From Candidatus Kerfeldbacteria bacterium (lineage in GTDB: Bacteria > Patescibacteriota > Patescibacteriia > SBBC01 > CAIJZX01), in contig CAVSWO010000002.1 of NCBI GenBank assembly GCA_963731735.1, forward strand, positions 470,001 to 534,000: a stretch of 64,000 nucleotides of DNA. The letters are read 5' to 3'. A program made the position numbers and the translations under genes. Under the pieces are notes generated by a model. That model made no database searches, had not been told where the DNA came from, and saw nothing but the letters and a program-made list of their open reading frames with translations. Below are positions 1 to 64,000 of this stretch, one piece after another; positions within the stretch are counted from its first letter, which is position 1, and every line of letters starts with the position of its first letter.

Positions 1-310
1 CAGCCACAATTTCCGTTCGATACTTCTTGACGCCACTTGGATCATCCCAAGAACGTGTTTGCAAGCGGCCTTCAACGAAGACTTTACTGCCTTTGCGGCA
101 ATAGGTGCTAATAGTTTGTGCCAGTTTGCTCCAGGCGACGCAGTTGTGAAACTCGGTGGCTTCACGCATCTCACTGGTTTGCTGGTCCTTCCAACGGCGC
201 GAAGTAGCGACGCTGAATGAAACAACGGTTTGGCCGGAATTGGTTGTTCGCGACTCAGGGTCGCGAGTAATGTTGCCGAGGATTTGTGCGCGATTGAGAC
301 TAAAACTCAT
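1..310 (-). CDS. ssb: single-stranded DNA-binding protein, 5' part only (gene continues beyond the window start)
   Basis: A minus-strand ATG sits at 308-310. The translation MSFSLNRAQILGNITRDPESRTTNSGQTVVSFSVATSRRWKDQQTSEMREATEFHNCVAWSKLAQ... is a canonical SSB OB-fold N-terminus. It lies 18 nt downstream of rpsF, as in the conserved rpsF-ssb-rpsR operon. It is absent from the ORF track because no stop codon falls inside the window. Confidence 0.8.
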   Translation of the reverse strand, partial: MSFSLNRAQILGNITRDPESRTTNSGQTVVSFSVATSRRWKDQQTSEMREATEFHNCVAWSKLAQTISTYCRKGSKVFVEGRLQTRSWDDPSGVKKYRTEIVA

Positions 311-328
311 AGGACGTTGAAAAGTTAA

Positions 329-829
329 TTAAACGTCGACGGTATCTTCGTCTAAAATTTCTTCTAATTTTTGTTCCAGCTCAGGCGCGTTAACGTCCGC
401 GACTGGTTCGGCTGGCTTTGCCGGGGCCGGTTCAGCTTCGGTAGCCATCGCCTCAACGGTTTCCTTTTCCTTCTGTGCCTGCCGCTTGGCAGCCAATCGC
501 TCTTGCAGTTGCTTCTCGGCCGCTAATTGTTCCGGTGTCTTGACAATCCGGTGGACGATTTGATAACGCAGAACGGATTCATGCAAACGTAGGATTTGAT
601 CCAGGGCCGGTAACTTGTCGGTTTCCAAATCAAATTCGACCAAGTCGTAATAGCCTTGTCGAAACTTATCGATTTCATAGGCCAGCTTTCGCTTGCCCCA
701 AAAATCCTCTTTGACAATACTGGCGCCCTGATCCTTGATCAGTTGGTGAATTGCCTGGCTGGCCGGTTGGGCCTCCTCTTCGGTCAGATTGCCGGGCAAG
801 ATATAGAGAAGTTCGTAGTGTCCTGTCAT
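329..829 (-). CDS. rpsF: 30S ribosomal protein S6
   Basis: The internal start MTGHYELLYILPGNLTEEEA...KDQGASIVKEDFWGKRKLAYEI...GYYDLVEFD is the typical S6 sequence, with an acidic C-terminal tail. The ORF-track start at 943 adds an implausible 38-aa extension. The ATG at 829 gives a standard length. Confidence 0.85.
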   Translation of the reverse strand: MTGHYELLYILPGNLTEEEAQPASQAIHQLIKDQGASIVKEDFWGKRKLAYEIDKFRQGYYDLVEFDLETDKLPALDQILRLHESVLRYQIVHRIVKTPEQLAAEKQLQERLAAKRQAQKEKETVEAMATEAEPAPAKPAEPVADVNAPELEQKLEEILDEDTVDV

Positions 830-1491
830 GATTGGAATAGTAAATAAGACGGGTGATGCAGCCCGCCCGAGGCCTGGAACAGCTTCGGAATGATGCGCGG
901 ACCCACTTGATGGTGGGGCCCCTGAAGGACAGGAGCACAGCAACGTATTCGGAGCCTACCAGATGGGATGAATTTTGGCAAGGGGGGTCGCGAGCGGTAA
1001 ATAGGCTGGATAAAATTACCGCTAATGGTGGAAACTGCTTGACAGGTGTCGAGAATTGTCTCAGGGTTATCGAGTACCCTGCGTCACCCACCCTATTTCA
1101 ACCGGAGGGTTTATGGTCGAGCGTGTATCGATTCCAATTGGAGTTCATGGTGAAGAGGTCCTGATCGAAGGGGATAAGGCGGAAGATCATTTCCGTCTCG
1201 AACGCTCCCCAGTTGATGGGAAAATACATCTCGGGGTTCACCCAGGCTGTGATGGGAAAGTCCAGATTGTGGACATCAGCCCCTTCAACCAAGCCCTGAT
1301 TTGTACCGGTTGTTTCCTGCGACTGGTTCTACCTAACAATCAGATCCAAACCACCGGTCGACTCAAGTCCCTTCTCACGGTTACCATTCAGACCCTACGC
1401 GAGAAAAAGCGGAACCTCATGCTTCGCGCGTAGACGTCTCCAGCAATGTCCCTCTCGCACGAGGGACATTTTTCTTATACACTATAGCCAT

Positions 1492-2697
1492 ATGCACGAA
1501 TACGCAGTGTTTCTTGGACGTGAAGCGGCTCTTTCAATGGCCGAGTTGGAAGCTATTTTCGCTCGGTCGGAGCATCGGCTGCGATCCGTCTCGCGGGAAC
1601 GGGCGATTGTGACTGGGCCGGAATTCCGGCCAGATTTCATAGCCCATCTGGGTGGAATCATAAAAATAGCCAGTGTTGAAGCGGAAAGCACGCAGGCCAG
1701 TAATCCTGTCGCCGCCGCCGCCAACCTCCTGACGCCAGATTGGATTGTACGGCAGCTGCCCACCGGCCGAATTGAGTTTGGTTTGAGTTTGTATGGAATG
1801 CGCGCGTCGCAGGAACGGCAAATCCAGCGCCAAGCGATGCGACTCAAGAAAGAATTGGTGGCCGCCGGCCGGCAGGTTCGCGTCGTGGTTTCGCGCGAAC
1901 CGCAACTTTCGGCCGTCACCGTGGTCCGGCAAGGCTTGCTGAAGCACGGGAAGGAATTCATCTTAGATTGGCAAGCCGGAGTTTTGCGCTTGGCGATCAC
2001 GCAGGCAGTTCAGGACTACCAAGCTTACACCATCCGTGATCGTGGCCGGCCGGCGGCCGATCCGCGCAGTGGCATGTTGCCGGTCAAAGTCGCGCAGATG
2101 ATGTTGAACATCGCGCAAGTGACCTCCGAGGATGTGCTACTTGATCCTTTTTGCGGATCAGGCACGATCGTGCAAGAAGCGGTGTTGTTGGGCGTTCGAG
2201 AAGTTCACGGGAGCGATGTGGAAACCCGAGCCGTCAAAGACAGTCAAACCAATCTACGCTGGTTGTTCAAAGAGTTTCCCTCAGTACACGCAAACGTGGA
2301 AATCACCAAGCGTGATGCCCGCCAAGCCAGCATCCGGCCAACCGTGATTGTGACCGAACCCTATCTCGGGAAACCGTTGCGCGGCAACGAATCGGAAAGT
2401 TTTCTTGGCCGGCAGATTCGCGATTTGGAAAAACTCTATGCTGAATCCTTTGCAACCTGGGCCACCAGTTTACCAAGCGGTGGCCGGGTCGTCATGGTTT
2501 GGCCGGAATTTATGCTAGCCGGGCAGCCACGGAGCCTCGCCCTGGAAGAAAAAATTTCTCAACTTGGATTTCAAGCCGAAGCCCTATTGGCTGAAACCAC
2601 CGCCCAGGCCTTAAACCACGATCAGCGTTTGATGGTTTCGTACGGCCGTCCCGACGCCAAGCTTCGACGGCAAATTCGGAAGTGGACAAAACTGTAG
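1492..2697 (+). CDS. putative RNA methyltransferase (Trm11/RlmL-like, UPF0020/THUMP-type N2-guanine or N6-adenine class)
   Basis: A 401-aa ORF carrying SAM-binding motif I LLDPFCGSGTIVQEA and a degenerate motif IV (VTEPYLG). These are typical of the COG0116/Trm11 family. Confidence 0.55.
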   Translation: MHEYAVFLGREAALSMAELEAIFARSEHRLRSVSRERAIVTGPEFRPDFIAHLGGIIKIASVEAESTQASNPVAAAANLLTPDWIVRQLPTGRIEFGLSLYGMRASQERQIQRQAMRLKKELVAAGRQVRVVVSREPQLSAVTVVRQGLLKHGKEFILDWQAGVLRLAITQAVQDYQAYTIRDRGRPAADPRSGMLPVKVAQMMLNIAQVTSEDVLLDPFCGSGTIVQEAVLLGVREVHGSDVETRAVKDSQTNLRWLFKEFPSVHANVEITKRDARQASIRPTVIVTEPYLGKPLRGNESESFLGRQIRDLEKLYAESFATWATSLPSGGRVVMVWPEFMLAGQPRSLALEEKISQLGFQAEALLAETTAQALNHDQRLMVSYGRPDAKLRRQIRKWTKL

Positions 2698-2707
2698 GAT
2701 AAAAAAA

Positions 2708-2734
2708 GACTCTGCCAGGCACAGAGTCTTGTCG
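2708..2734 (+). terminator. hairpin terminator after the methyltransferase gene (possibly bidirectional)
   Basis: GACTCTG-ccaggca-CAGAGTC followed by TTGTCG, with an A7 run immediately upstream giving a T-run on the opposite strand. Coordinates approximate. Confidence 0.4.
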
Positions 2735-2851
2735 AACAAGGGCGGTGGTGATTACCGTCGCCACCTCACAGGATCACCTCCTCGGCAGTGCTCCGCAACG
2801 GAAGCGTGGAAGAAGGCATGTGATGCATGCGGACCTCCTTGGCCGGTGGTG

Positions 2852-2882
2852 AAAAAAGTCTAGGGTGCGCCTGGGGCACCCT
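2852..2882 (-). terminator. rho-independent terminator read on the minus strand
   Basis: The minus strand reads AGGGTGC-cccaggc-GCACCCT followed by AGACTTTTTT. This closes about 260 nt of untranslated minus-strand sequence downstream of ychF. Confidence 0.5.
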
Positions 2883-3140
2883 CCATGTCAGGTGGCATGC
2901 CGCAGCTTGAGTTTGAGCGAAAAACACCTCCTCCAGATGTGCGCCCAAAGTTTGGCGCGCCGGTTTCCGTGCTTGCACGGGTGGATCGAACTTCGGTTAG
3001 TCCGCCGGTGGGGAAGTTGCCGGTCTTTCACACGCCCTCCATGGGTCTGTGAGAAGACAACCGACCACAGGGCATTCGCCGACTGTGGCTGTGAAGAACT
3101 ACTATGTTCAGTATACGATACTTACGCCGGGTAGAAAAGT

Positions 3141-4220
3141 TCAGGCATCAACCCGGAAAAAAACCACGTCACCGTCCTGCATGACGTATGCTTTGCCCTC
3201 AATCCGGAGTTTTCCGGCGGTTTTTGCGGCCTCCCAGGATCCGGCGGCAATCAAATCAGGGTAGGAAACGATTTCCGCGCGGATGAAATGCTTTTCGAAA
3301 TCCGTGTGGATAACCCCGGCGGCTTGGGGTGCTAAGGTGCCGGCCGGGATTGTCCAGGCTCGGCTTTCCTCGGGCCCAGTCGTAAGAAAGGTTTGCAGTT
3401 TGAGTAACGTGAAGCCGGCTTGAATCAGTCGATCTAGCCCAGAACTCGACCAACCTAATTCTTTGAGATAGCTGCCGGCTTCAGCCGGATCGAGACCGGC
3501 CAACTCTTGTTCGACTTTGACCGCGATCACGATTGTTCGGTCGGCCGGCAAATTGTAGGTTTCGGGTTTGGCACTTTTGATTTGATCTTCACTCACATTC
3601 AAGACATACAACAAAGGTTTGAGCGTCAACAAGCCCAACGTTTTCAGATAAGTCGATTGCTCGTCTTCGAGCGGCAAGTCGCGGACGGCTTGGCCGTTAG
3701 CCAGCTGAGTATGTGCCCGTTCCAGGCTGGCCAGCTCGAGTGTTTGCTCCTTCGAAAGGCCGGCTTTCGCCGCCGATCGTAAGGCGGATAATCGTTTTTC
3801 AACGGTGGCTAGATCGGCCATCGCCAGCTCAACCTCTAAGGTTTCAATATCACTGGTCGGGTTGACCGCACCATTCACGTGGAGCACGTTCGGATCATCA
3901 AACGCCCGAACGACTTCGACAATGGCATCAACTTCACGAATGTGCGAAAGGAATTGATTGCCCAAGCCTTCGCCTTGATGGGCGCCCTTGACCAATCCGG
4001 CAATGTCCACAAACTCAATTGTGGTCGGGACGGTTTTGGCCGAGTTCAACATCGTCGTCAGTTTCTCCAGTCGCTGATCGGGTACGGCGACCACGCCCAC
4101 GTTCGGATCAATCGTGGCAAACGGATAGTTCGCGACATCAACTTGTTTTTTCGTCAGGACTTGGAAGAGGGAAGATTTTCCGACATTTGGTAAGCCAACG
4201 ATGCCAATCTGGAATGACAT
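3141..4220 (-). CDS. ychF: ribosome-binding ATPase YchF (Obg-family GTPase)
   Basis: [23 protein letters not shown]...[14 protein letters not shown]... and a C-terminal TGS domain. Full-length 359 aa. Confidence 0.9.
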
Positions 4221-4356
4221 AGGGCGCTATCGTAGCACGCGTTGACAGGCAAATCAAGCCGGCGTAGGGTAGAAGCAGGCCGTTCATTTGAAACAAACTC
4301 GGAGGAATAATTCACGACCAAAACGCTACCCGCCGGACAACACGGAGGTCGGATCC

Positions 4357-4623
4357 ATGTTTGCTCGTGACATGCTTCCCGAAATTCGGACTTTGTTCCG
4401 AATTACCCGCAGGGAGCGGGGAACCAGACGTCTCGAGCTGCTCGGACGCATTCGTCAGGCTCATCGAGCCATTTTGCATGATGACCCGGCCGAAGCACGG
4501 GCCATTATCGATGGACTCTATGGGTTCTATATCGACAGTGACGTCGAACAGATCGCGCTACCCATCATCGTGGGTGTCTCAACCGGACGTCTTTCCTCTC
4601 AGCTGCAATCCCAGGTCGCTTAG
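4357..4623 (+). CDS. hypothetical small protein (88 aa)
   Basis: GGAGG lies 8 nt upstream of the ATG at 4357 (MFARDMLPEIRTLFRITRRERG...). No recognisable domain. Convergent with the yvlD-like gene, overlapping it by 4 nt. Confidence 0.35.
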   Translation: MFARDMLPEIRTLFRITRRERGTRRLELLGRIRQAHRAILHDDPAEARAIIDGLYGFYIDSDVEQIALPIIVGVSTGRLSSQLQSQVA

Positions 4624-4970
4624 GCCTGGGATTTTTTTACCTTGAAGGCAGCGCCAATAAACCAATTGAACAGCCACAGAATCAGTGATCCAGTCAAGGC
4701 CGCGACGAAACCATCGACCTCAAAACCTTTAACGACGGTACTGGCAAACAAGAATATTCCCGCGTTGATAATCAACGCGAACAGGCCGAGGGTTACGATC
4801 GTAATCGGGAGTGTTAAAAAGAGGAGGACCGGACGCAGAATCGCGTTGAGTAATCCAAGCACCAGGGCCAGGATGATGGCAGTGTAAAAACTCGCGACCG
4901 TAATGCCGGGCACCAAATAGGCCACCAGCATGAGTGAGAGGGCTCCGAGGAGCCAGCGGATAAGAATCAT
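4620..4970 (-). CDS. YvlD/DUF360-like 4-TM membrane protein (phage holin family IV-like)
   Basis: A 116-aa protein with four hydrophobic helices, a Gly-rich loop (GLLNAILRP...GLFALIINAGIF) and a terminal KVKK. This pattern is typical of the PF04020 family. Its start overlaps the folD stop (ATGA). Confidence 0.5.
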   Translation of the reverse strand: MILIRWLLGALSLMLVAYLVPGITVASFYTAIILALVLGLLNAILRPVLLFLTLPITIVTLGLFALIINAGIFLFASTVVKGFEVDGFVAALTGSLILWLFNWFIGAAFKVKKSQA

Positions 4971-5764
4971 AGCGGCTGACTAAGTTGATAAGTATTTTTT
5001 AGAACGAACGCAATCGTGAGTGGACCGACGCCGCCCGGGACCGGACTCAAAGCGGCCGCACGGTTTCGGACCGACGGGTCGGCATCACCAACCACCTGTT
5101 TCCCGCGACGTCGGGTCCCCACATCAATGACGGTCGCGCCCGGTTGGATATGCTGGGCCCGGAGACGCGGGCCGCGACCGAGCGCGGTGATGATGACCGC
5201 AGCTTGTTTGGTCCGAGATGGAATTCGCTTGATCGGATGTTCAGTCACGACCTGAAAGCCACGACGTTCTAATTCTTCCGTCAGACGTTGAGTAAAAACC
5301 GACGGCTTGGCTAAGATCATCGCCAACCGCGGCCGGGAAACTTTGGCCAGTCGCAACAGTTCTAGCACCGCTGCGACCGGCGGTGGAACCACGCGTCGAT
5401 TGGCCGGATGAAAACCATCGACATCCTTTCCGGGGTGAATTTGGTTGACGGCCAAATCAGCATTGAGCTGTTTCGGAAGCGGGAGTTGGAGCAGGATACC
5501 ATCCACTTTTCGCTGGCGGTTGAGTCGTTGGATCAGTCGATGCAACGCAGCTTGCGAGACCGTCGAGGGGAGCTGATAGGGAAGGGTGTTGATTCCGACG
5601 CGCGCCGCCGCTTTGGTTTTAAGTCGAACATACAAGTCCGAATCAAAGCGATCACCGACTAAGATGGTGGCCAAGACCGGATGACGGTGACGCCGGCGAA
5701 TGGCGGCGGCCAAACGCGAGAGGATTCGATCGGCCGCCGCGCGTCCATCCAAAATACGCACCAT
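4967..5764 (-). CDS. folD: bifunctional methylenetetrahydrofolate dehydrogenase/cyclohydrolase
   Basis: ILDGRAAADRILS...LATILVGDRFDSDLYVRLKTKAA...VDGILLQLPLP...GGVGPLTIAF are FolD signature regions. Confidence 0.85.
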   Translation of the reverse strand: MVRILDGRAAADRILSRLAAAIRRRHRHPVLATILVGDRFDSDLYVRLKTKAAARVGINTLPYQLPSTVSQAALHRLIQRLNRQRKVDGILLQLPLPKQLNADLAVNQIHPGKDVDGFHPANRRVVPPPVAAVLELLRLAKVSRPRLAMILAKPSVFTQRLTEELERRGFQVVTEHPIKRIPSRTKQAAVIITALGRGPRLRAQHIQPGATVIDVGTRRRGKQVVGDADPSVRNRAAALSPVPGGVGPLTIAFVLKNTYQLSQPL

Positions 5765-5766
5765 GA

Positions 5767-6999
5767 TTACAACTCCGGGTAGAGCGGAAACCGCTGGGCT
5801 AAATCGGCCACCCCGTCCGCCACCTGCTGCCTGACCCGTTGATCATCAGGTTTCGTTAAGCGCTGAATAATCAAATGACCCAGCTGCGCGACATCCGGTT
5901 CCGTAAATCCCCGCGAGGTAATAGCTGGTGTGCCGAGACGGATGCCGGAAGGGTCAAGCGGCTTGCGCGGATCATTGGCGACCAAATTTTTATTGGCGTA
6001 AATGCCAACCTCTTCGAGCAGTTTTTCTGCCTGGGCCCCGGTGAGATCTAACGGGGTGACATCGGCTAAAATCAAATGATTATCTGTTCCGCCGGTAGAA
6101 AGTTTTAAGCCATGGGCGGCCAGGGCTTGGGCTAGCTGGGCGGCGTTTTTGATCACCTGCTGCTGATAGACCGTAAACTCCGGCTGGAGCGCTTCATAAA
6201 ATGCCTGCGCCTTACCGGCCACCACGTGATCGAGTGGGCCGCCCTGAACACCCGGCATAACTGCTTTATCGATCGCCTCCGCATGGGCGGCGGTGGTCAG
6301 GATAATCGCGCCGCGGGGACCCCGCAAAGTTTTATGAGTGGTGGTGGTAACCACGTCGGCGTGCGGGATCGGCGAGTCGTGTAAACCAGCCACGACCAAA
6401 CCCGCGATGTGCGCGATGTCGGCCATATGCAAAGCGCCGACTTCTTTGGCGATGGCGCCAATGGTGGCGAAATCAATCCGACGGGGATAGGCCGAGGCGC
6501 CAGAAATAATCAGTTTCGGTTTATGTGCTTGTGCGAGTTGGCGAATTTGGTCGTAATCGAGGTAGCCGTTCGCATCCACTCCATAGTGGACGATCGTAAA
6601 ATATTTTCCGGACAGATTGCGCTTGAAGCCGTGCGTCAGATGTCCGCCAGAACGTAAATCCATCGACAAAATAGTATCGCCGGGATTCAAAAAAGCCATA
6701 AAGACCGCCAAATTTGCGATCGCGCCGGCGTGCGACTGGACATTTGCGTGCTCAGCCCGGAAGAGCTGTTTGGCGCGCTCAATAGCCAGCAATTCAACCT
6801 GGTCAATAAACTGATTCCCGCCGTAGTACCGCTTGCCGGGATACCCTTCGGAGTATTTATTTGTCAGGACTGAACCGACCGCTTGCAGAACGCCGACCGA
6901 AACCGTATTTTCAGACGCGATTAAGGTTAACCCCTCGCGTTGACGCGCGAGTTCTTGGTCAAGAAGTTTTTGGAGTTGTGGTTCAATGGCGGTTTTCAC
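5767..6999 (-). CDS. glyA: serine hydroxymethyltransferase
   Basis: LIASENTVS...KYSEGYPGKRYYGG...TTTTHKTLRGPRGA are SHMT hallmarks. 410 aa. Confidence 0.95.
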   Translation of the reverse strand: MKTAIEPQLQKLLDQELARQREGLTLIASENTVSVGVLQAVGSVLTNKYSEGYPGKRYYGGNQFIDQVELLAIERAKQLFRAEHANVQSHAGAIANLAVFMAFLNPGDTILSMDLRSGGHLTHGFKRNLSGKYFTIVHYGVDANGYLDYDQIRQLAQAHKPKLIISGASAYPRRIDFATIGAIAKEVGALHMADIAHIAGLVVAGLHDSPIPHADVVTTTTHKTLRGPRGAIILTTAAHAEAIDKAVMPGVQGGPLDHVVAGKAQAFYEALQPEFTVYQQQVIKNAAQLAQALAAHGLKLSTGGTDNHLILADVTPLDLTGAQAEKLLEEVGIYANKNLVANDPRKPLDPSGIRLGTPAITSRGFTEPDVAQLGHLIIQRLTKPDDQRVRQQVADGVADLAQRFPLYPEL

Positions 7000-7777
7000 G
7001 GCGTCGGAATATCCAAATCATTGCCAAGCTGGCGACCGTCATCATAGCGAGGCTGAACAGGATTGGCAAGCGAATTCCATCGATAACTGGGGTGCGGTCA
7101 ATTCGCAGTGATTCAGTGGTGATCCGTAGAGCGCCGTAGCAAATGGCGTAGACCAAGGCCACACTGCCAGCCGGCCACTGGCGCCGCCAGACCCAAAGCA
7201 GCAGCAGCACGATAAGTAGGTTGCCCAGCGACTCATACAGAAAGGTTGGATGAAAATATTGGGCACTCTGGTATGCGGCCGGACGATTAGCCGGGTCGAT
7301 CGGAATACTCCAAGGGAAATTCGACGGCCGGCCAAACAATTCTTGATTGAAATAATTTCCCCAGCGGCCAATAGCTTGACCCAAGGCTAGACCCGGTATC
7401 AAGACATCAGCCAGCGACGCCACCGACAGTTTATGACGGCGGGCGTACAGCCACAGCGTCAGTCCACCGGCGATTATTGCACCATGGATTGCCAAGCCAC
7501 CCTGCCAAATCGCAATAATCCGGTCGGGATGATGCAGATAGTAGGGCAATTCGTTCAAAACATGGTACAGTCGTCCGCCAATGAGCCCAGCCAGCACTAA
7601 CCAGACGAACAGCGTGTTGATGTGATCGCTCGCGATTTGCCGCTGCCGGGCCAGCCAGCTGACCAACCAATAGCCAGCCGCCGCTCCCAGGGCCAACATC
7701 AGACCATACCAGTGAATTTGCAGGTTCCCGAGTGAGAGCAGCGTCGGCTGAGGGTGCCAGGCATGCAGGAAGTTCAT
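6983..7777 (-). CDS. lgt: prolipoprotein diacylglyceryl transferase
   Basis: Carries the Lgt signature GRWGNYFNQELFGRP, with multiple TM helices and an HWYGLM motif. Overlaps the glyA start by 17 nt. Confidence 0.9.
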   Translation of the reverse strand: MNFLHAWHPQPTLLSLGNLQIHWYGLMLALGAAAGYWLVSWLARQRQIASDHINTLFVWLVLAGLIGGRLYHVLNELPYYLHHPDRIIAIWQGGLAIHGAIIAGGLTLWLYARRHKLSVASLADVLIPGLALGQAIGRWGNYFNQELFGRPSNFPWSIPIDPANRPAAYQSAQYFHPTFLYESLGNLLIVLLLLWVWRRQWPAGSVALVYAICYGALRITTESLRIDRTPVIDGIRLPILFSLAMMTVASLAMIWIFRRRENRH

Positions 7778-7819
7778 AGCTTAGATTGTAACATAGTGAT
7801 ATACTCAAGGTAGTTTTCT

Positions 7820-9160
7820 ATGGATTCCTCGATTTTCAAGGCTTACGACATTCGCGGTACGGTACCGGAACAACTCAACGAGAAGATTGCCAACGATATC
7901 GGCCGCGCCTTTTCCGTTTTTCTCAAGGCCTCGTCGGTGATTGTCGGTCGCGATATGCGGCTGTCCGGTCCGGGTTTGTTTAAGGCGGTTACCGATGGTT
8001 TGATGCAACAGGGCACCGATGTGATTGATATCGGGATGGTCAGCACCGACCAGTTTTACTTTGCCTGCGCGCATTTGGGCCTGCCGGGCATGATGGTCAC
8101 TGCTTCGCATAATCCGCCCGAGTACAACGGGTTTAAAATGGTCCGCAAGATGCCGCAGCTGTTGAGCAAAGAAGAGGGCATTCAGTCATTGCATGATTTG
8201 ATTGCGGTTGGCGAATGGCCAACCCCGCAGAAGCGCGGCCAAAAACAAGAACGTGATATTCACGCCGCTTTCCTGCGACAAATCCTGTCGATGATTGATC
8301 TGCGGGTGATCCGGCCGATGAAGGTGATTGCGGATACCGCGAATGGCATGGTGGGGCCCGGACTCACGGCGCTCTTTCCCCGATTGCCAGAAATTTCGTT
8401 TACCGGCATGTACCTTGAACCAGACGGTTCGGTACCGAACCACGGACTCGACCCGCTGAAACCAGAAAATCGAGCCGAGCTCCAGGCGCGCGTGGTGAAG
8501 GAAAACTTTGCGATTGGATTTGCATTTGACGGAGATGGCGATCGATTTTTCGCGATCGATGATCGCGGACAGTTTGTGCCGGGTGATTTTATGACGGCGT
8601 TATTGGGCCAATACCTGCTCGAAAAAAACCCCGGCGCCAATATTATCTATGATGCGCGTGCTTCGTGGGCGGTGCCGGATTTAATCACCGCCGCCGGCGG
8701 TAAACCATTGATTGAGCGGGTCGGCCACACCTACATCAAGCGCCGCATGGCTGCCGAGAACGCGGTTTTCGGGGGTGAAGTCACCGGGCATTATTATTTT
8801 CGCGATTTCTTTTTCGCTGACTCAGGCATGATCCCCATGTTGCTGGTTTTGGAAATGCTCTCGGTCAAACAAAAGAAACTTTCTGAACTCCTTCAACCCC
8901 TCGAGCAGAAATATTTTATCTCCGGCGAAATTAATTCGAAAGTAGCTGGTGATCCAAAGCAGATCCTGAAAGCAATTGCGGAAAAATTCGCTGACGCAAA
9001 AATTGAACAGATTGACGGTGTTTCGGTAACCTATCCAGACTGGCACTGTAACGTCCGGACTTCAAACACCGAGCCGCTGGTTAGATTAAATCTCGAAGGC
9101 AAGACGCCGGAGCTGATGGCCCAGAAGCGTGATGAGGTGCTGGCAATGATTCGATCATAA
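7820..9160 (+). CDS. phosphomannomutase/phosphoglucomutase-family phosphohexomutase
   Basis: FKAYDIRG N-terminal motif and TASHNPPEYNGFK active-site serine loop. 446 aa. The substrate (Man, Glc or GlcN) cannot be told from the sequence. Confidence 0.8.
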   Translation: MDSSIFKAYDIRGTVPEQLNEKIANDIGRAFSVFLKASSVIVGRDMRLSGPGLFKAVTDGLMQQGTDVIDIGMVSTDQFYFACAHLGLPGMMVTASHNPPEYNGFKMVRKMPQLLSKEEGIQSLHDLIAVGEWPTPQKRGQKQERDIHAAFLRQILSMIDLRVIRPMKVIADTANGMVGPGLTALFPRLPEISFTGMYLEPDGSVPNHGLDPLKPENRAELQARVVKENFAIGFAFDGDGDRFFAIDDRGQFVPGDFMTALLGQYLLEKNPGANIIYDARASWAVPDLITAAGGKPLIERVGHTYIKRRMAAENAVFGGEVTGHYYFRDFFFADSGMIPMLLVLEMLSVKQKKLSELLQPLEQKYFISGEINSKVAGDPKQILKAIAEKFADAKIEQIDGVSVTYPDWHCNVRTSNTEPLVRLNLEGKTPELMAQKRDEVLAMIRS

Positions 9161-9186
9161 CCAGTCGCGCAGGGCAGAATTCGATA

Positions 9187-10617
9187 TTAGCTTGAACGAC
9201 CTTCGTGTTCTTTGGGTAGGAGCTGGTCAAGCGTGACGAAGGTGAAACCACGCTGGCGTAAATTTGCAATGATTACCGGGAGGGCCGTAATTGTGGATTG
9301 ACGGTTGCGAACCTGTCCTGCCGCGGGTCCATCCTGCACACCATCATGCAGTAAAATAATGCTCCCCGATCGAGTGTGATTCACGACCCGGTGGACAATA
9401 GTCGAAGCAGTTACCAATAAATAGTCCCGAGGATCGACAGACCAATCGACTAATCGCAGCTGTTGGTGATCAGCCTCGTAAAGTAATTGCGGACTGCGTA
9501 ATCCGTGCGGAGGTCGAAAATAAACCGGCTGGGTGCCAGTCACGCGGAAGATTTCTTGAGACGTGTTGCGTAAATCATCCGCAATATGACTGGGTGAAAA
9601 ATAGGGCAGACGAAACGAGTGGTTCCAAGAGTGGTTTCCAATTGAAAACCCGTGTGAAGTGACATATCGAGCGGTTGCTGGATCAGCTGCAATGCTCCGT
9701 CCGACTTCGAAAAATGTGGCGGGGACTTGCGCTTGATGTAATATGTCGACGATTTGACGGGTGGCCTGACCATTCGGACCGTCATCAAACGTCAGGGCTA
9801 CCAATTGTTTATCGTCATCACCACGTACCATGACTTGGCCGAAGTCAGTGGCGGTTGGCCACCAGCTGAGATAGGCGACGGTGATGAGCGTGAGCAGCGC
9901 CACGGTCCATCGTAACCGCCGCTGCGCCAACCGTTCTAACTCAGCGCGTGAGCGGCGAATGTTTCTGAACGACCAGAAGAGCGGCCGATGAAATACAACC
10001 ATCCAGACATGATTGAGCACGTACCGTGCACCCTGCGAGTACGGTTGGGCTTGAAAACGACGAGCGCTCGTGGTTACAATCATCCGTCGATCAAAAAGGA
10101 TTTCCCCATGTCGTTGGATGGCCCATCCAAAAGCGACATCACTGGCCAAATTGTATTCGGGGTTAAAGCCACCAACGGCGAGAGCGGTCTGACGCCGGAC
10201 AGCCATATTGCTGCCCAGTAAAATGCGCCGATAGAACCAACGCGACCATGATAGCAATCGCATGTTTTGGAATTGAATTGGCCCGGTGACGGCTAGAACT
10301 TTCGGATTTTGAAAGTCTTCAAGCAGGTGGTCTAACCAGTTAGGCGCAACAACCGAATCCGCGTCAGTAAAAGCCACCAATGCTGTGCTGACCGCCAGTA
10401 ATCCGCGTTGGAGAGCATACACGACACCCTGCCGAGGTTCTGAAATGACCGTCGCGCCAAACTTTCGGGCGATGGCGGCAGTCTGATCGGTCGAATTATT
10501 ATCAATCACATATATTTTGACACCAAGTCGCTTGGCCGGTAATTGCAAAGCACGCAAACAATGGGGAAGTAATTCTTCCTCGTTATATGCAGGGATTACA
10601 ACACTAAGTTGAGACAT
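9187..10617 (-). CDS. bifunctional family-2 glycosyltransferase / CE4 polysaccharide deacetylase (NodB-homology) fusion protein
   Basis: The N-terminus (VVIPAYNEEELL...IDNNSTDQT...FTDADS) is a GT-A/GT2 (DPM1/ArnC-like) domain. A predicted TM helix (WTVALLTLITVAYLSWW) follows. The C-terminus (LTFDDGPNG...NHSWNH...LLHDG) is a NodB/CE4 deacetylase domain. The ATG at 10617 (MSQLSVVIPAY) is preferred over the ORF-track start at 10647. Confidence 0.7.
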   Translation of the reverse strand: MSQLSVVIPAYNEEELLPHCLRALQLPAKRLGVKIYVIDNNSTDQTAAIARKFGATVISEPRQGVVYALQRGLLAVSTALVAFTDADSVVAPNWLDHLLEDFQNPKVLAVTGPIQFQNMRLLSWSRWFYRRILLGSNMAVRRQTALAVGGFNPEYNLASDVAFGWAIQRHGEILFDRRMIVTTSARRFQAQPYSQGARYVLNHVWMVVFHRPLFWSFRNIRRSRAELERLAQRRLRWTVALLTLITVAYLSWWPTATDFGQVMVRGDDDKQLVALTFDDGPNGQATRQIVDILHQAQVPATFFEVGRSIAADPATARYVTSHGFSIGNHSWNHSFRLPYFSPSHIADDLRNTSQEIFRVTGTQPVYFRPPHGLRSPQLLYEADHQQLRLVDWSVDPRDYLLVTASTIVHRVVNHTRSGSIILLHDGVQDGPAAGQVRNRQSTITALPVIIANLRQRGFTFVTLDQLLPKEHEGRSS

Positions 10618-10686
10618 ATGCACCGGGGGTAAGCACAAGACCCGCAAAACCTTATCTGATCAAACAATCAATCCTTGCCGGCCGGG

Positions 10687-11736
10687 CTATCGTAGCCCCA
10701 TTTTTTCCTGGACCGCTTGGAGTGTTGGTTCAGCCGCGGCCGAAGCTTTGGCCGCTCCGTCGGTGATGACCTGATCGACAAATTTCTTATCGTGAACAAG
10801 CTGGGCCCGACGTTTGCGGAAGGGCGCAAAATGACTATTGATGATGGCCGCCAAGGCCGGTTTGAATTCTGAAAATTGAACCTCACCGGCTTCGGCCGCG
10901 GCTTTCCAAATCTTAATATCCGACGGTTCGCCTAAAGCTAACAGTATGGTAAACAAATTTCGAACGCCGTGGAATTGCTTGACCAAATTCGGATCTCCTT
11001 TCCATCCGGCCTGGGCGGCTTTGCCGCTGCCCTCGGCCGCCGTGAAGGCTTCGCGGATAACTCGCGGTTCGCTCGAGCTGACGGCTTTTTTGAGCTTGGC
11101 TTGAATCGTAGCTTCATCGTCGTTCAGGCCAATGCCGCCGCCTAAACTTTTACTCATTTTTTGTTCCGGGTTTGCCAAATCCATGATCCGGCGGCCGCTG
11201 GTATGGAGGGCTTTTGGCTCCGGGAAAGTCTGGCCGTAGAGCCGATTGAATTTCTTGGCTAGATCGCGTGCTAACTCCACATGCTGCGCCTGATCGTCAC
11301 CAACCGGAACTTGCGCCGGTTTGTAGAGCAGGATATCGGCGGCTTGCAGAATCGGGTAATTTAAGATGCCGGCGTTCTGAAAATCTTTGTGCTGTTCAGA
11401 TTTTTCTTTAAATTGCACCATCCGCTGAAGTTCGCCGATCGGCGTGATGGTGTTGAGGAGCCACATCAGCTGGGTATGGGCGGGCACCTGCGACTGCACA
11501 AAAATAGTACCCTGCTTCGGATCGAGACCGGCGGCCAGATAATCAATGACAACATTCCGGACCTGGTCAGGCAGACTTTTCGGGTCATAGGGTGTGGTGA
11601 TGGCATGCAAATCGGCCACCATATAAAAGACGTCATGGTTGGCCTGCAGATCGATCCACTGCTGAATGGCGCCCAGGTAATTTCCGAGATGGAGCTCGCC
11701 GGAAGGGCGAATACCGGACAGGATGCGGGGGGACAT
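10687..11736 (-). CDS. trpS: tryptophan--tRNA ligase
   Basis: ILSGIRPSGELHLGNYLG (HIGH-class motif), KMSKS, and the TrpRS-specific block. The internal start at 11736 (MSPRILSG) is preferred over the ORF-track 11805. Confidence 0.9.
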   Translation of the reverse strand: MSPRILSGIRPSGELHLGNYLGAIQQWIDLQANHDVFYMVADLHAITTPYDPKSLPDQVRNVVIDYLAAGLDPKQGTIFVQSQVPAHTQLMWLLNTITPIGELQRMVQFKEKSEQHKDFQNAGILNYPILQAADILLYKPAQVPVGDDQAQHVELARDLAKKFNRLYGQTFPEPKALHTSGRRIMDLANPEQKMSKSLGGGIGLNDDEATIQAKLKKAVSSSEPRVIREAFTAAEGSGKAAQAGWKGDPNLVKQFHGVRNLFTILLALGEPSDIKIWKAAAEAGEVQFSEFKPALAAIINSHFAPFRKRRAQLVHDKKFVDQVITDGAAKASAAAEPTLQAVQEKMGLR

Positions 11737-11816
11737 AATGGGATTATTGTAGCATAGCTGGTGCTGTTTCAGCACTTGATCGCGAGCGGTAACCGATCGA
11801 ACCACTAACCACTCGC

Positions 11817-13583
11817 TTAGACTTCAACGATGACCGGAAAAATCATCGGCTGGCGTTGGGTGCGCTTGAATAGCATGCGCTCCATGGCCCGTCGTATCTT
11901 TTCTTGCAAATGTTTTTCATTCATGCGGGCACCCGGCTTTTCATCCTGTAAGACCTTCTTGGTCTCGCGGACCATGTCATTAATCAGTCGACCTTGCTCC
12001 TTCATGTGGGTGAAACCGCGTGAGATGATATCGACCTTCTGGACCTGTTTCGAGCGGCTTTTCAGTTGGGCCACCACAATCACCATGCCCTCATCAGCCA
12101 ACTGATTCCGGTCACGCAGGACAATGTGGTTGACGTCACCTAAACCCAGTCCGTCCACGAAGACATGTTCAATTTTGTACCGGTGATTGGTGACATACCC
12201 TTTGCCGTTGGCGAATTCGACTACCTGACCATTGTCGGCCATCAATATTTGCTTTTCGGGGACTCCCGCCTTGATCGCGATTTTCTTATTCTCGGCCTGA
12301 TGGAGAAAACTGCCCTCGATCGGCATAAAATACTTCGGGCGTACCATTTTGATGAAACGCTCAATATCGTCTTGCTTGGCGTGACCGCCGGCGTGAATAT
12401 CCAACAGCTTAGCGTCAATAATTTCGGCCCCTTCGCGCAGCAACCCATCTTTCAAACGAGCCACCGAACGTTCGTTGCCGGGTACGACCGATGACGAAAA
12501 AGCCACCAAGTCGCCGGCTTCAACGCGTAAGTACTTGTGTTCGCGATTGGCGATCCGGTTGAGCACCGCATTATCTTCGCCTTGCGCGCCGGTACACAAA
12601 ATAATGTAGCGGTTGCCGGGTAATCGCTGAATTTCATCCCACGGCAAAATCGTGTTGGGTTTACAGCGGATATACCCGAGCTGTTTACCGATTTCAATAT
12701 TGGTTTTCATCGAATATCCTTCGACTAACACCTTCCGATTATATTTTTCAGCCAGGGAGATTATTTGCTGGACGCGGGACAAGAGTGACGCGAAGGTCGC
12801 AAAGATAATCCGGCCCTTGGTTTGGGTAAACATGGTGTCGATATTCTTCTCGATTTCCGATTCCGAAATTTGGACACCCGGGTAAATGGCGCTGGTTGAG
12901 TCGCACAGCAGGCACAAGACATTTCGCCGACCCAACTGTTGAATGAAATCTAAGTCGGTTCGGTTTGAAACGTGTGCCCGATCATCAAGTTTAAAGTCAC
13001 CGGTATGGACGAAAATCCCGGCTGGGGTTTCAACCACTACGCCCAGACTGCCCGGAATATTGTGGGACAAGCCGAAGAATTCCAAGCGGAAAGGGCCGGC
13101 TTTCGTGCGGTCGCGAGTTTTCACGGTATTCAGCCGCAGTTTTTTTCCGGGCGCGATCTCTTCCATTTTTTTCTGGAGCATAGCGCCGGTTAAATTGCTG
13201 GTGAAAATTGGCGGGTTGCCGAGTTCCGGAATCCAGTGCGGAACACCGCCGGTGTGGTCATAGTGTCCGTGGGTAACGACCACGCCGCGGATTTGTTTTT
13301 CTTTACCGCGTAAGAAGGACAAGTCGGGAATAATATAATCCACCCCCGGCATATCATCTTCCGGCCACTGCAATCCGATATCGATAATCAGATACTCGTC
13401 CTGGTAAGCTAAGACCGTACAGTTGCGTCCGCCCGTTTCTTCGTAGCCGCCAACCGGGATGATTTGCAAAGCATCCTTGGCGTTCTTGATCGGTTGTTCC
13501 CCGGCATGGGGTTTTGGTTTTGGTCGACGAGTATATCGCGGACCATCTGGTTTGCGCATGCGCGCTTTTGGCCGTTTGGCCAT
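11817..13583 (-). CDS. rnj: ribonuclease J (metallo-beta-lactamase/beta-CASP RNase)
   Basis: VTHGHYDHTGG metal-binding motif, beta-CASP region and a basic N-terminal tail. 588 aa. Confidence 0.9.
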   Translation of the reverse strand: MAKRPKARMRKPDGPRYTRRPKPKPHAGEQPIKNAKDALQIIPVGGYEETGGRNCTVLAYQDEYLIIDIGLQWPEDDMPGVDYIIPDLSFLRGKEKQIRGVVVTHGHYDHTGGVPHWIPELGNPPIFTSNLTGAMLQKKMEEIAPGKKLRLNTVKTRDRTKAGPFRLEFFGLSHNIPGSLGVVVETPAGIFVHTGDFKLDDRAHVSNRTDLDFIQQLGRRNVLCLLCDSTSAIYPGVQISESEIEKNIDTMFTQTKGRIIFATFASLLSRVQQIISLAEKYNRKVLVEGYSMKTNIEIGKQLGYIRCKPNTILPWDEIQRLPGNRYIILCTGAQGEDNAVLNRIANREHKYLRVEAGDLVAFSSSVVPGNERSVARLKDGLLREGAEIIDAKLLDIHAGGHAKQDDIERFIKMVRPKYFMPIEGSFLHQAENKKIAIKAGVPEKQILMADNGQVVEFANGKGYVTNHRYKIEHVFVDGLGLGDVNHIVLRDRNQLADEGMVIVVAQLKSRSKQVQKVDIISRGFTHMKEQGRLINDMVRETKKVLQDEKPGARMNEKHLQEKIRRAMERMLFKRTQRQPMIFPVIVEV

Positions 13584-13764
13584 ACTATGTACTTTCTATT
13601 TCAGCCGGAACAACAAGAACGGTTCGAGCTGATGATTAATTGAGTCCACCCCTCGACGGGAATGGCATAATGCGTGGTGATTCGCGGCTAGGCCGCCGAA
13701 TCGGTCACGCGTAAGGATGAATCCCTCAAACTCATCTCTAGGCGCGACATTTGTTGACTTGGCG

Positions 13765-13793
13765 ATACTACACCAAAAGCCGCCGGTTGTCAA
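13765..13793 (-). promoter_or_regulatory. sigma-70-type promoter for rnj, with a leader of about 175 nt
   Basis: The minus strand reads TTGACA (13793-13788), a 17-nt spacer, then TAGTAT (13770-13765). This leaves a long 5' UTR before the rnj ATG at 13583. Confidence 0.45.
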
Positions 13794-13881
13794 TAGGTGG
13801 TGCCCGGGACCTCGCCCGTTATCGCGGTCGCGCTGACAGCGGGGTAGGGAGGAGTTTTTTAGCAGGCATCATCCGATGCCT

Positions 13882-13967
<86 letters not shown>

Positions 13968-14102
13968 ATAATTGAGAACCTTATCTTATCCATTTACGCT
14001 TCGCTTTACCATGCCCCGGGGCGTATCTGTTCCTTCGAAACATGATTCGCCCGTCGCGGCCGTCGAAAGCAAAGCAGTTTGCTTTCTCCCACATCGTGGC
14101 CC

Positions 14103-14132
14103 GGCCGCAACCCATTCCGCCACCCGGGCATA
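14103..14132 (-). repeat. direct repeat of the tRNA-Leu 5' end (21 nt, ccattccgccacccgggcata); non-functional tRNA fragment
   Basis: An exact copy of tRNA-Leu nt 1-18 plus 3 flanking nt lies about 160 bp upstream. The sequence after it does not fold as a tRNA (no D, anticodon or T arms). Instead it contains hairpins such as GAAAGCAAA-ctgc-TTTGCTTTC. Confidence 0.5.
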
Positions 14133-14186
14133 TTTCTGAATTAGCGCTGCGATTGTAAACGAAACCGGTAACCCTGGCAAGCTTGC

Positions 14187-16019
14187 CTAGCGGTCGTTCG
14201 ACTTCTTCGCGACCCACCTTGGCCAGGTATTGGTGTACCAAGTAGAGATATTCTGGAAGCGCTGAGCTCCGCTGACGATTCGATCGGCGTCGAATCCCCG
14301 GAGCGATTTCGGGTGCGCGTAGAGGTAGTGATTTTCGAATAAGAAGATGGCCGGCACTTCTTCGGCTAAAACGTTCTGGAAATCGAAGTAATCGACCGCC
14401 CGTTCTTCATTACTGGTCGTTCGTCGGCCGTGCTCGAGATCTTGATCAATTTTTGAACTGAAGAAAATCGATAAATTAAAGCCGTTTTCTTTCTGTTGGG
14501 ACGAGTGCCAAAACGGATACGGATCAGGATCGGTAGTGAAAATCTGTCCAAAAAGTAAGGCTTCATACTGGCGCGGACGGAGAATATCGCGCTGGATGGC
14601 GGACGGTTCAACTTTTTTTATCTCCACATTGGCGCCAATTTTTTCCCAATCGGATTTGAGTTGTTCAGCCACAGCCACCTGGTTGGGTTGATTGACAACC
14701 GTAAAGACAAAGGTGAGTTGCTGTTCGCCTTTTTGGCGAATGCCACTCTCGGTCTTTTTCCAGCCGGCATCTTCCAGGATTTGATTAGCTTTATCAAGAT
14801 CGTAATCGTATCGCTTGAGTCCGGGATTATACCCTAGATACCCAGGCAGAATCGGTCCGACGATTGGGTTCGCGTGGCCCATTAAGACATCGTCGACGAT
14901 AGCCGCGCGGTTGGTGGCATAGGACAAGGCAATGCGCGTCTCCTTGGCTTTCAAGGCGCCATTGGTTTTTTGGTTGATAAAGACAGCGGTCAGTTGGGAC
15001 ACCGCGAAATCATTGATTTTATGATTTGACGAAACTTTGGCGATGTCCTCATATCGAATGCCGCCGAGTGAGTCGATGGCACCGGTTGAGAGCGCCTGCA
15101 ACGCCGACGTATAATCCGGATAGAATTTGACTTCAACTTTATTGAGATACGGGGCTCGCCCGTGATAATCACTGTTCCGGACAAATTGCATGGACTTGAC
15201 GTTACCGTCGCGATCTTTGGCCAGGCTTTGAAATTGAAAGGGTCCGTTACCAACCGGTTTAAGATTTAATTCGGCCAGGGGAAATGATTGGGGAGTGGCA
15301 TCAACCCAGAGATGTTCCGGTAATAAGCCGACGATCAGATAGGATAAAAATGGCGCTAACGGCTCGTTTAACGTGAAGACGATAGTCTGGCTATCCGGCG
15401 CTTCAACTTTGACGTTTTGAAAAATCGATAACTGGGGGCTTTGGTAAAGCGGATCGGCCATGGTTTTGAAGGTATACACAGCGTCACGGCTGGTCAACGG
15501 CTGGCCGTCTGACCATTTCAAGTGTGGTTGCAGTTTAACAGTATAGACTTTTCCGTCCGGACTGACATCAATGCTCTTGGCCAAATCTGGCACCAGTTGA
15601 AAATCTTCATTCATTTTCATTAGCCCGCGAAAATTCAGAGTGGTTAACTCGTCGTCCACGGTGCTTATCCGAGCCAGGGCCGGGTTGATAAACTGCGGTA
15701 CGCCGATCATGCCTTCAGTTAAAACCCCGCCGCGGCGAGGTTGTAACTCAATGTGACGATTCAAGTAACTTACAAACAAAATCAGGGCGGTCAGGACCGC
15801 CAAAAATCCCAGCCACTGCACCCATACGCGCTCGCGTGGTTGCAGGACTTGGCCGACGTAATTTAATTGCTTACTGGTCGGAATTCGCGATTGTGATAAA
15901 CCAAAAACCAGTTCACGGTCGCGACGGGCGGCCTCGGCATCAGGCGAAGATCGGCGTCGAAAACGCCCGAATACCGCGCGGCAGTCGCGCCAAAGTTGTC
16001 CGGGGCTAAATCGCGGCAT
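14187..16019 (-). CDS. ABC-transporter family-5 solute-binding protein (peptide/nickel SBP_bac_5-like), secreted or membrane-anchored
   Basis: Start chosen at M43 of the ORF (ATG 16019). An N-terminal TM/signal region (WLGFLAVLTALILFVSYL) is followed by a roughly 560-aa SBP_bac_5-type fold. No permease or ATPase genes are adjacent. Confidence 0.7.
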   Translation of the reverse strand: MPRFSPGQLWRDCRAVFGRFRRRSSPDAEAARRDRELVFGLSQSRIPTSKQLNYVGQVLQPRERVWVQWLGFLAVLTALILFVSYLNRHIELQPRRGGVLTEGMIGVPQFINPALARISTVDDELTTLNFRGLMKMNEDFQLVPDLAKSIDVSPDGKVYTVKLQPHLKWSDGQPLTSRDAVYTFKTMADPLYQSPQLSIFQNVKVEAPDSQTIVFTLNEPLAPFLSYLIVGLLPEHLWVDATPQSFPLAELNLKPVGNGPFQFQSLAKDRDGNVKSMQFVRNSDYHGRAPYLNKVEVKFYPDYTSALQALSTGAIDSLGGIRYEDIAKVSSNHKINDFAVSQLTAVFINQKTNGALKAKETRIALSYATNRAAIVDDVLMGHANPIVGPILPGYLGYNPGLKRYDYDLDKANQILEDAGWKKTESGIRQKGEQQLTFVFTVVNQPNQVAVAEQLKSDWEKIGANVEIKKVEPSAIQRDILRPRQYEALLFGQIFTTDPDPYPFWHSSQQKENGFNLSIFFSSKIDQDLEHGRRTTSNEERAVDYFDFQNVLAEEVPAIFLFENHYLYAHPKSLRGFDADRIVSGAQRFQNISTWYTNTWPRWVAKKSNDR

Positions 16020-16233
16020 TGAGCAGGGCCGTGGCGAAAAACAGTACAGCCACGATAATGGTTGCGATGAAGACAAGTTTTTCGGCGCCGCGCTTGGTGC
16101 TGTACACGTTGCCTTCGCCACCCAGGACGGTCGAGAGTCCGGCACCTTTACTCTGGACCAAGATAAAGGTAACTAACAAAACCGCCAGTCCGATTTGGAC
16201 GTATGGGAGCGCGGCACGAATCCAGTCAGTCAT
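16006..16233 (-). CDS. secG: preprotein translocase subunit SecG
   Basis: 75 aa with two TM helices separated by a Gly-rich loop (VQSKGAGLSTVLGGEGNVYSTKRGAEK), typical of SecG. Overlaps the SBP start by 14 nt. Confidence 0.65.
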   Translation of the reverse strand: MTDWIRAALPYVQIGLAVLLVTFILVQSKGAGLSTVLGGEGNVYSTKRGAEKLVFIATIIVAVLFFATALLNAAI

Positions 16234-16419
16234 AACGGCAAAAAACGCGAAAAATTGAACCGTTCCAACCTACCACATTGACCTTCGCTCGTCAATCACC
16301 CGCGGCTACGGGTTGACATTTTATCCAAACTTTGCTAGCCTGCGTAACTGTACTCCAAATGTGGGCGAGTACAGGATGTACATTACAAGCCCACTATCGT
16401 GGCAACCAAGGAGGTACGC

Positions 16420-16821
16420 ATGCGTGCCGCTCACAGAACGGCGACCCTGTTCGCTGTCGTGTGCATCGCACTGCCGATCCTGCTGGGACTGATGCTCCAC
16501 GGACCCAGCCCGCCGACCACTGATCTGGCGCTGCAAAGTGCCAGCACCATGTGGGTCGTCCCGGCCATTTATCCGCAAATCATCACGGTCGGAACGATCT
16601 CCACCCAAGCGGTGATGACGGCGGCTACCCTCGACGACGCCAACCCGGCATCCTCCATCTCGGATGATCACCCGGCGGCGACTGCCATGCTCGTTCATCG
16701 GCTGCTGCTGAGCCGAAGTTCGCTGGCTGACCACGATCCCATGTACCACTACTCCCAACCGCTCGCCTTCAAGCTGAAGACGATGCACGTCGCGACGACG
16801 GACTACCATCTGCTGGCTTGA
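16420..16821 (+). CDS. hypothetical secreted/membrane protein
   Basis: AAGGAGG lies 5 nt before the ATG at 16420 (MRAAHRTATLFAVVCIALPILLGLM...). N-terminal signal/TM. No known domain. The antisense Arg-rich ORF 16321..16809 was rejected. Confidence 0.4.
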   Translation: MRAAHRTATLFAVVCIALPILLGLMLHGPSPPTTDLALQSASTMWVVPAIYPQIITVGTISTQAVMTAATLDDANPASSISDDHPAATAMLVHRLLLSRSSLADHDPMYHYSQPLAFKLKTMHVATTDYHLLA

Positions 16822-16843
16822 CCAGCAACCTCCGCTGTCCCAT

Positions 16844-16899
16844 CCCGGGGACCCTGAATTCTTCTGACGAAGGATCAGGGTCGCCCGGGACTCTTTTTA
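16844..16899 (+). terminator. long imperfect hairpin plus T-run
   Basis: CCCGGGGACCCTGA...TCAGGGTCGCCCGGG followed by ACTCTTTTTAT. Overlaps the uvrC stop. Confidence 0.45.
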
Positions 16900-18657
16900 T
16901 CCAAGCGTGTCGCGGACGGCGACCGCTACTTTCGGTCCCACGATTTCGGTAATGGCCGCATCGCTGGCTTGCCGGATTCCCGCCACGGTTCCAAATTTTT
17001 TCAGGAGTCGTTTTTTGTTGGTTGGTCCCAAACCAGGCACCTCATCAAGTCGTGATCGGGTGGCGGCTTGGGTATGGGTTTTTCGATAATAGCCAATCGC
17101 GAATCGATGAGCTTCGTCCCGAATACGTTGAACGAGATGTAATCCTGGACTATCGTGCGGCAGTCGAATGGAACCGGCGCGTTTCGGAATAAATAATTCT
17201 TCCTCCTGCTTGGCCAGGGCCGCAATCGGGACTGCCGGAAGGTTTTTGACTTTCGACAAGACGGTTGAAAGTTGTGGCCTCCCGCCATCCAGGAGAATCA
17301 AGTCCGGCGCGGCCCAAGCCGCGTCGGCTTGATGCGCAAAGCGGCGTCGCAACATTTCGGCCAGCATGTGCACGTCGTTCGGTCCGCGGACAGTTTTGAT
17401 CTTGAATTTTCGATAGGCGTTGGCGCGCGGCAATCCGTCAAGAAATACTACCATCGAGCCGACTGCATGCTGACCCTGAAAATTTGAAATGTCATACATT
17501 TCAATTCGCTTGGGCGGATGCGGAAGTTTCAGCGCCTCGGTAATTTTCGCCAGGCCCAATTGAGCGCGACGTTCATCGGATAACCAGCGGACCTGCTCGC
17601 GAGCGATATAGTCTTCGGCATTTTCTTTGGCGGTTTGCGCTAATTTGCGTTTGAGTCCGCGTTGGGCCTGCCGAATGCGCAATTGCAGGGCCGCATCCCA
17701 ATCGGTGGCCACCGGTACCAGGCTAAAAACTTCGGTCGGGTGGTTGGTCGATTGACTGTAATATTGAGCAATGAACGCCTGCACCACGGCGGTGTCGGTT
17801 TGTCCGGCGGTTTGTTGCAAAAGGAAATTATCACGCTGGACTAACTTGCCTTGCCGTACCTGGAACAACGTGATGGCCGCCAGGTTCTCGTGTCGGGCCA
17901 ACCCCAAGACATCATAGTGGCCGCCGCGCGGGCTGATCACGGTTTGTTGCTCCAAGATGTGTTCCAGTGCCAGTAACCGATCACGTTCAATCGCGGCTTG
18001 TTCGTAATCCTTGGCCCGCGCGGCGGCCCGCATCTGCAGCTTCAAATTCTTGAGGACGTCGCCAGTTTGGCCCTCGAGAAAACGCATCAGTTTTTGGATA
18101 ACCACCTGATAGCGCTGACGGCTACCCGGGCCGGTCTGGTGGCCGAGACACCGGTTTAACTGCCAATCAAAGCAAGGGACGTCTGGCGGGTTGGCGCAGC
18201 TTTTGTAGGGAAACAGGCGCTTAAGGAGTCGCATGGTCCGGCGGACTGATAACCCCGAAGTGTACGGACCGAAATATCGACTGCCATCCAAACTCATCCG
18301 CCGGACGGTACTGACAGTCGGAAACTTTTCGTTCAGCGCGATCTTGATATATTGAAAGTTCTTATCGTCCTTCAACAGGATGTTGTATTTCGGACGGTGT
18401 TTTTTGATCAGGGTCGATTCAAGCAGCAACGCTTCGGTCTCCGACCGGACAATAATGTATTCGATCCGCGCGATTTGTTCGACCATTTTTTCCTTGGCAC
18501 CATCCAACTGGCGACTGGCTTGAAAATAGGAGCTGACGCGATGACGTAAATTTTTGGCTTTGCCGACGTACAAAATAACGCCCGCGGCATTCAGAAACTG
18601 GTAGACGCCAGGTTTTTGAGGAAGTGATTTTGCGCGATCAGCCAGGGTTGCAACCAT
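16897..18657 (-). CDS. uvrC: excinuclease ABC subunit C
   Basis: GIY-YIG N-terminus (KPGVYQFLNAAGVILYVGKAKNLRHRVSSYF), UvrBC domain, RNase H-like and HhH C-terminus. 586 aa. Confidence 0.95.
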   Translation of the reverse strand: MVATLADRAKSLPQKPGVYQFLNAAGVILYVGKAKNLRHRVSSYFQASRQLDGAKEKMVEQIARIEYIIVRSETEALLLESTLIKKHRPKYNILLKDDKNFQYIKIALNEKFPTVSTVRRMSLDGSRYFGPYTSGLSVRRTMRLLKRLFPYKSCANPPDVPCFDWQLNRCLGHQTGPGSRQRYQVVIQKLMRFLEGQTGDVLKNLKLQMRAAARAKDYEQAAIERDRLLALEHILEQQTVISPRGGHYDVLGLARHENLAAITLFQVRQGKLVQRDNFLLQQTAGQTDTAVVQAFIAQYYSQSTNHPTEVFSLVPVATDWDAALQLRIRQAQRGLKRKLAQTAKENAEDYIAREQVRWLSDERRAQLGLAKITEALKLPHPPKRIEMYDISNFQGQHAVGSMVVFLDGLPRANAYRKFKIKTVRGPNDVHMLAEMLRRRFAHQADAAWAAPDLILLDGGRPQLSTVLSKVKNLPAVPIAALAKQEEELFIPKRAGSIRLPHDSPGLHLVQRIRDEAHRFAIGYYRKTHTQAATRSRLDEVPGLGPTNKKRLLKKFGTVAGIRQASDAAITEIVGPKVAVAVRDTLG

Positions 18658-18825
18658 CCCGTTAGCGATTTACCGAATAATGCGTTTGGGTCAGCATAAC
18701 ATTTTCCTCTACTTGCCAAGCAATTTGCCCAGCTCTTGTTTCAAGAATTTCTAACGGGACCATGGGGCGAGTATACCTTGCACTTCTATTGGTGAAAAGC
18801 GGTTCAGGGGCGAGCGCGTCAGGGA

Positions 18826-18854
18826 TTGACAAACAAACCAATCCATGCTATTTT
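18826..18854 (+). promoter_or_regulatory. sigma-70-type promoter for the MYG1-like gene
   Basis: TTGACA, a 17-nt spacer, then TATTTT. Followed by a leader of about 125 nt and AAAGGAG 7 nt before the GTG start at 18982. Confidence 0.45.
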
Positions 18855-18981
18855 GCTTTGTTCCTGATGTGTATCAAAAATAGGTAGACACAGTACCGGG
18901 AGCGCCGTTCTTCGACAAAGCTGACTTCTTTCATGATGCTCAGCGACAGTATCAACCATCACCAGACAAAGGAGTCCACCA

Positions 18982-19929
18982 GTGGCGGATGTCCGGTTGT
19001 CACGTATGATCTGTGAAAGGGCTGTCACCATCATTTCACATTTCCAGATGCATCTGGATGAAATCCTCGCGCTGTGGCTGATTGAGAAGTTCGCCACCCC
19101 GCGCTGGCTTACCCAGCACTGTGTGAATGATTCGATCATGCTCGGAGTCGGGCGTGGTGAGTTCGATGAACATCCCAGTGGGGCTGGTCACAAGAACTCG
19201 AAGGAGGATTGTTGCGCTACTCTGGTGGCCAAATCCCTCGGAGTCGCCGATCAGGGCGCCCTTCAGCAGATGTTGAAATTCGTTTTCAACGCCGATGTAA
19301 AGGGCGCCGGCCATCCCTATGACCTGTATAACTTGGTCAAAGCGATGAACCTGATGTGGACGGATGAGCAGGTTCGAGTCATTGACTGGACGTTTCAAGC
19401 GCTCGAAGTCAAGTATGCTGAGCAATTGGAATACGTGACTGCGGTCAGCGTTGTTCAGTCAGGTGACACACATATCCTGCTGACCCCGATGGGCGAAGTC
19501 AAAGTCCTGGTCGTTCATTCCGACAACACCATGATTGGGCGGGCAACTCGCTCTATGAGCAAAGAGCTCAAGCCCGATCTGCTTGTCATCAAGAACTCCA
19601 AACAGCAGGTTCAGGTCTTCAACTGTCAGCAACCACCTCGGCGTTTGAACCGAGTGGTGCGGTTCCTGCGGATTGCTGAGTTCCGCGAGAGCAAAACCAA
19701 CCTTACGGTTGGAGAAAGGGAGCTTCAGGGGCAGGAGTTCTGTGCCCAAGGAGACTGCTGGTACTACCAACCAGCCGGTGAAATGCTGTTGAACGGTAGC
19801 ATCACCAATCCGCATGTTCGCAAGACTCGTCTCAAGCTGGAAATGATTCTGGACTGTATCCGGCTCGGAATCCAGCCCACGCCGATGAGATCGAATGGTT
19901 CGACCACAGGGGTCACACCAACGGGCTAG
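18982..19929 (+). CDS. hypothetical protein; possible MYG1/UPF0160-family metal-dependent hydrolase (GTG start)
   Basis: The N-terminal block ISHFQMHLDEILALWLI...GVGRGEFDEHPSGAGH resembles the His/Asp metal-binding motifs of MYG1/UPF0160 (THxGxFHxDE...DVGG..D....DHH). The rest is unrecognised. 315 aa, between uvrC and uvrA. Confidence 0.4.
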   Translation: MADVRLSRMICERAVTIISHFQMHLDEILALWLIEKFATPRWLTQHCVNDSIMLGVGRGEFDEHPSGAGHKNSKEDCCATLVAKSLGVADQGALQQMLKFVFNADVKGAGHPYDLYNLVKAMNLMWTDEQVRVIDWTFQALEVKYAEQLEYVTAVSVVQSGDTHILLTPMGEVKVLVVHSDNTMIGRATRSMSKELKPDLLVIKNSKQQVQVFNCQQPPRRLNRVVRFLRIAEFRESKTNLTVGERELQGQEFCAQGDCWYYQPAGEMLLNGSITNPHVRKTRLKLEMILDCIRLGIQPTPMRSNGSTTGVTPTG

Positions 19930-19956
19930 TTCATTCAGAAGATGGAGGCATATCAT

Positions 19957-19989
19957 GGGGCGATCGAATCTGATCGCCCTTTTTCTTTT
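19957..19989 (+). terminator. rho-independent terminator
   Basis: GGGCGATC-gaatct-GATCGCCC followed by TTTTTCTTTTC, right after the MYG1-like gene. Confidence 0.65.
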
Positions 19990-20103
19990 CCTGGCCCAGA
20001 AGCTTGACCCCATTAGAGCCGGATATACATCTTTTTGCACATTGATTTCGTTTGGAAAATATTCTATTAGAGATGCCCCTTTTAGTGTCTGGCTCTAACG
20101 GGG

Positions 20104-20132
20104 TTGACCTGCCTTGACAGGCGGTGTATACT
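20104..20132 (+). promoter_or_regulatory. sigma-70-type promoter for uvrA
   Basis: TTGACC, a 17-nt spacer, then TATACT. The ORF-track start at 20124 lies inside this promoter, so the ATG at 20166 is used. Confidence 0.45.
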
Positions 20133-20165
20133 GTCCGCGACTTTTTGCACGCTGACTTTTTTTCG

Positions 20166-23159
20166 ATGGCCAAACGCGGGACAACCAAACCAGTTACGCA
20201 GACTTCCGGAGCTCAGGCATCACTCGCTAATGTGATTCGCGTGCGCGGCGCCCGCGTCCACAATCTGAAAAACGTGAATGTCGACATTCCTCGGGACAAG
20301 CTGGTGGTCTTGACCGGGTTGTCCGGGTCCGGCAAATCATCATTGGCGTTTGATACGATTTACGCCGAAGGCCAGCGCCGATATGTTGAATCTCTGTCCG
20401 CCTACGCGCGACAGTTTTTGGGCTTGATGGACAAACCGGATGTCGATCAAATTGACGGTCTGAGTCCGGCTATTTCGATTGACCAAAAATCAACATCACA
20501 TAATCCGCGCTCAACGGTTGGAACCGTGACGGAAATTTACGATTATCTACGACTATTATTCGCCCGGGTGGGTACGCCGCACTGTCCGCAATGCGGACGA
20601 GTCGTGACTCGCCAAACGGTTCAGCAAATCGTGGATCAGGTTTTGGCCCTGCCTAAGCAAACGAAAATTTTACTTCTGGCGCCGGTTATTCGTGATCAAA
20701 AGGGTGAACACAAGAATGTGTTTATTGATATCCGCAAGGCCGGCTTCGTGCGGGTCCGGGTCGACGGCAACGTCTATGAATTGGATGAGGCCGAAGATCT
20801 AAAACTTGATAAGCAAAAAAAGCATCGAATTGAGGTGGTGGCCGATCGACTGACCATCGGCGTTGATGATCAGGAAAAAGGCGAGAATGACAAAACACGG
20901 ATTTACGATTCGATCGAGACGGCCCTGGATTTAGGTGACGGTCTGATTATTGTTCAGCGCGCCGACAACAATGCTGAACTTTTATTCAGCGAACACTTCG
21001 CCTGCGCTTACGATAATACGTCGCTGCCGCCGATTGAACCGCGCACCTTTTCCTTCAATAGCCCGCACGGCGCCTGTCCGGATTGCACCGGGCTCGGTAC
21101 CAAGCTCGAAGTGGACCCAGATTTGGTGATTCCCAACAAGCGCCTAACCTTAGCCGAGGGCGCGATCCGTCCCTGGTCACGGACCAGCGCGAATCAAAGC
21201 TGGTATGATCGGATTTTGGCAACGGTTGCCAAGGATCACGGATTCTCCGTCAACACGCCGGTCGAAAAATTGTCGAAAAAAGACTTAGAAGTCGTACTGT
21301 ACGGCACTGGCCAAGAAGTGTACGACGTCAACAACGTGGCTGGAACCGGCAAGGTTCGGCAGTTTAACACGACCTACGAAGGCGTGATTCCGAACCTAAT
21401 GCGACGTTATAAAGAAACCGAGTCGGAATATATGCGGGCGGAAATTGAGCGCTACATGCGCGTATTCCCGTGCCCGACCTGTGCCGGCAAGCGCTTGAAA
21501 CCCGAGGCCTTGGCGGTAACCGTCAGCGGCCGGAACATTTCAGAAATTACTACCATGAATGTCGGAAAATCGCGACAATGGTTTGATGCTTTAGCTGGCG
21601 ACGGTAAGACCGAAGGAGTGAAAAAACTCACCGATCGGGAAAGTAAAATCGCAACCCAAATTCTAAAAGAAATCCGGGCCCGCCTGACCTTCCTGGAAAA
21701 TGTCGGCCTGGATTATTTAACGCTTGATCGGACTGCTTCAACCTTGGCCGGCGGTGAAGCCCAACGCATTCGCCTGGCGACCCAAATTGGCGCTTCGCTG
21801 GTCGGCGTCATCTACATCCTGGACGAACCTTCGATCGGCTTGCATCAACGAGATAACGACAAGCTGATTGATACCTTGATCAAGCTGCGCGACTTGGGCA
21901 ATACGGTTTTGGTGGTTGAGCATGACGAACAAACGATGCTAGCCGCCGATCAATTGATCGACATCGGTCCGGGAGCTGGCGAACATGGCGGAGAAGTTGT
22001 GGCCCAGGGTACGCCGCGGTCAGTTATGGATAACCCGGCGTCGCTGACCGGTCAGTATTTGTCAGGCCGCAAAACTATCCCGGCACCCCGTCAGTACCGT
22101 CCGGGCAACGGGAAAACCATCGAAATTTTGGGAGCCGAAGAATTCAATTTGAAAAAAATTGATGTCAAAATCCCGCTAGGTAAATTCGTAGCCATTACCG
22201 GCGTTTCGGGGTCGGGCAAATCAACCCTGATGACCGATATTTTAGCGCGAGCCTTAAACCAGCATTTCTATAATGCCAAGGATTTGCCCGGCAAACACCG
22301 GGACATTCAAGGCTTTGAGCACTTGGACAAGGTGGTTGATATTGATCAGAGCCCGATTGGCCGCACGCCGCGTTCAAATCCGGCCACCTACACCGGGGTA
22401 TTCACGCCGATTCGAGACCTGTTTACCCAGGTGCCGGAAGCCAAGCTCCGCGGCTACGGTCCGGGCCGGTTTTCCTTCAACGTCAAAGGCGGCCGCTGTG
22501 AAGCTTGCGAAGGGGACGGTGTGGTGAAAATTGAAATGCAATTCTTGCCCGATGTGTATGTTGAATGCGAGGAATGCCACGGGCAACGCTACAATCAGCA
22601 GGCGCTGGAGATTAAGTATAAGGGCAAAACCATTGCCGAAGTCTTGAACATGACCGTTGCCGAGGCGCAAGAATTTTTTGCCTCGGTTCCGGCCATCCAC
22701 CAAAAACTCAAAACTTTGTCTGAGGTCGGTCTGGGCTATATTCACCTGGGGCAATCGGCGACTACTTTGTCGGGCGGTGAAGCCCAGCGGGTTAAACTCG
22801 CGACTGAGCTCTCGCGCCGCGCGACCGGCCGGACGCTCTATATTTTGGATGAACCTACGACCGGTCTCCATATCGATGACGTCAAACGTCTACTCGGCGT
22901 CGTGAATCAGTTGGTTGATAAAGGCAATACGGTGCTGGTGATTGAGCACAATTTGGACGTGATTAAATCAGCCGACTGGATTGTCGACATGGGTCCGGAA
23001 GGTGGCGACGGGGGCGGCCTAGTGGTGGCCACCGGGACGCCACGTGAGGTGGCGAAAATCGCCAAGAGCTACACCGGTAAGTATTTAGGACAAATTTTTG
23101 CCCAAGAAAAAAAGCCGCAACCCGGGAAGGTCGCGGCCAAACGAAGTCGGGTGAGCTAA
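20166..23159 (+). CDS. uvrA: excinuclease ABC subunit A
   Basis: Two ABC ATPase modules ([12 protein letters not shown]..., [10 protein letters not shown]...), zinc-finger Cys pairs, LSGGEAQR signatures and VIEHNLDVI. About 997 aa from the MAKRGTTKP start. Confidence 0.95.
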
Positions 23160-23347
23160 TCGGGTTGGCTCGAAGCGCGGCGATTCTGTTCCTGAATCCG
23201 GTTATAGATTTCTTCCCGGTGAACCTGGATCTCAGGCGGCGCTTCGATGCCAAGTTTGACTTGGCCCGAACGAACCTCCAGCAGGGTGATTTTTATATCA
23301 TCACCGATCCGGATAATCTCTCCCAACTTCCGTGTGAGAACGAGCAT
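23156..23347 (-). CDS. csrA: carbon storage regulator CsrA (RNA-binding translational regulator)
   Basis: [48 protein letters not shown] matches the CsrA/RsmA consensus nearly residue for residue. 63 aa from the internal ATG at 23347. Confidence 0.8.
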
Positions 23348-23454
23348 GATGCTCTCCTTGCTTCGCCCCGAGGGGGCAGGTACACTAAGGGCGTGTTTCT
23401 GCCCGTTGAGACGACAGGTATTGAGCGCGCAAAAACTACCACTTACGTATACTC

Positions 23455-24420
23455 GTGTCAAGCCTGAACCCGCTGGAACAATCTATCCTTCGAACCCTTG
23501 CCTATTTCGATACGTTCGATTATCCGCTCACCGAGACGGAACTTTGGCGGTGGGTATATCCGCCGGATCAGGCAGCACGCGTACCGACCGAGTTGGCGGA
23601 TGTTCAGCAAGCGCTACGGCAGCCACCCCTGCAGCAGCGCGTAGCCCAGCGCGACAACTTCGTATTTCTGCGTGGTCGCGAATCGCTGGTGCCGTTGCGT
23701 CACCAACGAAAACAAGACAACCAGCGACGTTGGCGTCGGGCAAAAACGGTGGCGCGCTACGTTGAAATCCTGCCCTTCGTTCGTATGGTGGCCGTCGTGA
23801 ACACGCTGGCGATTGATAACGCGCGGCCGGCCAGCGATATTGATCTCCTGATTGTGATTCAAGCCGGACGCATGTGGTTGGCTCGGATGGCCGTCTCGGC
23901 GGTGGTGCAAATGCTTGGCTACCGGCGACATGGGACAAAAATCGCGAACCGCGTGTGTTTGAGTTTTTACCTTTCAACCGAAGCGCTCGATCTCGAACCA
24001 CTCGCCGCCTCAGCCAACGATACTCATTTTCGTTTTTGGACTTCCCAGGCTGTTCCGCTCCTCAATATCGGTCAGACCTATGAAAAATTTCAAACCGCCA
24101 ACGCCTGGGTAACCCAGCGATTGCCGAATGCCTGGCAATGGGACTGGCGCTCACGGGTCTTGGCGCCGAATCAGGGGTTGCGGACATTGAAGGCGGTCTA
24201 CGAGACGGTTCTTCTGTCGCCGCTTGGGGAGTGGCTGGAAAACTGGGCCCGGAGTTTTCAGCAACGACGCTTCGCCAAAGATACGGAGTCCAAGTCGCAT
24301 CAGCCTGGCACCGATGTGGTGATCAGTGAAGACGTCCTAAAATTCCACGAAGCCGACCGGCGAACGGAGTATAACCAGCGGTTTGCACGGCGGCTACAGG
24401 CGCTGGGGTTAGACGTCTGA
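23455..24420 (+). CDS. hypothetical protein with minimal nucleotidyltransferase (Pol-beta-like) motif
   Basis: [23 protein letters not shown] fits the [GS]x9-13DxD NTase signature. N-terminal [16 protein letters not shown] region. 321 aa. Divergent from csrA. Confidence 0.4.
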
Positions 24421-24483
24421 TCCGAACGGCCACCCCGCTCGGGCACGCATAGGAAAAGGGAAGAAGCGGGGAGGGGTTGACGA

Positions 24484-24510
24484 CTAGCACTCGAGTTAGT
24501 AGACTGCTAA
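24484..24510 (+). promoter_or_regulatory. CIRCE element (HrcA operator) overlapping the groES promoter
   Basis: CTAGCACTC-gagttagta-GACTGCTAA compared with the consensus TTAGCACTC-N9-GAGTGCTAA (two mismatches). Embedded in TTGACG-17-TAGACT upstream of groES. Confidence 0.7.
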
Positions 24511-24572
24511 TCGGTATTGGAAACGTTCCAAACCCTCGATTTTCAATCAATTTAATCCGCTAAGGAGACAGT

Positions 24573-26528
<1,956 letters not shown>

Positions 26529-26614
26529 AGACAGGTCAACTCGGGGTTCTCGGTGATTGGCTGCTGGCCATGGAGACTTCCGCAGCTCAAATCGAAAGTA
26601 ATCGATTGATACAA

Positions 26615-26640
26615 CTGGCGCCGATCGGCGCCAGTTTGTT
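26615..26640 (+). terminator. rho-independent terminator after groEL
   Basis: CTGGCGCC-gatc-GGCGCCAG followed by TTTGTTG. Confidence 0.6.
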
Positions 26641-26687
26641 GCTGCGGCATTTCGAAGAAAAACCGACGTTTGTGCTATACTAGCATT

Positions 26688-27095
26688 ATGGATATGCCGA
26701 TGGATCTTCACGCTGACCGAGCCATGATCGGTGGGTGGAGCGTGGATCGGTACGTCCGCTTACTCCAGTGGCCGGTTGGTCTGTCGATGCTCGGTTTAGG
26801 ATTCCTGGCTTGGCAACCGCAACCGACGGCGCTGATTCTCGGACTGACGGCTGGCCTCGTGCTGGCGCTGGCCTGGCGGGCGTTCCAACGCGGAGCCAAG
26901 CTGATTGAATGCTTGACCGTCGGTATGCTGACCGGGATCGGAATCGGCTTTGCGGTTGGCCTCGGCGCCTTGATCGCGCAACCGCAATGGACACTGGTAG
27001 CTAGCCTGGTAGCGGGCACCCTCTGGACTGGTATCGCGGCCGGTTTGATCAGCCTAAGCGCCGGACTCTTATTTCGCGTATTTATTCGTCACTAA
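26688..27095 (+). CDS. hypothetical integral membrane protein
   Basis: Four predicted TM helices rich in Gly/Ala. No recognisable domain. The internal ATG at 26688 (MDMPMDLHADRA) is preferred. Confidence 0.4.
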   Translation: MDMPMDLHADRAMIGGWSVDRYVRLLQWPVGLSMLGLGFLAWQPQPTALILGLTAGLVLALAWRAFQRGAKLIECLTVGMLTGIGIGFAVGLGALIAQPQWTLVASLVAGTLWTGIAAGLISLSAGLLFRVFIRH

Positions 27096-27107
27096 CACAA
27101 ACACGGT

Positions 27108-29510
27108 ATGGCACAATCTCGAAAAAAGGCTTTCGTCCTCTGGTTCCGGGAACTTCGGAACACTGATGTGAAACTCGTCGGTGGAAAAAATGCCAGTCTG
27201 GGTGAAATGTACGCACTTCTAACCCCGAAGGGCGTCAATATTCCAAACGGCTACGCGGTTACGGCCACGGCTTATTTCTATTTCCTCAAAGCGGCGGGCA
27301 TTCAAAAAGAAATCAAGCGCATCCTGAGCGATCTGGATACAAAAAATCTCCGAAATCTTCAAGCCCGCGGGAAACAGGTTCGCCAAACAATTCTTCGGGC
27401 TCAGTTGCCGAAAGATTTACAAGACGCCATTCGTAAAAATTATCGGGAGCTGGAAAAAGAATTTGGCCCGAATGTTGACGTGGCGGTGCGCTCGTCAGCC
27501 ACGGCTGAAGACTTACCTGACGCGTCGTTCGCCGGCCAGCAGGAAACATTCCTGAACATCAAGGGCGAAAAAGAGCTGGTCTTGGCTGTTAAAAAATGCT
27601 TCGCCTCGCTGTTCACGGATCGGGCTATTTCATACCGCCAAGATAAAGGCTTCGATCACTTCAAGATTGGTTTATCGGCGGCGGTCCAAAAAATGGTTCG
27701 TTCCGATAAAGCGGCTTCAGGCGTGATGTTCTCGATTGATACAGAATCTGGTTTCCGGAACGCGGTGTTAGTGACGGGTTCCTGGGGACTTGGAGAAAAC
27801 ATCGTCCTGGGTCGTGTAAATCCAGACGAGTTTTATGTTTTCAAGCCGACCCTCGGCAGCAAGTTCAATCCAATTTTATCGCGGAAGCTCGGCAGCAAGT
27901 TGATCAAGATGATTTACACCTCAGATCCGAAGCAGCCGACCAAGAATGTATCAGTCTCGAAAAAGGATCAGGAACGATTTATCTTGACCGACAAAGAAAT
28001 CAAGCGCTTGGCGACCTGGGCGGTGCAAATTGAAAAGCATTACAAGCGCCCAATGGATATGGAATGGGCCAAAGATGGCCAGTCGAATAAACTCTATATC
28101 GTGCAAGCACGCCCGGAGACCGTGCATGCTACCCAAAGCGCCGATACGCTTGAGGAATATGTGGTCAAGCCAAACAACGCGAAAGTCTTGGTAACTGGTT
28201 CACCGGTTGGTGCGAAAATCGGTTCCGGCAAAGCGCGGGTTATTTTGGATGTTAAAAATATCGGTCAGTTTAAACCCGGCGAAGTCTTGGTGACTGATAT
28301 GACGGATCCCGATTGGGAGCCGATCATGAAAATCGCCTCGGCCATAGTTACGAACCGGGGCGGCCGGACGGCGCATGCCGCGATCATCTCGCGTGAACTT
28401 GGCATTCCGGCCATCGTTGGTACAGCCGATGCGACCAAGGTCCTGCGGACCGGACAATCGGTCACGGTGGTTTGTTCGGACGGTACGGTTGGCAAAGTGC
28501 TTGATGGCATCATACCGTTCAGTGTCAACACGCATAACCTCAAGTCGCTCAAACGCCCCAAGACCAAAATCATGATGAATATCGGAAGTCCCGAGCAAGC
28601 CTTCGCGCAAAGCTTTATTCCGAATGACGGGGTCGGATTGGCTCGCGAGGAGTTCATTACCGCCTCTTGGATCGGCGTTCACCCGATGGCCCTCCTGAAA
28701 TACAGCACCCTGAAAGACGCTAAGGTCAAACGCAAAATTGACCAACTCACCAAAGGCTACGCATCCAAAAAAGAATTCTATCTGGATAAATTGTCATCCG
28801 GCGTGGCCACTATCGCGGCCGCCTTCTATCCGAAAGACGTGATTCTCCGATTGTCAGATTTCAAATCGAATGAGTATGCGGCCTTGCTGGGCGGAACCGC
28901 CTTTGAACCCTCGGAATCAAATCCGATGATGGGCTGGCGGGGAGCGTCGCGGTATTACGCCGAAGCCTACGAAGAAGCCTTCAAACTTGAGTTAAAAGCC
29001 TTGGCTCGGGTCCGCAATCAGATGGGTCTGACGAACCTCAAGCTGATGATCCCGATGTGCCGGACGATTGAGGAAGGCAAGAAGGTATTGTCGATCATGG
29101 CTGCCAACGGTTTGCAACGCGGCACCAATCGGCTCCAGGTTTATTGCATGGTGGAGGTGCCTTCAAATGTCATCCTGATTGATGAATTCGCGAAAATCTT
29201 TGACGGTTTCTCAATTGGATCGAACGATCTGACCCAGTTTACCCTGGCGGTCGATCGCGATTCCGAATTAGTCAGCCACATCTATGATGAACGTAATCCG
29301 GCCATCAAAAAGATGCTGGCGAACGCAATTCACGGCGCCAAGGCAGCCAAACGTAAAATCGGAATTTGCGGCCAGGCACCTTCCGACTATCCCGAACTGG
29401 CCAAGTGGCTGGCGGATGAGGGGATTGACTCAATGTCGCTCAATCCGGACACTGTATTGAAAACCACCATCATGCTGACCGGCGGCGGTCGTCGTAAGAA
29501 GAAACGATAA
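27108..29510 (+). CDS. ppsA: phosphoenolpyruvate synthase (pyruvate, water dikinase)
   Basis: N-terminal VLWFRELRNTDVKLVGGKNASLGEM, a central phosphohistidine domain (TNRGGRTAHAAIISRELGIPAIVG) and a C-terminal PEP-utilising TIM barrel. 800 aa. Confidence 0.9.
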   Translation: MAQSRKKAFVLWFRELRNTDVKLVGGKNASLGEMYALLTPKGVNIPNGYAVTATAYFYFLKAAGIQKEIKRILSDLDTKNLRNLQARGKQVRQTILRAQLPKDLQDAIRKNYRELEKEFGPNVDVAVRSSATAEDLPDASFAGQQETFLNIKGEKELVLAVKKCFASLFTDRAISYRQDKGFDHFKIGLSAAVQKMVRSDKAASGVMFSIDTESGFRNAVLVTGSWGLGENIVLGRVNPDEFYVFKPTLGSKFNPILSRKLGSKLIKMIYTSDPKQPTKNVSVSKKDQERFILTDKEIKRLATWAVQIEKHYKRPMDMEWAKDGQSNKLYIVQARPETVHATQSADTLEEYVVKPNNAKVLVTGSPVGAKIGSGKARVILDVKNIGQFKPGEVLVTDMTDPDWEPIMKIASAIVTNRGGRTAHAAIISRELGIPAIVGTADATKVLRTGQSVTVVCSDGTVGKVLDGIIPFSVNTHNLKSLKRPKTKIMMNIGSPEQAFAQSFIPNDGVGLAREEFITASWIGVHPMALLKYSTLKDAKVKRKIDQLTKGYASKKEFYLDKLSSGVATIAAAFYPKDVILRLSDFKSNEYAALLGGTAFEPSESNPMMGWRGASRYYAEAYEEAFKLELKALARVRNQMGLTNLKLMIPMCRTIEEGKKVLSIMAANGLQRGTNRLQVYCMVEVPSNVILIDEFAKIFDGFSIGSNDLTQFTLAVDRDSELVSHIYDERNPAIKKMLANAIHGAKAAKRKIGICGQAPSDYPELAKWLADEGIDSMSLNPDTVLKTTIMLTGGGRRKKKR

Positions 29511-30170
29511 ATGTATAAACCCAAAGCTTCACACCCGTGCGATATGCCCGGCGACGCGCCGCTCAAGGCGTTAGTCCTGAACGCGTCACTGAAACACGAA
29601 CCGGATATCTCGAATACCGAAGAGGTGGCGGGCCTGGTACTGCAAGAGTTGCAAACGCACGGATCGGTTGAAACGGAAATACTCCGATTGGCCGACGAAA
29701 ATCTGCCCGTCGGCTTAGGGTTTAAAGAATCGGAGGATGATGCCTGGCCGACGATTGTAGCAAAAATCAAGGCCGCCGATATTGTCATCTTTGCCACCCC
29801 GATCTGGTGGGGCGGGCGATCAAGTCTTATGCAACGCGTGATTGAACGGATGGACGCGCTGGATGAGGAATACATCGCCTCAGGCCGCAGTGCGTTGTAT
29901 AACAAAATTGGCGGCATCGTGATCACCGGTAGCGAAGATGGGGCCTTGAACGTGCTAGGTTCGATTATGATGGTTCTGACCTGGATGGGTTTTACGTTGC
30001 CTCCGGAATGCTGTGCCTATTGGGTCGGGGAAGTTGGTCAACCGCCAGCGACGGATCGTCAGCGCCGCCACCAGAATCAAGCCACACCGCATATGGCCAA
30101 GAACATGGCTCGAAATCTTTTCTACTACGCCCAGTTACTCAAACAGCACCCGCTCGAGCCGAAGGCCTAG
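29511..30170 (+). CDS. NAD(P)H-dependent FMN reductase / flavodoxin-like fold protein
   Basis: ALVLNASLKHEP...ADIVIFATPIWWGGRSSLMQRVIERMD matches the PF03358 FMN_red family. The start abuts the ppsA stop. Confidence 0.7.
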   Translation: MYKPKASHPCDMPGDAPLKALVLNASLKHEPDISNTEEVAGLVLQELQTHGSVETEILRLADENLPVGLGFKESEDDAWPTIVAKIKAADIVIFATPIWWGGRSSLMQRVIERMDALDEEYIASGRSALYNKIGGIVITGSEDGALNVLGSIMMVLTWMGFTLPPECCAYWVGEVGQPPATDRQRRHQNQATPHMAKNMARNLFYYAQLLKQHPLEPKA

Positions 30171-30338
30171 GCAGGTTCAAAAACATTTGTTAGGGTGGCT
30201 AAAACCTTAAGCAGGCACCTACACACGAACCGGACCGGCTTCGTGTTTGAGAAAACACGGCAGTCGCGATGAATTTATGTCCAAAGCAGAGTCGTGTTAG
30301 AGTGGTTGCAGAGGCGTCCCCCGCCCAGCACCGAGAGC

Positions 30339-30427
30339 GGAGAGGTCGCATAGTGGCCTAGTGCGCTCGCTTGGAAAGCGAGTAACCTGTAACAGGGTTC
30401 GGGAGTTCGAATCTCCCCCTCTCCGCC
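30339..30427 (+). tRNA. tRNA-Ser (anticodon GGA)
   Basis: GGAGAGGTCGCATAGTGGCCTAGTGCGCTCGCTTGGAAAGCGAGTAACCTGTAACAGGGTTCGGGAGTTCGAATCTCCCCCTCTCCGCC folds as a class II cloverleaf with anticodon loop TTGGAAA and a long variable arm. Flanked by an extended inverted repeat (cccagcacc / ggtgctggg). Confidence 0.85.
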
Positions 30428-30570
30428 CTGGTGCTGGGTCCTCGCCTCCGCTCTGGACAGAGAAAAATAACCGTTAGTCGTCTTGATTGGAAATCCTTTT
30501 CGGAAACTCAAGCTTGACGGGTATTCTATTATCAATTTCATCCCCGGCTTGAACGTGCTACACTTTTTGC

Positions 30571-31992
30571 ATGAGCAAAATAACACTTTCTATCATTATC
30601 GGTACTGTCATTGCCCTTGGTGGTGGAATTTGGTGGGTCATTGTATCACATACTCCCGCCACTCGGACGAGCAATAGCGTCAACGCAAAGATAAATCAAA
30701 ATGCCAATCCCGCGGCGGCCTATGTCTGCCCCTTTCCGGTGACTAATGCTCCCGAATTGGCGGCTAGTTATGGTGTCCCCGAGGGCTGGCAGGTTGAAAA
30801 GAGTAACGGCACGTTAGCGATTATGGAAGACGAGCGAAATCTGACTGCCGCTTTTGTTTATACTGCCAAACTCGAGAAAGATCTGTCGGCTGAAACATTT
30901 CTCAATCAATTCGGTAAAATTTTTGATACCGCAGTGACTGATGCTGGTGGCAGTTTTTCGCTTGGGCAAGTGACGGTTACGGGGAATACCGCTACCGCCT
31001 CAGCCCAAGCCTCTGTCAGTGAGGGAGATCTCCAAGGCGTATTTGCAACCTCGAAAGACCCAGGCTTTGTAACCTTTACTGCCTATTGGGCACCCGTGGA
31101 CACCTTTGCCGCCAAAGAAGCCACTCTACAAGACGTGGTACATTGCTACACGCGCAGCACCAGTTTAACCGACGCGCAGCTGACCGCGGCGGCTACTGCC
31201 AAGCAAGCTGCTGATCAGGAGAACACCGCCGCTGCGCAAGGTAGTAACCCTTGGGGGGCGTTCTCTGCTGGAAGTGATGGAGCATTCAGTTTTCAAGCCC
31301 CAGCCAGCTGGACCTCGAATGCAAATTCGGCCGGAGAATCAAGTGGGCTAGCGCTTGACGCCCCGGGAAGCGACGCATCGGTCGCTTTCCTATATAACCT
31401 TGGACGTTATGGCGCGGCTGATCCAGAAGAATTTGCTCGGACGACGATGGCGGTGACTTACGGAATTCAAGCGACCTTATCTAATCACCAGACGGTTGAT
31501 GGCGTGGACGTGTATGATTTTCACGGCACCTTCAGCGGGAAGGACGTCAATGGAGCGGTAGCCGTCCGAATTGAACCGTATCAAACCTTTTTCGCGCACT
31601 ATCTCGGCGTCATGATTGCCAATGCGGACAAATGGACAACTTATGCGCCGACCCTGAACCAAATCCAAGCTTCGATTCGATTGACCGACGCCGGACAGGA
31701 ACTGAGTAGTTTACCCGACATACCAAATTATGATTCGGCGGCGTTATTTGGCGAGAACGCTGGTGCCGGCTCATCCGTGACGTCCAGTCAGTCGTACAAA
31801 GACGCGGTTGATGATCAAGCCAGTCAAAATTGGGAAGACGCGATGCTCGGTTTTCAAACCATGGAATCACCATCCACCGGAGATCACTATGATGTGCCGC
31901 TGAACTCCTACAACCCCACCGGTCCCAATGGCGGCGGTTACTATCGGAAACTTCCGGGCGGTGGATTGGAACAACTGTCTCCAGTGCAATAA
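30571..31992 (+). CDS. hypothetical membrane-anchored extracellular protein (473 aa)
   Basis: N-terminal TM anchor (ITLSIIIGTVIALGGGIWWVIV), then a low-complexity Ala/Thr/Ser-rich ectodomain. No known domain. Confidence 0.5.
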   Translation: MSKITLSIIIGTVIALGGGIWWVIVSHTPATRTSNSVNAKINQNANPAAAYVCPFPVTNAPELAASYGVPEGWQVEKSNGTLAIMEDERNLTAAFVYTAKLEKDLSAETFLNQFGKIFDTAVTDAGGSFSLGQVTVTGNTATASAQASVSEGDLQGVFATSKDPGFVTFTAYWAPVDTFAAKEATLQDVVHCYTRSTSLTDAQLTAAATAKQAADQENTAAAQGSNPWGAFSAGSDGAFSFQAPASWTSNANSAGESSGLALDAPGSDASVAFLYNLGRYGAADPEEFARTTMAVTYGIQATLSNHQTVDGVDVYDFHGTFSGKDVNGAVAVRIEPYQTFFAHYLGVMIANADKWTTYAPTLNQIQASIRLTDAGQELSSLPDIPNYDSAALFGENAGAGSSVTSSQSYKDAVDDQASQNWEDAMLGFQTMESPSTGDHYDVPLNSYNPTGPNGGGYYRKLPGGGLEQLSPVQ

Positions 31993-32016
31993 AAAACCCC
32001 GCGCCGGAGCGCGGGG
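31991..32016 (-). terminator. bidirectional hairpin terminator (strong on the minus strand)
   Basis: The plus strand reads AAAAAA-CCCCGCGC-cgga-GCGCGGGG-AAAA. On the minus strand a U-run follows the 8-bp GC hairpin. It closes the convergent genes 30571..31992 and 32034..32366. Confidence 0.55.
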
Positions 32017-32033
32017 AAAACAGGAGAGGGTGG

Positions 32034-32366
32034 CTAGTGCTTACAGAACTTCTCGATCAGGGAGACCAGCAGCTCCTTCGGACCTGTAACGATCAGGTTA
32101 CCATTCGAGCGCTCGATCACACGCAGTTCCGGCCGACCGGCGATATAGACGGTCAGGCCGTCCAGATTGATGGCACGTTCCGGTTTCGTAATGCCCAGCC
32201 GATAGGCCTGATCATCCAAATGATGAAAACTGAACGACTGGCCGCGCAGGCACTTTTCGAGTCGGAGAAACTCCGGCGTCTTCTGATACGGCTTGACGAT
32301 CGACCGCGGTTCCGAAATGGTCACGAGCTTCCTCCTGAAGCAGATTGGGGAAATGAACAGCGACAT
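32034..32366 (-). CDS. hypothetical protein, weakly SepF/DUF552-like
   Basis: KLVTISEPRSIVKPYQ...AINLDGLTVYIAGRPELRVIERSNGNLIVTGPKEL loosely follows the SepF pattern (EPrsf...NL...DFlsG.vyAldG...FLltP.nV). No dcw-cluster context. Start chosen at the internal M (MSLFISPI). Confidence 0.3.
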   Translation of the reverse strand: MSLFISPICFRRKLVTISEPRSIVKPYQKTPEFLRLEKCLRGQSFSFHHLDDQAYRLGITKPERAINLDGLTVYIAGRPELRVIERSNGNLIVTGPKELLVSLIEKFCKH

Positions 32367-32464
32367 CGGACGATGTGTAGGGGGCAGGATAGGAAATATC
32401 TCCCCATTGGTCAAGTTGGAAAATTTGGCTTTTCTTCGGGTATAGGCTAGGGTATCCTTATCGC

Positions 32465-33022
32465 ATGGAAGAGCAACTCGATATTCTGACCCCCGAGGGA
32501 GTGCCGACTGGCCAGGTCGCCCCGTATTCGAAAATTCACGCCCAGGGTGCTTGGCATCAAACCGTCCACGTCTGGATCCTGACCCCGGACGGCCAACTGC
32601 TTATGCAACTCCGCGGGCCCAAAATGGACATCTGTCCCAATACCTGGGATATTTCAAGCGCCGGCCACGTCATCGCCGGTGAAAGCTTGGAACAAGGGGC
32701 CAGACGTGAAATACAGGAAGAAACCGGATTACAGATTAGCGCAGATCAGCTCGAACGCATTGGCCAGGTGAAAAATGATAGCCAGCCGGCCGCCACGTCC
32801 GCCAACCGCGAATTCCAAACGATTTACCTGATTCGCCAACCGATTGAACTTGGCGCCTTGCGTCCGCAGGCCAGTGAAATTACCAAATTCCGATTGACAC
32901 CGTGGCGAGAACTGCAACGCCAAGTCGCGGCCGGTGATACCAGCCTGACGCCGCACCCGGAAGAATATCAGTTACTTTTTTCCTATCTCGAACAGCATTC
33001 GCCGTATGCCAACACCAACTGA
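32465..33022 (+). CDS. Nudix hydrolase (isopentenyl-diphosphate isomerase-like subgroup)
   Basis: Nudix box GHVIAGESLEQGARREIQEETGL. N-terminal GAWHQTVHVWILTPDGQLLMQLR, typical of the Idi/Nudix subgroup. Confidence 0.75.
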   Translation: MEEQLDILTPEGVPTGQVAPYSKIHAQGAWHQTVHVWILTPDGQLLMQLRGPKMDICPNTWDISSAGHVIAGESLEQGARREIQEETGLQISADQLERIGQVKNDSQPAATSANREFQTIYLIRQPIELGALRPQASEITKFRLTPWRELQRQVAAGDTSLTPHPEEYQLLFSYLEQHSPYANTN

Positions 33023-34808
33023 AGAAATTAAGCAACGGATTGATATCGTCGAATATATCGGCGAATCGGTCCAGCTCAAAGCCGCCGGGAGCAACTGGAA
33101 AGGCAAGTGCCCGTTTCATAACGAACGCACACCGTCGTTTATGGTTTCGCGTGATCGCGGGACTTGGCATTGCTTCGGCTGCGGTCGGGGCGGCGATATT
33201 TTTTCCTTCGTCCAAGAACAGGACGGTTTAGACTTTCCGGAAGCTCTGCGTCTGCTGGCGAAGCGAGCCGGAGTCGAATTGAAAAGTTTCGATCCAAAAT
33301 TGCAGACGCAACGAACCAAGATTTTAGACGCCTTGCGTTGGACGACCAAGTGGTATCAGGAAAATCTTAAAAAATCGAAAGAAGCCGAACCGGTGCGCGC
33401 TTATTTGCGCGAACGTGGCCTGACAGACCAAACAATTGAAACCTGGCAAATCGGGTACGCTCCGAAGCAATTGACCGCCACCGCCCAGGCCTTAAAGCAA
33501 AAAGGAGTATCCGATGATGACGCCTTCCAAGCCGGACTGACCCTCAAGAATGATCGCGGGGCCGGCTACATCGATCGTTTCCGCGGCCGAATTATGTTTC
33601 CGTTGCACGATCCGCACGGGACCGTGATCGGTTTTAGCGGTCGCATTTTCGAACCCAACCTTGACCCGAGTCGCCCGGTTCCACCCAAGTACATCAATTC
33701 CCCGCAAACCGCCGTATATCACAAGAGTCTGCATCTCTTCGGTTTGGACAAAGCCAAAGCCGCTATCAAGCAAGCCAAGAAAGTTGTACTGGTCGAAGGC
33801 CAAATGGATTGCATCGCTTCCCATCAAGCCGGCGTGGCCAATGTGGTGGCCACGGGCGGAACCGCATTGACCCGAGATCATGTGACCTACCTCAAACGCT
33901 TCACCAACACGCTGGTATTTGCGTTTGACCAAGACACAGCCGGTGCGCAAGCCGTCTTACGTGGAGTCGATCAGGCTCTGCAAGCCGGCGTTGACGTACT
34001 GGTGGTGACCTTGCCATCCGGTAAAGATCCGGATGAACTCATTCGACATGATCGGGCCGCCTGGGAACAAGCAATCGCATCGGCCGCGCCGGTGATGGAT
34101 TATTTCTTCACCCAATCCACGCACGATCGCGATTTGCAGAACATTCAAGTCAAGAAGGAAGTCGCACGAGAACTCTTGCCAATTGTTGCGAAACTCTCCG
34201 ATCCAATTGAGCAGGCCCATTACCTGGAACGCTTGGCTCAACTGGTTGGGGTTGAGGCGTCGAATTTACGGAGTTCGTTACCGTCAGGCGCGCCCGGAAC
34301 GACCGCCCGTAGGCCGAGCCCTCCGCCGGCTCCGATGGCGCGCCCAGACCGTGCTCAGGCTATATCTGAGCGCTTGCTGGCAATGCTGGTACAGTCCCCA
34401 GGATTTCTCAAACAAACCGCCGGCAACCTGGCCCCGGAATTACTGGCTGGCGATCAGCTGCAGCGGCTGTACAAAACAGTCATGATTTGGTATACTGAGC
34501 GCCACGTCGAGAGCCGGGAAGATATTGAACGGCTCGTCTCGACGGTCGAACCGGAGCAGCAAGAACTCTTTACCCTGCTGTTCCTGTTAGCTGACAAAGA
34601 GTTTCCGGACGATTCCGATCTCAATCGCGAACAGGAGTACGTGTCGATGGTGACCAGCCTCAAACGGCGATCCCTGGCACGCCGACTCCGACAGCTGGAA
34701 TCCGCCATCCGACAACTTGAGCAGCAGCCCGACCAAACCGGCCAGCCCTTGGCCGATTTACTCAATGAATTTCAACAACTGACGCGCCAACTGCGCGAGT
34801 TGTCCTAA
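33006..34808 (+). CDS. dnaG: DNA primase
   Basis: Zinc-ribbon [13 protein letters not shown]...[11 protein letters not shown], a TOPRIM domain ([17 protein letters not shown]...FAFDQDTAG) and a C-terminal helicase-binding region. 600 aa. Confidence 0.9.
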
Positions 34809-34815
34809 GTTTCCC

Positions 34816-36033
34816 ATGCCAAAAAAAGTTACGAAGAAGAAGGCGACCGTCAAATCCAAGCGGCCAGCCAAGAAGTCCGTTAAATCCACCAAGAAAAAGT
34901 CCAAAGCTTCGGCCAAGCGCATGTCGGTTGCGCCTGAGCATGCCTGGCCGGCTGAACAGGCCCAAGCGATTTTGCAAAAAGGCCGCCAGCGTGGATTCGT
35001 GACCGAAACAGAGTTACTCTATGCTTTCCCGGATCTCGAAGAATATCAAATCGAATACCAGAAACTACTTGATGATTTTGAAAAACAAGGTGTTTCGGTC
35101 GTAGAGTCCGGTCCGAGTTTATTGAATACCGATAAGCCAGCCTTTCTCGAACCGGCGAAATCAAAAAAGCACTTACCGCACGAAGAGCGCCACTTTGACT
35201 TGGGCGATATTTCCGGTGACTCGATTCAGATGTACCTGCGTGAAATCGGCAAGGTCCCGCTCCTGACCGCCGAAGAAGAAGTTTCCTTGGCCAAACGCAA
35301 AGAAGCCCAGGACAAAGAAGCGTCAAAAAAACTGGTTGAAGCTAACTTGCGTTTAGTGGTCTCGATTGCCAAAAAGTTCACCGGCCGCTCCCTGTCACTC
35401 CTCGACCTGATCCAAGAGGGGAACATCGGGTTGTTTCGGGCGGTTGAAAAATTTGACTATCGCAAGGGGTATAAGTTTTCCACCTACGCGACCTGGTGGA
35501 TCCGCCAGGCCATCACCCGCGCCCTGGCCGATCAATCACGCACCATTCGGATTCCGGTGCATATGGTTGAAACCATCAATAAGTTTCAGCAGATTGAACG
35601 CCAACTGATTCAAGATCTCGGCCGCGAACCGTTGGCTGAAGAAATCGCGGCAGAAATGGGCGAGCCAATTGAAAAAATTCGCCAAATCATCAAAATCTCG
35701 CAAGAAACAGTTTCGCTCGAGACGCCGGTCGGTGAAGATGATGAAGACTCGAATCTCGGTGATTTCATCGAAGACGTTAAAACCATTTCACCCGACAAAG
35801 TGGCAGCCTCGCAATTGTTGCGCGACCATGTCCAGGCGATTATTGGCGATCTGACGCCGCGCGAACAAAAGATTTTGGAAATGCGATTTGGATTGCATGA
35901 CGGCGTAGCCCACACACTTGAGGAGGTTGGCCAGGAATTCGGTGTGACCCGTGAACGTATTCGCCAGATCGAATCCAAGGCGCTTGAGAAGATCAAGCAA
36001 CACGGACACATGCGAAAGCTCCAGGATTATTAA
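34816..36033 (+). CDS. rpoD: RNA polymerase sigma-70 factor RpoD
   Basis: Lys-rich N-terminus, region 1.2 ([21 protein letters not shown]), region 2 ([15 protein letters not shown]) and region 4 ([20 protein letters not shown]). Follows dnaG as in the classic operon. Confidence 0.95.
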
Positions 36034-36042
36034 AGTAAAAAT

Positions 36043-36069
36043 GAGAGGCGGGCCGCCTCTCGTTTTTTA
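36043..36069 (+). terminator. rho-independent terminator after rpoD
   Basis: GAGAGGCGG-g-CCGCCTCTC followed by GTTTTTTAT. Confidence 0.7.
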
Positions 36070-36219
36070 TCTCAGTCGGGATGGCAATCAAAGACAAAAT
36101 TGCTCTTCGGGAGGTATTGGGTACAATAGGCGCAGACACATCACAGTTGAAACGAGAAATTATGCCAAAAAATCTGTTGAGCTCGAGCAAAAATTTCTCT
36201 CTCGGCAAACAATCTTAAT

Positions 36220-38583
36220 CAGGATGTTTTTGTTAACAACATTTTTTGTGGGCGGATTGGCTGTGCTGGCGGCTCTTATCATACCGTTGACGGTAACGAT
36301 CGAACCACCCCGATTTCAAGCTGAGTAATGGCAAATACACGATCACAGCGGGGGATTTTGTCATTGTTAATGATGATGGCAGCGGTTGAAGCTGTGTATA
36401 AGGTTGCGGGGTTGGCGCACGACATTACGATTGATGGAAATTTCAAAACAATCACTACGCAAGGCAAAGCGGCGGTAGAGATCGGAGATTTCGATGACGG
36501 CGCTGCATACGTGACGCTAAGAATCTTAATTACACGGAGGCGTCTCAACTACGGCGATAAAGTCAATCATATTACTTGAAAATCTAAGCGTAATAGCATT
36601 AATCTCGGGCAGCGATGATGATATTGTGCGAGACAATATCGTTGGTGGCGGTGGCATCAGGTTACAACGGAGACATTGACGGCTTTTGGCCTTCGGACGC
36701 AGGTGATGAACAATGTGTGACGGGCGGCGCGAACGTAAAACTTTGTTTGAAGTGGTGATGGGAAAGTGCACATGTCTCGGACGGACACGGTGTAACGGCA
36801 ATACTTCACGATGATCGCAATGATCGCACAGAAGCACGGCGCAGTTGTATTCGCTGCGCACGCATGTTACGTTTACGATAATAACATCTGGTGGACGAGT
36901 AACATTGGATTGTACATGCGGGATGAGGCGATGACGGACTGTACGAAAACAATACTTTCGTAGCATAATCAAGAGCTTATCCGCATAGCATCGGGAGAAT
37001 GCCCGACAAAACCTTCCCAGCACGCAACCGCTTTCATAATAACATCTTTCAGTCCGATTTTTCACAGGCAACCTTTTTCCAGGGGATGGGTTCCAACAAC
37101 CAATTACGACAACACTTTTTGGGGTGGGGATCGGGGAACGTTGTTACAAAACGATGGCAACATGTACGATCACAACACGTTTTATCTGACGGGTGGTGGA
37201 GTGATGGATATGGATTATGAAAAGGAAACGCCGGACACCTGGACCAATAATATATTTAGCTATGCGTCTGGGAATGTTTTTGACCTACAAGATTGGACTT
37301 TCGGCTGGTACACCGGGGATTACAATTTGTTCTTCAATCGATCCGGAAACGTGACGTTTGATGGTTACGCCTCCTTAAGCGCCTGGCGAACAGCCAGCGG
37401 TAATCAGGACGACGTCGATTCAATTGAGGCCGATCCGCAATTCAACAACCCGAGTTTAGGAGATTTTACCATTCCGATTACTTCGCCAGCTCATCAAGCC
37501 GCCTCAGACGGATCCGATATTGGAGCCTGGCCATATGGGAGCACTCCGCCGCCTCCGCCGCCACCACCAGAGTGTACAGAAAACTGGCAATGCGATAACT
37601 GGAGCACGTGTGTGGATGGCCAGCAATCCCGGACATGTACCGATTTGAATAACTGCGGTACAACTGTCAACCAACCCCCGCTAACTCGAAAAGCTGTACC
37701 GGAAGCTGCACGGAAAATTGGGACTGTACCGACTGGAGCCTTTGTCTGAATAACCAGCAATCCCGGACATGTACCGATTTGAATAATTGCGGTACAACGC
37801 TTAATCGACTCCACTGACCCAAAGCTGTTCGTCATGCTCGGAAATCTGGCGATGCGGCGACTGGACGAATTGCCAAAACGGCCAGCAATCCCGGACTTGT
37901 TACATGCGAATCTTTGTGGCACATCCGTCACGCGGCCAGCCTTGACCCAATCTTGCGTCGATACGTCGTTGTCTTGTGCGCTGTCTGATCTGTCGTGCTA
38001 CAGCTGCGCGACCAACTGGTCGGACGACAGCACCAATCACAACCGAATCCTGGCGCCGAGCGGGGGATCACGACCAGGTGGTGTCTGCCTAAGTACCGTT
38101 TCAAGGCCGGCGTTGTGCGATGGCACAAACGCGATTGAGGACGTGACGCTCAGTGCGGGCAGCCTGAGCTATGGTCAGTCACTGACCGTGTCGGTCGATT
38201 ATGCCTGCTACAAAGACTCCAGCCATAATGCCGACGATCTGACGCTGTGGTATTTTAATGGCTCGGCTTGGAAAAAATTAAAAACCTGGACGTCCGCTTC
38301 CGGTAATCTTCCGGGCTGCAGTTCGGCGCCGCCCACCTGGCCATCTCCGTTGATCTCACCGTTGCCAGTCAGTGCCAAGAGCGGTACCGTCAGCTGGACC
38401 TTCACGCCCGATCGCGTAAAGGGAACGCACTACGTTCGGGCGTTCGAAGATTCGACCGGCGCGTCCTCGGGTGACACACCTTGTCCGACCACCATGAGCT
38501 GGGGCAATATCGATGACCATGGATTTACCGTCACGAACAGTGGCGGTGGCGGAGGGGGGCCTAGAAAAATCCCAACCGAATAA
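36220..38583 (+). pseudogene. frameshift-fragmented gene for a large secreted right-handed beta-helix protein with Cys-rich repeats and a C-terminal domain (or uncorrected sequencing errors)
   Basis: The pieces sit in three different frames. There is a signal-anchor ORF (MFLLTTFFVGGLAVLAALIIPLTV, 36220-36327). Beta-helix-like peptides follow (ISGSDDDIVRDNIVGGGG; NRFHNNIFQSD; ...ADPQFNNPSLGDFTIPITSPAHQAASDGSDIGAWPYG). Then a Pro8 linker and three Cys-rich repeats (C[TS]E[NI]W.C..W..C..GQQSRTC...), each in a different frame. A 249-aa C-terminal ORF (37834..38583) closes the gene. At least four frameshifts in total. Confidence 0.5.
37573..37960 (+). repeat. three tandem direct repeats (periods about 134 and 128 bp) encoding the Cys-rich motif
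   Basis: The core cagcaatcccggacatgtaccgatttgaataa(c/t)tgcggtacaac occurs at 37621 and 37755. A diverged copy lies at 37883. The repeat periods are not multiples of 3, so the frame slips at each unit. Confidence 0.6.
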
Positions 38584-38622
38584 AAAAAGAGGTTCCGCTC
38601 CAGCAACTGCCAGAGCGGAACC
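38582..38622 (-). terminator. rho-independent terminator for the NHL-repeat gene
   Basis: The minus strand reads GGTTCCGCTC-tggcagttgctg-GAGCGGAACC followed by TCTTTTTTTATT. Confidence 0.65.
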
Positions 38623-38640
38623 AGTACATAGAACGTATCG

Positions 38641-39594
38641 TTACTTGCGGTAGTTGACCTTGAGGCTCCCCCAGGTCAGCTTTTCGGTGGGGGTGGTGGT
38701 TGATCCGAATACTTCGATTCGATGATTGTTACGGTCGGAAACGTACACGTCGCCATCCGGGCTGACTGCCACACCGAAGGGGTTGTCGAACTGTCCGGAA
38801 TCGTGTCCATACGATCCCCAGGCCGACATCCATTCACCGAACGCTGTGAATTGCTTGACCTGGTGACTCAGGCGGTCGGCCACCAGCCGGTCGCCAGTAG
38901 CATCAATCGCGATCCCGACCGGGTACGCAAGCTGCCAAATATCACCACCGGGCGTTCCCCAGGTAGCCAGCATACCGCCATCGGGATTGAAGGTTTGGAT
39001 CTGGCCGTTGCCCGTGTCCGAAATGGAAATGAGACCGCAGGCATCAATCGCAATCCCACAGGGAGATTGAAATTGGCCATCCATTGACCCCGAGCTCCCC
39101 CAGGCGAGCATGAATGCGCCGTCGGGCCCGAACTTCTGGATACGATGATTGCCGGTATCGGCCACATAGACGCAACCATCCGGTCCGACTGCAATACCGT
39201 ACGGATTGTCGAACTGACCTGGGCAAGATCCGAAAGTGCCCCAGGCGTGGATCAGCACGCCATCAAGCGTGTAAACCAGCACATGGGCCAGCGAAGCATC
39301 GACCACATACAGTCGATCGTTGCCAACAGCCAGCCCGATGGGAGCGGATAATTCGCGTCCGCTCCACCCGGCCATATACTCGCCCGAAGTCGTGAACTTC
39401 TGAATGCGTCGATTGCCAGTGTCGGAGACGTAGATGTTTCCCTGCGGATCGGTGGCGACACCAGTTGGATGGTTGAACTGCCCGGCACCGCAGCCAAGCG
39501 AACCCCAGATGAACCGAAATTTGGCTGCATTGACCGGGGTCGACTGCAGACAAAGCAGCATGATGAACAAGAAGAGCGCCTGCGCATAACGCAT
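38641..39594 (-). CDS. secreted NHL-repeat (six-bladed beta-propeller) protein
   Basis: Signal peptide MRYAQALFLFIMLLCLQSTPVNA. Six repeats of the NHL pattern (GQFNHPTGVATDPQGNIYVSDTGNRRIQKF ... GQFDNPFGVAVSPDGDVYVSDRNNHRIEVF). Confidence 0.8.
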   Translation of the reverse strand: MRYAQALFLFIMLLCLQSTPVNAAKFRFIWGSLGCGAGQFNHPTGVATDPQGNIYVSDTGNRRIQKFTTSGEYMAGWSGRELSAPIGLAVGNDRLYVVDASLAHVLVYTLDGVLIHAWGTFGSCPGQFDNPYGIAVGPDGCVYVADTGNHRIQKFGPDGAFMLAWGSSGSMDGQFQSPCGIAIDACGLISISDTGNGQIQTFNPDGGMLATWGTPGGDIWQLAYPVGIAIDATGDRLVADRLSHQVKQFTAFGEWMSAWGSYGHDSGQFDNPFGVAVSPDGDVYVSDRNNHRIEVFGSTTTPTEKLTWGSLKVNYRK

Positions 39595-39742
39595 TACTGC
39601 ACCTCCAGTTTGGAAGTTGAGTTCGTATTCGCAAGTTGACGAAGGGCGGAAAGAACTGACGAGCCTACACTATTTGTAGCATTTTGTCAAGCCAGATCGC
39701 TGTCCAGTATTTTTATTACCCAAGTATGCAGTCCCACGGAGT

Positions 39743-40171
39743 CTACTTGATAGCCATCAAGATAGCGCCCGAAGTCAGTAAAACCGCGCCCAAACCAGAT
39801 TTCCAACTCAAGTGATCACCCAGCGTCAGGACAGCCAGGATTAAAACAAAGACCACGCTCAAGCGATCGATGGCCGCCACGCCCGGTGCTGGTCCGGATT
39901 TGAGAGCCAGGAAGTAGAAGAACCAAGAGGTGGCGCCAGCCAATCCGGAAAGCACAATAAAGGTCAAGGCGTGGCGATCAATCATGCCCGCCATTTTCCA
40001 TTTGCCCAAGACCGTGGCAGCCAGGACCAGAAAGCCGGCCATCACAATCGCGCGAACGGTGGTGGCCAGAGTTGAATCAATATGACTAATACCAATCTTC
40101 CCAAAAATCGCAACCAAGGCCGCCGTAGCGGCTGAAAGTAAGGCATACAGAATCCAGGTTGGCATGGGCAC
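39743..40171 (-). CDS. EamA-domain (DMT superfamily) small membrane transporter
   Basis: 142 aa with 4-5 TM helices. The EamA half-repeat reads SWFFYFLALKSGPAPGVAAIDRLSVVFVLILAVLTLGD. Confidence 0.65.
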   Translation of the reverse strand: MPMPTWILYALLSAATAALVAIFGKIGISHIDSTLATTVRAIVMAGFLVLAATVLGKWKMAGMIDRHALTFIVLSGLAGATSWFFYFLALKSGPAPGVAAIDRLSVVFVLILAVLTLGDHLSWKSGLGAVLLTSGAILMAIK

Positions 40172-40279
40172 AGTGTAGCATTCGCCACCGGTTTTTGACC
40201 ATCATGCTCCTCGTTGACGAGCTGGAAAATATTCCCTATACTCCTCCCGTTCCTTTCCCGGCTGATCACGGCTCATGAT

Positions 40280-40354
40280 TCCCAGGTAGCTCAATGGTAG
40301 AGCAGCGCGCTGTTAACGCGTTGGTTGTCGGTTCGAGTCCGACCCTGGGAGCCA
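40280..40354 (+). tRNA. tRNA-Asn (anticodon GTT)
   Basis: TCCCAGGTAGCTCAATGGTAGAGCAGCGCGCTGTTAACGCGTTGGTTGTCGGTTCGAGTCCGACCCTGGGAGCCA folds as a cloverleaf with anticodon loop CTGTTAA. CCA is encoded. Flanked by the inverted repeat ggctcatga / tcatgagcc, which extends the acceptor stem. Confidence 0.85.
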
Positions 40355-40419
40355 TGAGCCGTCAATCGGTTTTTTTGGGATCACTTGTCGTAGGCACCTA
40401 AAGCAGTCATACTATTCGC

Positions 40420-40953
40420 ATGAAACCCTTTGTGCCTGAACCCGCGCGACGATGGATCGGTCTTGGCCTGTTCCTGATTGGTATGGTTGCAACGGTTATC
40501 GCGCTGCAAATACCGGCGCTCTCGCAAGCAATCAAGGATCTTGAACATGCCGGATACTTTGGCGCCATCGTGGTTGGCATCATGTACGCGATCAGCCTAA
40601 CCTCGGCTACGGCCACCCTGGTATTCGCGCAAATTCCGGACTCACTCAATCCGATTATGATCGCGGTGGCCGGCGGATTTGGCGCCATGTTATACGACAT
40701 CAGTATTTTTTCATTGACCCGACGAACCAGTTTTCGTGAACGGGTTGCTCACTGGTCCGAAGCACTCACTCACCACGAAAAGTTACCGCGCTGGTTAAGC
40801 ATCACCATCGGAGCAATTATTATCGCCTCCCCGTTACCGGATGAACTCGGGGCCACCTTTTTCGGGACGAGCAACCTCCCATTCCGGCCATTTTTGGCAC
40901 TCTCATTCTCCCTGAATGTGGCCGGCATATTATTTGTAACCGGAGTGTTTTGA
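40420..40953 (+). CDS. hypothetical integral membrane protein
   Basis: 177 aa with about 5 TM helices. No recognisable domain. Its stop overlaps the next gene. Confidence 0.4.
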   Translation: MKPFVPEPARRWIGLGLFLIGMVATVIALQIPALSQAIKDLEHAGYFGAIVVGIMYAISLTSATATLVFAQIPDSLNPIMIAVAGGFGAMLYDISIFSLTRRTSFRERVAHWSEALTHHEKLPRWLSITIGAIIIASPLPDELGATFFGTSNLPFRPFLALSFSLNVAGILFVTGVF

Positions 40954-42326
40954 GTCGGAGCCGCACAACCGTAAAAAACTTTCGGACTAAGCTGCAGAAT
41001 CGCGCGCAGCGCATCTTAAAGGAAAACTGGGTGCAACTTGATGGCCAACGTGGCTTTACCCGGCCGGCGCATTTATATCCGTACCAGTGGAACTGGGACT
41101 CGGGGTTTATTGCCTACGGGTACGCGCATGTACACCCGCAACGGGCGATTCAGGAGTTACGGAGTTTACTTGACGGACAATGGACCAACGGCTTCCTGCC
41201 GCATATTATTTTTCATCGGGTCAAGGGAGAACATCGCCCCTATTTCCCCGGCCCGACGTTTTGGGAATCCCGAAAAACGAACCGGGCCGCGCCGGCGGCG
41301 GTGGCCACCTCTGGTTTGACGCAGCCGCCGATGGTAACCTTGGCCGTCTGGCACACGTATCACGCGCTGCACCGCCGCCAGCCGCAGGCGGCTCGCCGGA
41401 TGCTTCAGGAATTTTTTCCGAAGCTGCTCGCCCTGCACACATTTTTGTACACGGCCCGTGATCCGGAAAAGAGCGGGCTGCTGACCATCGCCCATCCTTG
41501 GGAATCAGGGTTTGATAATTCCCCGCGTTGGGACGCGGTGCTCAAGCGCATCCGGCCGCGGCGCGTGCCGGTCTACCACCGGCACGATCGTCAGCAAGCC
41601 GATCGGGGACACCGGCCAACTGATCAAATCTACGATCGGTTTGTTGATCTGGCCTTGCGCTTAAAACGCTCGGGGTACCCGGGCCGGATCCCGGCCAGCC
41701 ATCCGTTTCGAATTAAGGACAAAGTTTTTTCATCGATCGGATACCTGGGCAACCTGCACTTACAGCAAATGGCAATAGTGCTGGGCCAGCCCCACCAGGC
41801 AATTACCGGCTGGATAAAACGCTTTGAAGGCTCGCTGTTCAAACAACTTTGGAATCCAGATACACAAACCTTTAGTGATTACGATCTGGTTCGACGTCGT
41901 CGACTACCACCAAAAACGGTGGCCGGGCTGTTGCCGTTAATGACCGGATTATTACCCAGCCGGCAAGTCGAACGGATGATCAGAATTTTGCACCAGGCGA
42001 ATTTTTGTGGGCAAAAAGCCTGTGCCGTTTCCTTGACACCAACCGTTGGGATTTATCAGAAAGAGTTTAACCCGGAGATGTATTGGCGGGGTCCAATTTG
42101 GGTGAATATCAACTGGTTTTTGTGGCGGGCTTTGCGGCTGTATGGATTGCACGAACAAGCCCGTCATCAAGCCGCGCATATTACCCATCTCATCGCGCAT
42201 CAAGGTTTTTGGGAATATTATTCACCCACCACGGGTCAGGGACTCGGCGCCAAACATTTTTCCTGGACCGCCGCACTGGCAACAGATCTGCTCCATACGC
42301 ATCGTCAATCCACCAACAAATTGTGA
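40950..42326 (+). CDS. (alpha/alpha)6-barrel glycoside hydrolase, GH63/GH37/GDE_C-like (glucosyl- or mannosyl-glycerate hydrolase-like)
   Basis: LYPYQWNWDSGFIAYGYA resembles the GH63 (F.WDEGF) and GH37 (YYWDSY) signature loops. 458 aa. The WESGFDNSPRWD acidic block also fits this clan. Confidence 0.5.
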   Translation: MSRSRTTVKNFRTKLQNRAQRILKENWVQLDGQRGFTRPAHLYPYQWNWDSGFIAYGYAHVHPQRAIQELRSLLDGQWTNGFLPHIIFHRVKGEHRPYFPGPTFWESRKTNRAAPAAVATSGLTQPPMVTLAVWHTYHALHRRQPQAARRMLQEFFPKLLALHTFLYTARDPEKSGLLTIAHPWESGFDNSPRWDAVLKRIRPRRVPVYHRHDRQQADRGHRPTDQIYDRFVDLALRLKRSGYPGRIPASHPFRIKDKVFSSIGYLGNLHLQQMAIVLGQPHQAITGWIKRFEGSLFKQLWNPDTQTFSDYDLVRRRRLPPKTVAGLLPLMTGLLPSRQVERMIRILHQANFCGQKACAVSLTPTVGIYQKEFNPEMYWRGPIWVNINWFLWRALRLYGLHEQARHQAAHITHLIAHQGFWEYYSPTTGQGLGAKHFSWTAALATDLLHTHRQSTNKL

Positions 42327-42335
42327 TATACTTAT

Positions 42336-43575
42336 GGTGATGCATTATTCGCGCTACACGGCCGCCATCTTCCTGGTCACCCTGATAATTTTTGGGTCTT
42401 CAATTCAAACTGCGCGGACCGCGACCGTGGCCGAACGAACCGCCGGCCGGATTTTACTGCAGGTCGAACGTAATGGCGAAGCTTGGTACGTGTATCCGAA
42501 AACCTTAACTCGTTTTTATCTCGGACGGCCGAAAGACGCATTTGACGTGATGCGTTTTCAGGGCCTCGGTATCACCAATGCAAATTTAGCAAAAATTCCA
42601 GTTGCTGGAAGTTCCGATTCGGGCGACCAGGCTTTGCGCGATCGTTTAGCCGGGTATATTTTACTCCAGGTCGAACGGAACGGTGAGGCGTGGTATGTCT
42701 ATCCGGTTACGAAGCAGCGCTATTTCCTCGGGTATCCGGAGGACGCCTGGAACTTGATGCGTAATTTGGGCTTAGGCATCTCGAACAGCGATTTGGCCCA
42801 AATTCCGGTTGATAATGGCGTTCGGGTTGAACATCAAGGCGTGGTGTCCTCACGCGGGACGTATACAGTTGACTACCTGACGTTTGATCGGAAAAACCCG
42901 GAATTAAAAATCACCACGGATACAGGCAATGACGGTAACTGCGCATCGAATTGCACGGTCCTTAGCCTGGGTTCCTACGTGACGCGGCGAAATGCCTTAG
43001 CCGGTATTCATGGCACTTATTTCTGTCCGGCCGATTACAGCAGTTGTTCGAGCGAGGTCAACCATTACTTTTTTCCGGTCTTTAACAGTTATAGCCGAGT
43101 CTTCATCAATGGCGACCGCATCAAATATACCGCCGAACCAATGGTGGCCTTTGATTCATCCAATCATCCATTCTTCTTCCGCCAGACCAAGCAGTTTACC
43201 AGCGAGCAAGATTTCTATAATGACTTTGCGAACGTATCAATCGCGGCCGGTGGGAATGGACAACTTCGCGCAGCCATCAGCAACGGACCGGCACTGATTG
43301 ACAACGGACAAAATGTGGTCGGACAGTATGCGTTGGATTCAAAACAATCCAGCGTTAAATCATATCGCGGCGCCTTGGGCTGGAAAGGCGATACAATTTA
43401 TCTGTTGGTCGTCAGCGGTGCAACCGTCACCGATTCAGCGGCCGTGATGGAGGCTCTTGGACTCGACTACGCGATTAATCTCGACGGTGGTGGCTCAACC
43501 GCGCTTTACCAAGCCGGACGGTATATCATTGGTCCTGGCCGGAATTTACCAAATGCCGTCCTCCTCTCCCAGTAA
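42336..43575 (+). CDS. secreted protein: two copies of a novel repeat module fused to a phosphodiester-glycosidase (NAGPA/DUF2233-like) domain
   Basis: Signal anchor MVMHYSRYTAAIFLVTLIIFG. Repeats RILLQVERNGEAWYVYPKTLTRFYLGRPKDAFDVMRFQGLGITNANLAKIP and YILLQVERNGEAWYVYPVTKQRYFLGYPEDAWNLMRNLGLGISNSDLAQIP. The C-terminal block DYAINLDGGGSTALYQAGRYIIGPGRNLPNA matches the PF09992 core. Confidence 0.6.
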
Positions 43576-44056
43576 AGCGGAACGCTCGTGCGGGGTGATA
43601 CCGGTCTGGCACGACGGACGACGTTGGCGCTATTTACTGGTCCAGCATCTGAGCGGTCATTGGGGTTTTCCCAAGGGTCACGTAGAGCCAGGCGAGTCAT
43701 CCGAACAGACCGCCCGGCGCGAGCTGCGCGAGGAAACTGGCATTCAGACCGTTCAGTTGGTCCATCGTTTAAGGCTGCGTGATCGCTATACTTTTCGGAA
43801 GCAACAGGCGCATGTCCAGAAGCAGGTTGAATATTTCCTGGGAAGAGTCCGGAATCCAGCCTTCGAACGCCAAGCCGCGGAATTGATTGATGCCCACTGG
43901 TTCGATTACCGGACCGCCCGCAAGGTGCTCCGCCCGCTCAGTTCAGCCACTATTCTTCAACGCGCACGTCATTATTTACTCACCCAATCGCCATGGAGCT
44001 CGAAGACTTCCGCCGGGAAAAAGACAACTTCTTCCGCCAACCGGATTCACCCCTAA
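43553..44056 (+). CDS. Nudix hydrolase (Ap4A-hydrolase/NudH-like)
   Basis: GVIPVWHDGRRWRYLLVQHLSGHWGFPKGHVEPGESSEQTARRELREETGI is a canonical Nudix box. Its start overlaps the stop of the upstream gene. Confidence 0.7.
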   Translation: MPSSSPSKAERSCGVIPVWHDGRRWRYLLVQHLSGHWGFPKGHVEPGESSEQTARRELREETGIQTVQLVHRLRLRDRYTFRKQQAHVQKQVEYFLGRVRNPAFERQAAELIDAHWFDYRTARKVLRPLSSATILQRARHYLLTQSPWSSKTSAGKKTTSSANRIHP

Positions 44057-44493
44057 AGCCGGAACAACGAGCCGGATTTTCCGGTCTCAAATATTTTTCG
44101 GAAAATCCTGAACTCCGATTTTCTTTGCCACTTGATACCGAGGTGGCGCATGATTTCATCATGATGCAAACCAGTACCGGCGGGCAGCAGCGCTATACGC
44201 GAATCGGAAAAATTTCGTTTTCGGTGGCCGGCCAGCCGGCCGAACTATTTGTTTACAAGGATGAGCACGGATTTTTTCTGCCTTTTCGCGACGCGACCGG
44301 TCAAGACGCTACCTATCCGGCTGGCCGGTATCTTGAACCGGCCACCGGAGCGGATGGTCGGCTGACAGTTGACTTCAACCTGGCATATAATCCATACTGC
44401 GCTTACAACGAACGTTTTTCCTGTCCTATCCCGCCGCGAGAAAACTGGCTAGCCGTGCGGATTGAAGCTGGCGAAAAGCGATTTCACGAATAA
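43993..44493 (+). CDS. DUF1684-family protein
   Basis: FRREKDNFFRQPDSPL...GRYLE...DFNLAYNPYCAYNERFSCPIPPRENWLAVRIEAGEK matches the DUF1684 conserved C-terminus. Overlaps the Nudix gene by 64 nt. Confidence 0.6.
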   Translation: MELEDFRREKDNFFRQPDSPLKPEQRAGFSGLKYFSENPELRFSLPLDTEVAHDFIMMQTSTGGQQRYTRIGKISFSVAGQPAELFVYKDEHGFFLPFRDATGQDATYPAGRYLEPATGADGRLTVDFNLAYNPYCAYNERFSCPIPPRENWLAVRIEAGEKRFHE

Positions 44494-44499
44494 TCTCCG

Positions 44500-45258
44500 A
44501 TGTCTCCTGCCTTCCAAGCGGTTCTCGCAAGCACACTCTCCAGTCTATTCGGCCTGGCCGGTGGGTTTTTACTGCTCTGGCGACACGCCGGCGTTAAACG
44601 TTTTTCACACTACTTTGTAAGTTTTGCGGCTGGGGCGATGCTTGGCGCGGCTTTTTTTGATCTGCTGATCGAAGCGAACGACAAATTCCCGAATCAACTG
44701 CCGACGACGTTTACTTGGTTGATGGTCGGGTTTTTCCTGTTTTTCATTATCGAGCGGATCTTATTTTGGCATCATCATAGCCACAGCGAAGATGTGCACG
44801 ACGACCAAAAACCGATTGTCCCGCTGATTATTATCGGTGACGCGATTCACAATTTTATTGATGGCACGGTCATCGCGGGAGCATTTTTGATTAGTCCGCC
44901 GCTGGGGGTAGCCACCGCGATCGCGGTTTTCTTCCATGAGATCCCGCAAGAAATTGGCGATTTCTCAATTATGATTCACAATGGCATGTCTCGCAGCGCG
45001 GTCGCGCTTTGGAATTTTCTGGGTGCGCTGGTTAGTCCGCTGGGGACGATTATCACGCTGCTGGTGGCCGAACGCGTCCAGGGCCTTGAACTGCCGCTGG
45101 TTGGGATCGCGGCTGGAAACTTCATTTACATCGCGGCGGCTGACCTGATTCCTGAAATCCATCGTGGCAAGAGACTCTATATGTCGATTTTGCAATTGGG
45201 TTTGATGTTACTGGGACTGCTGGTGATAGTCTGGGTGAGTCGGGCATTCGCGGGATAG
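44500..45258 (+). CDS. zupT: ZIP-family divalent metal transporter (ZupT-like)
   Basis: His-rich loop HHHSHSEDVHDD, HNFIDG and HEIPQEIGDF ZIP signatures, and 8 TM helices. Confidence 0.8.
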   Translation: MSPAFQAVLASTLSSLFGLAGGFLLLWRHAGVKRFSHYFVSFAAGAMLGAAFFDLLIEANDKFPNQLPTTFTWLMVGFFLFFIIERILFWHHHSHSEDVHDDQKPIVPLIIIGDAIHNFIDGTVIAGAFLISPPLGVATAIAVFFHEIPQEIGDFSIMIHNGMSRSAVALWNFLGALVSPLGTIITLLVAERVQGLELPLVGIAAGNFIYIAAADLIPEIHRGKRLYMSILQLGLMLLGLLVIVWVSRAFAG

Positions 45259-45451
45259 CTGGAGCTTCCCAGGGCTGATAATCACCAAATTGAAAACCGT
45301 GCGGGGGATGACGCACTTGTCAGCCGCCAGTATTTCGTCTTTGAGCCCCCAAGTAGAAACAGGTATAGCCAAACTCGATCTGTCTCAGTCTGTTACATCA
45401 ACGGTTGGCAGACTTGCAGGAGTTGCATTTTTAGGCTAAAATCTGAGCCTC

Positions 45452-46933
45452 ATGAGGCTTTCACTCGTTGCAGCTAAAATCCTACCAAGTCGCGGCGCGA
45501 TTGCGGTTGGTATTTTTTCTGATCAACGGGCAGACGCGCTCAAGCGCTTACCGAGCGGTATGCGAAAACTGGCCAAGGCCGCGATCAGTGCGAAGTCGTT
45601 TGGCGGCTGGATGTCGACCTCGGTGATTCATGTTCCGGGAAAATCGCAACCGGGCATGGTGTTATTTGGGCTTGGGAAATCGAGCGATTGGAATATGCGA
45701 CGGGTGCGACTGGTCGCACGAGCCGCGGCCCGAACCGCTTTGGCACAAGGCTGGACCGGGTTGGCGGTGGACATTGAACCGATGATCGGAAAACTTGATG
45801 CCAACCACGTAACCCAACACGTAACTGAAGGGTTGCTGATGGGCGGATATGAGTATCATGGCCTTCGTAAATCACCCAAGCATGGTTGGCCGGAGATTTC
45901 CCGCGCGACGTTGCTGGCAGCCACGGTAACGCCGGACATGCGGGCGGCGGTGAAAACCGGCCGCCAGATCGCTGAGGCCACCAACCAAGCGCGCACCCTG
46001 GCCAATATGCCGGGTAGCCACATGACACCGACGGTCTTGGCCCAGGCGGCACGCCAGGTGGCCAAGCAGCACAAATTAGCCATCACGGTTCTGCATCGGA
46101 AACAGATGGAAAAACTTGGTTTGGGTGCGGTGCTGGGTGTGGCCAAGGGCAGCACCGAGGAACCGAAATTTATGGTGCTTGAATATTATGGAACGAAAAA
46201 ATCGGTGGCCCCAATTGCCCTGGTTGGCAAAGGCGTTACTTTTGATACGGGCGGCATAAATTTGAAACCCAGCCAAGGCATGGCCGACATGCATATGGAT
46301 ATGGCCGGCGGCGGGGCGGTGCTCCATGCCATCGGCGCGATGGCCGCGCTCAAACTCCCAGTCAACGTGGTAGCGATCATCCCCTCGGTTGAAAATATGC
46401 CAAGTGGTTCAAGCTATCGGCCGGGCGATTTACTGAAATCCTTATCCGGGCAGATTATTGAGGTCGGGGATACCGATGCCGAAGGCCGGGTCATCCTGGC
46501 GGATGGGATAGCCTACGCCAAAAAGTTTTTCAATCCATCGTTGATCGTTGACGTGGCGACACTGACCGGTGCGGCCTTGGTCGCGCTTGGCCAACGGGCG
46601 ATGGCCACCTTTACCAACCGAACAGCGATGGAGGAGCAATCGAAGCGAATCGGCGAGGCCAGCGGCGACTACGCCTGGCCGTTACCGGCTTGGGAGGAAT
46701 ATGATAGCGAAGTTCGCGGCAACTTGGGTGATTGGATGAATGTCGGCAAAGGACGCTGGGGCGGCGCGATTCATGGGGCGGTCTTCTTGAAGCAATTTGC
46801 CAACCCAACGCCCTGGATTCATTTAGACATCGCGCCGACCATGACGTCGATCGAAGGCGATCAATTAGCCAAGGGCGCGACCGGAACCGGCGTGCGTTGG
46901 TTAGTGGAATTTGTGAAGCAGCAGGTGCCATGA
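45452..46933 (+). CDS. pepA: M17 leucyl aminopeptidase
   Basis: GKGVTFDTGGINLKP and the NTDAEGR motif (VGDTDAEGRVILADGIAYA). 493 aa. Confidence 0.9.
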   Translation: MRLSLVAAKILPSRGAIAVGIFSDQRADALKRLPSGMRKLAKAAISAKSFGGWMSTSVIHVPGKSQPGMVLFGLGKSSDWNMRRVRLVARAAARTALAQGWTGLAVDIEPMIGKLDANHVTQHVTEGLLMGGYEYHGLRKSPKHGWPEISRATLLAATVTPDMRAAVKTGRQIAEATNQARTLANMPGSHMTPTVLAQAARQVAKQHKLAITVLHRKQMEKLGLGAVLGVAKGSTEEPKFMVLEYYGTKKSVAPIALVGKGVTFDTGGINLKPSQGMADMHMDMAGGGAVLHAIGAMAALKLPVNVVAIIPSVENMPSGSSYRPGDLLKSLSGQIIEVGDTDAEGRVILADGIAYAKKFFNPSLIVDVATLTGAALVALGQRAMATFTNRTAMEEQSKRIGEASGDYAWPLPAWEEYDSEVRGNLGDWMNVGKGRWGGAIHGAVFLKQFANPTPWIHLDIAPTMTSIEGDQLAKGATGTGVRWLVEFVKQQVP

Positions 46934-47742
46934 GCGGGCGCGGTTGGCTGATTACATTTGGCATCCTGGCAGTGCTTGGCATTGGCAGCTGGACGCTGAC
47001 CAAAACCGATCGCTATCAACAATGGCTGGCTGAACAGCAGAAGTCCGGATTACCGAACCCGGAATCGATTGCCGAGTCGATCGCCGCTCCGGCCGTCAAC
47101 GCGGTCGCCAATCGGCAAGCAAGCACTACCAACGCAGTCACCGAGATTCCGGCCGAGAAAAATATCGCCGTGCCGTTTACCGTCCAGGCACCAAACGCGA
47201 ATTGGGATCAGGATCATAACGAGTTTTGTGAAGAAGCCTCGGTGCTGATGGTTGGACGGTTTTTTCAAAAGCGACCAATTGTTGATGCGACCGATGCTGA
47301 AGCTGGTTTACAGCAACTCAAACAATGGGAACTCGATAATTTTGGCTACTATTACGATACGACCGCCGCCGAAACCGCTCAAATCCTGGAGGACGTGTAC
47401 GGACTGACGGTGGAACTGAAAACGAACCCGAGCGTAACCGATATCAAACAGGCTTTAGCCGATAATTCCCTGGTCATCGCGCCGTTTGCCGGTCGTGATC
47501 TTGGGAATCCGTATTACACCCCGCCCGGTCCGGTCTATCACATGATGGTTTTTCGTGGCTACACCCGAGACGGAAAATTCATCATGAATGATCCCGGCAC
47601 GCGTCATGGCGAAGAGTATGTTTACGATCAATCGAAACTGCTGGAGGTCATGCACGACTGGGTGCCGAAAACGCCGCGCACAATCCCCGGGAATGGTTCG
47701 CCGACGGGAAATCCGGTGGTGTTAATTGTTTCCCAAGCTTGA
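46930..47742 (+). CDS. membrane-anchored YvpB/Peptidase_C39_2-like cysteine peptidase domain protein
   Basis: TM anchor WLITFGILAVLGIGSW. The block VPFTVQAPNANWDQDHNEFCEEASVLMV...YHMMVFRGYTRDGKFIMNDPGTRHG matches the C39-like Cys...His(-Asp/Asn) arrangement. Its start overlaps the pepA stop. Confidence 0.55.
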   Translation: MSGRGWLITFGILAVLGIGSWTLTKTDRYQQWLAEQQKSGLPNPESIAESIAAPAVNAVANRQASTTNAVTEIPAEKNIAVPFTVQAPNANWDQDHNEFCEEASVLMVGRFFQKRPIVDATDAEAGLQQLKQWELDNFGYYYDTTAAETAQILEDVYGLTVELKTNPSVTDIKQALADNSLVIAPFAGRDLGNPYYTPPGPVYHMMVFRGYTRDGKFIMNDPGTRHGEEYVYDQSKLLEVMHDWVPKTPRTIPGNGSPTGNPVVLIVSQA

Positions 47743-47776
47743 GTTTTTCCCGTGATTGTGCTATACTCACAACACG

Positions 47777-48817
47777 ATGCAAATTCATCGCACAGGTAAG
47801 TGGGGCGCGGCCCCATTTTTGTTGTTCGCGGTAACGCTTTGGTGGTTCGCGCCGAGTCGCGTGCATGCCAATGTGAGCAACACCGTACGCGGCATGATTG
47901 TGCTTGAAGTTGAACGCAACGGCGAAGCCTGGTACATCGATCCGATGTCCTTACACCGCGTGTTTCTTGGTCGTCCGCAGGATGCCTGGGAAATTATGCG
48001 CCAACACGGACTTGGTATTTCCAATGCCGATCTCGCAAAAATTCCGCCGGCCGGGAGTTCCGCCAGTGGAGACTATGCGCTCCGCCAACGGCTGGCCGGA
48101 CGGATTGTGTTGCAAGTTGAACGGAATGGCGAAGCCTGGTATGTCTATCCAAAAGATTTAAAACGCTATTACCTTGGTCGGCCGTATGATGCCTTTCAGG
48201 TTATGACCCGCCTCGGCTTAGGCATAACTGAACAGGATTTGTACCAAATAATTTCCGAACGTAATCTACCGGTCCCGTTTACTGCCCAGGCGCCGTATGG
48301 CGTTTGGGATTTTGACCATGACAATTTTTGTGAAGAAGCTTCGTCGCTGATGGTTGCGCGGTATGTTCGCAACCAAGGTATCAACGGTCCTGCCGATGCC
48401 GATTCGGCCATGTACGCGCTTAAAGATTGGGAAGTTGCGACCCTCGGCTATCATAAAGATACGGGCGCGGATGATACGGCTCGCATGATGCGTGAAAACT
48501 ATAACCTGACCGTTACGGTCATCGACAATCCAACCGCCACCTCGATTCGCCAACAACTTGATCTCGGCCATGTCTTCGTAGCCCCGGTCGCCGGTACCTT
48601 GCTCGGAAACCCGTACTTTAGCGGTCTGGGCCCGCCCTACCACATGTTTGTCATCAAAGGCTATACCAACGACGGCTGGTTCATCACCAATGAACCGGGT
48701 ACCCGGCATGGGGCGGACTACACGTATCGGCAATCCACCGTCATGAACGCCTTGCACGATTATAACGGGGGTAATACGTTGAACGGTCCTCGCCGGATCC
48801 TGGAAATCAGTCCTTAA
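47777..48817 (+). CDS. secreted protein: two copies of the same novel repeat module fused to a YvpB/Peptidase_C39_2-like domain
   Basis: Signal peptide ...WWFAPSRVHA. Repeats MIVLEVERNGEAWYIDPMSLHRVFLGRPQDAWEIMRQHGLGISNADLAKIP and RIVLQVERNGEAWYVYPKDLKRYYLGRPYDAFQVMTRLGLGITEQDL. The C-terminus PVPFTAQAPYGVWDFDHDNFCEEASSLMV...YHMFVIKGYTNDGWFITNEPGTRHG is paralogous to 46930..47742. Confidence 0.55.
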   Translation: MQIHRTGKWGAAPFLLFAVTLWWFAPSRVHANVSNTVRGMIVLEVERNGEAWYIDPMSLHRVFLGRPQDAWEIMRQHGLGISNADLAKIPPAGSSASGDYALRQRLAGRIVLQVERNGEAWYVYPKDLKRYYLGRPYDAFQVMTRLGLGITEQDLYQIISERNLPVPFTAQAPYGVWDFDHDNFCEEASSLMVARYVRNQGINGPADADSAMYALKDWEVATLGYHKDTGADDTARMMRENYNLTVTVIDNPTATSIRQQLDLGHVFVAPVAGTLLGNPYFSGLGPPYHMFVIKGYTNDGWFITNEPGTRHGADYTYRQSTVMNALHDYNGGNTLNGPRRILEISP

Positions 48818-48855
48818 GATTGCGCCGCTAGCGGGCGCATGCTACGATTTTCCCA

Positions 48856-48990
48856 TGACGGATAAACCCACTCAAGATGTCGACATCGAAGTCCGCAAGC
48901 GCGTGGTTACGCGCGTCTATTTGACCGTTGGCATTGGTCTGATTGCCGGCGTTGTCGCGCTGTGGTTCTACTTCTCGTCGCAGGCCTAAG
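48856..48990 (+). CDS. possible small membrane protein (44 aa)
   Basis: MTDKPTQDVDIEVRKRVVTRVYLTVGIGLIAGVVALWFYFSSQA, with a single TM helix. It falls below the ORF-track size cutoff and has no homology support. Confidence 0.2.
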
Positions 48991-49045
48991 ATCGGAGCAT
49001 AAAAAAGCCGCCAGGGGTGACCGGCGGCGTTGTTGGTGAGCGAGA

Positions 49046-49543
49046 TTATTCAAGGTCCCGGGTCGGCAAGCGTTTCAGGCGCGAGTTGAGCCGCTGAACC
49101 AAGGCGGAGGGCAGCGCCACTGCCGTCAGTCCCAGCCAGAGGACCACCGCGATGGTAACGGACGAAGACAGTCCGCAAGCCAAGGCGACGAGTCCGCCGT
49201 ACTGCCACATGGTCAGCAAACACCCAAGTGCTCCGAAGATATAGCCGAACATGGCAGACACTTTGGTGATACCGGACCAGCAGAGTGGCTCATCTTGCAG
49301 CGCATTCAGATAGGGCGGTATTTTGACGATCAACCACACGATCAGTCCGTAGGTCGGGATATCCCACCAACGGGAGATTTGCAGCTGGGTGACCCAGGCC
49401 AGGCTCAAGACTTCGACCGCGTTGTGGACGGCCGGTACATGGCCGTCGCGAAGCAGGACGTTGCCGCCCCAGAAGCAGGCCGTCAAGAAGCTGGCCAGCA
49501 CTCCCAGGTGCAACGGGAAGCCACTGGAACGGTTCATGCGCAT
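49046..49543 (-). CDS. hypothetical integral membrane protein
   Basis: 165 aa with 4-5 TM helices. No recognisable domain. Confidence 0.4.
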   Translation of the reverse strand: MRMNRSSGFPLHLGVLASFLTACFWGGNVLLRDGHVPAVHNAVEVLSLAWVTQLQISRWWDIPTYGLIVWLIVKIPPYLNALQDEPLCWSGITKVSAMFGYIFGALGCLLTMWQYGGLVALACGLSSSVTIAVVLWLGLTAVALPSALVQRLNSRLKRLPTRDLE

Positions 49544-49643
49544 GCGTCCTCCATGGAAGCGAAAGGAGCGATTGAGAATAGGCGAATCCTACGGTGCCGG
49601 TCCGGAACCGTCAAGTTGACTTCAGGGCGGGGAGCGCGTACAC

Positions 49644-49670
49644 TTGGTATAATATTGAGACTGATTCTCA
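49644..49670 (+). promoter_or_regulatory. extended -10 promoter (TGgTATAAT) plus a 5-5-5 palindrome TGAGActgatTCTCA between the -10 and the fur-family start
   Basis: tggtataat lies at about 49644-49652. The palindrome is at about 49655-49669, immediately before the ATG. A candidate autoregulatory Fur-family box. Coordinates are +/-1. Confidence 0.4.
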
Positions 49671-49673
49671 CTA

Positions 49674-50081
49674 ATGCCTGATCGACGTCACACCCGCCAG
49701 CGCCAAATTATCCTGATGACCGTCAAAACAGCGGCCGACGGCATATCCGCCGACCAGGTTTTCAAGCGAGTCAAAAAAATCCTGCCAGCCATCGGCCGGG
49801 CGACCATTTATCGTAATCTCGAAGGATTAGTCGAGCGCGGTGAGCTCTATCGTTTTGAAAGCGAGGCCGGAACCCGGCAATATTTTGGACACACCTTCCA
49901 TCACGTTCGTTTTCGGTGCCAACGTTGCGGACGTGAACAACAACTGCCGGATCAGGTACCCGGCCGCTATCTGGCCATGAAAATTTTCACCCAACAAACT
50001 GTCTTTTTATCACGTCTCACTGCCCAGGGGCTGTGTGCCGCCTGCACCCGGGCGGTCCGGAAACAAGGAGTCACACTATGA
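49674..50081 (+). CDS. Fur-family metalloregulator (Fur/Zur/PerR)
   Basis: TRQRQIIL...ISADQVFKRV...IGRATIYRNLEGLVERGEL is the winged-HTH block. The C-terminal metal site is HTFHHVRFRCQRCGREQQL...CAAC. Heads the suf operon. Confidence 0.75.
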   Translation: MPDRRHTRQRQIILMTVKTAADGISADQVFKRVKKILPAIGRATIYRNLEGLVERGELYRFESEAGTRQYFGHTFHHVRFRCQRCGREQQLPDQVPGRYLAMKIFTQQTVFLSRLTAQGLCAACTRAVRKQGVTL

Positions 50082-50533
50082 CTAAAGGAGTGCTCGTCTA
50101 TTTAATTCGTGGATCGCACGTGCTGCTGGCCATGAAAAAACGTGGCTTCGGTCAGGGCAAGTGGAACGGGCCAGGCGGAAAAATTGAATTCGGTGAAAAC
50201 GCGCTCCATGCCGCGGTACGCGAAACGCAGGAGGAAATTGGCACTCGGCCGGTCCTGGAACATCCGATCGGTACGATCTTGTATCACGATGAACGGTATG
50301 GGAATTGGCACGTTACGGTCTTCCGAACCGAAGAATTCAGCGGCGATATTCTCGAAACCGAAGAAATGAAACCCCAATGGTTTCGCATGGACGAATTACC
50401 GTACGAGGAAATGTGGGCCGGTGATAAGGAATGGTTGCCATTCGTGCTGATGAACCGACACTTCGAAGGAGAAATTTGGTTTGACCGGTTTAACAACATA
50501 TCGAAAAAGGATATCAAGGAGGTGCGGGGATGA
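50078..50533 (+). CDS. Nudix hydrolase (MutT/8-oxo-dGTPase-like)
   Basis: GKWNGPGGKIEFGENALHAAVRETQEEIG Nudix box. AGGAG SD. Its start overlaps the fur stop. Confidence 0.7.
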   Translation: MTKGVLVYLIRGSHVLLAMKKRGFGQGKWNGPGGKIEFGENALHAAVRETQEEIGTRPVLEHPIGTILYHDERYGNWHVTVFRTEEFSGDILETEEMKPQWFRMDELPYEEMWAGDKEWLPFVLMNRHFEGEIWFDRFNNISKKDIKEVRG

Positions 50534-51258
50534 CCCAGCTCGATATCCGGGAATTATCTGTCCAAGTCGCGGGGAAGCAAATCCTTGATCACCTGAATCT
50601 TTCGGTTCCGGCCGGCCAAGTTCACGCCATCATGGGCCCGAACGGCTCGGGAAAATCCACCTTGGCGGCGGCCCTGATGGGCCACCCGAAATATACCGTC
50701 ACCGACGGAAAAGTTACGTATCACGATCAGGATCTACTGGCACTGTCTCCGGATGAACGGGCCAAGCTCGGAATCTTTCTGTCATTTCAGTATCCGCAGG
50801 AAATTTCCGGTGTCAGCTTAGGGAATTTTTTACGGACCGCGCTGAATAATCATCGTCAGCAGCCGATTGGGGTCCCGGAATTTTTTGATTTGTTAAAGCA
50901 AAAAACTGACGCCATGGGTATGCGTGAAGATTTCATTACCCGCGGTGTGAACGAAGGGTTTTCCGGCGGTGAAAAAAAACGGGCCGAGATTTTACAGATG
51001 ATGGTATTGCAACCCTCGATTTGCATTTTGGATGAAACTGATTCCGGACTCGATATTGATGCTTTGAAAGTCGTGGCCAACGGCGTCAACTCGATGCGTT
51101 CGCCGGATCGCGGTTTTTTGATCATTACGCACTACCAGCGGTTACTTGATTACGTCCAGCCGGATGTGGTGCATGTGCTGGTGGGCGGGAAGATTGTCAG
51201 AACTGGCGGTCCGGAATTGGCCAAGGAGCTGGAAAAGACTGGATACGCTCCCGCATGA
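50530..51258 (+). CDS. sufC: Fe-S cluster assembly ATPase SufC
   Basis: [25 protein letters not shown]...[12 protein letters not shown]...[14 protein letters not shown]. 242 aa. Confidence 0.95.
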
Positions 51259-52664
51259 CCCAAAAAGCTCACCAGGCCACGCAATCACTCGATACCTACC
51301 AACACGGATTTTCGTATCCCGAGGAATCGGTCTTTAAAGTTCGCCGAGGCTTGTCGCTGGACGTCGTTCGCCAGATTTCGCAGCACAAGCGCGAACCGCA
51401 GTGGATGTTGGAAAAACGGCTTCGCGCCCTCCAAACCTTTACCGAGAAACCGATGCCGCAATGGGGCGCGAATTTGAACGATATTTTATTCAACGACATT
51501 TATTACTATCTTAAGCCGGTTGAGAAACAGGGACGAACATGGGATGACGTTCCCGACTCGATGAAAAAAACCTTTGACCGGCTGGGTATTCCTGATGCGG
51601 AAAAGAAATATCTGGCCGGCGTCGGGGCGCAATACGATAGTGAAGTAATTTATCACAGCGTCAAGGAAAGCCTGCGCAAGCAGGGGGTTATTTTTACCGA
51701 CATGGATACCGCCTTGCGCGAATATCCGGAAATCGTTAAACAGTATTTCGGAACGCTAATCCCGGCCCACGATAATAAATTCGCGGCCCTCAACAGCGCG
51801 GTTTGGTCCGGCGGATCATTTGTCTACGTACCCAAGGGCGTGAAAGTCGAGATGCCGCTCCAAGCCTATTTCCGCATTAACGCGCGCAACATGGGCCAAT
51901 TTGAACGCACGTTAATTATCGCCGAAGAAGGCAGTCAGGTCCATTATGTTGAAGGCTGCACCGCGCCGGTCTATGCCAGCGATTCGCTCCATGCGGCGGT
52001 GGTTGAAATCTTCGTGAAAAAAGGCGCGCGCGTCCGCTACACAACGATTCAGAATTGGTCGCGCGATGTTTATAACCTTGTCACCAAGCGGGCCCAAGTT
52101 CAGGAAGAAGGGGTAATGGAATGGATTGACGGCAATCTCGGATCGCGGGTAACCATGAAATACCCGAGCGTCTACCTGATTGGCCGAAAAGCGCATGGGG
52201 AAGTGCTTTCGATCGCCTTTGCGGGCAAGGGGCAACATCAAGATGCCGGCGGAAAAGCCATTCATAACGCACCGGAAACGTCATCGATTATCACGTCCAA
52301 ATCAATCTCCAAAGACGGCGGACGCACGTCGTACCGCGGTTTAGTGCAAATGTCCCCGGCTGCCAAGAAAGCCAAGTGCAATGTCCGCTGTGACGCGTTG
52401 ATTCTTGATGAATTTTCCCGTTCGGACACGTACCCGACCATGAAAATCCGAGCCAAGGATGTAACCCTCGGCCATGAAGCAACAGTTTCAAAGGTTGGGG
52501 AAGAGCAGTTATTTTACCTGATGTCCCGCGGGCTTAATGAAGCCGAGGCAACTGGGTTAATTGTCAGTGGATTTATTGAACCAATCGTGAAAGAGCTGCC
52601 ACTTGAATATGCGGTGGAGTTAAATAAGTTAATTCAATTGGAGATGGAAGGGAGTGTGGGATGA
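51255..52664 (+). CDS. sufB: Fe-S cluster assembly protein SufB
   Basis: 469 aa. The C-terminal beta-helix block ...[35 protein letters not shown] is typical of SufB. Confidence 0.95.
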
Positions 52665-53140
52665 TGTCTGACAGCAAAGAAGTCGCTTGGAAAAAAACAT
52701 TGCCAAAGAAAAGAATGGCAGCTGGAGCGTTGTTTTTCAATACGAATAAGGAAATTCTGGTGGTTGTTCCGAAATACGGTTCTACATGGGAAATCCCAGG
52801 TGGTGTTATCGAGGCGAATGAGTCGCCTAGGCAAGCTTGTGTACGTGAAATTCGGGAAGAACTAGGGATCAGCGTTGAAATAAGAAAAATTCTATGTGTC
52901 GATTATCGAGCGGTTAGCCTAGATCATCCTGATGAGAGTATCCAATTTGTGTTTTTTGGTGGGACGTTGAGCAATAATCAAATACAGGAAATCAAGGTGG
53001 GTGAAAGAGAAATTTTGGAAACTCATTGGATTACGACAGAGCAGATAAAGAACAAAATTAGTAATCCCGCGCTGGCAAGCAGGATCTTGGCGGCTGTGGA
53101 AGCATACAAGTCGAAAACGTGTCTGTATTTGGAAAGCTAA
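52661..53140 (+). CDS. Nudix hydrolase, low-GC insertion inside the suf operon
   Basis: Nudix box [24 protein letters not shown]. About 42% GC compared with about 57% in the flanks. Sits where the sufD 5' half is expected. Confidence 0.65.
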
Positions 53141-53191
53141 CTTAATGATGTACAGCCAAGATTACAATTTTGGTATAGCAAATACTTCACT

Positions 53192-53812
53192 ATGTTCAGC
53201 ATGACGAACTCTCAAAAAACTATCGACACCCTCACCGAACCCGCCAAGCGGATTGAAGTTCAGGCCGGACAGAAACTGCACTACATTGTGCCGATCTTGG
53301 AATCAATTCCCGAACCGCGGCAACGTGAAATCGTCCTCGCCGGTGAAGGCGCCGAGGCGGAAGTGATTGGCCTATTTCTTGGTCGTGGGAAAAGTCAGTT
53401 GAATCTAACGATTGATACGACGCACACGGCCCCGCATACGCGCGGATCGACGCTGTTTAAGGCCGTGCTGTTCGACTCCAGCCATCTTGAATTCAACGGC
53501 ATGATTAAAATCCTGAAGGGCGCGCAGGGGAGTAACGATTTTCTTGAGCAGAATTCACTTTTGATGTCCGAAGACGCGAAAGCCAACGCTGTTCCGGGCC
53601 TGGAAATCGAGGCTAATGACGTCAAAGCCTCGCATGGCGCGTCCGCCGGTCCGGTCGATCCCGAGCAGAAATTCTACTTGATGTCCCGCGGGTTGTCCGA
53701 AGACCAAGCCGAGCGTATGATTGTACAAGGGTTTATCGCGCCGATTCTCAAAGCGATTCGTGATGATACTTTAAAGGACAAGATACTCCATGCCCTCAAT
53801 CCAGAATTGTAA
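53192..53812 (+). CDS. sufD: SufD-like protein, short (C-terminal half only)
   Basis: 206 aa. ...[54 protein letters not shown] is paralogous to the SufB/SufD C-terminal beta-helix. The usual N-terminal half of about 200 aa is absent. Confidence 0.6.
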   Translation: MFSMTNSQKTIDTLTEPAKRIEVQAGQKLHYIVPILESIPEPRQREIVLAGEGAEAEVIGLFLGRGKSQLNLTIDTTHTAPHTRGSTLFKAVLFDSSHLEFNGMIKILKGAQGSNDFLEQNSLLMSEDAKANAVPGLEIEANDVKASHGASAGPVDPEQKFYLMSRGLSEDQAERMIVQGFIAPILKAIRDDTLKDKILHALNPEL

Positions 53813-55031
53813 AAACGATTTCCCTGTTTTCAAGGCTCATTCGGAGCTGATCTATTTAGATTCCACCGCCTCGAGTTTAAAACCACAGGCGGTGATTGAC
53901 GCGGTCAAGCACTATTATGAAACGTGCGGGGTGAACGTCCATCGCGGGGTGTACGGATTGTCGGTGGACGCCACCAATGCTTACGAGGGCGCCCGGGAAA
54001 ACGTTCGGAAGTTTATCAACGCGAAAAGTACGAAAGAAATTGTGTTCGTTCGCGGTGCGACTGAGGCGATTAACCTGGTGGCGAGTACGTACGGACAGAC
54101 GTTTCGGAAAGGCGATGTGATTCTCCTGTCGGAAATGGAACACCACGCCAACATTGTGCCGTGGCAAGCGTTAGCGCAGTGGATTGGCGTCGAACTGCGC
54201 TGGATTCCGGTCACAAAAGATGGCGATCTTGATCTGTCGAATATCGATGCATTGCTCAAGGGAGTGAAATTGCTCGCGATCACCCAAATGTCGAATGTGC
54301 TGGGGGTGGTGAATGATGTCAAAATACTGGCCCAGCAAGCACACGCGGTGGGCGCAAAAATATTGGTGGACGCGGCGCAGTCGGTTCCGCATATGCCGGT
54401 GGATGTGCAAGATATGGATTGCGATTTCCTGGTCTTCTCCGGACACAAAATGCTCGGGCCGACGGGGATTGGCGTGTTGTATGCAAAAGAAGATCTGTTG
54501 GAACACATGCCGCCCTACCAACGGGGCGGGGATATGATTCTTGAGGTGACGAAAGACACAGCTACCTGGAACGAACTGCCCTATAAATTTGAAGCCGGCA
54601 CGCCGAATATTGCCGGCGCGATCGGCTTGGGCGCGGCCGTGGAGTATCTCAGCGGCTTAGGAATGGAGCATGTTTGGGAGCATGAAGTCGAGTTGGCCAC
54701 CTATGGATTAGTCGCATTGCAGAAACTTGAAGGCGTCACAGTCCTTGGCGGAAACGCAAAATCTCCGCGCGGAGCGATCTTCGCGCTTGATCTGGGGAAT
54801 ATTCATCCCGTTAGAGGCGGAGCCTCTAACGGGATTCACCCGCATGATATCGGTTCGATTCTGGATGAACAACATATCGCGGTCCGAGCCGGACATCACT
54901 GCGCCCAGCCGCTGCATACGAAGTTTGGTTTAGTCGCGACGTCGCGGGCCAGCGGCTATGTCTACACAACCAAAGAAGATATTGATGCGTTGGTGCAAGG
55001 CATTAAAAAAGTGCAGGAGATGTTCGCGTGA
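53790..55031 (+). CDS. sufS: cysteine desulfurase SufS (class V aminotransferase)
   Basis: SGHKMLGPTGIGVLY PLP-lysine loop. ...RAGHHCAQPLHTKFG carries the active-site Cys region. 413 aa. Confidence 0.9.
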   Translation: MPSIQNCKNDFPVFKAHSELIYLDSTASSLKPQAVIDAVKHYYETCGVNVHRGVYGLSVDATNAYEGARENVRKFINAKSTKEIVFVRGATEAINLVASTYGQTFRKGDVILLSEMEHHANIVPWQALAQWIGVELRWIPVTKDGDLDLSNIDALLKGVKLLAITQMSNVLGVVNDVKILAQQAHAVGAKILVDAAQSVPHMPVDVQDMDCDFLVFSGHKMLGPTGIGVLYAKEDLLEHMPPYQRGGDMILEVTKDTATWNELPYKFEAGTPNIAGAIGLGAAVEYLSGLGMEHVWEHEVELATYGLVALQKLEGVTVLGGNAKSPRGAIFALDLGNIHPVRGGASNGIHPHDIGSILDEQHIAVRAGHHCAQPLHTKFGLVATSRASGYVYTTKEDIDALVQGIKKVQEMFA

Positions 55032-55546
55032 TTGGTTTGAAGAGAGGGATAGTGAAACTGGAATCTCACCAAGCCGGCTGGTCAAAACTTTTTCAAACGG
55101 AAAAGCATCGACTTCAAAAAGCCATTCCCGCTATTGTGTCGATTGAACATGTTGGTAGCACAGCTGTGCCTGGATTGAAAGCGAAACCAATCATTGATAT
55201 TGATCTTGGTGTAAAGTCGTTAAAAAAATTCAGACGCGAAATTCCCAAAATGAAAAAACTTGGGTATTGGTGGAAACGTGATTATCCTGGAAGCAGACAA
55301 CATTTATTTTTCGCCAAAGGGCCAGAAAAGTCAAGATCAATATACATTCACGTCGTTCGTTATCAGGGTCCGAAGTGGCAACGAGATATCTTTTTTCGTG
55401 ATCAGTTGGTTCGGAACCCATCTTTGCGACGGCGCTATGAGGCAATAAAAAAACTTCTGGCAAAACGTTATCCATCAGATCGTGAACAGTATACGAGTCG
55501 CAAACAACCATTTATTTTCCAAGTGTTAAATAAGAAACGCCCATGA
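55028..55546 (+). CDS. grpB: GrpB-family protein (UPF0157), low-GC insertion inside the suf operon
   Basis: SIEHVGSTAVPGLKAKPIIDIDLGV is the GrpB signature. GTG start. About 42% GC. Confidence 0.7.
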   Translation: MIGLKRGIVKLESHQAGWSKLFQTEKHRLQKAIPAIVSIEHVGSTAVPGLKAKPIIDIDLGVKSLKKFRREIPKMKKLGYWWKRDYPGSRQHLFFAKGPEKSRSIYIHVVRYQGPKWQRDIFFRDQLVRNPSLRRRYEAIKKLLAKRYPSDREQYTSRKQPFIFQVLNKKRP

Positions 55547-55914
55547 CCCTCGACATGTACCAGCAGAATATCATGGATCACTATAAGCACCCGCGGAATT
55601 TTGGGGAGATTCAAGGTGCAGAAAACCACGCCCATGCGGCCAACCCGCTGTGTGGCGACGAACTGGATTTTTACTTAGTCTTCGATGACCAAGACAAGGT
55701 GGCGGAAGTGAAATTCTCCGGCCGCGGCTGTACGATCACTATGGCGAGCGCTTCGATGCTCTCGGAAAAATTACGGGGTATGCCAAAAAGTCAGGTTGAA
55801 AAACTGACGAACGAAGATGCACTACAATTACTTGGGGTCGACATAAATCCAGCCAGGATGAAATGCGCAACGCTCAGTCTGGAGACCGTCCAGCAGGCGA
55901 TTGGTCATCATTGA
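55543..55914 (+). CDS. sufU: SufU/IscU-like Fe-S scaffold / sulfur-transfer protein
   Basis: NPLCGDELDF...GRGCTITMASASML...MKCATLS gives the three conserved Cys of NifU-N/SufU. Confidence 0.85.
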   Translation: MTLDMYQQNIMDHYKHPRNFGEIQGAENHAHAANPLCGDELDFYLVFDDQDKVAEVKFSGRGCTITMASASMLSEKLRGMPKSQVEKLTNEDALQLLGVDINPARMKCATLSLETVQQAIGHH

Positions 55915-55943
55915 AGGGTAACTGGCCGTTTGGATCTAGAAAA

Positions 55944-56528
55944 CTAGGGGAGTAGTTTCAGGACGTTCCACCAGGCCTTGATGTAATCAGGGCGCTTGTT
56001 TTGATACTTGAGGTAATAGGCGTGTTCCCAGACGTCGAGGCCGAGAATCGGCTTATCACCATGCAGATAGGGTGAATCTTGATTTGCCATCTGGTGCAGA
56101 TGGAGCGTACCGGCTGCGTCTTCAGCCAGCCAAACCCAGCCGCTGCCGAACAAGGTCGAAGCCAATGTCGTGAATTCCTCTTTAAATCCATCAATCGATT
56201 GCCAAGTAGCATTGATCCGATCGACTAACGTCTGGTCAACGTCTTTGGTTGGACCCAGAATGTTCCAAAACAGGGAGTGATTAGCGTGGCCGCCGCCGTG
56301 GTTTTGGATTGCCCGCTTTGTCTGATCAGGAACCGACAAGGTCTGCAGCTTGATCAATAATTCTTCGACGGGCAAAGCGGCGAGTTCAGGATACGGCTCA
56401 AGCGCCGCATTTAACTTATTGATGTATGCCTGGTGATGCTTGGTATGGTGAATTTCCATGGTGCGCGCATCGATGTAGGGTTCGAGGGCATCATACCCGT
56501 AGGGGAGTTCTGGAAGTGTGTGGGGCAT
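55944..56528 (-). CDS. sodA: Fe/Mn superoxide dismutase
   Basis: [36 protein letters not shown]...DVWEHAYYL. 194 aa. Confidence 0.95.
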
Positions 56529-56591
56529 TGGTAAAAAATATTTAATGCTGAAACATTGCTAGTGTAGCACGATGCTGCGATCCTGGCAGGC

Positions 56592-56620
56592 TTGACAATT
56601 TAGGGAATTTGTGCTAGACT
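56592..56620 (+). promoter_or_regulatory. sigma-70-type promoter for the CAP-domain gene
   Basis: TTGACA, a 17-nt spacer, then TAGACT, 10 nt before the ATG at 56631. Confidence 0.45.
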
Positions 56621-56630
56621 CCGTTGTTTC

Positions 56631-58133
56631 ATGGTACAATATTTACGAACAATGCATCGACACGTAAAGCGATTTGGTTTCCATCTGAAAAACGCTTTCG
56701 TTCCGCACGCGGGCAACGATTATCATCCGCATGCGGTCCGTTCGCATTGGCTGGGCGTCTATGCCGGCTTGATCGTGACCGTGAAAATTGTGACCGTCGC
56801 GTTTGTGGCCTTCTATTCGGGTCCGGCGCGGGTTTCGGACGTTACCGCCAGCAATATCATTCGCCTGACCAATGACGCGCGCCAGGCCAACGGCGTGGCC
56901 ACCCTGAAGACGAATTCGGCGCTGAATAGCGCCGCCGCCGCTAAGGCCAACGATATGCTGCAAGAGCAATATTTTGCGCACGTGAGTCCCAGCAACTTGA
57001 CTCCATGGTATTGGTTTAAACAAGCCGGCTATGCTTATCAATACGCCGGCGAAAACTTGGCGATTGATTATCTCGAAGCCGAAGACGTGATTAACGCCTG
57101 GCTGGCGTCGCCGTCGCACCGGGAAAACCTGTTGGCCAGTAAATATCAGGAAATCGGTGTTTCGGTAGTAACCGGGAACTTCCAGGGTGCCCAGTCGATT
57201 CTAGTGGTCCAAATGTTCGGCACGCCAACGGTCACAACCACCACCTCGGCACCGAGTTCGCCAACCCAAACGCCCACGCCGACCCAAGCCGTAGCCACCG
57301 TGGCCGGATCCGCCACGCCGGCACCGGCGCCAACTCCGACGCCCGCGCCGGTGGTCGTAACACCGCCTCCGCCGGAACCGCCGGCCACACCGACCATTGT
57401 TTCTCCCGATCCAAATTCGGTCGTCTTGACGCAATCACCGGTGATTGTCGGCCAAGCCGAAGCGGGGAGCCAAGTCACGGCCCAGGTCAATGACACAACC
57501 ATTGGCACAGCCACCACGGATAGTGACGGCGCCTATCAAATTACTCCGACCAATCCGTTGTCAGATGGTGACTACACCATTCAGGTAGTCGCGCATGCGC
57601 GCGGCTTGGACAGTACGCCGTCGAGTCGGCGGTCATTCACCGTGGATACCACGCCGCCGCAAGTAGTTGACAGCGGTACCTTTGCCTTGTTCTCAATACT
57701 CGGCCATGACACCTACGACGTGTTCGTCAAAACTTCCGACGACGCCGCCCAAGTACAATGCGCGTGCGGATCGACCGTGACCATGTTACACCGACAGGCA
57801 AATCAATTTATGGGCCACATCACGGTTGATGGAAAAAACAGCTCCTCATCGGTGCTCTCGTTGGCGGTCAGTGATGCGGCCGGGAATCAAACCAAGCTGG
57901 CCCTGGTGGATACCGACTTGTTCACGACCGGCGTCGTCGCGCCGACTGATAGTCCAGTCATTCGGGCCCTGCGCGTTTTGACCTATTCACGAACCTTCCT
58001 GACCGCCTTCCTGGTGTTTATGCTGTTGCTGGCGCTCTTCAACGTGATTATCGTTTGGGAACGACAGCACCATGCCACCGTCGTGGGCATGTTATTGGTG
58101 ATTTATCTGGCCGGCAGCTTGCTGTTGATTTAA
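56631..58133 (+). CDS. membrane-anchored CAP/SCP/PR-1 domain surface protein with Pro/Thr linker and Ig-like domains
   Basis: N-terminal TM (WLGVYAGLIVTVKIVTVAFVAF). The CAP domain reads ...QEQYFAHVSPSNL...AGENLAIDY...WLASPSHRENLL...EIGVSVV. A PTPAPAPTPTPAPVVVTPPPPEPP linker follows, then Big-like repeats, then a C-terminal TM helix. Confidence 0.6.
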   Translation: MVQYLRTMHRHVKRFGFHLKNAFVPHAGNDYHPHAVRSHWLGVYAGLIVTVKIVTVAFVAFYSGPARVSDVTASNIIRLTNDARQANGVATLKTNSALNSAAAAKANDMLQEQYFAHVSPSNLTPWYWFKQAGYAYQYAGENLAIDYLEAEDVINAWLASPSHRENLLASKYQEIGVSVVTGNFQGAQSILVVQMFGTPTVTTTTSAPSSPTQTPTPTQAVATVAGSATPAPAPTPTPAPVVVTPPPPEPPATPTIVSPDPNSVVLTQSPVIVGQAEAGSQVTAQVNDTTIGTATTDSDGAYQITPTNPLSDGDYTIQVVAHARGLDSTPSSRRSFTVDTTPPQVVDSGTFALFSILGHDTYDVFVKTSDDAAQVQCACGSTVTMLHRQANQFMGHITVDGKNSSSSVLSLAVSDAAGNQTKLALVDTDLFTTGVVAPTDSPVIRALRVLTYSRTFLTAFLVFMLLLALFNVIIVWERQHHATVVGMLLVIYLAGSLLLI

Positions 58134-58169
58134 CGGAATTCGAAGGTTGCTCTCGCGGGGCTATCTCTG

Positions 58170-58182
58170 CTACACTTTGTAG
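58170..58182 (+). promoter_or_regulatory. BlaI/MecI-type operator dyad (CTACActtTGTAG)
   Basis: A TACA/TGTA inverted repeat lies about 75 nt upstream of the blaI-family gene, matching the family operator core. Coordinates approximate. Confidence 0.45.
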
Positions 58183-58256
58183 TAGCGTTGCTTGAGTGGA
58201 TCGACCTGTCCGCCGGGCAAAAACAATATTCTTTGAGCTGATATTTCGATCGGATT

Positions 58257-58640
58257 ATGGCCAAGAAAACCTCGTTCGGACAACTAGAGCAGGCAATTAT
58301 GGAGGTCTTGTGGGACCGCCAAGAGGCCACGGTTCGAATGGTCGTCGATGAGCTGCAGTCGAAACATCCGGTTGCCTATACGACCGTGATGACGGTTATG
58401 AATCGCCTGGTTGAACAAGGTTGTTTGACCCGACGAGCTGGCCAGCGAGGAGCCTTTACCTATCAACCCAAACAAACCCGTGAGGCGCACGTGGCCGCGG
58501 CCGCCAAACACAGCCTTGATCAATTGGTTCATCAATACGGGGACTTGGCCTTGGTGCAATTTTTGGAGCAACTCGACAAAATTCCGGAGTCTAAACTTGA
58601 GCAACTCCGTCGGAAACTGCAAGGGCGAAAACGCGTATGA
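58257..58640 (+). CDS. BlaI/MecI/CopY-family transcriptional repressor
   Basis: LGQLEQAIMEVLWDRQEATVRMVVDELQSKHPVAYTTVMTVMNRLVEQGCLTR is the winged-helix penicillinase-repressor domain. Confidence 0.75.
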   Translation: MAKKTSFGQLEQAIMEVLWDRQEATVRMVVDELQSKHPVAYTTVMTVMNRLVEQGCLTRRAGQRGAFTYQPKQTREAHVAAAAKHSLDQLVHQYGDLALVQFLEQLDKIPESKLEQLRRKLQGRKRV

Positions 58641-59644
58641 ACCACGAAGCACGACAATATCGGGTCGTGCGCTGGACAACCGCCCTAACGGGCGGCGGCG
58701 GATTATTGATTTTGGGTACCGTGATTTGGTATCAGTGGCGCTCAATTGGACCGTATCTTTTTTCCCATCAACTGGGTTGTGGGTGCCAGACGCTGTCGAT
58801 ACACCTGTCACCCTGGATGATCGGCTGGACCTCGCTGCTAACGGTGCTTGGTTTGGTCATGTTCGGACGGTTTGCTTGGCAACTGAGTCGGCATGCTTGG
58901 CGGCAACATCGTTTTCGTCAACAGGCGGAACAACTTGGCCGGCCGGTCACGCATCGGGAAACAGGTGTGACTTTTTGGTATCAAGCTGGTACCAAGCCGT
59001 CAGCCATGACCCTCGGATTTATTCGACCAATCATTGTTGTCACCAGCGGCCTACGGGCGCAAGTTTCGAATCGGGAATTTGGCATGATACTGCGCCATGA
59101 GCAGGTTCACCAGCGTCAAGCCGACCCAGGCTGGTCGGTAGTTTTAGCCGCTCTTGGCGCGGCCTGGTGGTGGATGCCGTGGGTTCGGACCTGGATTGCA
59201 GCCGCTTGGCGCCTGCGCGAACTGACGGCGGACGAGTTAGCGATTGTGACGCATCAAGATCGTGAAGCCCTGGGCGGCGCCCTGGTAAAAATTGCCAGCC
59301 GCGGGCCAGCGATGGAGGCCGCCTTTTCACCCAACCAAGATCGGATTGAAAAAATGCTGGATCAATCGTGGCGGCCAAAGTTACACCTCTGGCAAAAATC
59401 AGCCATCCTGACCGCGGTCGCCAGCGTGATTAGCCTGGGATTTTTTTGGCAGGTCATGACCGCCACCGCCCAGACGCTGCAACAGATTCCGGTCGGAGCT
59501 TGCCAGGAGACACAGCGGATGTGCGCCAACCAGTCGCAATTTACCGCGCCGCAAACAGTCACCTTGTGCCGATCTGAGTCGAGTTGGCACTGTGCGACGT
59601 TGCCCGCTATGTCGGTGTATGAAATTCGCAGCCAAGTCCGCTAA
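58637..59644 (+). CDS. BlaR1/MecR1-like M56 metallopeptidase membrane protein (no beta-lactam-sensor domain)
   Basis: 4 TM helices with an HExxH motif (ILRHEQVHQRQ) in the M56 arrangement. The C-terminus lacks a transpeptidase-like sensor. Translationally coupled to blaI. Confidence 0.7.
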   Translation: MNHEARQYRVVRWTTALTGGGGLLILGTVIWYQWRSIGPYLFSHQLGCGCQTLSIHLSPWMIGWTSLLTVLGLVMFGRFAWQLSRHAWRQHRFRQQAEQLGRPVTHRETGVTFWYQAGTKPSAMTLGFIRPIIVVTSGLRAQVSNREFGMILRHEQVHQRQADPGWSVVLAALGAAWWWMPWVRTWIAAAWRLRELTADELAIVTHQDREALGGALVKIASRGPAMEAAFSPNQDRIEKMLDQSWRPKLHLWQKSAILTAVASVISLGFFWQVMTATAQTLQQIPVGACQETQRMCANQSQFTAPQTVTLCRSESSWHCATLPAMSVYEIRSQVR

Positions 59645-60257
59645 GTGGTGGTCCGGAGGCCTGGCGGTGGTAGTCCTGCTGCTCGTCTTTGGCGTGGGGG
59701 CGGTGTGGGCTATCTATCAAGCTCGAAATCAACCGGCCGCGTCCAACGCGAATACACAAGCGGCCAGCGTTCGTCAGCGGTATGCGGATCTCTATGAGCT
59801 GGCTTGGAGAAGCGATCAGCAGCAGGGGACCGTTCTGATGACCGCCACCCTGTTGTCACCGACCATGATAACGTTGCTTGGCCAAGATACCGGCCGATCG
59901 GATGCTGAAGATGCGTTATATCGGGCGACCAGTTCGCTCTCGGATTCTCAACTCGCTCTCTACCTGACAATCGATAGCGTCGGTCAACCGGTCGAAGATG
60001 TGACGATAGCCCAAAGTCTGAATCTGACGGCCGCTGACGGACTACAATTCAGCCTGGCTGAATGGCGCCCGGTTTTTGCGTCTCATCCGGCCCAGAGTAC
60101 GGAGGCGACGGTTGTGCCGAAAGCCGGAGTGGCAATTTTTACGGCCGACCGCCCTGTGCATTGGGATCAACTCAAGCGCCTGACCCTCGACAGCAAAAAT
60201 ATCGCCGGAATCCCGGACCGCGCCTTCGTTTGGAACCAATTATCGGTGCTGCAGTAA
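59619..60257 (+). CDS. hypothetical membrane-anchored protein, third gene of the blaI/blaR1-like module
   Basis: N-terminal TM (GLAVVVLLLVFGVGAVWAIY), then an extracytoplasmic domain without recognisable motifs. Overlaps the blaR1-like stop. Confidence 0.4.
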   Translation: MKFAAKSAKWWSGGLAVVVLLLVFGVGAVWAIYQARNQPAASNANTQAASVRQRYADLYELAWRSDQQQGTVLMTATLLSPTMITLLGQDTGRSDAEDALYRATSSLSDSQLALYLTIDSVGQPVEDVTIAQSLNLTAADGLQFSLAEWRPVFASHPAQSTEATVVPKAGVAIFTADRPVHWDQLKRLTLDSKNIAGIPDRAFVWNQLSVLQ

Positions 60258-60725
60258 GAGTACCAAAATCATCAGGTAGGCGAGTTGATAGGCGATGGCG
60301 ACGGCGTGCGGAATGTCGTGAGCCTGTTTGACGTGCAACCGTTCGTGCCAACGGTTATGCCATTCAAGAAAACCCATCAGTCCGGGCAGTCGCCATTGGC
60401 GCTGGCGCAGGACAAATAATCCACCCCACAGCATATCAGGCAGAACGGCGCCGATTGCCCCCGCCACCACTCGGCCAGCTGGAGCGTCGAGGTGCTGGGT
60501 TAAAAACCAAACGATCAAAACCGCCAAGCTTAAATCAAAGGGCTCGATGACGGCAAACATTTTAGCTCTTGGTAGGCGGGCCAGCCAGGCAAGCGGGCGT
60601 AGGTCACCATGCGGAACGGCGTCTAGTAGATAATGGCTGATTACGCCCAAGCCAAACGCGACCGGAGCATTTGGCGAGACGGTCGCGATCAATCCGCCCA
60701 GGCTGGCATGCACCGGCGAGTACAT
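60240..60725 (-). CDS. YdjM/DUF457-like membrane-bound metal-dependent hydrolase
   Basis: SHYLLDAVPHGD motif plus AGAIGAVLPD. 4 TM helices. Paralogous to the upstream gene. Confidence 0.5.
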   Translation of the reverse strand: MYSPVHASLGGLIATVSPNAPVAFGLGVISHYLLDAVPHGDLRPLAWLARLPRAKMFAVIEPFDLSLAVLIVWFLTQHLDAPAGRVVAGAIGAVLPDMLWGGLFVLRQRQWRLPGLMGFLEWHNRWHERLHVKQAHDIPHAVAIAYQLAYLMILVLLLQHR

Positions 60726-60728
60726 TGC

Positions 60729-61256
60729 CTACCGGACAAATGAAATAAATATCCCGATCAACACCAGCTGCATCATGATGCCGACACTGAGCGGAATATC
60801 GCGGCGAATAATTTCATGATGGAGGAGATTGTGAAACCAATTCTGGGTCCGGACCACATACCGCAACCCGGTTGGCTTGGTAATGGCGTACAACCACCGG
60901 ACGAGGAATAACCAGGAAAAGCGCTCATGAATGACCGGAAAAAGGTAACTCAAAAAATCGGGCAGCACCGCGCCCAAGATCGCGATCACCAGCAGGTTGG
61001 TGGTACCGGCCGGATGTTGTCCGATTGCCCAAAGCGTTAACCCCAGCAACCCCAGTACATCCAGGGTATTAATCAAAACCACCCGGCGGTAGCGCTTCTG
61101 CACCTTCCATTCCTCATCGTGATATAAATGCTCATCGCCGTGTGGGATGAAATCGAGCACAAAGTGCGAGGCGAAAGCTAAGCCAAAGACCGCCAGCGGG
61201 TCATTCGTAACCCGGCTGAGCGCGATTCCGGCGGCGGCATGGGTGGTCAGAAACAT
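60729..61256 (-). CDS. YdjM/DUF457-like membrane-bound metal-dependent hydrolase (paralog)
   Basis: SHFVLDFIPHGDEH motif plus ILGAVLPD. The internal start MFLTTHAAAGIAL at 61256 was chosen because the ORF-track start at 61370 would overlap tRNA-fMet. Confidence 0.5.
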   Translation of the reverse strand: MFLTTHAAAGIALSRVTNDPLAVFGLAFASHFVLDFIPHGDEHLYHDEEWKVQKRYRRVVLINTLDVLGLLGLTLWAIGQHPAGTTNLLVIAILGAVLPDFLSYLFPVIHERFSWLFLVRWLYAITKPTGLRYVVRTQNWFHNLLHHEIIRRDIPLSVGIMMQLVLIGIFISFVR

Positions 61257-61335
61257 GGCCTCAAGTATATCACGGACTTGACGGGAAGGGCTTTTTTCGA
61301 TATCCTTGAGCCTGCTCAAGGGAGCTTTTTCACAT

Positions 61336-61410
61336 CGCGGAGAAGTGTAACGGCTGCACGGCGGGCTCATAATCCGCAGGCAGGGGGTTCGACTCCCCCC
61401 TCCGCAACCA
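61336..61410 (+). tRNA. initiator tRNA-fMet (anticodon CAT)
   Basis: CGCGGAGAAGTGTAACGGCTGCACGGCGGGCTCATAATCCGCAGGCAGGGGGTTCGACTCCCCCCTCCGCAACCA. It shows the C1xA72 mismatch and a G-rich anticodon stem. It closely parallels E. coli tRNA-fMet (CGCGGGG...GGGCTCATAACCCGAAGG...CGCAACCA). Confidence 0.7.
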
Positions 61411-61436
61411 AATAAATTATTACGACCGTAGACTGC

Positions 61437-61513
61437 GCCAGGGTAGCTCAGTTGGTTAGAGCGCGGGACTCATAAGCCCGAGGTCGGCGGTTCGATCCCG
61501 CCCCCTGGTACCA
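61437..61513 (+). tRNA. elongator tRNA-Met (anticodon CAT; alternatively a tRNA-Ile2 lysidine substrate)
   Basis: GCCAGGGTAGCTCAGTTGGTTAGAGCGCGGGACTCATAAGCCCGAGGTCGGCGGTTCGATCCCGCCCCCTGGTACCA. The D and T arms match elongator Met/Ile2 tRNAs. G1-U72 and A31-G39 are unusual. Confidence 0.6.
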
Positions 61514-61547
61514 AAGCCAATCGAATAATCGATACCCCGTCCGCCGC

Positions 61548-62570
61548 TCAGGGTTTTTTAAGGTGAACCGTTCGAATTGGGAAAGGAATTTCAATGCCGG
61601 TTTGGCCGTATTTTTCGTGCAACCGCTTGATAAATTCGTGCTTGATCAAGTATTGGTCGACGAAGGTTTTGGCGCGCAAAATGACCGTGAATTTGATACT
61701 CGAATCAGAAAATTCGTTGTAGCGGATGAAGGGTTCGAAATCCGGAACACCGCCGTCGACGGTTTGCATGACCTCAGTCGCGACCTGTTTGGTGACGTCT
61801 TCAACTTGTTGTAAATCGCTGGCGTAACTTACCCCGACATTGATCAGCACCGCCAAATCGTTATTCGGTAAGTCAAAGTTGGTAACGATAGTCGAAGAAA
61901 TATTACTATTCGGCACAATGATTAGGTTGCCCTGCAACATCCGAATCGTGGTATAGCGCCAAGTCACATCTTCGACATATCCGGCCTCGCCGGATTCCAA
62001 CTGAATATAGTCGCCGGGTTTAATTTTTTTGGCGGCCAGTACCTGTAAACCGGCGAACAGATTTGCCAGGGTGTCCTGGAGCGCCAGGGCGACCGCCAGT
62101 CCGCCGATTCCCAAGGCGGTGATTAATGGCGTAATCGCGATCCCGAGAGATTGCAAAATAAAGAGCAAGCCCATCACGTAGATCGCCAGCCGGGTGATGT
62201 TCGGGAAGATGGAGGTGGATGGCAGGACCCCCATTTTTTGCGTCGACAGATTGACGAAGCCGACCGAGATTTTGATGGCCACCCGCACCAAGACCAAAAT
62301 CACCAAGACGTAAATAATTTTCTTAGCCACTTCCAGCGGCGTGCCGGTCAGCTCATTTAGCACGGTCCCAAAGGCTCCCGCCAGGGTCAGTAAATAGACA
62401 ATGCTGCTGCGAAGTCCGTCGATAATAATTTCATCACCCTCCCAGGTCGTGCGCTTCGCCCATCGTCGAAGCCAACCCAAAAAACTGTATTCGGCGACTA
62501 GCCCCAAACCGAGGCCGCCAACCAGCCAGACAATCGAAAGGGTGTGATGAAGAAAGGGGATTTCAATCAT
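61548..62570 (-). CDS. mscS: small-conductance mechanosensitive channel (MscS family)
   Basis: 3 N-terminal TM helices. The pore helix GIGGLAVALALQDTLANLFAG is followed by the beta-domain ...GNLIIVPNS... 340 aa. Confidence 0.85.
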   Translation of the reverse strand: MIEIPFLHHTLSIVWLVGGLGLGLVAEYSFLGWLRRWAKRTTWEGDEIIIDGLRSSIVYLLTLAGAFGTVLNELTGTPLEVAKKIIYVLVILVLVRVAIKISVGFVNLSTQKMGVLPSTSIFPNITRLAIYVMGLLFILQSLGIAITPLITALGIGGLAVALALQDTLANLFAGLQVLAAKKIKPGDYIQLESGEAGYVEDVTWRYTTIRMLQGNLIIVPNSNISSTIVTNFDLPNNDLAVLINVGVSYASDLQQVEDVTKQVATEVMQTVDGGVPDFEPFIRYNEFSDSSIKFTVILRAKTFVDQYLIKHEFIKRLHEKYGQTGIEIPFPIRTVHLKKP

Positions 62571-62637
62571 AGGGAGAAAGGAAAAATCAGGTCGATCGCT
62601 CGATGCGTTGTTACCGGTAGTATACCGATTTGAGCGC

Positions 62638-63000
62638 TCAGGTCAACCCGCCCAGGTCCGAGTCGGCATCATCCAGCCAGGCGAAGCGGTCACGGTACTG
62701 ACTGGCCGTCCGCAAAATTTCAGGAAAAAGCTCGCGAATATCATCGGGGTCTACTTCCTGCCAAACTTCCCAGGCATGATAGCCGGGGAGATGTTCTCCC
62801 TCCGGAGACGTCCCGACTTGATGGAATGGCTGCAACTGGCGTTCCTGTAAAACAAATTTTATGGCCTCATTCATGGCCGCACACACGGACAGCTGTTCAG
62901 CCGAAAAAGCCACCATCACGTTCTGGTCGTCTTGCGGAAGGACTAATGTTAACTCAGGGAGTTCTTTGGTTTCGGGTTCGGGACGTGGTTCGCGTTCCAT
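62638..63000 (-). CDS. hypothetical acidic protein (120 aa from the internal Met)
   Basis: The ORF-track N-terminus (MAELADAQDSKSCGSNPMRVRFSP) is antisense translation of tRNA-Leu(CAA). A real gene, if any, starts at MEREPRPEPETKEL (ATG 63000). No domain recognised. Confidence 0.3.
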   Translation of the reverse strand: MEREPRPEPETKELPELTLVLPQDDQNVMVAFSAEQLSVCAAMNEAIKFVLQERQLQPFHQVGTSPEGEHLPGYHAWEVWQEVDPDDIRELFPEILRTASQYRDRFAWLDDADSDLGGLT

Positions 63001-63018
63001 TGTTTGTATCAGGTTGCT

Positions 63019-63105
63019 TGGTGCCGCGGGAGAGAATCGAACTCTCATGGGATTGCTCCCGCAGGATTTTGAGTCCTGTGCGTCTGCCAATTCCGCCACC
63101 GCGGC
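63019..63105 (-). tRNA. tRNA-Leu (anticodon CAA)
   Basis: GCCGCGGTGGCGGAATTGGCAGACGCACAGGACTCAAAATCCTGCGGGAGCAATCCCATGAGAGTTCGATTCTCTCCCGCGGCACCA. Class II with a long variable arm and anticodon loop CTCAAAA. CCA is encoded. Confidence 0.8.
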
Positions 63106-63203
63106 ACGAGGGGCACTGTACGTAATCCAGCCGAAAACGTCAATGCTTGAGTTGCGTCAACGCGATAAAACTAGTATAATCATCGAGTCAAACATACACA
63201 TCC

Positions 63204-63977
63204 ATGCCGAGAGTCATTGCGGTCGTGAACCAAAAAGGCGGAGTCGGAAAGACGACGACGGCCATTAACCTAGGAGCCTACCTGGCCAAAGCCGGACACC
63301 GGGTGCTTTTAGTAGACTTGGATCCGCAAGCCAATGCGACCAGCGGTTTAGGCATTGATCACCAATCGCTGCCGCACGGCGTGTACGAAACGTTGGTTTC
63401 CCCGCTGACCATGAAAGAGGTGATCGTCCCATCTTCGATTGACCGTTACCATGTGGTGCCGGCGACTTTGGCGCTGGCGGGGGCGAACGTTGAACTCGTC
63501 CCGCTCGACCGGCGGGAATACTTGCTGCGTGACAAACTGCAGTCCGTGATCAATGACTATGAGTATGTCCTGATCGATTCGCCGCCCAGCCTAGGAGTCC
63601 TGACCATCAACGGCCTGACCGCGGCCGATGAGGTCTTAATTCCGGTCCAGGCTGAATATTACTCACTGGAAGGTTTGGGACAACTGATGGAGACCATTGA
63701 GTTAGTCCGGGAAAACCTGCATGATCGGCTCAAGATTTTAGGCGTGGTGCTGACCATGTACGATCCGCAATTCCGGCTTTCAGACGCGGTCTTGGAGGAG
63801 CTGTATAAGTATTTTCCGCACGAACAAATTTTCCGTTCAGTCATTCCGCGGAATGTCCGGCTCGCCGAAGCGCCCTCGTTCGGCCAGTCCATATTACATT
63901 ACGATAAACGTTCACCCGGCGCCAAAGCCTATCGCAAGTTGGCGGACGAAATTCATGTTCAACCCCATGCCGAATAA
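63204..63977 (+). CDS. parA: chromosome-partitioning ATPase ParA/Soj
   Basis: IAVVNQKGGVGKTTTAINLGAYLA deviant Walker A, then DLDPQANAT and DSPPSLG motifs. 257 aa. Confidence 0.9.
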   Translation: MPRVIAVVNQKGGVGKTTTAINLGAYLAKAGHRVLLVDLDPQANATSGLGIDHQSLPHGVYETLVSPLTMKEVIVPSSIDRYHVVPATLALAGANVELVPLDRREYLLRDKLQSVINDYEYVLIDSPPSLGVLTINGLTAADEVLIPVQAEYYSLEGLGQLMETIELVRENLHDRLKILGVVLTMYDPQFRLSDAVLEELYKYFPHEQIFRSVIPRNVRLAEAPSFGQSILHYDKRSPGAKAYRKLADEIHVQPHAE

Positions 63978-64000
63978 TCCGCTTGGTCGGGGCCTTGGTT

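What the first reader, a model, noticed from the sequence alone, without database searches (positions are those of the whole stretch)
9187..10617. Single polypeptide fusing a GT2 glycosyltransferase to a CE4 (NodB-type) deacetylase across a TM helix
The N-terminal 230 aa is a small DPM1/ArnC-like GT-A domain (VVIPAYNEE, DNNSTDQT, TDADS). These are typically polyprenyl-phosphate sugar transferases. After one TM segment comes a NodB-homology domain with the canonical FDDGP / HSWNH / LLHDG metal and catalytic motifs. The pairing mirrors ArnC+ArnD: an Und-P-sugar is made, then de-N-acylated on the lipid carrier. It also mirrors NodC+NodB, but fused into one gene. This predicts a lipid-linked amino sugar (for example Und-P-GlcN) used for cell-envelope modification. 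A phosphohexomutase gene lies convergently next door.
Basis: partly seen in the sequence, partly recalled or inferred. Interest (0 to 1): 0.55.

Follow-up and report, generated by a model that had tools for sequence, protein, structure and literature searches.

The report
Fused membrane glycosyltransferase–deacetylase, likely amino-sugar lipid
One gene of a tiny-genome (CPR/Patescibacteria) bacterium fuses a sugar-adding enzyme facing the cell interior, through a single membrane helix, to a sugar-deacetylating enzyme facing outward; it most likely builds an amino-sugar-bearing membrane lipid, and it belongs to a widespread family I found no experimental study of.

Summary
Window 9187-10617 (minus strand) is one uninterrupted 476-aa ORF. 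It holds a GT2 domain (Pfam 1.5e-24), one conserved TM helix (about residues 236-257) and a CE4/NodB domain (1.6e-27) with all five catalytic motifs invariant in 43 homologs. Charge bias and split-gene relatives place GT2 inside and CE4 outside. At least 2007 database clusters match, and most listed hits share the architecture; I found no characterised member.

The clearest functional clues are lipid-flippase links. Three relatives carry an N-terminal MprF-type flippase domain (two of them the full flippase-GT2-TM-CE4). DedA-family genes lie just downstream in two clades only 33-37% identical.

Best model (inferred, about 0.45): GT2 puts HexNAc on a membrane lipid inside, a separate flippase moves it, and the tethered CE4 de-N-acetylates it outside. 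This is a GT2-based, fused analogue of HexSDF and GpgSDF. The lipid and sugar are unresolved; Und-P-HexN remains a live rival. The adjacent PMM/PGM is lineage synteny, not a conserved partner.

The parts
9187..10617 (-). Complete CDS (476 aa from ATG 10617; stop TAA 9187-9189) encoding GT2 - TM - CE4
   Evidence: identical database protein P0001
10063..10617 (-). GT2 (GT-A fold) catalytic core, residues 1-185, predicted cytoplasmic
10354..10368 (-). TDADS: DxD metal/nucleotide-sugar motif (D85, D87 invariant)
10135..10146 (-). ASDV: D160 (at least 90% conserved) at the N-terminus of helix 159-168. Position corresponds to the catalytic-base Asp of the 'TED' motif of cellulose-synthase-like GT2s (inference)
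10054..10071 (-). TSARRF: family motif TSxRR[F/W] at the start of the interface helix (T183, S184, R186 invariant). Positional analogue of Q/RxxRW (inference)
9919..10062 (-). Interface/juxtamembrane helices, residues 186-233 (helices 186-190, 192-209, start of 224-252). Conserved N202, P212, F217, R221. Includes the stretch with the highest hydrophobic moment in the protein (205-233)
9847..9912 (-). Single transmembrane helix, residues about 236-257, orientation N-in/C-out
   Evidence: hydropathy and positive-inside bias conserved in the family
9838..9858 (-). TM-exit junction motif P-x-[ST]-x-x-[FY]-G (PTATDFG, residues 254-260), 13 residues before ALTFDDGP. Shared with stand-alone CE4 proteins
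9217..9804 (-). CE4 / NodB-homology deacetylase domain, residues 272-467, predicted extracytoplasmic and tethered about 15 residues from the membrane
   Evidence: Pfam PF01522 E 1.6e-27; PDB 7y51/7fbw E 2e-37, Foldseek TM 0.95
9775..9792 (-). CE4 motif 1 TFDDGP (D278 catalytic base, D279 metal ligand; invariant)
9619..9633 (-). CE4 motif 2 HSWNH (H329, H333 metal ligands; invariant)
9502..9516 (-). CE4 motif 3 RPPHG (R368, P370, G372 invariant)
9421..9447 (-). CE4 motif 4 DWSVDPRDY (W392 invariant)
9340..9354 (-). CE4 motif 5 LLHDG (H424 catalytic acid, D425; invariant)

Best explanation
The gene encodes a bitopic, bifunctional membrane enzyme that makes an amino-sugar-bearing membrane lipid in three steps.

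(1) INFERRED: on the cytoplasmic face, the non-processive, cellulose-synthase-like GT2 domain, docked on the membrane by its amphipathic interface helices, transfers an N-acetyl-hexosamine (probably GlcNAc from UDP-GlcNAc) to a hydroxyl of a membrane lipid. The acceptor could be phosphatidylglycerol, diacylglycerol or a glycolipid; its identity is unresolved.

(2) INFERRED: the lipid-HexNAc is moved to the outer leaflet by a separate flippase. In some relatives this is an MprF-type domain fused to the same protein, or a DedA-family protein encoded next door. No such gene lies in this 64-kb window.

(3) INFERRED from intact motifs and topology: the CE4 domain, held about 15 residues above the outer membrane surface by the single TM helix, removes the N-acetyl group. 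This leaves a protonatable amine, that is a cationic or zwitterionic aminoglycolipid that changes surface charge.

SHOWN here: the fusion, domain identities, conservation of catalytic residues, the conserved single TM with positive-inside bias, the fold relationships, and the flippase associations in relatives.

NOT shown: any enzymatic activity, the donor sugar, the acceptor lipid, or the topology by experiment.
For: Architecture and conservation. All CE4 motifs and the GT2 motifs DxD, D160 and TSxRR are invariant or nearly so in 43 homologs of 32-59% identity.

Topology: a single conserved TM with 3-8 K/R before and 0-3 after. In split-gene relatives L152 and L178, the CE4 protein begins directly with a hydrophobic signal-anchor followed by the same SxxFG-x13-ALTFDDGP junction, while the GT protein keeps the interface helices.

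Lipid link: P0054 and P0072 (830 and 824 aa) are MprF-flippase-domain - GT2 - TM - CE4 triple fusions. Their N-terminal domains match NCBIfam bifunc_MprF positions 5-296 (E 9e-41 and 4e-41), and P0054's also matches solved MprF 6lvf/7duw (E 3e-18). P0123 (partial) is a third example of the flippase domain fused to the GT2. A DedA/VTT gene (PF09335 above its cut-off) lies just downstream on the same strand in about 17 loci of one clade. It also does so, with 0-nt gap or overlap, in a second clade (L137, L110) that is only 33-37% identical to the first.

Precedents: HexSDF (PMC10128005) and GpgSDF (PMC12713373) make HexN-glycolipid and GlcN-PG with a GT, a deacetylase and an MprF-like flippase. 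An archaeal GT + polysaccharide deacetylase + COG0392 flippase neighbourhood is also described (PMC5898192).
Against: There is no biochemical evidence. No flippase-type gene (MprF-like or DedA-like) lies in the window, nor next to the gene in the 11 individually inspected relatives' contexts outside those clades.

The triple fusion was seen in only three proteins; the two that carry a source name are both Chitinispirillaceae. Much of the DedA association could be synteny by descent within one clade.

MprF-like (COG0392) domains are also fused to the Dol-P-sugar GT2 AglD (PMC5898192). DedA proteins include Und-P flippases, and the neighbour's only NCBIfam hits are weak matches to UptA. So the flippase links do not separate glycerolipid from polyprenyl carriers.

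CE4 substrate specificity cannot be read from sequence. The closest CE4 relatives are acetylxylan esterase and peptidoglycan deacetylases. The junction motif is shared with many stand-alone CE4 proteins of unknown, possibly peptidoglycan-directed, function.

From general knowledge, CPR bacteria are thought to scavenge lipids, so which acceptor lipids are available is unknown.
Confidence: 0.45

Rival explanations
1. The GT2 domain is a polyprenyl-phosphate HexNAc transferase that makes Und-P-GlcNAc or Und-P-GalNAc inside. After flipping, the CE4 converts it to Und-P-HexN. A GT-C enzyme encoded elsewhere then uses this as a donor to decorate a wall polymer, lipoglycan or protein. From memory, Bordetella LgmABC, Francisella FlmF2/NaxD/FlmK and the mycobacterial PpgS pathway work this way.
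For: It is a small GT2 followed by interface helices and a TM helix, as in DPMS, GtrB and ArnC, which are detectable homologs. The DedA-family neighbours in two clades have weak UptA (Und-P transporter) matches as their only NCBIfam hits. DedA proteins are documented Und-P flippases (PMC12893004, PMC10127716). COG0392 flippase domains are fused to the Dol-P-sugar GT2 AglD (PMC5898192).
Confidence: 0.2
2. The GT2 adds a terminal HexNAc to a lipid-linked oligosaccharide or cell-wall precursor on the cytoplasmic face (an Und-PP-linked glycan, as PcManGT-type enzymes do). After export by the pathway's own flippase, the tethered CE4 trims that residue before or during transfer to the wall or S-layer.
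Against: The gene is not embedded in polysaccharide, O-antigen or S-layer glycan clusters in any context examined; it is usually alone. This model does not explain the fusion to an MprF-type phospholipid flippase domain.
Confidence: 0.12
3. It is a minimal synthase-deacetylase for a secreted, partly de-N-acetylated GlcNAc polymer or oligomer (PNAG- or chitosan-like), that is a reduced version of MatB, PgaC+PgaB, IcaA+IcaB or NodC+NodB.
For: The GT core has a cellulose-synthase-like fold and motif pattern. BcsA and HAS align over 206-235 residues. PgaC and NodC give weak NCBIfam hits. MatB of Streptomyces is a known GT2/CE4 fusion with cytoplasmic GT and extracellular CE4 (bioRxiv 10.1101/089920).
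Against: There is only one TM helix in the whole family, so no translocation channel, whereas to my knowledge PgaC, BcsA and HAS need several TM helices. In MatB the domain order is reversed (CE4 1-342, GT2 354-734), and its GT2 domain was modelled on BcsA. The QxxRW Q is replaced (TSxRR). No PgaD/IcaD/IcaC-type partners were seen. A cytoplasmic oligomer could not reach an external CE4.
Confidence: 0.1
4. The two domains act on unrelated substrates. The CE4 is an ordinary membrane-anchored peptidoglycan (or other wall glycan) deacetylase that happens to use the C-terminal TM of a cytoplasmic GT2 as its anchor.
For: 89 of 120 loci sharing the junction motif encode stand-alone CE4 proteins, 45 of 57 complete ones with a TM segment ahead of the CE4 motif. 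Close stand-alone CE4 relatives in Peptostreptococcaceae sit next to lspA and rluD with no GT. The best NCBIfam CE4 hits are PdaB, NodB and PgdA.
Against: The fusion persists across at least four named phyla at 30-59% identity. It recurs as adjacent GT2 + CE4 gene pairs with 0-18 nt gaps. It has further acquired flippase domains or neighbours. This pattern is typical of sequential steps in one pathway.
Confidence: 0.08

Closest known systems
HexSDF of Clostridioides difficile (aminohexosyl-hexosyl-diradylglycerol synthesis; PMC10128005)
   Same: Same proposed logic: a GT adds N-acetyl-hexosamine to a membrane lipid, a polysaccharide-deacetylase-type enzyme removes the acetyl group, and an MprF-like flippase is associated. 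The authors' model places deacetylation on the outer leaflet. The product is a cationic glycolipid affecting daptomycin and bacitracin resistance.
   Different: HexS is an MGDG-synthase/MurG-like enzyme, not GT2. The three functions are separate genes in an operon with a two-component regulator. Here GT2 and CE4 are one polypeptide and no flippase or regulator gene is adjacent.
GpgSDF of Pseudomonas aeruginosa (glucosaminyl-phosphatidylglycerol; PMC12713373)
   Same: GT + deacetylase + COG0392 flippase convert PG to GlcNAc-PG and then GlcN-PG, i.e. amino-sugar modification of a membrane lipid.
   Different: GpgS is GT4 and GpgD is COG3233. Both are predicted cytoplasmic without TM helices, so deacetylation precedes flipping. 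Here the deacetylase is CE4 and predicted to lie outside.
MatB of Streptomyces (PNAG synthase/deacetylase; bioRxiv 10.1101/089920)
   Same: A single polypeptide combining an intracellular GT2 and an extracellular CE4 across the membrane.
   Different: The order is reversed (CE4 residues 1-342, GT2 354-734). Its GT2 is a PgaC/BcsA-like synthase domain that makes a polymer. The window protein has a 230-aa non-processive-type GT2 and one TM.
ArnC/ArnD, and the polyprenyl-P-HexNAc pathways LgmA/LgmC, FlmF2/NaxD and PpgS (my own knowledge)
   Same: A GT2 makes a lipid-linked N-acylated amino sugar that is then de-N-acylated on the carrier.
   Different: The GT domain here is not specifically ArnC/DPMS-like. 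As I recall, ArnD acts on the cytoplasmic face and NaxD/LgmC are YdjC-family rather than CE4. Those systems also need a GT-C transferase, and none was seen near any family member.
PcManGT (PDB 6yv7), 'minimal cellulose-synthase-like' membrane GT2
   Different: An archaeal mannosyltransferase with no deacetylase domain. Its TM count and C-terminal topology differ.
MprF (bifunctional Lys-PG synthase/flippase)
   Same: In relatives P0054 and P0072 the same type of flippase domain is fused to a lipid-modifying catalytic module whose product lowers membrane negative charge.
   Different: The window protein lacks the flippase domain. The catalytic module is GT2+CE4 instead of an aminoacyl-PG synthase.

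Membership tests
CAZy GT2 / Pfam PF00535 (inverting GT-A glycosyltransferases) | Significant match to the family model above the curated cut-off | tested here: met
   PF00535 87.2 bits against cut-off 23.3, residues 5-128
CAZy GT2 / Pfam PF00535 (inverting GT-A glycosyltransferases) | GT-A fold with a DxD metal-binding motif | tested here: met
Polyprenyl-phosphate GT2 class (DPM1/DPMS, GtrB, ArnC, PpgS) | Full-length similarity to family models, including the acceptor half, at family cut-off | tested here: not met
   NCBIfam ArnC 22.4 bits (cut-off 529) over residues 3-103; PpgS 19.8 (370); Dol-P-hexose transferase 33.3 (375). PDB profile alignments stop at residue 113-143
Polyprenyl-phosphate GT2 class (DPM1/DPMS, GtrB, ArnC, PpgS) | Closest structural neighbours are DPMS, GtrB or ArnC | tested here: not met
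Polyprenyl-phosphate GT2 class (DPM1/DPMS, GtrB, ArnC, PpgS) | Transfers sugar to polyprenyl phosphate | not testable with these tools
   Requires an in vitro assay with C55-P or Dol-P
CE4 / NodB-homology deacetylases (PF01522) | Match above the curated cut-off and a (beta/alpha) barrel CE4 fold | tested here: met
   96.3 bits against 23.1; Foldseek TM 0.95 and rmsd 1.2 A to 7fbw
CE4 / NodB-homology deacetylases (PF01522) | Five catalytic motifs: TFDDG (Asp-Asp), H-x3-H metal ligands, RxPxG, D..W, LxH | tested here: met
   D278, D279, H329, H333, R368, P370, G372, W392, H424 and D425 are invariant in 43 homologs
Processive PNAG/cellulose/chitin-type synthases (PgaC, IcaA, BcsA, NodC, MatB GT2 domain) | Multiple TM helices forming a translocation channel | tested here: not met
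   A single hydrophobic segment per protein across the family
Processive PNAG/cellulose/chitin-type synthases (PgaC, IcaA, BcsA, NodC, MatB GT2 domain) | Canonical Q(Q/R)xRW motif, and family model at cut-off | tested here: not met
   The motif is TSxRR[F/W]. PgaC_IcaA 38.9 bits (cut-off 422) and NodC 20.8 (550)
HexSDF / GpgSDF-type aminoglycolipid systems | Homologous GT (MGDG-synthase-like HexS, or GT4 GpgS) | tested here: not met
   The GT here is GT2, whereas HexS and GpgS are reported as MGDG-synthase-like and GT4 (PMC10128005, PMC12713373). The resemblance is therefore functional, not membership.
HexSDF / GpgSDF-type aminoglycolipid systems | Associated MprF-like (COG0392) flippase | tested here: inconclusive
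   Absent from the window and from most contexts. Present as a fused N-terminal domain in relatives P0054, P0072 and P0123.
HexSDF / GpgSDF-type aminoglycolipid systems | Produces a HexN-modified membrane lipid | not testable with these tools
   Needs lipidomics

The most novel reading that the evidence does not exclude
This family is a third, GT2-based and fused, evolutionary solution for putting a free amine on the membrane surface. In lipid-auxotrophic CPR/Patescibacteria it would convert scavenged host-derived anionic lipids (for example PG) into zwitterionic or cationic glucosaminyl lipids. The single-TM fusion might also oligomerise so that synthesis, translocation and trimming are coupled in one complex. 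That would explain why most genomes show no dedicated flippase gene next to it.
Probability: 0.12. Interest if true: 0.7.

Novelty: new variant of a known kind. Interest (0 to 1): 0.45.

Why it matters
Amino-sugar decoration of membrane lipids has only recently been tied to genes: GlcN-PG in P. aeruginosa (2025) and the HexN-glycolipid of C. difficile (2023). In C. difficile it affects resistance to cationic antibiotics.

If this family does the same chemistry, it would show that the 'glycosylate inside, flip, deacetylate outside' route has been invented with a third glycosyltransferase fold and compressed into one gene. The family has at least 2007 database clusters and is seen in Patescibacteria, Chloroflexota/Dehalococcoidales, Omnitrophota and Chitinispirillaceae.

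It would also give a concrete, testable handle on how ultra-small CPR cells, which are thought not to make their own lipids, tailor their envelope charge.

If instead the product is Und-P-HexN, it would supply a missing deacetylase type for carrier-linked amino-sugar pathways.

Either way the prediction can be tested directly by heterologous expression plus lipidomics.

Tried and rejected
1. The genome-contig scan with the full alignment keyed on the generic CE4 motif [VI]ALTFDDGP. It returned almost only stand-alone CE4 genes; only L003 and L004 were fusions. It was therefore of little use for taxonomy or context.

2. Cluster-member look-up gave almost no names. The organism was placed with GroEL instead.

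3. I tested whether the Peptostreptococcaceae CE4 hits L024 and L025 are HexD-like. They lie next to lspA and rluD, with no GT or flippase. Rejected.

4. I searched the window and all loci for MprF-flippase, DedA-like and YkoP-like genes, with phmmer and with HMMs I built. None is in the window.

5. A homolog search with the P0054 flippase domain found only 2 proteins, so the true spread of the triple fusion is unknown.

7. I looked for a conserved operon partner across 11 individually inspected contexts and 47 clustered loci. None is family-wide. DedA and YkoP are clade-restricted.

8. PMM/PGM as a functional partner: it is a generic PMM/PGM, not bacterial GlmM, and it is syntenic only in close relatives. 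Rejected as evidence.

9. Horizontal-transfer island: GC is uniform at about 52-55% and the flanks are housekeeping genes. Rejected.

10. Literature searches for this exact GT2-TM-CE4 architecture found no characterised member. IgtG (PMC11912497) and MatB are different architectures.
Full report
OBSERVATION. Window 9187-10617 is a single open reading frame on the minus strand. It runs from ATG at 10615-10617 to stop TAA at 9187-9189, 476 aa, with no internal stop. Alternative upstream TTG starts at 10638 and 10647 would add 7-10 residues. The identical database protein P0001 is 483 aa.

Pfam finds Glycos_transf_2 at residues 5-128 (E 1.5e-24), with Glyco_transf_21 (66-185) and Glyco_trans_2_3 (81-254) extending the match. 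It finds Polysacc_deac_1 at 266-388 (E 1.6e-27). The convergent neighbour at 7820-9160 is a phosphohexomutase.

ORGANISM AND SETTING. The window is a run of housekeeping genes: FolD, GlyA, Lgt, PMM/PGM, TrpRS, RNase J, UvrC, UvrA, GroEL, PpdK, DnaG, RpoD, SufBD and others. GC is uniform at about 52-55%, so the gene is native and not on an island.

GroEL is 84-85% identical to Candidatus Kerfeldbacteria proteins, and all named top hits are Patescibacteria. The source contig is 822,872 bp. The host is therefore a CPR bacterium with a very small genome.

THE FAMILY. A word-indexed search returned 2007 clusters with E below 1e-5. Most of the 120 listed are 475-545 aa with both Pfam domains and 97-100% query coverage, at 32-59% identity. 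Named sources include Dehalococcoidales, Chitinispirillaceae, Omnitrophota and Chloroflexi.

In an alignment of 43 members, the CE4 residues D278, D279, H329, H333, R368, P370, G372, W392, H424 and D425 are invariant. So are the GT2 residues P9, E13, N40, D44, D85, A86, D87, G171, S184 and R186. D160, R187, N202 and R221 are at least 90% conserved. Both domains are thus under selection as active enzymes. Annotations in the sources are generic ('PgdA/CDA1 deacetylase / GT2'). Literature searches found no characterised member with this architecture.

TOPOLOGY. One hydrophobic segment (about 236-257 here) is present at the same alignment position in nearly every member. It has 3-8 Lys/Arg in the 15 residues before it and 0-3 after it. 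There is no N-terminal signal sequence. By the positive-inside rule the GT2 is cytoplasmic and the CE4 extracytoplasmic.

Independent support comes from relatives in which the two halves are separate adjacent genes (L120, L152, L178; 0-18 nt apart). In L152 and L178 the CE4 protein begins directly with a hydrophobic signal-anchor, followed by the same P/S-x-x-F-G-x13-ALTFDDGP junction. The GT protein keeps the interface helices, and in L152 it has its own TM. In L120 the hydropathy scan found no TM segment in the CE4 ORF.

The CE4 barrel starts only about 15 residues after the TM, so its active site is held at the membrane surface. AlphaFold models are confident: full length pLDDT 92.7, GT part pLDDT 92.2 with pTM 0.87. 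They show the GT-A core, then helices 186-190 and 192-209, a conserved aromatic/basic loop, and a long helix 224-252 that contains the TM. The stretch 205-233 has the highest hydrophobic moment in the protein, as expected for an interfacial element.

WHAT KIND OF GT2. No NCBIfam model reaches its cut-off. The best hit is TIGR04283 (an uncharacterised mftF-like GT2; 1.8e-22 over residues 4-194). ArnC, PpgS and Dol-P-hexose transferases match only the first 70-100 residues, at E 2e-8 to 4e-4.

A profile of the GT half against all PDB sequences aligns through the acceptor half (to residue 170-177) with chondroitin polymerase K4CP, PcManGT (6yv7), a Leptospira GT2, WrtF and heparosan synthase. It aligns to residue 221 with BcsA. 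With DPMS, ArnC and GtrB it aligns only to residue 113-143.

Several features match the D,D,D,(Q/R)xxRW layout, which to my knowledge is found in cellulose-synthase-like and GT21 lipid glycosyltransferases. These are the invariant DxD, the conserved Asp160 at the N-terminus of a helix, and the TSxRR[F/W] motif at the start of the interface helix. This motif comparison is my inference from the model's secondary structure and from general knowledge, not a residue-level alignment shown by a tool.

With a single TM helix the protein cannot form the multi-helix channel of a polymer synthase. I therefore read the GT2 as a non-processive, membrane-interface enzyme. It more likely glycosylates a hydroxyl of a lipid or lipid-linked acceptor than a polyprenyl phosphate.

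WHAT KIND OF CE4. The domain superposes on CE4 esterases and deacetylases: 7fbw TM 0.95 and 39% identity, plus Bc1960, PdaC and SpPgdA. The best NCBIfam similarities are PdaB, NodB and PgdA, all far below cut-off. Substrate cannot be deduced from this.

A metagenome scan for the junction motif returned 120 loci. Of these, 29 carry the fusion and 89 carry stand-alone CE4 proteins, most of roughly 240-300 aa. In 45 of 57 complete ones, a TM segment precedes the CE4 motif. So the C-terminal half of the fusion corresponds to a widespread family of membrane-anchored CE4 enzymes.

FUNCTIONAL LINKS FROM RELATIVES.

(i) Flippase fusion. P0054 (830 aa, Chitinispirillaceae) and P0072 (824 aa) have an extra N-terminal domain of about 320 aa. 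It matches NCBIfam bifunc_MprF positions 5-296 at E 9e-41 and 4e-41. P0054's domain also matches solved MprF structures (6lvf/7duw residues 30-325) at E 3e-18. This is the flippase domain of MprF. P0123 is a third, partial example. The hydropathy pattern is compatible with the eight helices of that domain. That would keep the following GT2 cytoplasmic and, after one more TM, the CE4 outside.

(ii) DedA neighbours. Clustering the neighbours of 47 fusion-bearing loci showed a DedA/VTT-domain membrane protein (PF09335, 34.7 bits against cut-off 33.9) on the same strand just downstream. It occurs in about 17 loci of a ~540-aa clade. It also occurs in a second clade (L137 with zero gap, L110 overlapping) whose fusion proteins are only 33-37% identical to the first. 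DedA proteins are documented lipid flippases or scramblases for Und-P and PE (PMC12893004, PMC10127716, PMC10193950).

(iii) YkoP neighbour. A YkoP-domain protein (PF22790, 2e-30; function unknown) is convergent 35 nt downstream in the first clade only.

(iv) Everything else. Elsewhere the gene stands alone in unrelated neighbourhoods. Neither the window nor most loci contain any of these partners.

PRECEDENTS. C. difficile HexSDF makes an aminohexosyl glycolipid with a GT, a polysaccharide deacetylase and an MprF-like flippase. The authors' model has flipping followed by outer-leaflet deacetylation (PMC10128005). P. aeruginosa GpgSDF makes GlcN-PG via GlcNAc-PG, with a GT4, a COG3233 deacetylase and a COG0392 flippase (PMC12713373). 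Makarova et al. noted an archaeal neighbourhood of a COG0392 flippase, a polysaccharide deacetylase and a glycosyltransferase. They also noted fusion of that flippase family to the Dol-P-sugar GT2 AglD (PMC5898192). Streptomyces MatB is a CE4-TM-GT2 PNAG synthase with the opposite domain order (bioRxiv 10.1101/089920).

MOST LIKELY MECHANISM (inferred; confidence about 0.45). The cytoplasmic GT2 transfers HexNAc, probably GlcNAc, onto a membrane lipid. A separate flippase moves the product outward. The tethered CE4 removes the acetyl group, giving an amino-sugar lipid that reduces net negative surface charge.

The flippase evidence does not exclude it, since DedA/UptA and the AglD fusions both involve polyprenyl carriers. 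However, the GT2 comparisons disfavour it, and no GT-C partner was seen.

Lesser rivals are:
- modification of a lipid-linked glycan precursor (about 0.12);
- a minimal PNAG- or chitosan-like synthase (about 0.1), disfavoured by the single TM;
- two unrelated activities sharing an anchor (about 0.08), disfavoured by the persistence of the fusion, the split adjacent gene pairs and the flippase acquisitions.

COMPARISON AND NOVELTY. The protein is a bona fide GT2 and a bona fide CE4. It fails the tested criteria for the DPM1/ArnC class and for processive synthases. It is an analogue of HexSDF and GpgSDF, not a homologue. I classify it as a new variant of a known kind: a fused, GT2-based version of the GT/deacetylase(/flippase) amino-sugar-lipid module, widespread in uncultivated phyla, with no characterised member found.

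The PMM/PGM neighbour (closest to NF007088 PMM/PGM at 455 bits; bacterial GlmM only 169 bits) reflects synteny among close relatives and is not evidence of function.

LIMITS. Nothing here demonstrates activity, donor, acceptor or topology experimentally. The triple fusion and the DedA link come from relatives only 29-37% identical to the window protein. The motif analogy to QxxRW/TED is positional. The family-size figure comes from a capped, word-indexed search.

Noticed in passing
L102, L127, L129, L134, L136, L138, L153, L162, L165, L173, L177, L181, L182, L184, L190 (e.g. L165:9961-10539): A YkoP-domain protein (PF22790, E 2e-30; about 193 aa; no NCBIfam or PDB match, function unknown) lies convergent, exactly 34-35 nt downstream of the fusion gene. 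This holds throughout one clade that appears Dehalococcoidia-like (reductive-dehalogenase-like genes nearby, judged by eye and not annotated). It could be a further component of the pathway.
   Followed up: partly
L091-L210 (89 loci, e.g. L152:611-1333, L178:791-1507): There is a large family of stand-alone CE4 proteins, most of roughly 240-300 aa, with the same juxtamembrane motif P/S-x-x-[FY]-G-x13-ALTFDDGP as the fusion. 45 of 57 complete ones have a TM segment ahead of the CE4 motif. Their substrates are unknown, and a few are immediately preceded by a GT2 gene (split versions).
   Followed up: partly
L083:2104-4760, and the P0038 context: About 4-8 kb upstream of the fusion gene in one lineage lies a cluster of a GT21-like GT2 (385 aa), a methyltransferase, a CE4+DUF3473 deacetylase and a B12-binding radical-SAM enzyme, next to Lnt. 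From memory it is reminiscent of hopanoid hpnI/J/K-type or other aminolipid tailoring clusters.
   Followed up: no
P0021 context: A fatty-acid desaturase gene (PF00487) sits 81 nt upstream on the same strand as a 50%-identical homolog, and an unannotated 535-aa gene lies 32 nt downstream. This is an anecdotal link to membrane-lipid metabolism.
   Followed up: no
window 46732-48817: Two tandem paralogous Peptidase_C39_2-domain genes (336 and 353 aa) follow a leucyl aminopeptidase (M17) gene.
   Followed up: no
window 18982-19929 and 30571-31992: Two sizeable ORFs (315 and 473 aa) have no Pfam match at E <= 1e-5. The first is conserved next to uvrC in the close relative L001 (an unannotated 315-aa gene).
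   Followed up: no
window 40950-43575: An MGH1-like/GH63 glycoside hydrolase ORF (40950-42326) overlaps by about 185 nt the start of an ORF with a NAGPA phosphodiester-glycosidase domain (42142-43575). The true start of the second gene is probably further downstream.
   Followed up: no
window 56631-58133 and 38641-39594: Two probable surface or secreted proteins: a CAP (cysteine-rich secretory protein) domain fused to bacterial Ig-like domains, and an NHL-repeat beta-propeller protein. Both may be relevant to an episymbiotic lifestyle.
   Followed up: no
L199:2858-4903: One fusion homolog appears as a 682-aa ORF, about 150-200 aa longer than typical. I did not check whether this is a real extra domain or an over-extended start in high-GC DNA.
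   Followed up: no

Follow-up and report, generated by a model that had tools for sequence, protein, structure and literature searches.

Clustered frame changes in a beta-helix surface-protein gene of Candidatus Kerfeldbacteria resemble a sequencing or assembly error left uncorrected more than a biological feature

The closest described relatives of the gene analyzed here are Patescibacteria proteins that carry the NCBI name 'right-handed parallel beta-helix repeat-containing protein'. The gene aligns with them over its full length and has the same order of domains. In contrast to those intact proteins, however, it lies in at least 21 pieces in three frames. Genes in pieces are familiar from other settings. 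The frameshift pseudogenes of, for example, Mycobacterium leprae and Rickettsia likewise have a disrupted reading frame, multiple frameshifts and intact homologs elsewhere, whereas the gene described here has no nonsense codons or larger deletions, its shifts are clustered, and its invariant residues are kept. Residual frameshifting indels are also a known property of long-read (meta)genome assemblies, and a conserved gene that is split only by indels of 1-2 nt and can be corrected by protein alignment, as is the case here, is what the program proovframe is used for (bioRxiv 10.1101/2021.08.23.457338). Errors in long-read or hybrid assemblies are normally spread over the contig and enriched in homopolymers. 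In contrast, the shifts described here all fall in two patches of a single gene, with no obvious tie to homopolymers.

We analyzed a 64-kb stretch of DNA from Candidatus Kerfeldbacteria (the window). We found that positions 36224-38583 encode one protein of ~789 residues that is readable only by switching among all three forward frames. An ORF scan of 36220-38583 found no long open reading frame spanning the locus; sizeable frames there are limited to 37141-37749 (202 aa) and 37834-38583 (249 aa), the second of which includes the C-terminal clean stretch (Table 1). A first-pass annotation of this DNA had proposed that a single ancestral gene can be rebuilt from pieces in three frames, and the 789-aa threading upheld both this proposal and the architecture that came with it. 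All of the pieces named there are present: SDDDIVRDNIV, NRFHNNIFQ, ADPQFNNPSLGDFTIP...DGSDIGAWPYG, eight prolines, and three units of the form CxE(N/I)WxCxxW..C...QQSRTC. The threading, which covers 36224-38580, was made by frameshift-aware alignment with a purpose-written dynamic programme against three intact homologs (P0002, P0001 and P0004) and a subfamily profile; the limits and pieces of the first damaged patch are based on these same alignments. The true start of the gene may be the ATG at 36162 in frame 3, which needs one extra shift near 36215.

Table 1. Features of the broken surface-protein gene and its borders (positions in the window)
Feature	Position	Strand	Remarks
GC-rich hairpin, then T run	36043..36061	+	terminates the preceding dnaG-rpoD unit and bounds the locus on its 5' side
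N-terminal hydrophobic signal anchor (MFLLTTFFVGGLAVLAALIIPLTVT)	36224..36298	+	frame 2; aligned to the hydrophobic N-terminal segments in P0003, P0004 and P0009
Damaged patch 1: N-terminal two-thirds of the right-handed beta-helix	36298..37106	+	at least 17 pieces in alternating frames
9-nt tandem duplication (ATGATCGCA x2)	36811..36828	+	where close homologs have the conserved RNDPPPEAT motif
Clean stretch 1: C-terminal part of the beta-helix and cap	37105..37542	+	single open frame 1; DUF5123-like match
Pro-rich linker (TPPPPPPPP)	37543..37569	+	in frame
Cys-rich TSR-like unit 1	37573..37697	+	125 nt; frame 1 to frame 3 at ~37687
Cys-rich TSR-like unit 2	37707..37828	+	122 nt, one base under 41 codons; frame 3 to frame 2 at ~37809
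Cys-rich TSR-like unit 3	37835..37956	+	122 nt, one base short; frame 2 to frame 1 at ~37901
Clean stretch 2: C-terminal Cys-containing Ig-like beta-sandwich, Gly6 tail and stop codon	37957..38583	+	one open frame
Hairpin with 14-bp stem	38591..38622	.	shared terminator, lying between the broken gene and the NHL-repeat gene that converges on it (38641-39594, minus strand)

The gene belongs to a family of cell-surface proteins that is conserved in Patescibacteria (Kerfeldbacteria-type) but uncharacterized. A search with the 3' 481 residues, corrected for frame, found intact homologs of 725-790 aa with an identical order of parts (P0001-P0005 and P0013), at E-values down to 1e-119. Thus, the check that the first-pass annotation had suggested gave a positive answer: intact relatives do exist. 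These six homologs and the copies at seven further loci (L003-L009) are all full length, have the domain order of the broken gene, and are each encoded in a single frame. The frame-corrected 789-aa translation aligns end-to-end with P0001, P0002, P0004 and P0005 at 43-51% identity, and is 36% identical to P0003. Many further Patescibacteria and DPANN proteins have only the Cys unit in common with the broken gene. In a scan of GTDB genomes, the relatives were found in metagenome-assembled genomes of Candidatus Kerfeldbacteria and other Patescibacteria. Two of these genomes (L002 and L009) have an rpoD that is 74% identical overall to that of the window (78-79% by tblastn over the conserved part). 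In both, rpoD-dnaG and genes for a DUF1684 protein and a C39-like peptidase lie near the copy, as they do in the window; that is, the neighborhood is conserved.

The protein consists of a signal anchor, a pectate-lyase-like right-handed beta-helix with a DUF5123-like cap, a Pro linker, three Cys units, an Ig-like beta-sandwich and a Gly-rich tail. Precomputed matches to Beta_helix (PF13229) and DUF5123 (PF17161) are present in the homologs. The damaged part of the window copy is not scannable as one protein; in a Pfam scan, the 37141-37749 reading frame matched DUF5123 at 32.4 bits (E 2.2e-7), below the cutoff of 35.1 bits. The C-terminal domain is predicted to form a generic Ig-like beta-sandwich, and the protein ends in a Gly6-P-x-K tail, like P0001, in place of a fourth Cys unit. 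The protein has no counterpart among the NCBIfam families. Judging by other beta-helix surface proteins, its intact form would be exported to and displayed on the cell surface, where it would bind or cut a polysaccharide.

The rest of the window appears sound. Long open reading frames cover 93% of it, and the ~61 kb outside the locus is densely coding with full-length genes, including full-length Pfam matches for uvrA, groEL, PEP synthase, dnaG, rpoD, an M17 peptidase, a GH63-like enzyme and others. No other broken genes or pseudogenes were seen in the 64 kb. We considered an error running through the assembly, but the suspect overlapping pairs of reading frames elsewhere in the window proved to be separate, complete genes. 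We also considered a paralog or template copy of the gene conversion or diversity-generating retroelement type; a tblastn search of the whole window with the family matched only the locus itself. There were no long repeats in the window besides the three Cys units, Rfam matched only tRNAs, and blastn against plasmids found no match. Exact look-ups of four window proteins returned no record. When queried with the reconstructed protein, GTDB genomes and JGI metagenomes yielded no relative and no contig from the same species, and the best match of the adjacent NHL gene in JGI metagenomes was 47% identical.

We mapped the frame changes along the gene. Conservatively reconstructed, the gene falls into 21 pieces joined by 20 frame changes, 8 of them +1 and 12 of them -1, and the pieces lie in frames 2, 3, 1, 3, 2, 1, 2, 3, 1, 3, 2, 3, 2, 1, 3, 1, 3, 1, 3, 2 and 1, in that order. 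In the first patch the changes fall near 36299, 36386, 36519, 36538, 36550, 36576, 36659, 36692, 36717, 36743, 36767, 36860, 36877, 36930, 36965, 37001 and 37106, coordinates that are approximate rather than base-exact because the closest homolog is only 51% identical. There are probably 3-4 more between 36759 and 36806. Alignment to the profile with a lower frameshift penalty gave 22 changes before unit 3, implying ~24 in all. By sensitive profile alignment, ~12 shifts fall within the ~290 nt from 36520 to 36810, ~1 indel per 24 nt, or up to ~4%. Several of the shifts form compensating pairs 17-26 nt apart, and the short out-of-frame stretch between the members of a pair fits the family perfectly well, as in LRTQVMNNV, YGDKVNHIT and THVTFT. 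Motifs such as LRTQVMNNV, VTGGANVKL, THVTFT and DDGLYENNTF are still recognizable in the damaged gene.

The damage is strongly clustered and of one kind. Seventeen of the 20 shifts are in 36298-37106, three are in 37686-37903, and none are in 37106-37686 or 37903-38583. That is, all are inside 47% of the gene, and two clean stretches of 581 and 681 nt (1260 nt, 53%) are fully open and align normally. The probability of such clustering under a uniform rate is ~2e-7. Every frame-disrupting event is a change of 1-2 nt, and both signs occur. The reconstructed 789 aa is the length of the intact relatives, so there have been no large deletions. Alignments over the gene found no nonsense codons in the correct frames; in simulations with 5% random substitution over the whole gene, the probability of finding none was 0.0125, and with 11% over the damaged patch it was 0.047. 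The density of homopolymers did not differ between the damaged and the clean parts.

The Cys units are also visible as three direct DNA repeats that start at 37579, 37713 and 37841 and are 73-77% identical, each in a different frame. As the first-pass annotation had observed, their spacings of 134 and 128 nt are not multiples of three. It had gone further and described repeats that shift the frame at every unit. We found that this is not a property of the repeats: the events are single-base changes, and at least 17 of the at least 20 lie outside the repeats. Most shifts are upstream, in non-repetitive beta-helix sequence, and so the repeats do not cause the frame changes. Units 1 and 2 align over 106 nt at 77% identity, with an exact run of ~33 nt. 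From the first to the last Cys, 88 of the 92 units in intact homologs measure 123 nt (41 codons), compared to 125, 122 and 122 nt for the units in the window. Smaller repeats are few. Tandem Repeats Finder found two 2-copy 9-nt repeats and nothing else; the Pro tract is a 9-nt unit present twice, which preserves the frame. In a scan of 36162-38583, the coding region showed no simple-sequence tract, homopolymers did not exceed 6 nt, and a TC x4 run at 36196, upstream of the start at 36224, was the sole microsatellite.

Several explanations take the repeats or the DNA at face value, and we consider each of them improbable. It was suggested in the first-pass annotation that a collapsed or mis-assembled array of Cys repeats had produced the frame breaks. 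Units 1 and 2 do share long exact matches, which can tangle assembly graphs, and three shifts fall in the repeat region. However, the number of units (three), their length (41 aa) and their spacing (42-45 aa) are as in intact homologs, which lends a collapse no support; the units are merely one base off, neither truncated nor fused, and at least 17 shifts are in the non-repetitive beta-helix upstream. We therefore regard mis-assembly of the repeats as very unlikely. The same annotation had raised the possibility of a phase-variable or contingency-type adhesin gene. Such a gene would be toggled by changes in repeat length, and the protein's place at the surface, its internal repeats and its Pro8 tract would fit. 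This idea is effectively refuted by the lack of a simple-sequence tract in the broken reading frame (the TC x4 being upstream of the start), by homopolymers of at most 6 nt, by a repeat unit of ~128-134 nt that at 73-77% identity is not prone to slippage, and by at least 20 independent shifts that no one slippage event could reverse. It is also conceivable that a correct DNA sequence still yields the protein, through multiple programmed ribosomal frameshifts or through insertion/deletion editing of the mRNA. Damage to the frame only, the absence of nonsense codons, the conserved residues that are kept and the four of 20 junctions that fall directly on a stop codon would all fit. In contrast, the 20 junctions share no motif, only one of them has a slippery heptamer nearby, the +1 and -1 shifts follow one another in irregular order, and all relatives examined encode the protein in one frame. 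A slippery heptamer, or a shift-prone stop or rare-codon context, was not present at each site. We know of no bacterial precedent for such massive recoding, and we give it almost no weight. We give just as little to the broader claims that a full-length protein is still made by correcting more than 20 one-base shifts in the RNA or on the ribosome, through indel editing or serial recoding, or that surface-protein genes of Patescibacteria undergo localized, indel-specific hypermutation; we found neither a motif at the junctions nor a relative with the same pattern.

From the pattern of the damage alone, we infer that the shifts are local consensus or assembly errors in a gene that is really intact, and we lean toward this reading, if only slightly. 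Both patches would be weakly supported consensus, perhaps derived from long reads, low in coverage or variable between strains, that polishing had missed. The gene in the organism would then probably be intact, and the frame-shifting repeats would not be a biological feature. Intact single-frame homologs with the same domain order favor this reading, as do indels of 1-2 nt and of both signs, the patchiness, the kept length, the lack of stops, the retained invariant residues, the flawless surroundings and the known occurrence of such indels in long-read assemblies. In addition, ~12 shifts in 290 nt with the motifs still recognizable are incompatible with ordinary neutral decay at the usual ratios of indels to substitutions. 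On the other hand, ~61 kb of flanking DNA is free of errors like these, which requires an error process that acted strictly locally; the shift sites are not obviously homopolymeric; and dense one-base indel errors are unusual if an assembly is made from short reads only. The alternative is a genuine pseudogene, also put forward in the first-pass annotation: after its inactivation in this lineage the gene would have gathered small indels, the reported DNA would be right, and the cell would make no full-length protein. This is a serious possibility, though we think it the less probable one. The gene is not translatable as one reading frame while its relatives are intact, and the flanking genes are flawless, as in an accurate assembly. 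Compared to eight intact relatives, the damaged patch has diverged by ~10-14 identity points beyond expectation, whereas the clean parts show no excess. This deficit is not explained by garbling at the junctions; it persisted when 3 residues on either side of each junction were excluded, and against eight relatives. The strongly conserved motifs RNDPPPEAT and HPCPR are altered, and a 9-nt duplication is found there. The 5' part of the gene is low in GC, as had been claimed (0.471, compared to 0.532 for the whole window). The 5' parts of homologous genes are lower as well (0.536 compared to 0.609 in L001; 0.58 compared to 0.627 in L002), but the 5' part here is more AT-rich than theirs relative to their loci. 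The excess divergence and AT-richness of the patch fit relaxed selection as well as they fit error; hidden close pairs of indels, together with some substitution errors, would also account for the extra divergence. Against a pseudogene, neutral decay should strike the whole gene, but more than half of it is free of both shifts and excess divergence. There is not one nonsense codon, and the events are only of 1-2 nt with the full length kept, contrary to the deletion bias of bacterial pseudogenes that Mira, Ochman and Moran reportedly described in 2001. Of the columns that do not vary among the six other full-length members, the reconstructed protein retains 86%, a level like that of functional members (79-99% in those six). 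One indel per ~24 nt with homology still obvious puts the ratio of indels to substitutions far above normal, and the window is streamlined and densely coding, with no second pseudogene. Damage spread over the gene, stops, deletions of varied size and loss of residues, as neutral decay would leave them, were not seen; the divergence of the patch is a partial signal to the contrary.

The Cys unit can be considered apart from the frame changes. Its consensus among the homologs is CTENWxCxxWSxCxNxxQTRTCTDxNxCGTTxxxPxxxQSC. The first-pass annotation had noted that its Cys/Trp spacing loosely resembles that of thrombospondin type-1 repeats (TSRs). Like a TSR (TSP_1, PF00090), the unit is small and has six Cys and conserved Trp and Arg. 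In contrast to a TSR, it has 41 residues instead of ~55, its Cys are spaced differently, and it has W5, W10 and one invariant Arg (R20) where the TSR has layers of WxxWxxW and RxRxR. Its sequence profile also matches neither TSP_1 nor a TSR in the PDB. At E <= 0.1 the units matched no Pfam family, neither NCBIfam nor Pfam has a model for the 41-residue Cys unit, and a profile of 45 units searched against PDB sequences found only a 24-aa toxin (E 0.077) and no TSR. An AlphaFold2 model of the unit (pLDDT 95.5) superposed on the TSRs of semaphorin-5A, complement C6/C7/C8, MIC2 and properdin over 38-40 of 41 residues at 2.2-2.5 Å. Based on this model, the unit is predicted to adopt a fold like that of the thrombospondin type-1 repeat. 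In the literature on TSR-like modules in CPR bacteria we found only thrombospondin type-3 repeats in giant proteins of Omnitrophota, which we judged irrelevant.

Overall, the state of this gene resembles an error of sequencing or assembly more than it does biology; real shifts would make it a dead gene of the ordinary kind. Gene-calling software would list the locus as several small hypothetical reading frames or as a 'pseudogene', and the repeat period, not being a multiple of three, could be mistaken for a phase-variation device. One-base shifts over two patches of a conserved gene should therefore be flagged for a check at the level of reads, or for frame correction, before biological claims are made. 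If the shifts are real, this would be one more dead surface-protein gene in the streamlined genome of an episymbiont, which is of modest interest. The TSR-like module, a by-product of the analysis, is of more lasting value and is the sole point of wider interest. This 41-residue, six-Cys module is common in the surface proteins of Patescibacteria and DPANN and merits definition as a family.

The 41-aa six-Cys unit of the broken surface-protein gene was widespread among its homologs. At least 54 of the 101 homologous proteins (P0001-P0101) contained one to four copies, joined to highly varied N-terminal partners (S-layer-like PF07752, PG_binding PF01471, Big_7, and FG-GAP/fn3). Named sources of homologs with the unit include Patescibacteria, Woesearchaeota, Aenigmatarchaeota, and Nanoarchaeota. 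Neither Pfam nor NCBIfam has a model for this unit. Its fold is confidently predicted to be like that of the thrombospondin type-1 repeat.

Features in the window
Feature	Position
Start of frame-3 ORF (MPKNLLSSSKNFSLGKQS)	36162-36224
Exact tandem duplication, 9-nt ATGATCGCA x2	36811-36828
Three 41-aa six-Cys units of the broken gene	37573-37956
Gly6-7-P-x-K-x-P tail	38548-38583
NAGPA-type phosphodiester glycosidase gene, intact	42142-43575
Adjacent tRNA-Met(CAT) gene pair, 27 nt between	61336-61513
Maximal ORF (minus strand)	60729-61370

The window protein and P0001 both end in Gly6-7-P-x-K-x-P. In place of this tail, P0002-P0005 and P0013 have a fourth Cys unit and then a conserved D-x-T-x-P-S-x-V-S-N-L tail. 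The two tails may be alternative kinds of C-terminal anchoring or sorting signal.

The 9-nt duplication in the beta-helix part falls where the closest homologs have a conserved RNDPPPEAT motif; the window protein there reads RND-RTEA. At the 5' end of the gene, the frame-2 hydrophobic segment is immediately preceded by the frame-3 ORF start, which seems to be the real N-terminus of the signal anchor, with its positive charge. In that case there would be one additional -1 shift near 36215.

Elsewhere in the window, the NAGPA-type protein contains a ~60-aa tandem duplication (ILLQVERNGEAWYVYP..., residues ~104-223), and repeated segments at loci L011, L018, and L022 of other genomes match the duplicated one as well. 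The first tRNA-Met(CAT) gene overlaps the 5' end of the minus-strand ORF.

The beta-helix/Cys-repeat family is locally expanded in relatives. One Kerfeldbacteria MAG carries the gene as three intact tandem paralogs (L005, 7788-13566), and at L002 a second gene, encoding a beta-helix and Big_7, lies immediately 3' of that for P0002.

Follow-up and report, generated by a model that had tools for sequence, protein, structure and literature searches.

Two exported proteins encoded in the window, by which we mean the whole stretch of 64,000 nucleotides analysed, share a tandem pair of repeats, each of which, judged from its sequence, represents an undescribed extracellular domain of about 51–60 aa. 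From architecture and by analogy, we infer a binding function and a ligand for this pair: it would be a non-catalytic module that holds exported proteins on the cell surface, most likely on the wall or surface layer of the producing organism, a reading to which we assign a probability of roughly 0.55. The highly conserved module marks thousands of exported proteins of Patescibacteria, which represent a sizeable part of bacterial diversity, rely on contact with host cells and have almost no known cultured members.

The open reading frames named in a preliminary description of this DNA are real, but the start at 42336 given there for protein A lies 2 nt out of frame and the true start is at 42334 (Table 1). 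The product of 413 aa is identical to database protein P0268, and the full-length structure model places a helix at aa 5–21. Protein A matches PF09992 (NAGPA, E 3.4e-18) above the gathering score and has the NAGPA fold; D384, G385 and G386 of its NLDGGGS motif are invariant among 71 homologues. Protein C matches PF13529 (Peptidase_C39_2) with E 4e-6 and a score of 27.9 bits (cut-off 24), and both catalytic assignments made earlier are thereby upheld. This also applies to the third paralog, protein B, which contains a C39-like domain (PF13529, E 8.1e-11, 43.1 bits, cut-off 24) and a hydrophobic N-terminal segment and lacks the repeats. The catalytic parts of B and C are 47% identical, and in their alignment FCEEAS (Cys) and YHM (His) are common to both, which, going by the family, are the candidate catalytic Cys and His sites of protein C. 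The catalytic parts of all three proteins are ordinary members of the NAGPA or Peptidase_C39_2 families. Public annotation of A-type proteins consists of the catalytic domain alone, for example 'phosphodiester glycosidase family protein' (PF09992), and approximately 120 N-terminal residues carry no annotation. The module accounts for these blank residues in proteins that are named by their catalytic domain only.

With each repeat as query, tblastn detected exactly four module copies of about 51 aa in the window (E 1e-17 to 1e-23; next best match E > 0.7), two each in A and C, in agreement with the preliminary description. The copies had also been called nearly identical, but their actual identity is 57–69% at the protein and 59–67% at the DNA level. 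The AGSS.SGD.ALR.RLAG linker is indeed seen in both proteins; its LxxRLxG part also stands ahead of repeat 1 and is helical in the model, indicating that the true repeat unit comprises about 60 aa. Across relatives, the linker mostly measures 18–19 aa and in a subset about 69 aa, and the long linker of some relatives contains TSP3 repeats between the two copies.

Table 1. Positions of the module-bearing genes, their paralog and their parts in the window.
Feature	Position	Strand	Description or basis
Protein A	42334..43575	+	413 aa: signal peptide, module pair, NAGPA-type phosphodiester glycosidase domain
Signal peptide region of A	42334..42432	+	aa 1–33; hydrophobic helix aa 5–21, ARTA-type cleavage motif
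Module repeat A1 (ILLQVERNGEAWYVYPKTLTRFYLGRPKDAFDVMRFQGLGITNANLAKIPV)	42451..42603	+	tblastn, translation
Inter-repeat linker of A (AGSSDSGDQALRDRLAGY)	42604..42657	+	second half is a helix belonging to the repeat unit
Module repeat A2	42658..42810	+	tblastn, translation, model
NAGPA catalytic domain of A	42826..43572	+	PF09992; includes NLDGGGS motif
Protein B	46930..47742	+	270 aa, membrane-anchored C39-like peptidase paralog without module
Protein C	47777..48817	+	346 aa: signal peptide, module pair, Peptidase_C39_2 domain
Module repeat C1	47897..48049	+	tblastn, translation
Inter-repeat linker of C (AGSSASGDYALRQRLAGR)	48050..48103	+	translation
Module repeat C2	48104..48256	+	tblastn, translation
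Peptidase_C39_2 match of C	48269..48697	+	aa 165–307

The AF2 model of the tandem (pLDDT 93.2, pTM 0.86) predicts the topology strand-strand-strand-helix-strand-short helix for the repeat, with the linker helix at residues 66–72, and suggests that the 129-aa pair forms one compact folded unit. No relative of the module was found in the PDB by sequence or fold. Isolated repeats and query proteins gave no Pfam or NCBIfam match on the module even at E <= 10, and no family recurred on it among 48 two-repeat proteins scanned at the same threshold. LysM (PF01476), SLH (PF00395), SH3_3/5, PG_binding (PF01471) and CW_binding (PF01473) were found neither on the queries nor on the 48 members, and the top-25 partner-family tallies contained no LysM, SLH, SH3b, PG_binding or CW_binding; 3 of the 48 members gave sporadic, insignificant matches to WW or SH3_15 (E ~0.07). 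A PHROGs scan of repeats and family members assigned no family. Its sole nominal match, phrog_7068 'queuine tRNA-ribosyltransferase' (E 2e-4), covered 31 residues of a 346-position profile and was judged spurious. Literature searches by motif and by topic returned no description of the module either, and the earlier placement of the repeats outside the named binding domains is borne out by the Pfam, NCBIfam and PDB searches.

An exhaustive profile search yielded 3,714 clusters at 50% identity, 2,585 of them with E <= 1e-30, and a search across 185,579 species genomes confirmed at least 596 module loci. The 3,714 clusters demonstrate the wide conservation outside this genome by which the preliminary description would recognise a new domain family and, together with the well-defined predicted fold, rule out a low-complexity or lineage-specific expansion. 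Among the matches listed, the named records come almost exclusively from Patescibacteria and include Kerfeld-, Uhr-, Falkow-, Doudna-, Jackson-, Komeili- and Buchananbacteria as well as Parcubacteria. In IMG/VR, 8 weak loci were detected, in which single repeats are attached to a trypsin-like protease or to a protein without assigned function and among which there is no lysin; a phage origin or lysin use of the module is not supported. The module lends itself to description as a new Pfam family, and as a simple sequence tag it can be used to list the surface exoproteome of any patescibacterial genome.

The placement of the module follows narrow rules. Exactly two copies are present in 145 of the 147 top representatives; the pair directly follows the signal peptide in 95 of the 147, lies within about 5 residues of the C-terminus in 43 and stands alone in 8. 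Just upstream of repeat 1, a hydrophobic signal-like 12-mer occurs in 74 of 77 relatives with an N-terminal module. The partners are diverse, and dozens of exported protein types carry the module: NAGPA was found in 31 of 80 module proteins tallied, which otherwise contained CAP, C39_2, TSP3, LTD, beta-helix, S8 (subtilisin), C25, SNase and metallophosphoesterase domains, and Trypsin_2 in 16 of another tally of 114, beside PA14, PKD, Kelch and thioredoxin. VanY and M15_4 appeared among the 120 matches of a two-repeat query, and CARDB and TIG were seen as well; classical peptidoglycan hydrolases are few among the partner domains. One Doudnabacteria MAG encodes at least five module proteins with differing partners. 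Exported, terminal, tandem and joined to diverse passengers, the module has the positional features of the surface-anchoring class, and we take the strict terminal position and near-constant pairing as typical of anchoring modules.

According to the mechanism that we propose, Sec export would place the protein outside the cell, with the pair either immediately behind the signal peptide or at the very C-terminal end. The pair would then attach non-covalently to a conserved component of a cell envelope, most likely in the wall or surface layer of the producing cell itself, so that the enzyme or adhesin fused to the pair stays at the surface; in the window, the enzymes retained would be the NAGPA-type phosphodiester glycosidase of A and the C39-like cysteine peptidase of C. 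A more specific proposal, to which we give somewhat less than even odds, is that the pair anchors a surface-display system largely confined to Patescibacteria and represents a new fold specific for a conserved polymer of the envelope or a component of the surface layer. If this is true, the pair would keep much of the exoproteome of these ultra-small episymbionts, including proteases, nucleases, phosphodiester glycosidases and adhesins, on the cell surface or at the host interface. A basic charge, which might have pointed to teichoic-acid binding, was not found: the pI of the pair is bimodal, ranging from 4.3 to 9.9, and its charge is inconsistent, which leaves the module without a general electrostatic signature of binding to an anionic wall polymer. 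As a small and confidently modelled target, the module is suited to binding or structural work that could reveal a component of the patescibacterial envelope.

The preliminary description had suggested targeting to the cell wall or to a host surface, which by analogy is plausible. Patescibacteria are largely episymbionts, and the pair might direct enzymes and adhesins to the surface of a host or prey cell instead of the own envelope. The positional and architectural evidence speaks equally for adhesion to the host; PA14, PKD, Kelch, LTD, CARDB and TIG are adhesin-type partners, and the degradative partners (proteases, nuclease, NAGPA) could be useful against a host envelope. However, about 30 of the 51 module positions are nearly invariant across many patescibacterial lineages, with E, E, W, Y, R, D and R among the nearly invariant residues; if the ligand changed from host to host, such conservation would not be expected. 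The same applies to the comparison with the catalytic domain in 70 NAGPA homologues, where identity to the window protein is 0.59 for the module and 0.51 for the catalytic domain and the module is the better-conserved part in 52; this slightly higher conservation would fit a conserved ligand. Moreover, the sharing of the module by several different proteins per genome resembles a general retention device, and we consider targeting to host cells rather unlikely.

Among known systems, retention on the own envelope would resemble that by SLH domains (PF00395), which are likewise tandem modules of about 55 aa, are located behind the signal peptide or C-terminally, occur on many exoenzymes and surface proteins of one lineage and mediate non-covalent retention on the wall, a function that for the present module is a proposal. 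In contrast to SLH domains, which come in threes, are all-helical and bind a pyruvylated secondary cell-wall polymer, the present module comes in twos, has a mixed beta/alpha predicted fold and shows no sequence match to them. If the more specific proposal of a surface-display system is true, the module pair would be the functional counterpart of the SLH domain plus secondary cell-wall polymer of Firmicutes. LysM (PF01476), SH3b, PG_binding_1 and CW_binding_1 are also repeats without catalytic activity and target secreted hydrolases to glycans of the cell wall, a role similar to the one proposed here, and the conserved aromatic hairpin of the module (GEAWYV...RYYLG) recalls the aromatic beta-hairpins of CW_binding_1 and WW, but the topology differs from these four families and no profile matched the query proteins at E <= 10. 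The structural resemblance to the cell-wall-binding domains of phage lysins (LysIME-EF1, Lys170 CBD, PlyCB) and to the EccB1 repeat stayed below the significance threshold, with 8–17% identity and no support from Foldseek. The lysin domains are contributed by separate chains that come together as tetramers or octamers (PMC7098653, PMC4769845), whereas the two copies of the present module reside within one chain. The role proposed for the module would parallel that of SLH, LysM, CWB2 and the phage-lysin domains, to which the module is unrelated in sequence and shows no significant match in fold.

The repeats could also assemble exoproteins with themselves or with each other, for instance into multi-enzyme surface complexes, instead of binding a wall polymer. 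Such scaffolding appears improbable to us, since every structural match was insignificant and strict terminal placement with a very wide range of partners is more typical of anchors. An intramolecular role as pro-domain, chaperone or regulator, packed on the catalytic domain and controlling its folding or activity, would be in line with the full-length model of A, which reached a pTM of 0.81 despite its three lobes. A fixed packing of the pair on the NAGPA domain may underlie this value and would likewise be compatible with regulation or a structural role. In addition, the repeat-repeat-NAGPA architecture of protein A is very stable among its 1,656 homologues, the best 120 of which are all about 400 aa long and cover 74–100% of the query. 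Against this role, the module is C-terminal or alone in the proportions given above and is also fused to non-enzymatic domains, and the TSP3-bearing linker splits the copies in some relatives, making an intramolecular role highly improbable. Least probable of all is a tethering of proteins to environmental DNA for nucleotide scavenging. The resemblance of M-R-x-L-G-L-G-I-x-x-x-D-L-x-x-I (helix-GLGI-short helix) to a helix-hairpin-helix motif was seen by eye, and nuclease (SNase) and LTD domains are among the partners; neither an HhH family in the 48-member scan nor an HhH protein in the PDB structure searches was found.

The proposal that the module was shuffled between differing catalytic domains is correct at the scale of the family, with its many fusion partners, but the similarity at the DNA level is not a sign of recent shuffling. 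Identity at third codon positions between the window copies is only 35–47%, indicating that shuffling was ancient. Furthermore, a Candidatus Kerfeldbacteria genome contains syntenic orthologues of both fusions with the same architecture and preserves the entire gene order of the 42–51 kb region. At locus L004 of Kerfeldbacteria, the protein C orthologue (60% identity over 328 aa, same architecture) adjoins the orthologue of protein B. With the DNA and third-codon identities given above and syntenic orthologues, recent duplication, gene conversion or shuffling within the genome was rejected. Repeat 1 and repeat 2 can be told apart family-wide with a held-out accuracy of 86%, from which we conclude that the pair is an old unit; the four copies of the window score about equally on the repeat-1 and repeat-2 models.

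The module of approximately 51 amino acids that occurs twice in protein A, a phosphodiester glycosidase of the NAGPA type, and twice in protein C, a C39-like peptidase, represents a domain family not described so far; its functional kind is already known, and it is not a new mechanism. No Pfam-A or NCBIfam family was found on it with the isolated repeats and the whole proteins as queries, even at E ≤ 10, and no family recurred on the module when 48 two-repeat relatives were scanned singly at the same threshold. A profile of the pair, i.e. both copies of one protein with the linker between them, matched no PDB sequence (best E 0.43), the predicted fold had no significant solved relative, and text searches of the literature by motif and by topic retrieved no description of the module. 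In public records, the carriers are named after the catalytic domain alone or are called hypothetical. An AlphaFold2 model of the pair based on a 48-sequence alignment was confident (pLDDT 93.2, pTM 0.86) and predicted the repeat topology strand-strand-strand-helix-strand-short helix; the pTM value indicates that the two repeats would form one compact body. Queries from window positions 42433–42819 and 47879–48265 gave a nominally significant match to phrog_7068 ('queuine tRNA-ribosyltransferase', E 2e-4) limited to the helix-GLGI-helix segment of repeat 1. Just 31 residues are covered, and the match is probably a local coincidence.

By sequence searches, the module family is large and sharply bounded; most of its members come from Patescibacteria, which carry it in great abundance. 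When 1.84 billion representatives were searched exhaustively with HMMER, 3,714 clusters were obtained at E ≤ 1e-3, of which 3,438 reached E ≤ 1e-10 and 2,585 E ≤ 1e-30; given this steep distribution, there are very few marginal matches and thus no visible distant relatives. The preliminary description, which had called the module unrecognised and expected a new domain family in the case of wide conservation, is borne out by these clusters together with the lack of Pfam-A, NCBIfam and PDB sequence matches. At least 596 loci carrying the module were confirmed in a scan of GTDB species (one genome per species); among the matches listed, those from Candidatus Kerfeldbacteria ranked best (74% identity), ahead of Uhr-, Doudna-, Falkow-, Jackson- and Komeilibacteria. 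The named ones among 120 matches of a word-indexed search were nearly all Patescibacteria (Falkow-, Buchanan- and Parcubacteria), the two other names, Aliifodinibius and Syntrophales, belonging to partial proteins on metagenome-bin contigs of 1.6 and 3.9 kb. Several, if not many, module-bearing TPA_asm records are titled "uncultured Gammaproteobacteria bacterium", which looks wrong: at least one of these loci, L001 (CAZFGG010000011.1), has the NAGPA-NUDIX-DUF1684 gene order in common with the window, at 63%, 44% and 69% identity, respectively, so that its title is not credible. Single-copy modules were also seen on IMG/VR contigs classed as viral (L081:4971-6047 and L082-L085), one preceding a serine protease of the trypsin type and another on a protein whose function is unknown.

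Coordinates of the three proteins and the module copies in the window
Feature	Position	Strand	Description	Source
Protein A	42334..43575	+	413 aa; hydrophobic signal-like segment, then two ~51-aa units	ORF list
Protein B	46930..47742	+	270 aa	ORF list
Protein C	47777..48817	+	346 aa; hydrophobic signal-like segment, then two ~51-aa units	ORF list
Module copies, protein A	42451-42603; 42658-42810	+		tblastn of units vs whole window
Module copies, protein C	47897-48049; 48104-48256	+		tblastn of units vs whole window

Judged by their profile matches, the catalytic parts of proteins A, B and C are ordinary family members. Protein A matches Pfam NAGPA (PF09992; E 3.4e-18, 66.9 bits with a cut-off of 25), and Peptidase_C39_2 (PF13529) was detected in protein C (E 4e-6) and its paralog protein B (E 8e-11), whose catalytic parts are 47% identical and have FCEEAS and YHM motifs in common. 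Protein B contains a hydrophobic N-terminal segment where the repeats would be, as noticed previously. The 413-residue sequence of protein A is exactly that of database protein P0268, which is encoded on an 822,872-bp contig; the start at 42336 proposed initially is out of frame.

Searching the whole window with each unit returned exactly four module copies (E 1e-17 to 1e-23) and no fifth one, all remaining tblastn matches having E > 0.7. The preliminary description was right about their number, but "nearly identical" does not hold: pairwise identity is 57–69% for protein, 59–67% for DNA and just 35–47% at third codon positions. The copies are therefore clearly homologous yet old, and the short DNA matches noticed between them result from amino acid conservation. 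The linker AGSS.SGD.ALR.RLAG was indeed present in proteins A and C alike; because its LxxRLxG portion also precedes repeat 1 and is helical in the predicted model, the real unit comprises approximately 60 amino acids. The gene run of the window (A, DUF1684, ZIP transporter, leucyl aminopeptidase, B, C, Fur, NUDIX, SufC) is matched on the Ca. Kerfeldbacteria contig JACPSJ010000004.1 (loci L002 and L004) with 48–74% amino acid identity, and the orthologues keep the two-repeat NAGPA and two-repeat C39_2 architectures, so that both fusions predate the divergence of the two genomes. The two-repeat NAGPA architecture by itself has 1,656 homologues at E ≤ 1e-10. Domain shuffling thus did happen, but long ago and on a phylum-wide scale; recent shuffling, as inferred from DNA similarity, is not borne out.

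Among the 147 best representatives, 145 contain exactly two copies. The pair begins approximately 30–50 residues from the N-terminus in 95 of them, ends a few residues from the C-terminus in 43 and makes up the whole protein in eight. In 74 of 77 genome-derived proteins with N-terminal module, the segment just upstream is strongly hydrophobic and often closes with an AxA-type motif. Single-copy versions are a minority, and some are truncated proteins. Repeats 1 and 2 can be distinguished family-wide (86% held-out accuracy), which suggests that the pair was passed around as a unit. The linker mostly measures 18–19 amino acids but approximately 69 in a subset (P0009, P0011, P0013, P0025 and other database relatives; loci L062, L068 and L071-L075) and is therefore expandable; calcium-binding repeats of the bacterial TSP3 type (PF18884) occur in many of these relatives, and in them the pair may be calcium-dependent. 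Partners at 80 genome loci were NAGPA (31), CAP (7), Peptidase_C39_2 (7) and TSP3_bac (5), besides LTD, beta-helix/NosD, CARDB, subtilase S8, C25, staphylococcal nuclease, Laminin_G_3, TIG, metallophosphoesterase, PA14 and more. In 114 representatives, including the C-terminal class, we found Trypsin_2 (16), Trypsin (12), CAP (5), PA14 (4), S8, PKD, Kelch, thioredoxin, SNase and others, and the word-indexed search added VanY, M15_4 and plastocyanin fusions. Few of the partners are peptidoglycan hydrolases of the classical kind, which speaks for caution about a wall-targeting role. One Doudnabacteria MAG has at least five module loci, with NosD-like beta-helix, metallophosphoesterase, NAGPA and two partners of unknown type.

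The obligate pair, its strict placement beside the signal peptide or at the C-terminal end, the very broad range of passengers with and without enzymatic function, the several carriers per small genome and the stand-alone forms make a non-catalytic surface-retention or targeting module most likely. Pairing, placement and passengers resemble the usage of SLH, CWB2, LysM and lysin cell-wall-binding domains. Compared with the window protein, the module of NAGPA homologues is 0.59 identical and their catalytic domain 0.51, the module being more conserved in 52 of 70, and approximately 30 of 51 module positions are nearly invariant family-wide, which argues for a conserved ligand. This high conservation speaks against adhesion to host surfaces, a doubtful though not negligible alternative; as the ligand site, the envelope of the organism itself is somewhat more plausible than variable host surfaces. 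Two further findings call for caution about the surface-retention or targeting reading: a consistent charge of the pair was not found (pI 4.3 to 9.9), and the model of full-length protein A (m75a98464e043, window 42334-43575; pTM 0.81 despite three lobes) hints at a fixed orientation or contact of the pair on the NAGPA domain. Pseudo-dimer packing and weak matches to trimerisation domains support an oligomerisation device, which we consider unlikely. Modules at the C-terminus, on their own or next to non-enzymes contradict a role as pro-domain or regulator, which seems very improbable, and binding of extracellular DNA via an HhH-like motif, which neither profiles nor fold support, is the least probable explanation. 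The module is of value as a tag for annotation and as an experimental entry point to the surface biology of Patescibacteria.

Directly upstream of protein A, positions 40950-42326 (+) encode an MGH1-like/GH63-type glycoside hydrolase (PF22422 and PF03200 in gene calls), which ends 8 nt ahead of the protein A start and is thus possibly co-transcribed. A NUDIX-like ORF (43457-44056, +; start likely near 43553) overlaps the 3' end of the protein A gene as well as the start of the DUF1684 gene (43993-44493). L001 and another module-bearing locus, L003, have a conserved counterpart of this ORF downstream of their NAGPA genes (43–44% identity); in a Logan record with the identical stretch, no gene is called at this ORF. 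Two tRNA-Met (CAT) genes at 61336-61410 and 61437-61513 (+), separated by 26 nt, may be an initiator–elongator pair or include a tRNA-Ile2 precursor.

Follow-up and report, generated by a model that had tools for sequence, protein, structure and literature searches.

The window analysed here (the whole 64-kb stretch of DNA, from a Kerfeldbacteria-like bacterium) contains a suf operon in which two AT-rich small genes, coding for a Nudix hydrolase and GrpB, are embedded. The array runs in the order Fur/PerR-like regulator, Nudix1, sufC, sufB, Nudix2, mini-sufD, sufS, grpB and sufU, and is followed by a convergent superoxide dismutase (SOD) gene. Each ORF of the array could be assigned by Pfam to suf, Nudix, GrpB, Fur or SOD:

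49674..50081, + strand, Fur-family (PerR-like) regulator gene that opens the array (Pfam FUR, 52 bits)
50078..50533, + strand, Nudix1, Nudix hydrolase of native composition in the Fur|sufC slot (Pfam NUDIX, 65 bits)
50530..51258, + strand, sufC, ABC ATPase (Pfam ABC_tran)
51255..52664, + strand, sufB, 469 aa, full length (Pfam SUFBD_core, 292 bits, and SufBD_N)
52661..53140, + strand, Nudix2, low-GC Nudix hydrolase in the sufB|sufD slot (Pfam NUDIX, 68 bits)
53141..53191, + strand, AT-rich spacer of 51 bp between Nudix2 and sufD (31% GC)
53192..53812, + strand, mini-sufD, 206 aa (Pfam SUFBD_core, profile positions 95-232)
53790..55031, + strand, sufS, cysteine desulfurase (Pfam Aminotran_5, 471 bits; TIGR01979, 547 bits, above cutoff)
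55028..55546, + strand, grpB, low-GC GrpB/UPF0157 in the sufS|sufU slot (Pfam GrpB, 161 bits)
55543..55914, + strand, sufU (Pfam NifU_N, 98 bits; TIGR01994 SufU, 107 bits, above cutoff)
55944..56528, - strand, Fe/Mn superoxide dismutase gene, convergent (Pfam Sod_Fe_N and Sod_Fe_C)

Layout of the suf array

ORF calling and Pfam confirmed the coordinates and identities that an initial annotation, made from the sequence alone, had given for Nudix2 and grpB; Nudix1, located between the Fur-family gene and sufC, had been overlooked. Its start at 50078 is the real one and overlaps the Fur stop codon as ATGA. The overlapping codons that had been described at each junction are indeed found between sufB and Nudix2 (ATGA), sufS and grpB (GTGA), and grpB and sufU (ATGA), but not between Nudix2 and sufD, the sole junction of the array where codons do not overlap. 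Given these stop/start overlaps, Nudix2 and grpB probably share a transcript with the genes for Fe-S assembly, with their translation coupled, and would be expressed under the Fur/PerR-like regulator. The top NCBIfam matches of this regulator are PerR models, every one of them under cutoff. It is conserved upstream of suf in relatives as well, and the SOD gene is a conserved downstream neighbor in nearly all of them. Identity to the genes of relatives is 58-77% for sufC and 74-92% for sufB.

As in the Gram-positive-type SUF system (sufCDSUB/sufCBDSU with SufU, Bacillus subtilis), sufC, sufB, a SufD-type paralogue, sufS and sufU lie in one co-directional array. Compared with the E. coli and B. 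subtilis systems, this operon is headed by Fur/PerR-like and Nudix genes, carries unrelated small genes at its internal junctions and codes for a SufD of about half length. A Nudix or GrpB gene inside a suf operon is not described in the literature searched.

Half-length SufD

SufD matches Pfam SUFBD_core with 164 bits over profile positions 95-232 of 232 only, and no Pfam match to SufBD_N was found in its 206 aa. The initial annotation was thus right that the protein is about half the usual length and represents the C-terminal half. It scores 168 bits with TIGR01981 (sufD), compared with 105 bits for sufB; the trusted cutoff of this model is higher (222 bits), and the full-length architecture of ~420 aa is lacking here as it is across the clade. 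A PDB profile match (E=1e-33) aligns the protein with residues 252-417 of E. coli SufD, the position of His360 included, and its motif DVKASHGA with E. coli DVKCSHGAT. His360 is reported to be a functional residue of E. coli SufD (PMC5571166); its equivalent here, H148, is invariant in 33 sequences.

The AF2 model of SufD is a compact fold with a pLDDT of 94. When compared with the E. coli SufBC2D scaffold structures (PDB 5AWF, 2ZU0, 1VH4), it superposes on 1VH4 with a Foldseek TMq of 0.87 and an rmsd of 1.5 Å, and its best matches are SufD chains. Of the full-length protein, the helical domain at the N-terminus and the start of the beta-helix are missing; what is left comprises the last turns of the beta-helix plus the helical domain at the C-terminus. 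The latter domain binds SufC in E. coli SufD and would do the same here, and mini-SufD presumably still builds a SufB-SufC2-SufD-like scaffold.

A short SufD starting 51 bp after a low-GC gene, and matching only the C-terminal part of SUFBD_core, invites the explanation proposed initially: single recent insertions of a Nudix gene and, separately, of grpB into a canonical sufCBDSU operon, the former having deleted and replaced the 5′ half of sufD. The low GC of both genes would agree with it. However, every one of its >80 closest homologues (Kerfeldbacteria-type/Patescibacteria) is likewise short (193-252 aa) and has the same N-terminus, and short forms also occur in some DPANN archaea as well as in other lineages of CPR. 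In three relatives (L004, L007 and L084) sufB overlaps sufD directly (-4) with no insert, and SufD is still short; such 4-nt overlaps speak against the short proteins of relatives being mis-called fragments. No leftover of a sufD N-terminal half was found within the window, the SufD model is compact and confident, and a Nudix gene occupies the sufB|sufD slot even in the deep branches L009, L010 and L011. We consider this explanation extremely improbable: the 206-aa SufD is the intact, clade-wide form of the protein and not a truncation product.

SMS, the SUF-like minimal system (SmsB/SmsC) of archaea and anaerobes (PMC12442378, PMC12584684), likewise has a scaffold reduced to SufC and a protein of the SufB family and occurs in lineages that are ancient or have small genomes. 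SMS has a single SufB*-type scaffold and no SufD, SufS or SufU, whereas a full-length SufB, a separate SufD-type protein, SufS and SufU are all present here; the SmsB NCBIfam score of the short protein, 73 bits, is also far below the 168 bits for sufD. We therefore rejected identity with SMS.

Composition and relationships of the embedded genes

The initial annotation put Nudix2 and grpB at about 42% GC, and the measured values (42.1% and 41.0%) agree; the suf genes flanking them have 51-53% GC (GC3 0.58-0.62) rather than the ~57% first reported. With GC3 of 0.42 and 0.34, Nudix2 and grpB are the two lowest among the 63 ORFs of the window (mean 0.589, sd 0.062), at about -2.7 and -4.0 sd, respectively. 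The remaining 61 ORFs, many poorly conserved hypothetical genes among them, have GC3 of at least 0.44, mostly 0.5-0.66. Low GC3 is limited to the two ORFs and its edges are sharp: values are 0.62 in the last 40 codons of sufS, 0.34-0.40 in grpB and 0.68 in the first 40 codons of sufU. Nudix2 and grpB thus lie outside the host distribution, as expected of horizontally acquired genes, and are true compositional outliers in an otherwise uniform operon. Small size or membership in the Nudix family does not by itself give low GC, since Nudix1 has a native GC3 (0.59) in the same operon.

Family membership of both proteins is clear by profile, while all equivalog models score below cutoff. Nudix2 matches PF00293 with 68 bits (cutoff 21.1), and the Nudix box GX5EX7REUXEEXGU can be read in its translation. 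Against the MutT 8-oxo-dGTPase model (TIGR00586, cutoff 97.9 bits), Nudix2 scores 46.8 bits and Nudix1 36.1 bits. GrpB yields a full-length match to PF04229 (161 bits, cutoff 25.5, profile positions 2-158 of 159), and its translation contains a GS...DxD pattern, which we take to be a nucleotidyltransferase motif. It also matches PDB 2NRK (E=7e-19); known GrpB/UPF0157 relatives include this structure and the C-terminal domain of mycobacterial CoaE (PMC2765170).

The best match of Nudix2 is the same-slot gene of one relative, L080 (58% identity). Nudix proteins not associated with suf are 44-48% identical to Nudix2, and the Nudix that other relatives have in this slot 23-36%, a ranking that suggests replacement in place. 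In neighbor-joining (NJ) trees, built for Nudix and GrpB from proteins of ~160 residues, Nudix2 groups with its L080 orthologue (bootstrap 90%), and in 72% of bootstraps the sister of this pair is made up of proteins from outside suf operons. On this sequence comparison, Nudix2 appears not to be orthologous to the same-slot gene of most relatives, which is consistent with horizontal acquisition or replacement. Most relatives have a homologue of Nudix1 (40-62% identical) in its slot; these group with one another in the tree, the exact clade being recovered in only 7/200 bootstraps. The nearest database homologues of GrpB are from CPR and only 45-49% identical, and the five GrpBs embedded in suf operons come together in a single clade, weak and with long branches. 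No close homologue or donor was found in databases for Nudix2 (best 58%) or GrpB (≤49%), nor was a close sister genome (best core identity ~79%), so the timing and direction of any transfer remain a matter of inference.

Both genes might instead be old, vertically inherited and fast-evolving, their low GC3 reflecting weak selection, AT-biased drift or selection for low expression, and their patchy distribution repeated loss. A Nudix gene is found in the sufB|sufD slot of most relatives, deep branches included, and GrpB occupies the same slot in five lineages and clusters in the NJ tree; this weak clade fits old vertical residence and cassette exchange equally well. The L080 orthologue of Nudix2 is also low in GC although the two lineages are deeply diverged, and GrpB of L006 has host-like GC3. 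Low GC may therefore be a lasting trait of the particular gene rather than a measure of how recently it arrived. Embedded genes are, moreover, systematically lower in GC3 across many relatives. Yet GC3 of the other 61 ORFs of the window indicates that the genomic equilibrium is not AT-rich, and Nudix1 and most HIT genes of these operons have native GC3. The closer relationship of Nudix2 to non-suf Nudix than to the same-slot genes of relatives, and the unrelated families held in the same slots by sister lineages, also count against vertical descent, which we judge unlikely.

Probable turnover at operon junctions

Nineteen related loci (~14 kb inspected per relative, so that the variation seen concerns the suf neighborhood) have a backbone in common, Fur/PerR-Nudix1-sufC-sufB-[x]-sufD-[y]-sufS-[z]-sufU, with a SOD gene converging on its end. 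Occupants of the slots include several Nudix lineages, HIT, NDT-like, GIY-YIG, methyltransferase, VOC, GNAT, SET, RibD_C, GrpB, AhpC and unknowns. GrpB sits in the sufS|sufU slot of four of the 18 related loci showing it (L003, L005, L006 and L009), and a HIT gene lies directly upstream of sufD in five relatives (43-57% mutual identity, mostly native GC3). Across the 19 loci, GC3 is below core in 39/45 embedded ORFs (median -0.11, Wilcoxon p=2e-8).

Relatives combining a short SufD with embedded Nudix and GrpB at uniform GC had been named in advance as evidence for an ancestral arrangement. A short SufD does recur in relatives, as do Nudix or GrpB genes inside the operon, but the embedded genes are usually below core GC3, and the Nudix genes among them belong to different lineages. 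The arrangement is thus explained neither by one isolated, recent insertion nor by plain inheritance of a uniform ancestral state. Of the initial proposal of horizontal acquisition, the compositional outliers and the apparent non-orthology of Nudix2 to most same-slot genes are consistent with acquisition or replacement, and a single recent event damaging sufD can be discarded.

Our preferred reading, to which we assign a probability of about 60%, is that accessory genes turn over continually at fixed junctions of a conserved operon, drawn from a lower-GC gene pool. The core suf genes would be the stable scaffold in the clade, and small single-domain enzyme genes would be gained, lost and replaced at recurrent slots (Fur|sufC, sufC|sufB, sufB|sufD, sufD|sufS, sufS|sufU and sufU|SOD). 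Nudix2 and grpB would be the present occupants of two of them, their low GC marking them as probable later arrivals. The sufB|sufD slot may originally have been occupied by another Nudix lineage, which Nudix2 then supplanted. Relatives have a HIT gene after Nudix in this position; its copy in the window may have been lost, with the 51-bp spacer as a possible scar.

In genomic islands and integron cassettes, too, accessory genes of deviant composition recur at given positions and the gene content differs between relatives. Here, in contrast, each insert is a single gene within an operon, and there is no integrase, transposase, tRNA target, flanking direct repeat or attC-like site. No integrase, transposase or recombination site was seen at the locus, repeats in 52300-55900 are only short and at chance level, and no tRNA insertion site is present, the nearest tRNAs being at 40280 and 61336. 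A mobile element or genomic island was rejected on these grounds. Junctions made of overlapping stop/start codons leave no room for recombination sites.

The slots might also reflect adaptive tuning rather than neutral turnover, the embedded enzymes being selected members of a PerR/Fur oxidative-stress and iron regulon. Nudix and HIT proteins would clear oxidized nucleotides or Ap4A-type alarmones, and AhpC and SOD would detoxify reactive oxygen species, with further roles falling to VOC, GNAT and GrpB. Such recruitment is compatible with our preferred reading as regards gene origin. The array begins with a Fur/PerR-like regulator and closes with SOD, AhpC/peroxiredoxin genes occupy the Fur|sufC slot of L008 and L011, Nudix1 is kept in the operon across the clade, Nudix and HIT are repeatedly adjacent, and the best NCBIfam matches of both Nudix proteins are MutT/8-oxo-dGTPase models, though below cutoff. 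Nevertheless, no substrate assignment reaches a curated cutoff, and nothing obvious connects SET, RibD_C, GIY-YIG, methyltransferase or GrpB with Fe-S clusters or oxidative stress. Dense co-directional arrays can, besides, juxtapose unrelated genes without a functional link. Taken together, we regard selective recruitment as possible but somewhat unlikely.

A bolder version of continual turnover, which we put forward as speculation and ourselves find doubtful, is that the suf operon of Kerfeldbacteria-type CPR serves as an integrase-free landing pad. Small enzymes would be captured repeatedly at exact junctions, be tied into the operon via stop-start overlap, gain PerR/Fur-controlled expression and perhaps be exchanged between lineages by homologous recombination through the highly conserved suf flanks, with mini-SufD acting as a functional scaffold partner across CPR and DPANN. 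The cargo would be enzymes that handle nucleotides or serve in stress (several Nudix lineages, HIT, GrpB, GNAT, VOC, SET and GIY-YIG).

Neither the mini-SufD nor the junction slots overturn current understanding. The locus illustrates that a seemingly truncated essential gene beside a foreign-looking one can be the normal state of a lineage, and that operon membership in CPR genomes need not imply functional linkage. A mini-SufD of ~200 aa, conserved across CPR and DPANN, would show how little of SufD suffices for a SufBCD-type scaffold. Suf junctions that repeatedly host low-GC, translationally coupled genes would offer a tractable system for how streamlined symbionts gain and express genes without mobile-element machinery.

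The suf array and its junctions

The genes of the suf array in the window, assigned by Pfam, are the following.

49674-50081, Fur family
50033/50078-50533, Nudix1 (NUDIX)
50530-51258, sufC (ABC ATPase)
51255-52664, sufB (full-length SufB)
52661-53140, Nudix2 (NUDIX)
53192-53812, short SufD (SUFBD_core, profile positions 95-232 only)
53790-55031, SufS (class-V aminotransferase)
55028-55546, GrpB
55543-55914, SufU (NifU_N)
55944-56528, minus strand, Fe/Mn superoxide dismutase (SOD)

The Nudix2 and grpB reading frames, which the initial annotation described as foreign genes inserted into sufCBDSU, were confirmed by translation and Pfam. Overlapping stop and start codons chain nearly the whole array (Fur/Nudix1 ATGA, Nudix1/sufC, sufC/sufB, sufB/Nudix2 ATGA, sufS/grpB GTGA, grpB/sufU ATGA). 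The proposal that both genes sit exactly at overlapping junctions therefore holds for sufB/Nudix2, sufS/grpB and grpB/sufU, but not for Nudix2/sufD, where a 51-bp spacer (53141-53191, 31% GC) forms the sole junction of the array without overlapping codons. Nudix1, previously unmentioned, is a stable member of the operon with a GC content at third codon positions (GC3) of 0.59, and homologues 40-62% identical to it sit between Fur and sufC in most Kerfeldbacteria-type relatives. Strict monophyly of this Nudix1 set is not relied on: the exact clade is present in the point-estimate neighbor-joining (NJ) tree, but no more than 7 of 200 bootstraps recover it.

Positions 49616-49644 hold a weak sigma-70-like site. 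No convincing terminators were detected inside the array, and a search for internal promoters or terminators isolating the inserts gave weak consensus matches only, none of them flanking the inserts on the plus strand. The array would be one transcription unit under a Fur/PerR-like regulator. Embedded genes would be translated by coupling to suf genes, so that a newcomer would be expressed without a promoter of its own.

The short SufD

The initial annotation held that the Nudix insertion had replaced the 5′ half of sufD. This is refuted by the relatives of the short protein. A search of 5.8 billion proteins returned over 80 close homologues at 50-77% identity. All are 193-252 aa long, and in the alignment their N-termini coincide with the N-terminus of the window SufD; those with a source name are annotated as Kerfeldbacteria or Patescibacteria. 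The full-length sufD expected in related genomes is not found there, the gene being short in all 19 related loci. In three of these (L004, L007, L084) sufB and sufD overlap by 4 nt with no gene between them, and SufD is still short. When N-terminal halves of full-length SufD-like proteins were compared with the window, they matched sufB only, leaving no remnant of a lost sufD half. Across 79 genome loci, a short form of 155-260 aa occurs in Berkelbacteria, Saccharibacteria, Peregrinibacteria, Gracilibacteria, WWE3, Collierbacteria, Nomurabacteria and Komeilibacteria, as well as in several DPANN archaea. Across loci L014-L079, many CPR lineages commonly have this mini-SufD, and its gene always lies directly 3′ of a full-length sufB.

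The window SufD aligns to residues 252-417 of E. coli SufD, including the histidine of the DVK(A/C)SHGA motif (His360 in E. coli), and the corresponding H148 is invariant in the alignment of homologues. It scores higher with the sufD model than with the sufB and SmsB models. Its predicted structure (pLDDT 94), with 11 beta-strands and three C-terminal helices, superposes on E. coli SufD 1VH4 (TMq 0.87, 1.5 A) as a match to the C-terminal half. We conclude that the window SufD is an intact, lineage-wide mini-SufD. It would pair with SufB and SufC via the retained beta-helix end and C-terminal helices. The SUF system of the window is of the SufU type, its SufD being shortened; the joint presence of SufB, a SufD-type protein, SufS and SufU sets it apart from the minimal SMS system.

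Composition of the embedded genes

Nudix2 (42.1% GC) and grpB (41.0%) stand apart from the suf genes at 50.5-52.9%, a range below the 57% initially reported. GC3, which we took as a cleaner measure than GC, was computed over 63 non-overlapping ORFs of the window (mean 0.589, sd 0.062). The two lowest values belong to grpB (0.34) and Nudix2 (0.42), and the drop is limited to both ORFs (end of sufS 0.62, grpB 0.34-0.40, start of sufU 0.68). Thus, the low-GC outlier claim is borne out, and the compositional signal is real rather than a chance fluctuation. A recombination tract reaching into flanking suf genes was considered because the last 40 sufB codons have a GC3 of 0.42; similar dips elsewhere in sufC and sufB, together with the sharp grpB boundaries, make such a tract unconvincing.

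The next-lowest GC3 values in the window (0.44 and 0.50) come from adjacent ORFs at 36526-37749 (181 aa, minus; 202 aa, plus), which may be spurious or a further patch of unusual composition. At 57100-57550, inside a 500-aa ORF (56631-58133), GC rises locally to about 65% over a Pro/Thr/Ala-rich low-complexity linker (TPTPTQ...PAPAPTPTPAP).

Low GC3 is also common among embedded genes of relatives. In 19 loci, 39 of 45 embedded ORFs lie below the mean GC3 of the local core suf genes (median difference -0.11, Wilcoxon p = 2e-8), 26 of them by more than 0.10. The L080 orthologue of Nudix2 is low too (0.34 vs 0.57), while GC3 is native in Nudix1 and in most HIT genes. Among the five GrpBs embedded in suf, four lie 0.16-0.25 under their core; the fifth, in contrast, is at host level (L006:9598-10131, 0.50), which suggests that GrpB has occupied this slot for different lengths of time in different loci.

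Probable turnover at recurrent junction slots

Relatives (L001-L013, L080-L086) were collected by a scan of GTDB species representatives and exact-protein look-ups. In their core proteins they share 62-79% identity with the window, most loci falling in a star-like clade at 76-79%. A common backbone, Fur-(Nudix1)-sufC-sufB-x-sufD-y-sufS-z-sufU...SOD(-), is shared by all, with variable junctions x, y and z.

Occupants of suf junctions in the window and in related loci (L numbers)
sufB/sufD, Nudix alone: window, L008, L009, L010
sufB/sufD, Nudix + HIT: L001, L006, L013, L080
sufB/sufD, unknown ORF + HIT: L002
sufB/sufD, unknown 116-aa ORF, then two Nudix genes: L005
sufB/sufD, Nudix + methyltransferase: L011
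sufB/sufD, nucleoside-deoxyribosyltransferase-like gene: L003
sufB/sufD, GIY-YIG: L081
sufB/sufD, empty: L004, L007, L084
sufD/sufS, VOC/glyoxalase: L001, L005
sufD/sufS, GNAT: L003, L011
sufD/sufS, SET: L007, L013
sufD/sufS, RibD_C: L082
sufD/sufS, unknown 249-aa ORF: L006
sufD/sufS, empty: window, L002, L008, L009, L012
sufS/sufU, GrpB: window, L003, L005, L006, L009; empty in the other loci of this set
Fur/sufC, Nudix1: nearly everywhere, with AhpC added in L008, L011 and a further Nudix in L006, L009

The expectation that Nudix and grpB are absent from relatives is therefore only partly correct: the slots are empty or otherwise filled in many, but several carry a Nudix between sufB and sufD and four a GrpB.

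The same-slot Nudix genes are not one lineage. Nudix2 matches best (58%) the same-slot gene of L080, then proteins annotated as Ktedonobacterales, cyanobacteria and Streptomyces (44-50%), two of which were checked for context and lie outside suf operons; with the Nudix proteins that other relatives carry in this slot it shares only 23-36% identity. In NJ bootstraps, the window and L080 proteins are monophyletic in 90% of replicates, with a sister group made up exclusively of non-suf proteins in 72%. Two more lineages are represented in the slot, one by the genes of L001, L013 and deep-branching L011 and one by those of L009 and L010. A HIT gene lies directly upstream of sufD in L001:5881-6309, L002:6600-7004, L006:6595-7005, L013:2497-2895 and L080:3276-3680 (43-57% mutual identity). 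On the simplest reading, Nudix followed by HIT upstream of sufD would be the ancestral state; the original Nudix would have given way to a different one in the window/L080 lineage, and the window would later have lost HIT, giving its only uncoupled, AT-rich junction. The 51-bp spacer may be a deletion scar.

Homologues of GrpB reach at most 49% identity, the named top matches being mostly Parcubacteria, Saccharimonadia, Nealsonbacteria and other CPR. In the NJ tree, the GrpBs embedded in suf, five in all, fall into a single clade with long branches, but their mutual identity (36-59%) is no higher than that to outside proteins. This pattern is compatible with old residence followed by losses, or with slot-specific gene exchange among Kerfeldbacteria. 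The main rival explanation, that Nudix2 and grpB are old vertical residents with gene-specific low GC, accommodates the GrpB clade, while the sister group of Nudix2 may point elsewhere; we regard it as less likely. We favor, with a probability of about 0.6, a conserved operon whose recurrent junction slots undergo gene turnover or replacement, so that horizontal acquisition is retained in modified form, without a sufD-truncating insertion. Under slot turnover, low GC would mean that the genes came from a pool of lower GC after the host lineage had diverged.

No mobile-element features accompany Nudix2 or grpB: repeats or att-like sites around them are short and at chance level, and no tRNA or ncRNA targets lie nearby. 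The embedded genes do not qualify as islands, transposons or integron cassettes. IMG/VR yielded no close phage-borne homologues of Nudix2 or GrpB, in a search that detects close relatives only. An anti-phage defence role was dropped as well, the PADLOC result being uninformative: the two Nudix proteins hit the generic candidate PDC-S07 with similar strength, and GrpB has no match.

Genes also lie inside suf in other CPR lineages, such as a ~107-aa ORF between sufD and sufS in Peregrinibacteria. A conserved 105-116-aa ORF with a 'CSH/CTH' motif occupies this slot in L024:7595-7924, L027:7595-7918 and L044:7515-7865 (labelled Peregrinibacteria or Peribacteria) and L032:7654-7971 (Patescibacteria group only); by eye it looks Rieske-like. 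In a Patescibacteria subgroup, L059, L062, L071 and L077 have a common conserved 223-230-aa ORF between sufD and sufS; the last three also share a ~95-101-aa ORF between sufS and sufU (N-terminus hydrophobic by eye), unrelated to the 96-aa ORF there in L059. Small GIY-YIG-type ORFs are seen at L081:794-1120 (sufB/sufD, precomputed Pfam) and L077:9886-10179 (sufS/sufU, by eye); nuclease-family genes of this kind inside the operon might bear on slot opening.

Substrate-level models for the embedded enzymes all scored below cutoff. An oxidative/iron-stress theme is plausible (SOD, AhpC, MutT-like Nudix, HIT acting on Ap4A). The literature searched, with incomplete coverage and hence as weak evidence, contains no description of a short SufD in CPR or of Nudix/GrpB inside suf operons. 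Accessory-gene capture at operon junctions and the function of the mini-SufD are both testable leads.
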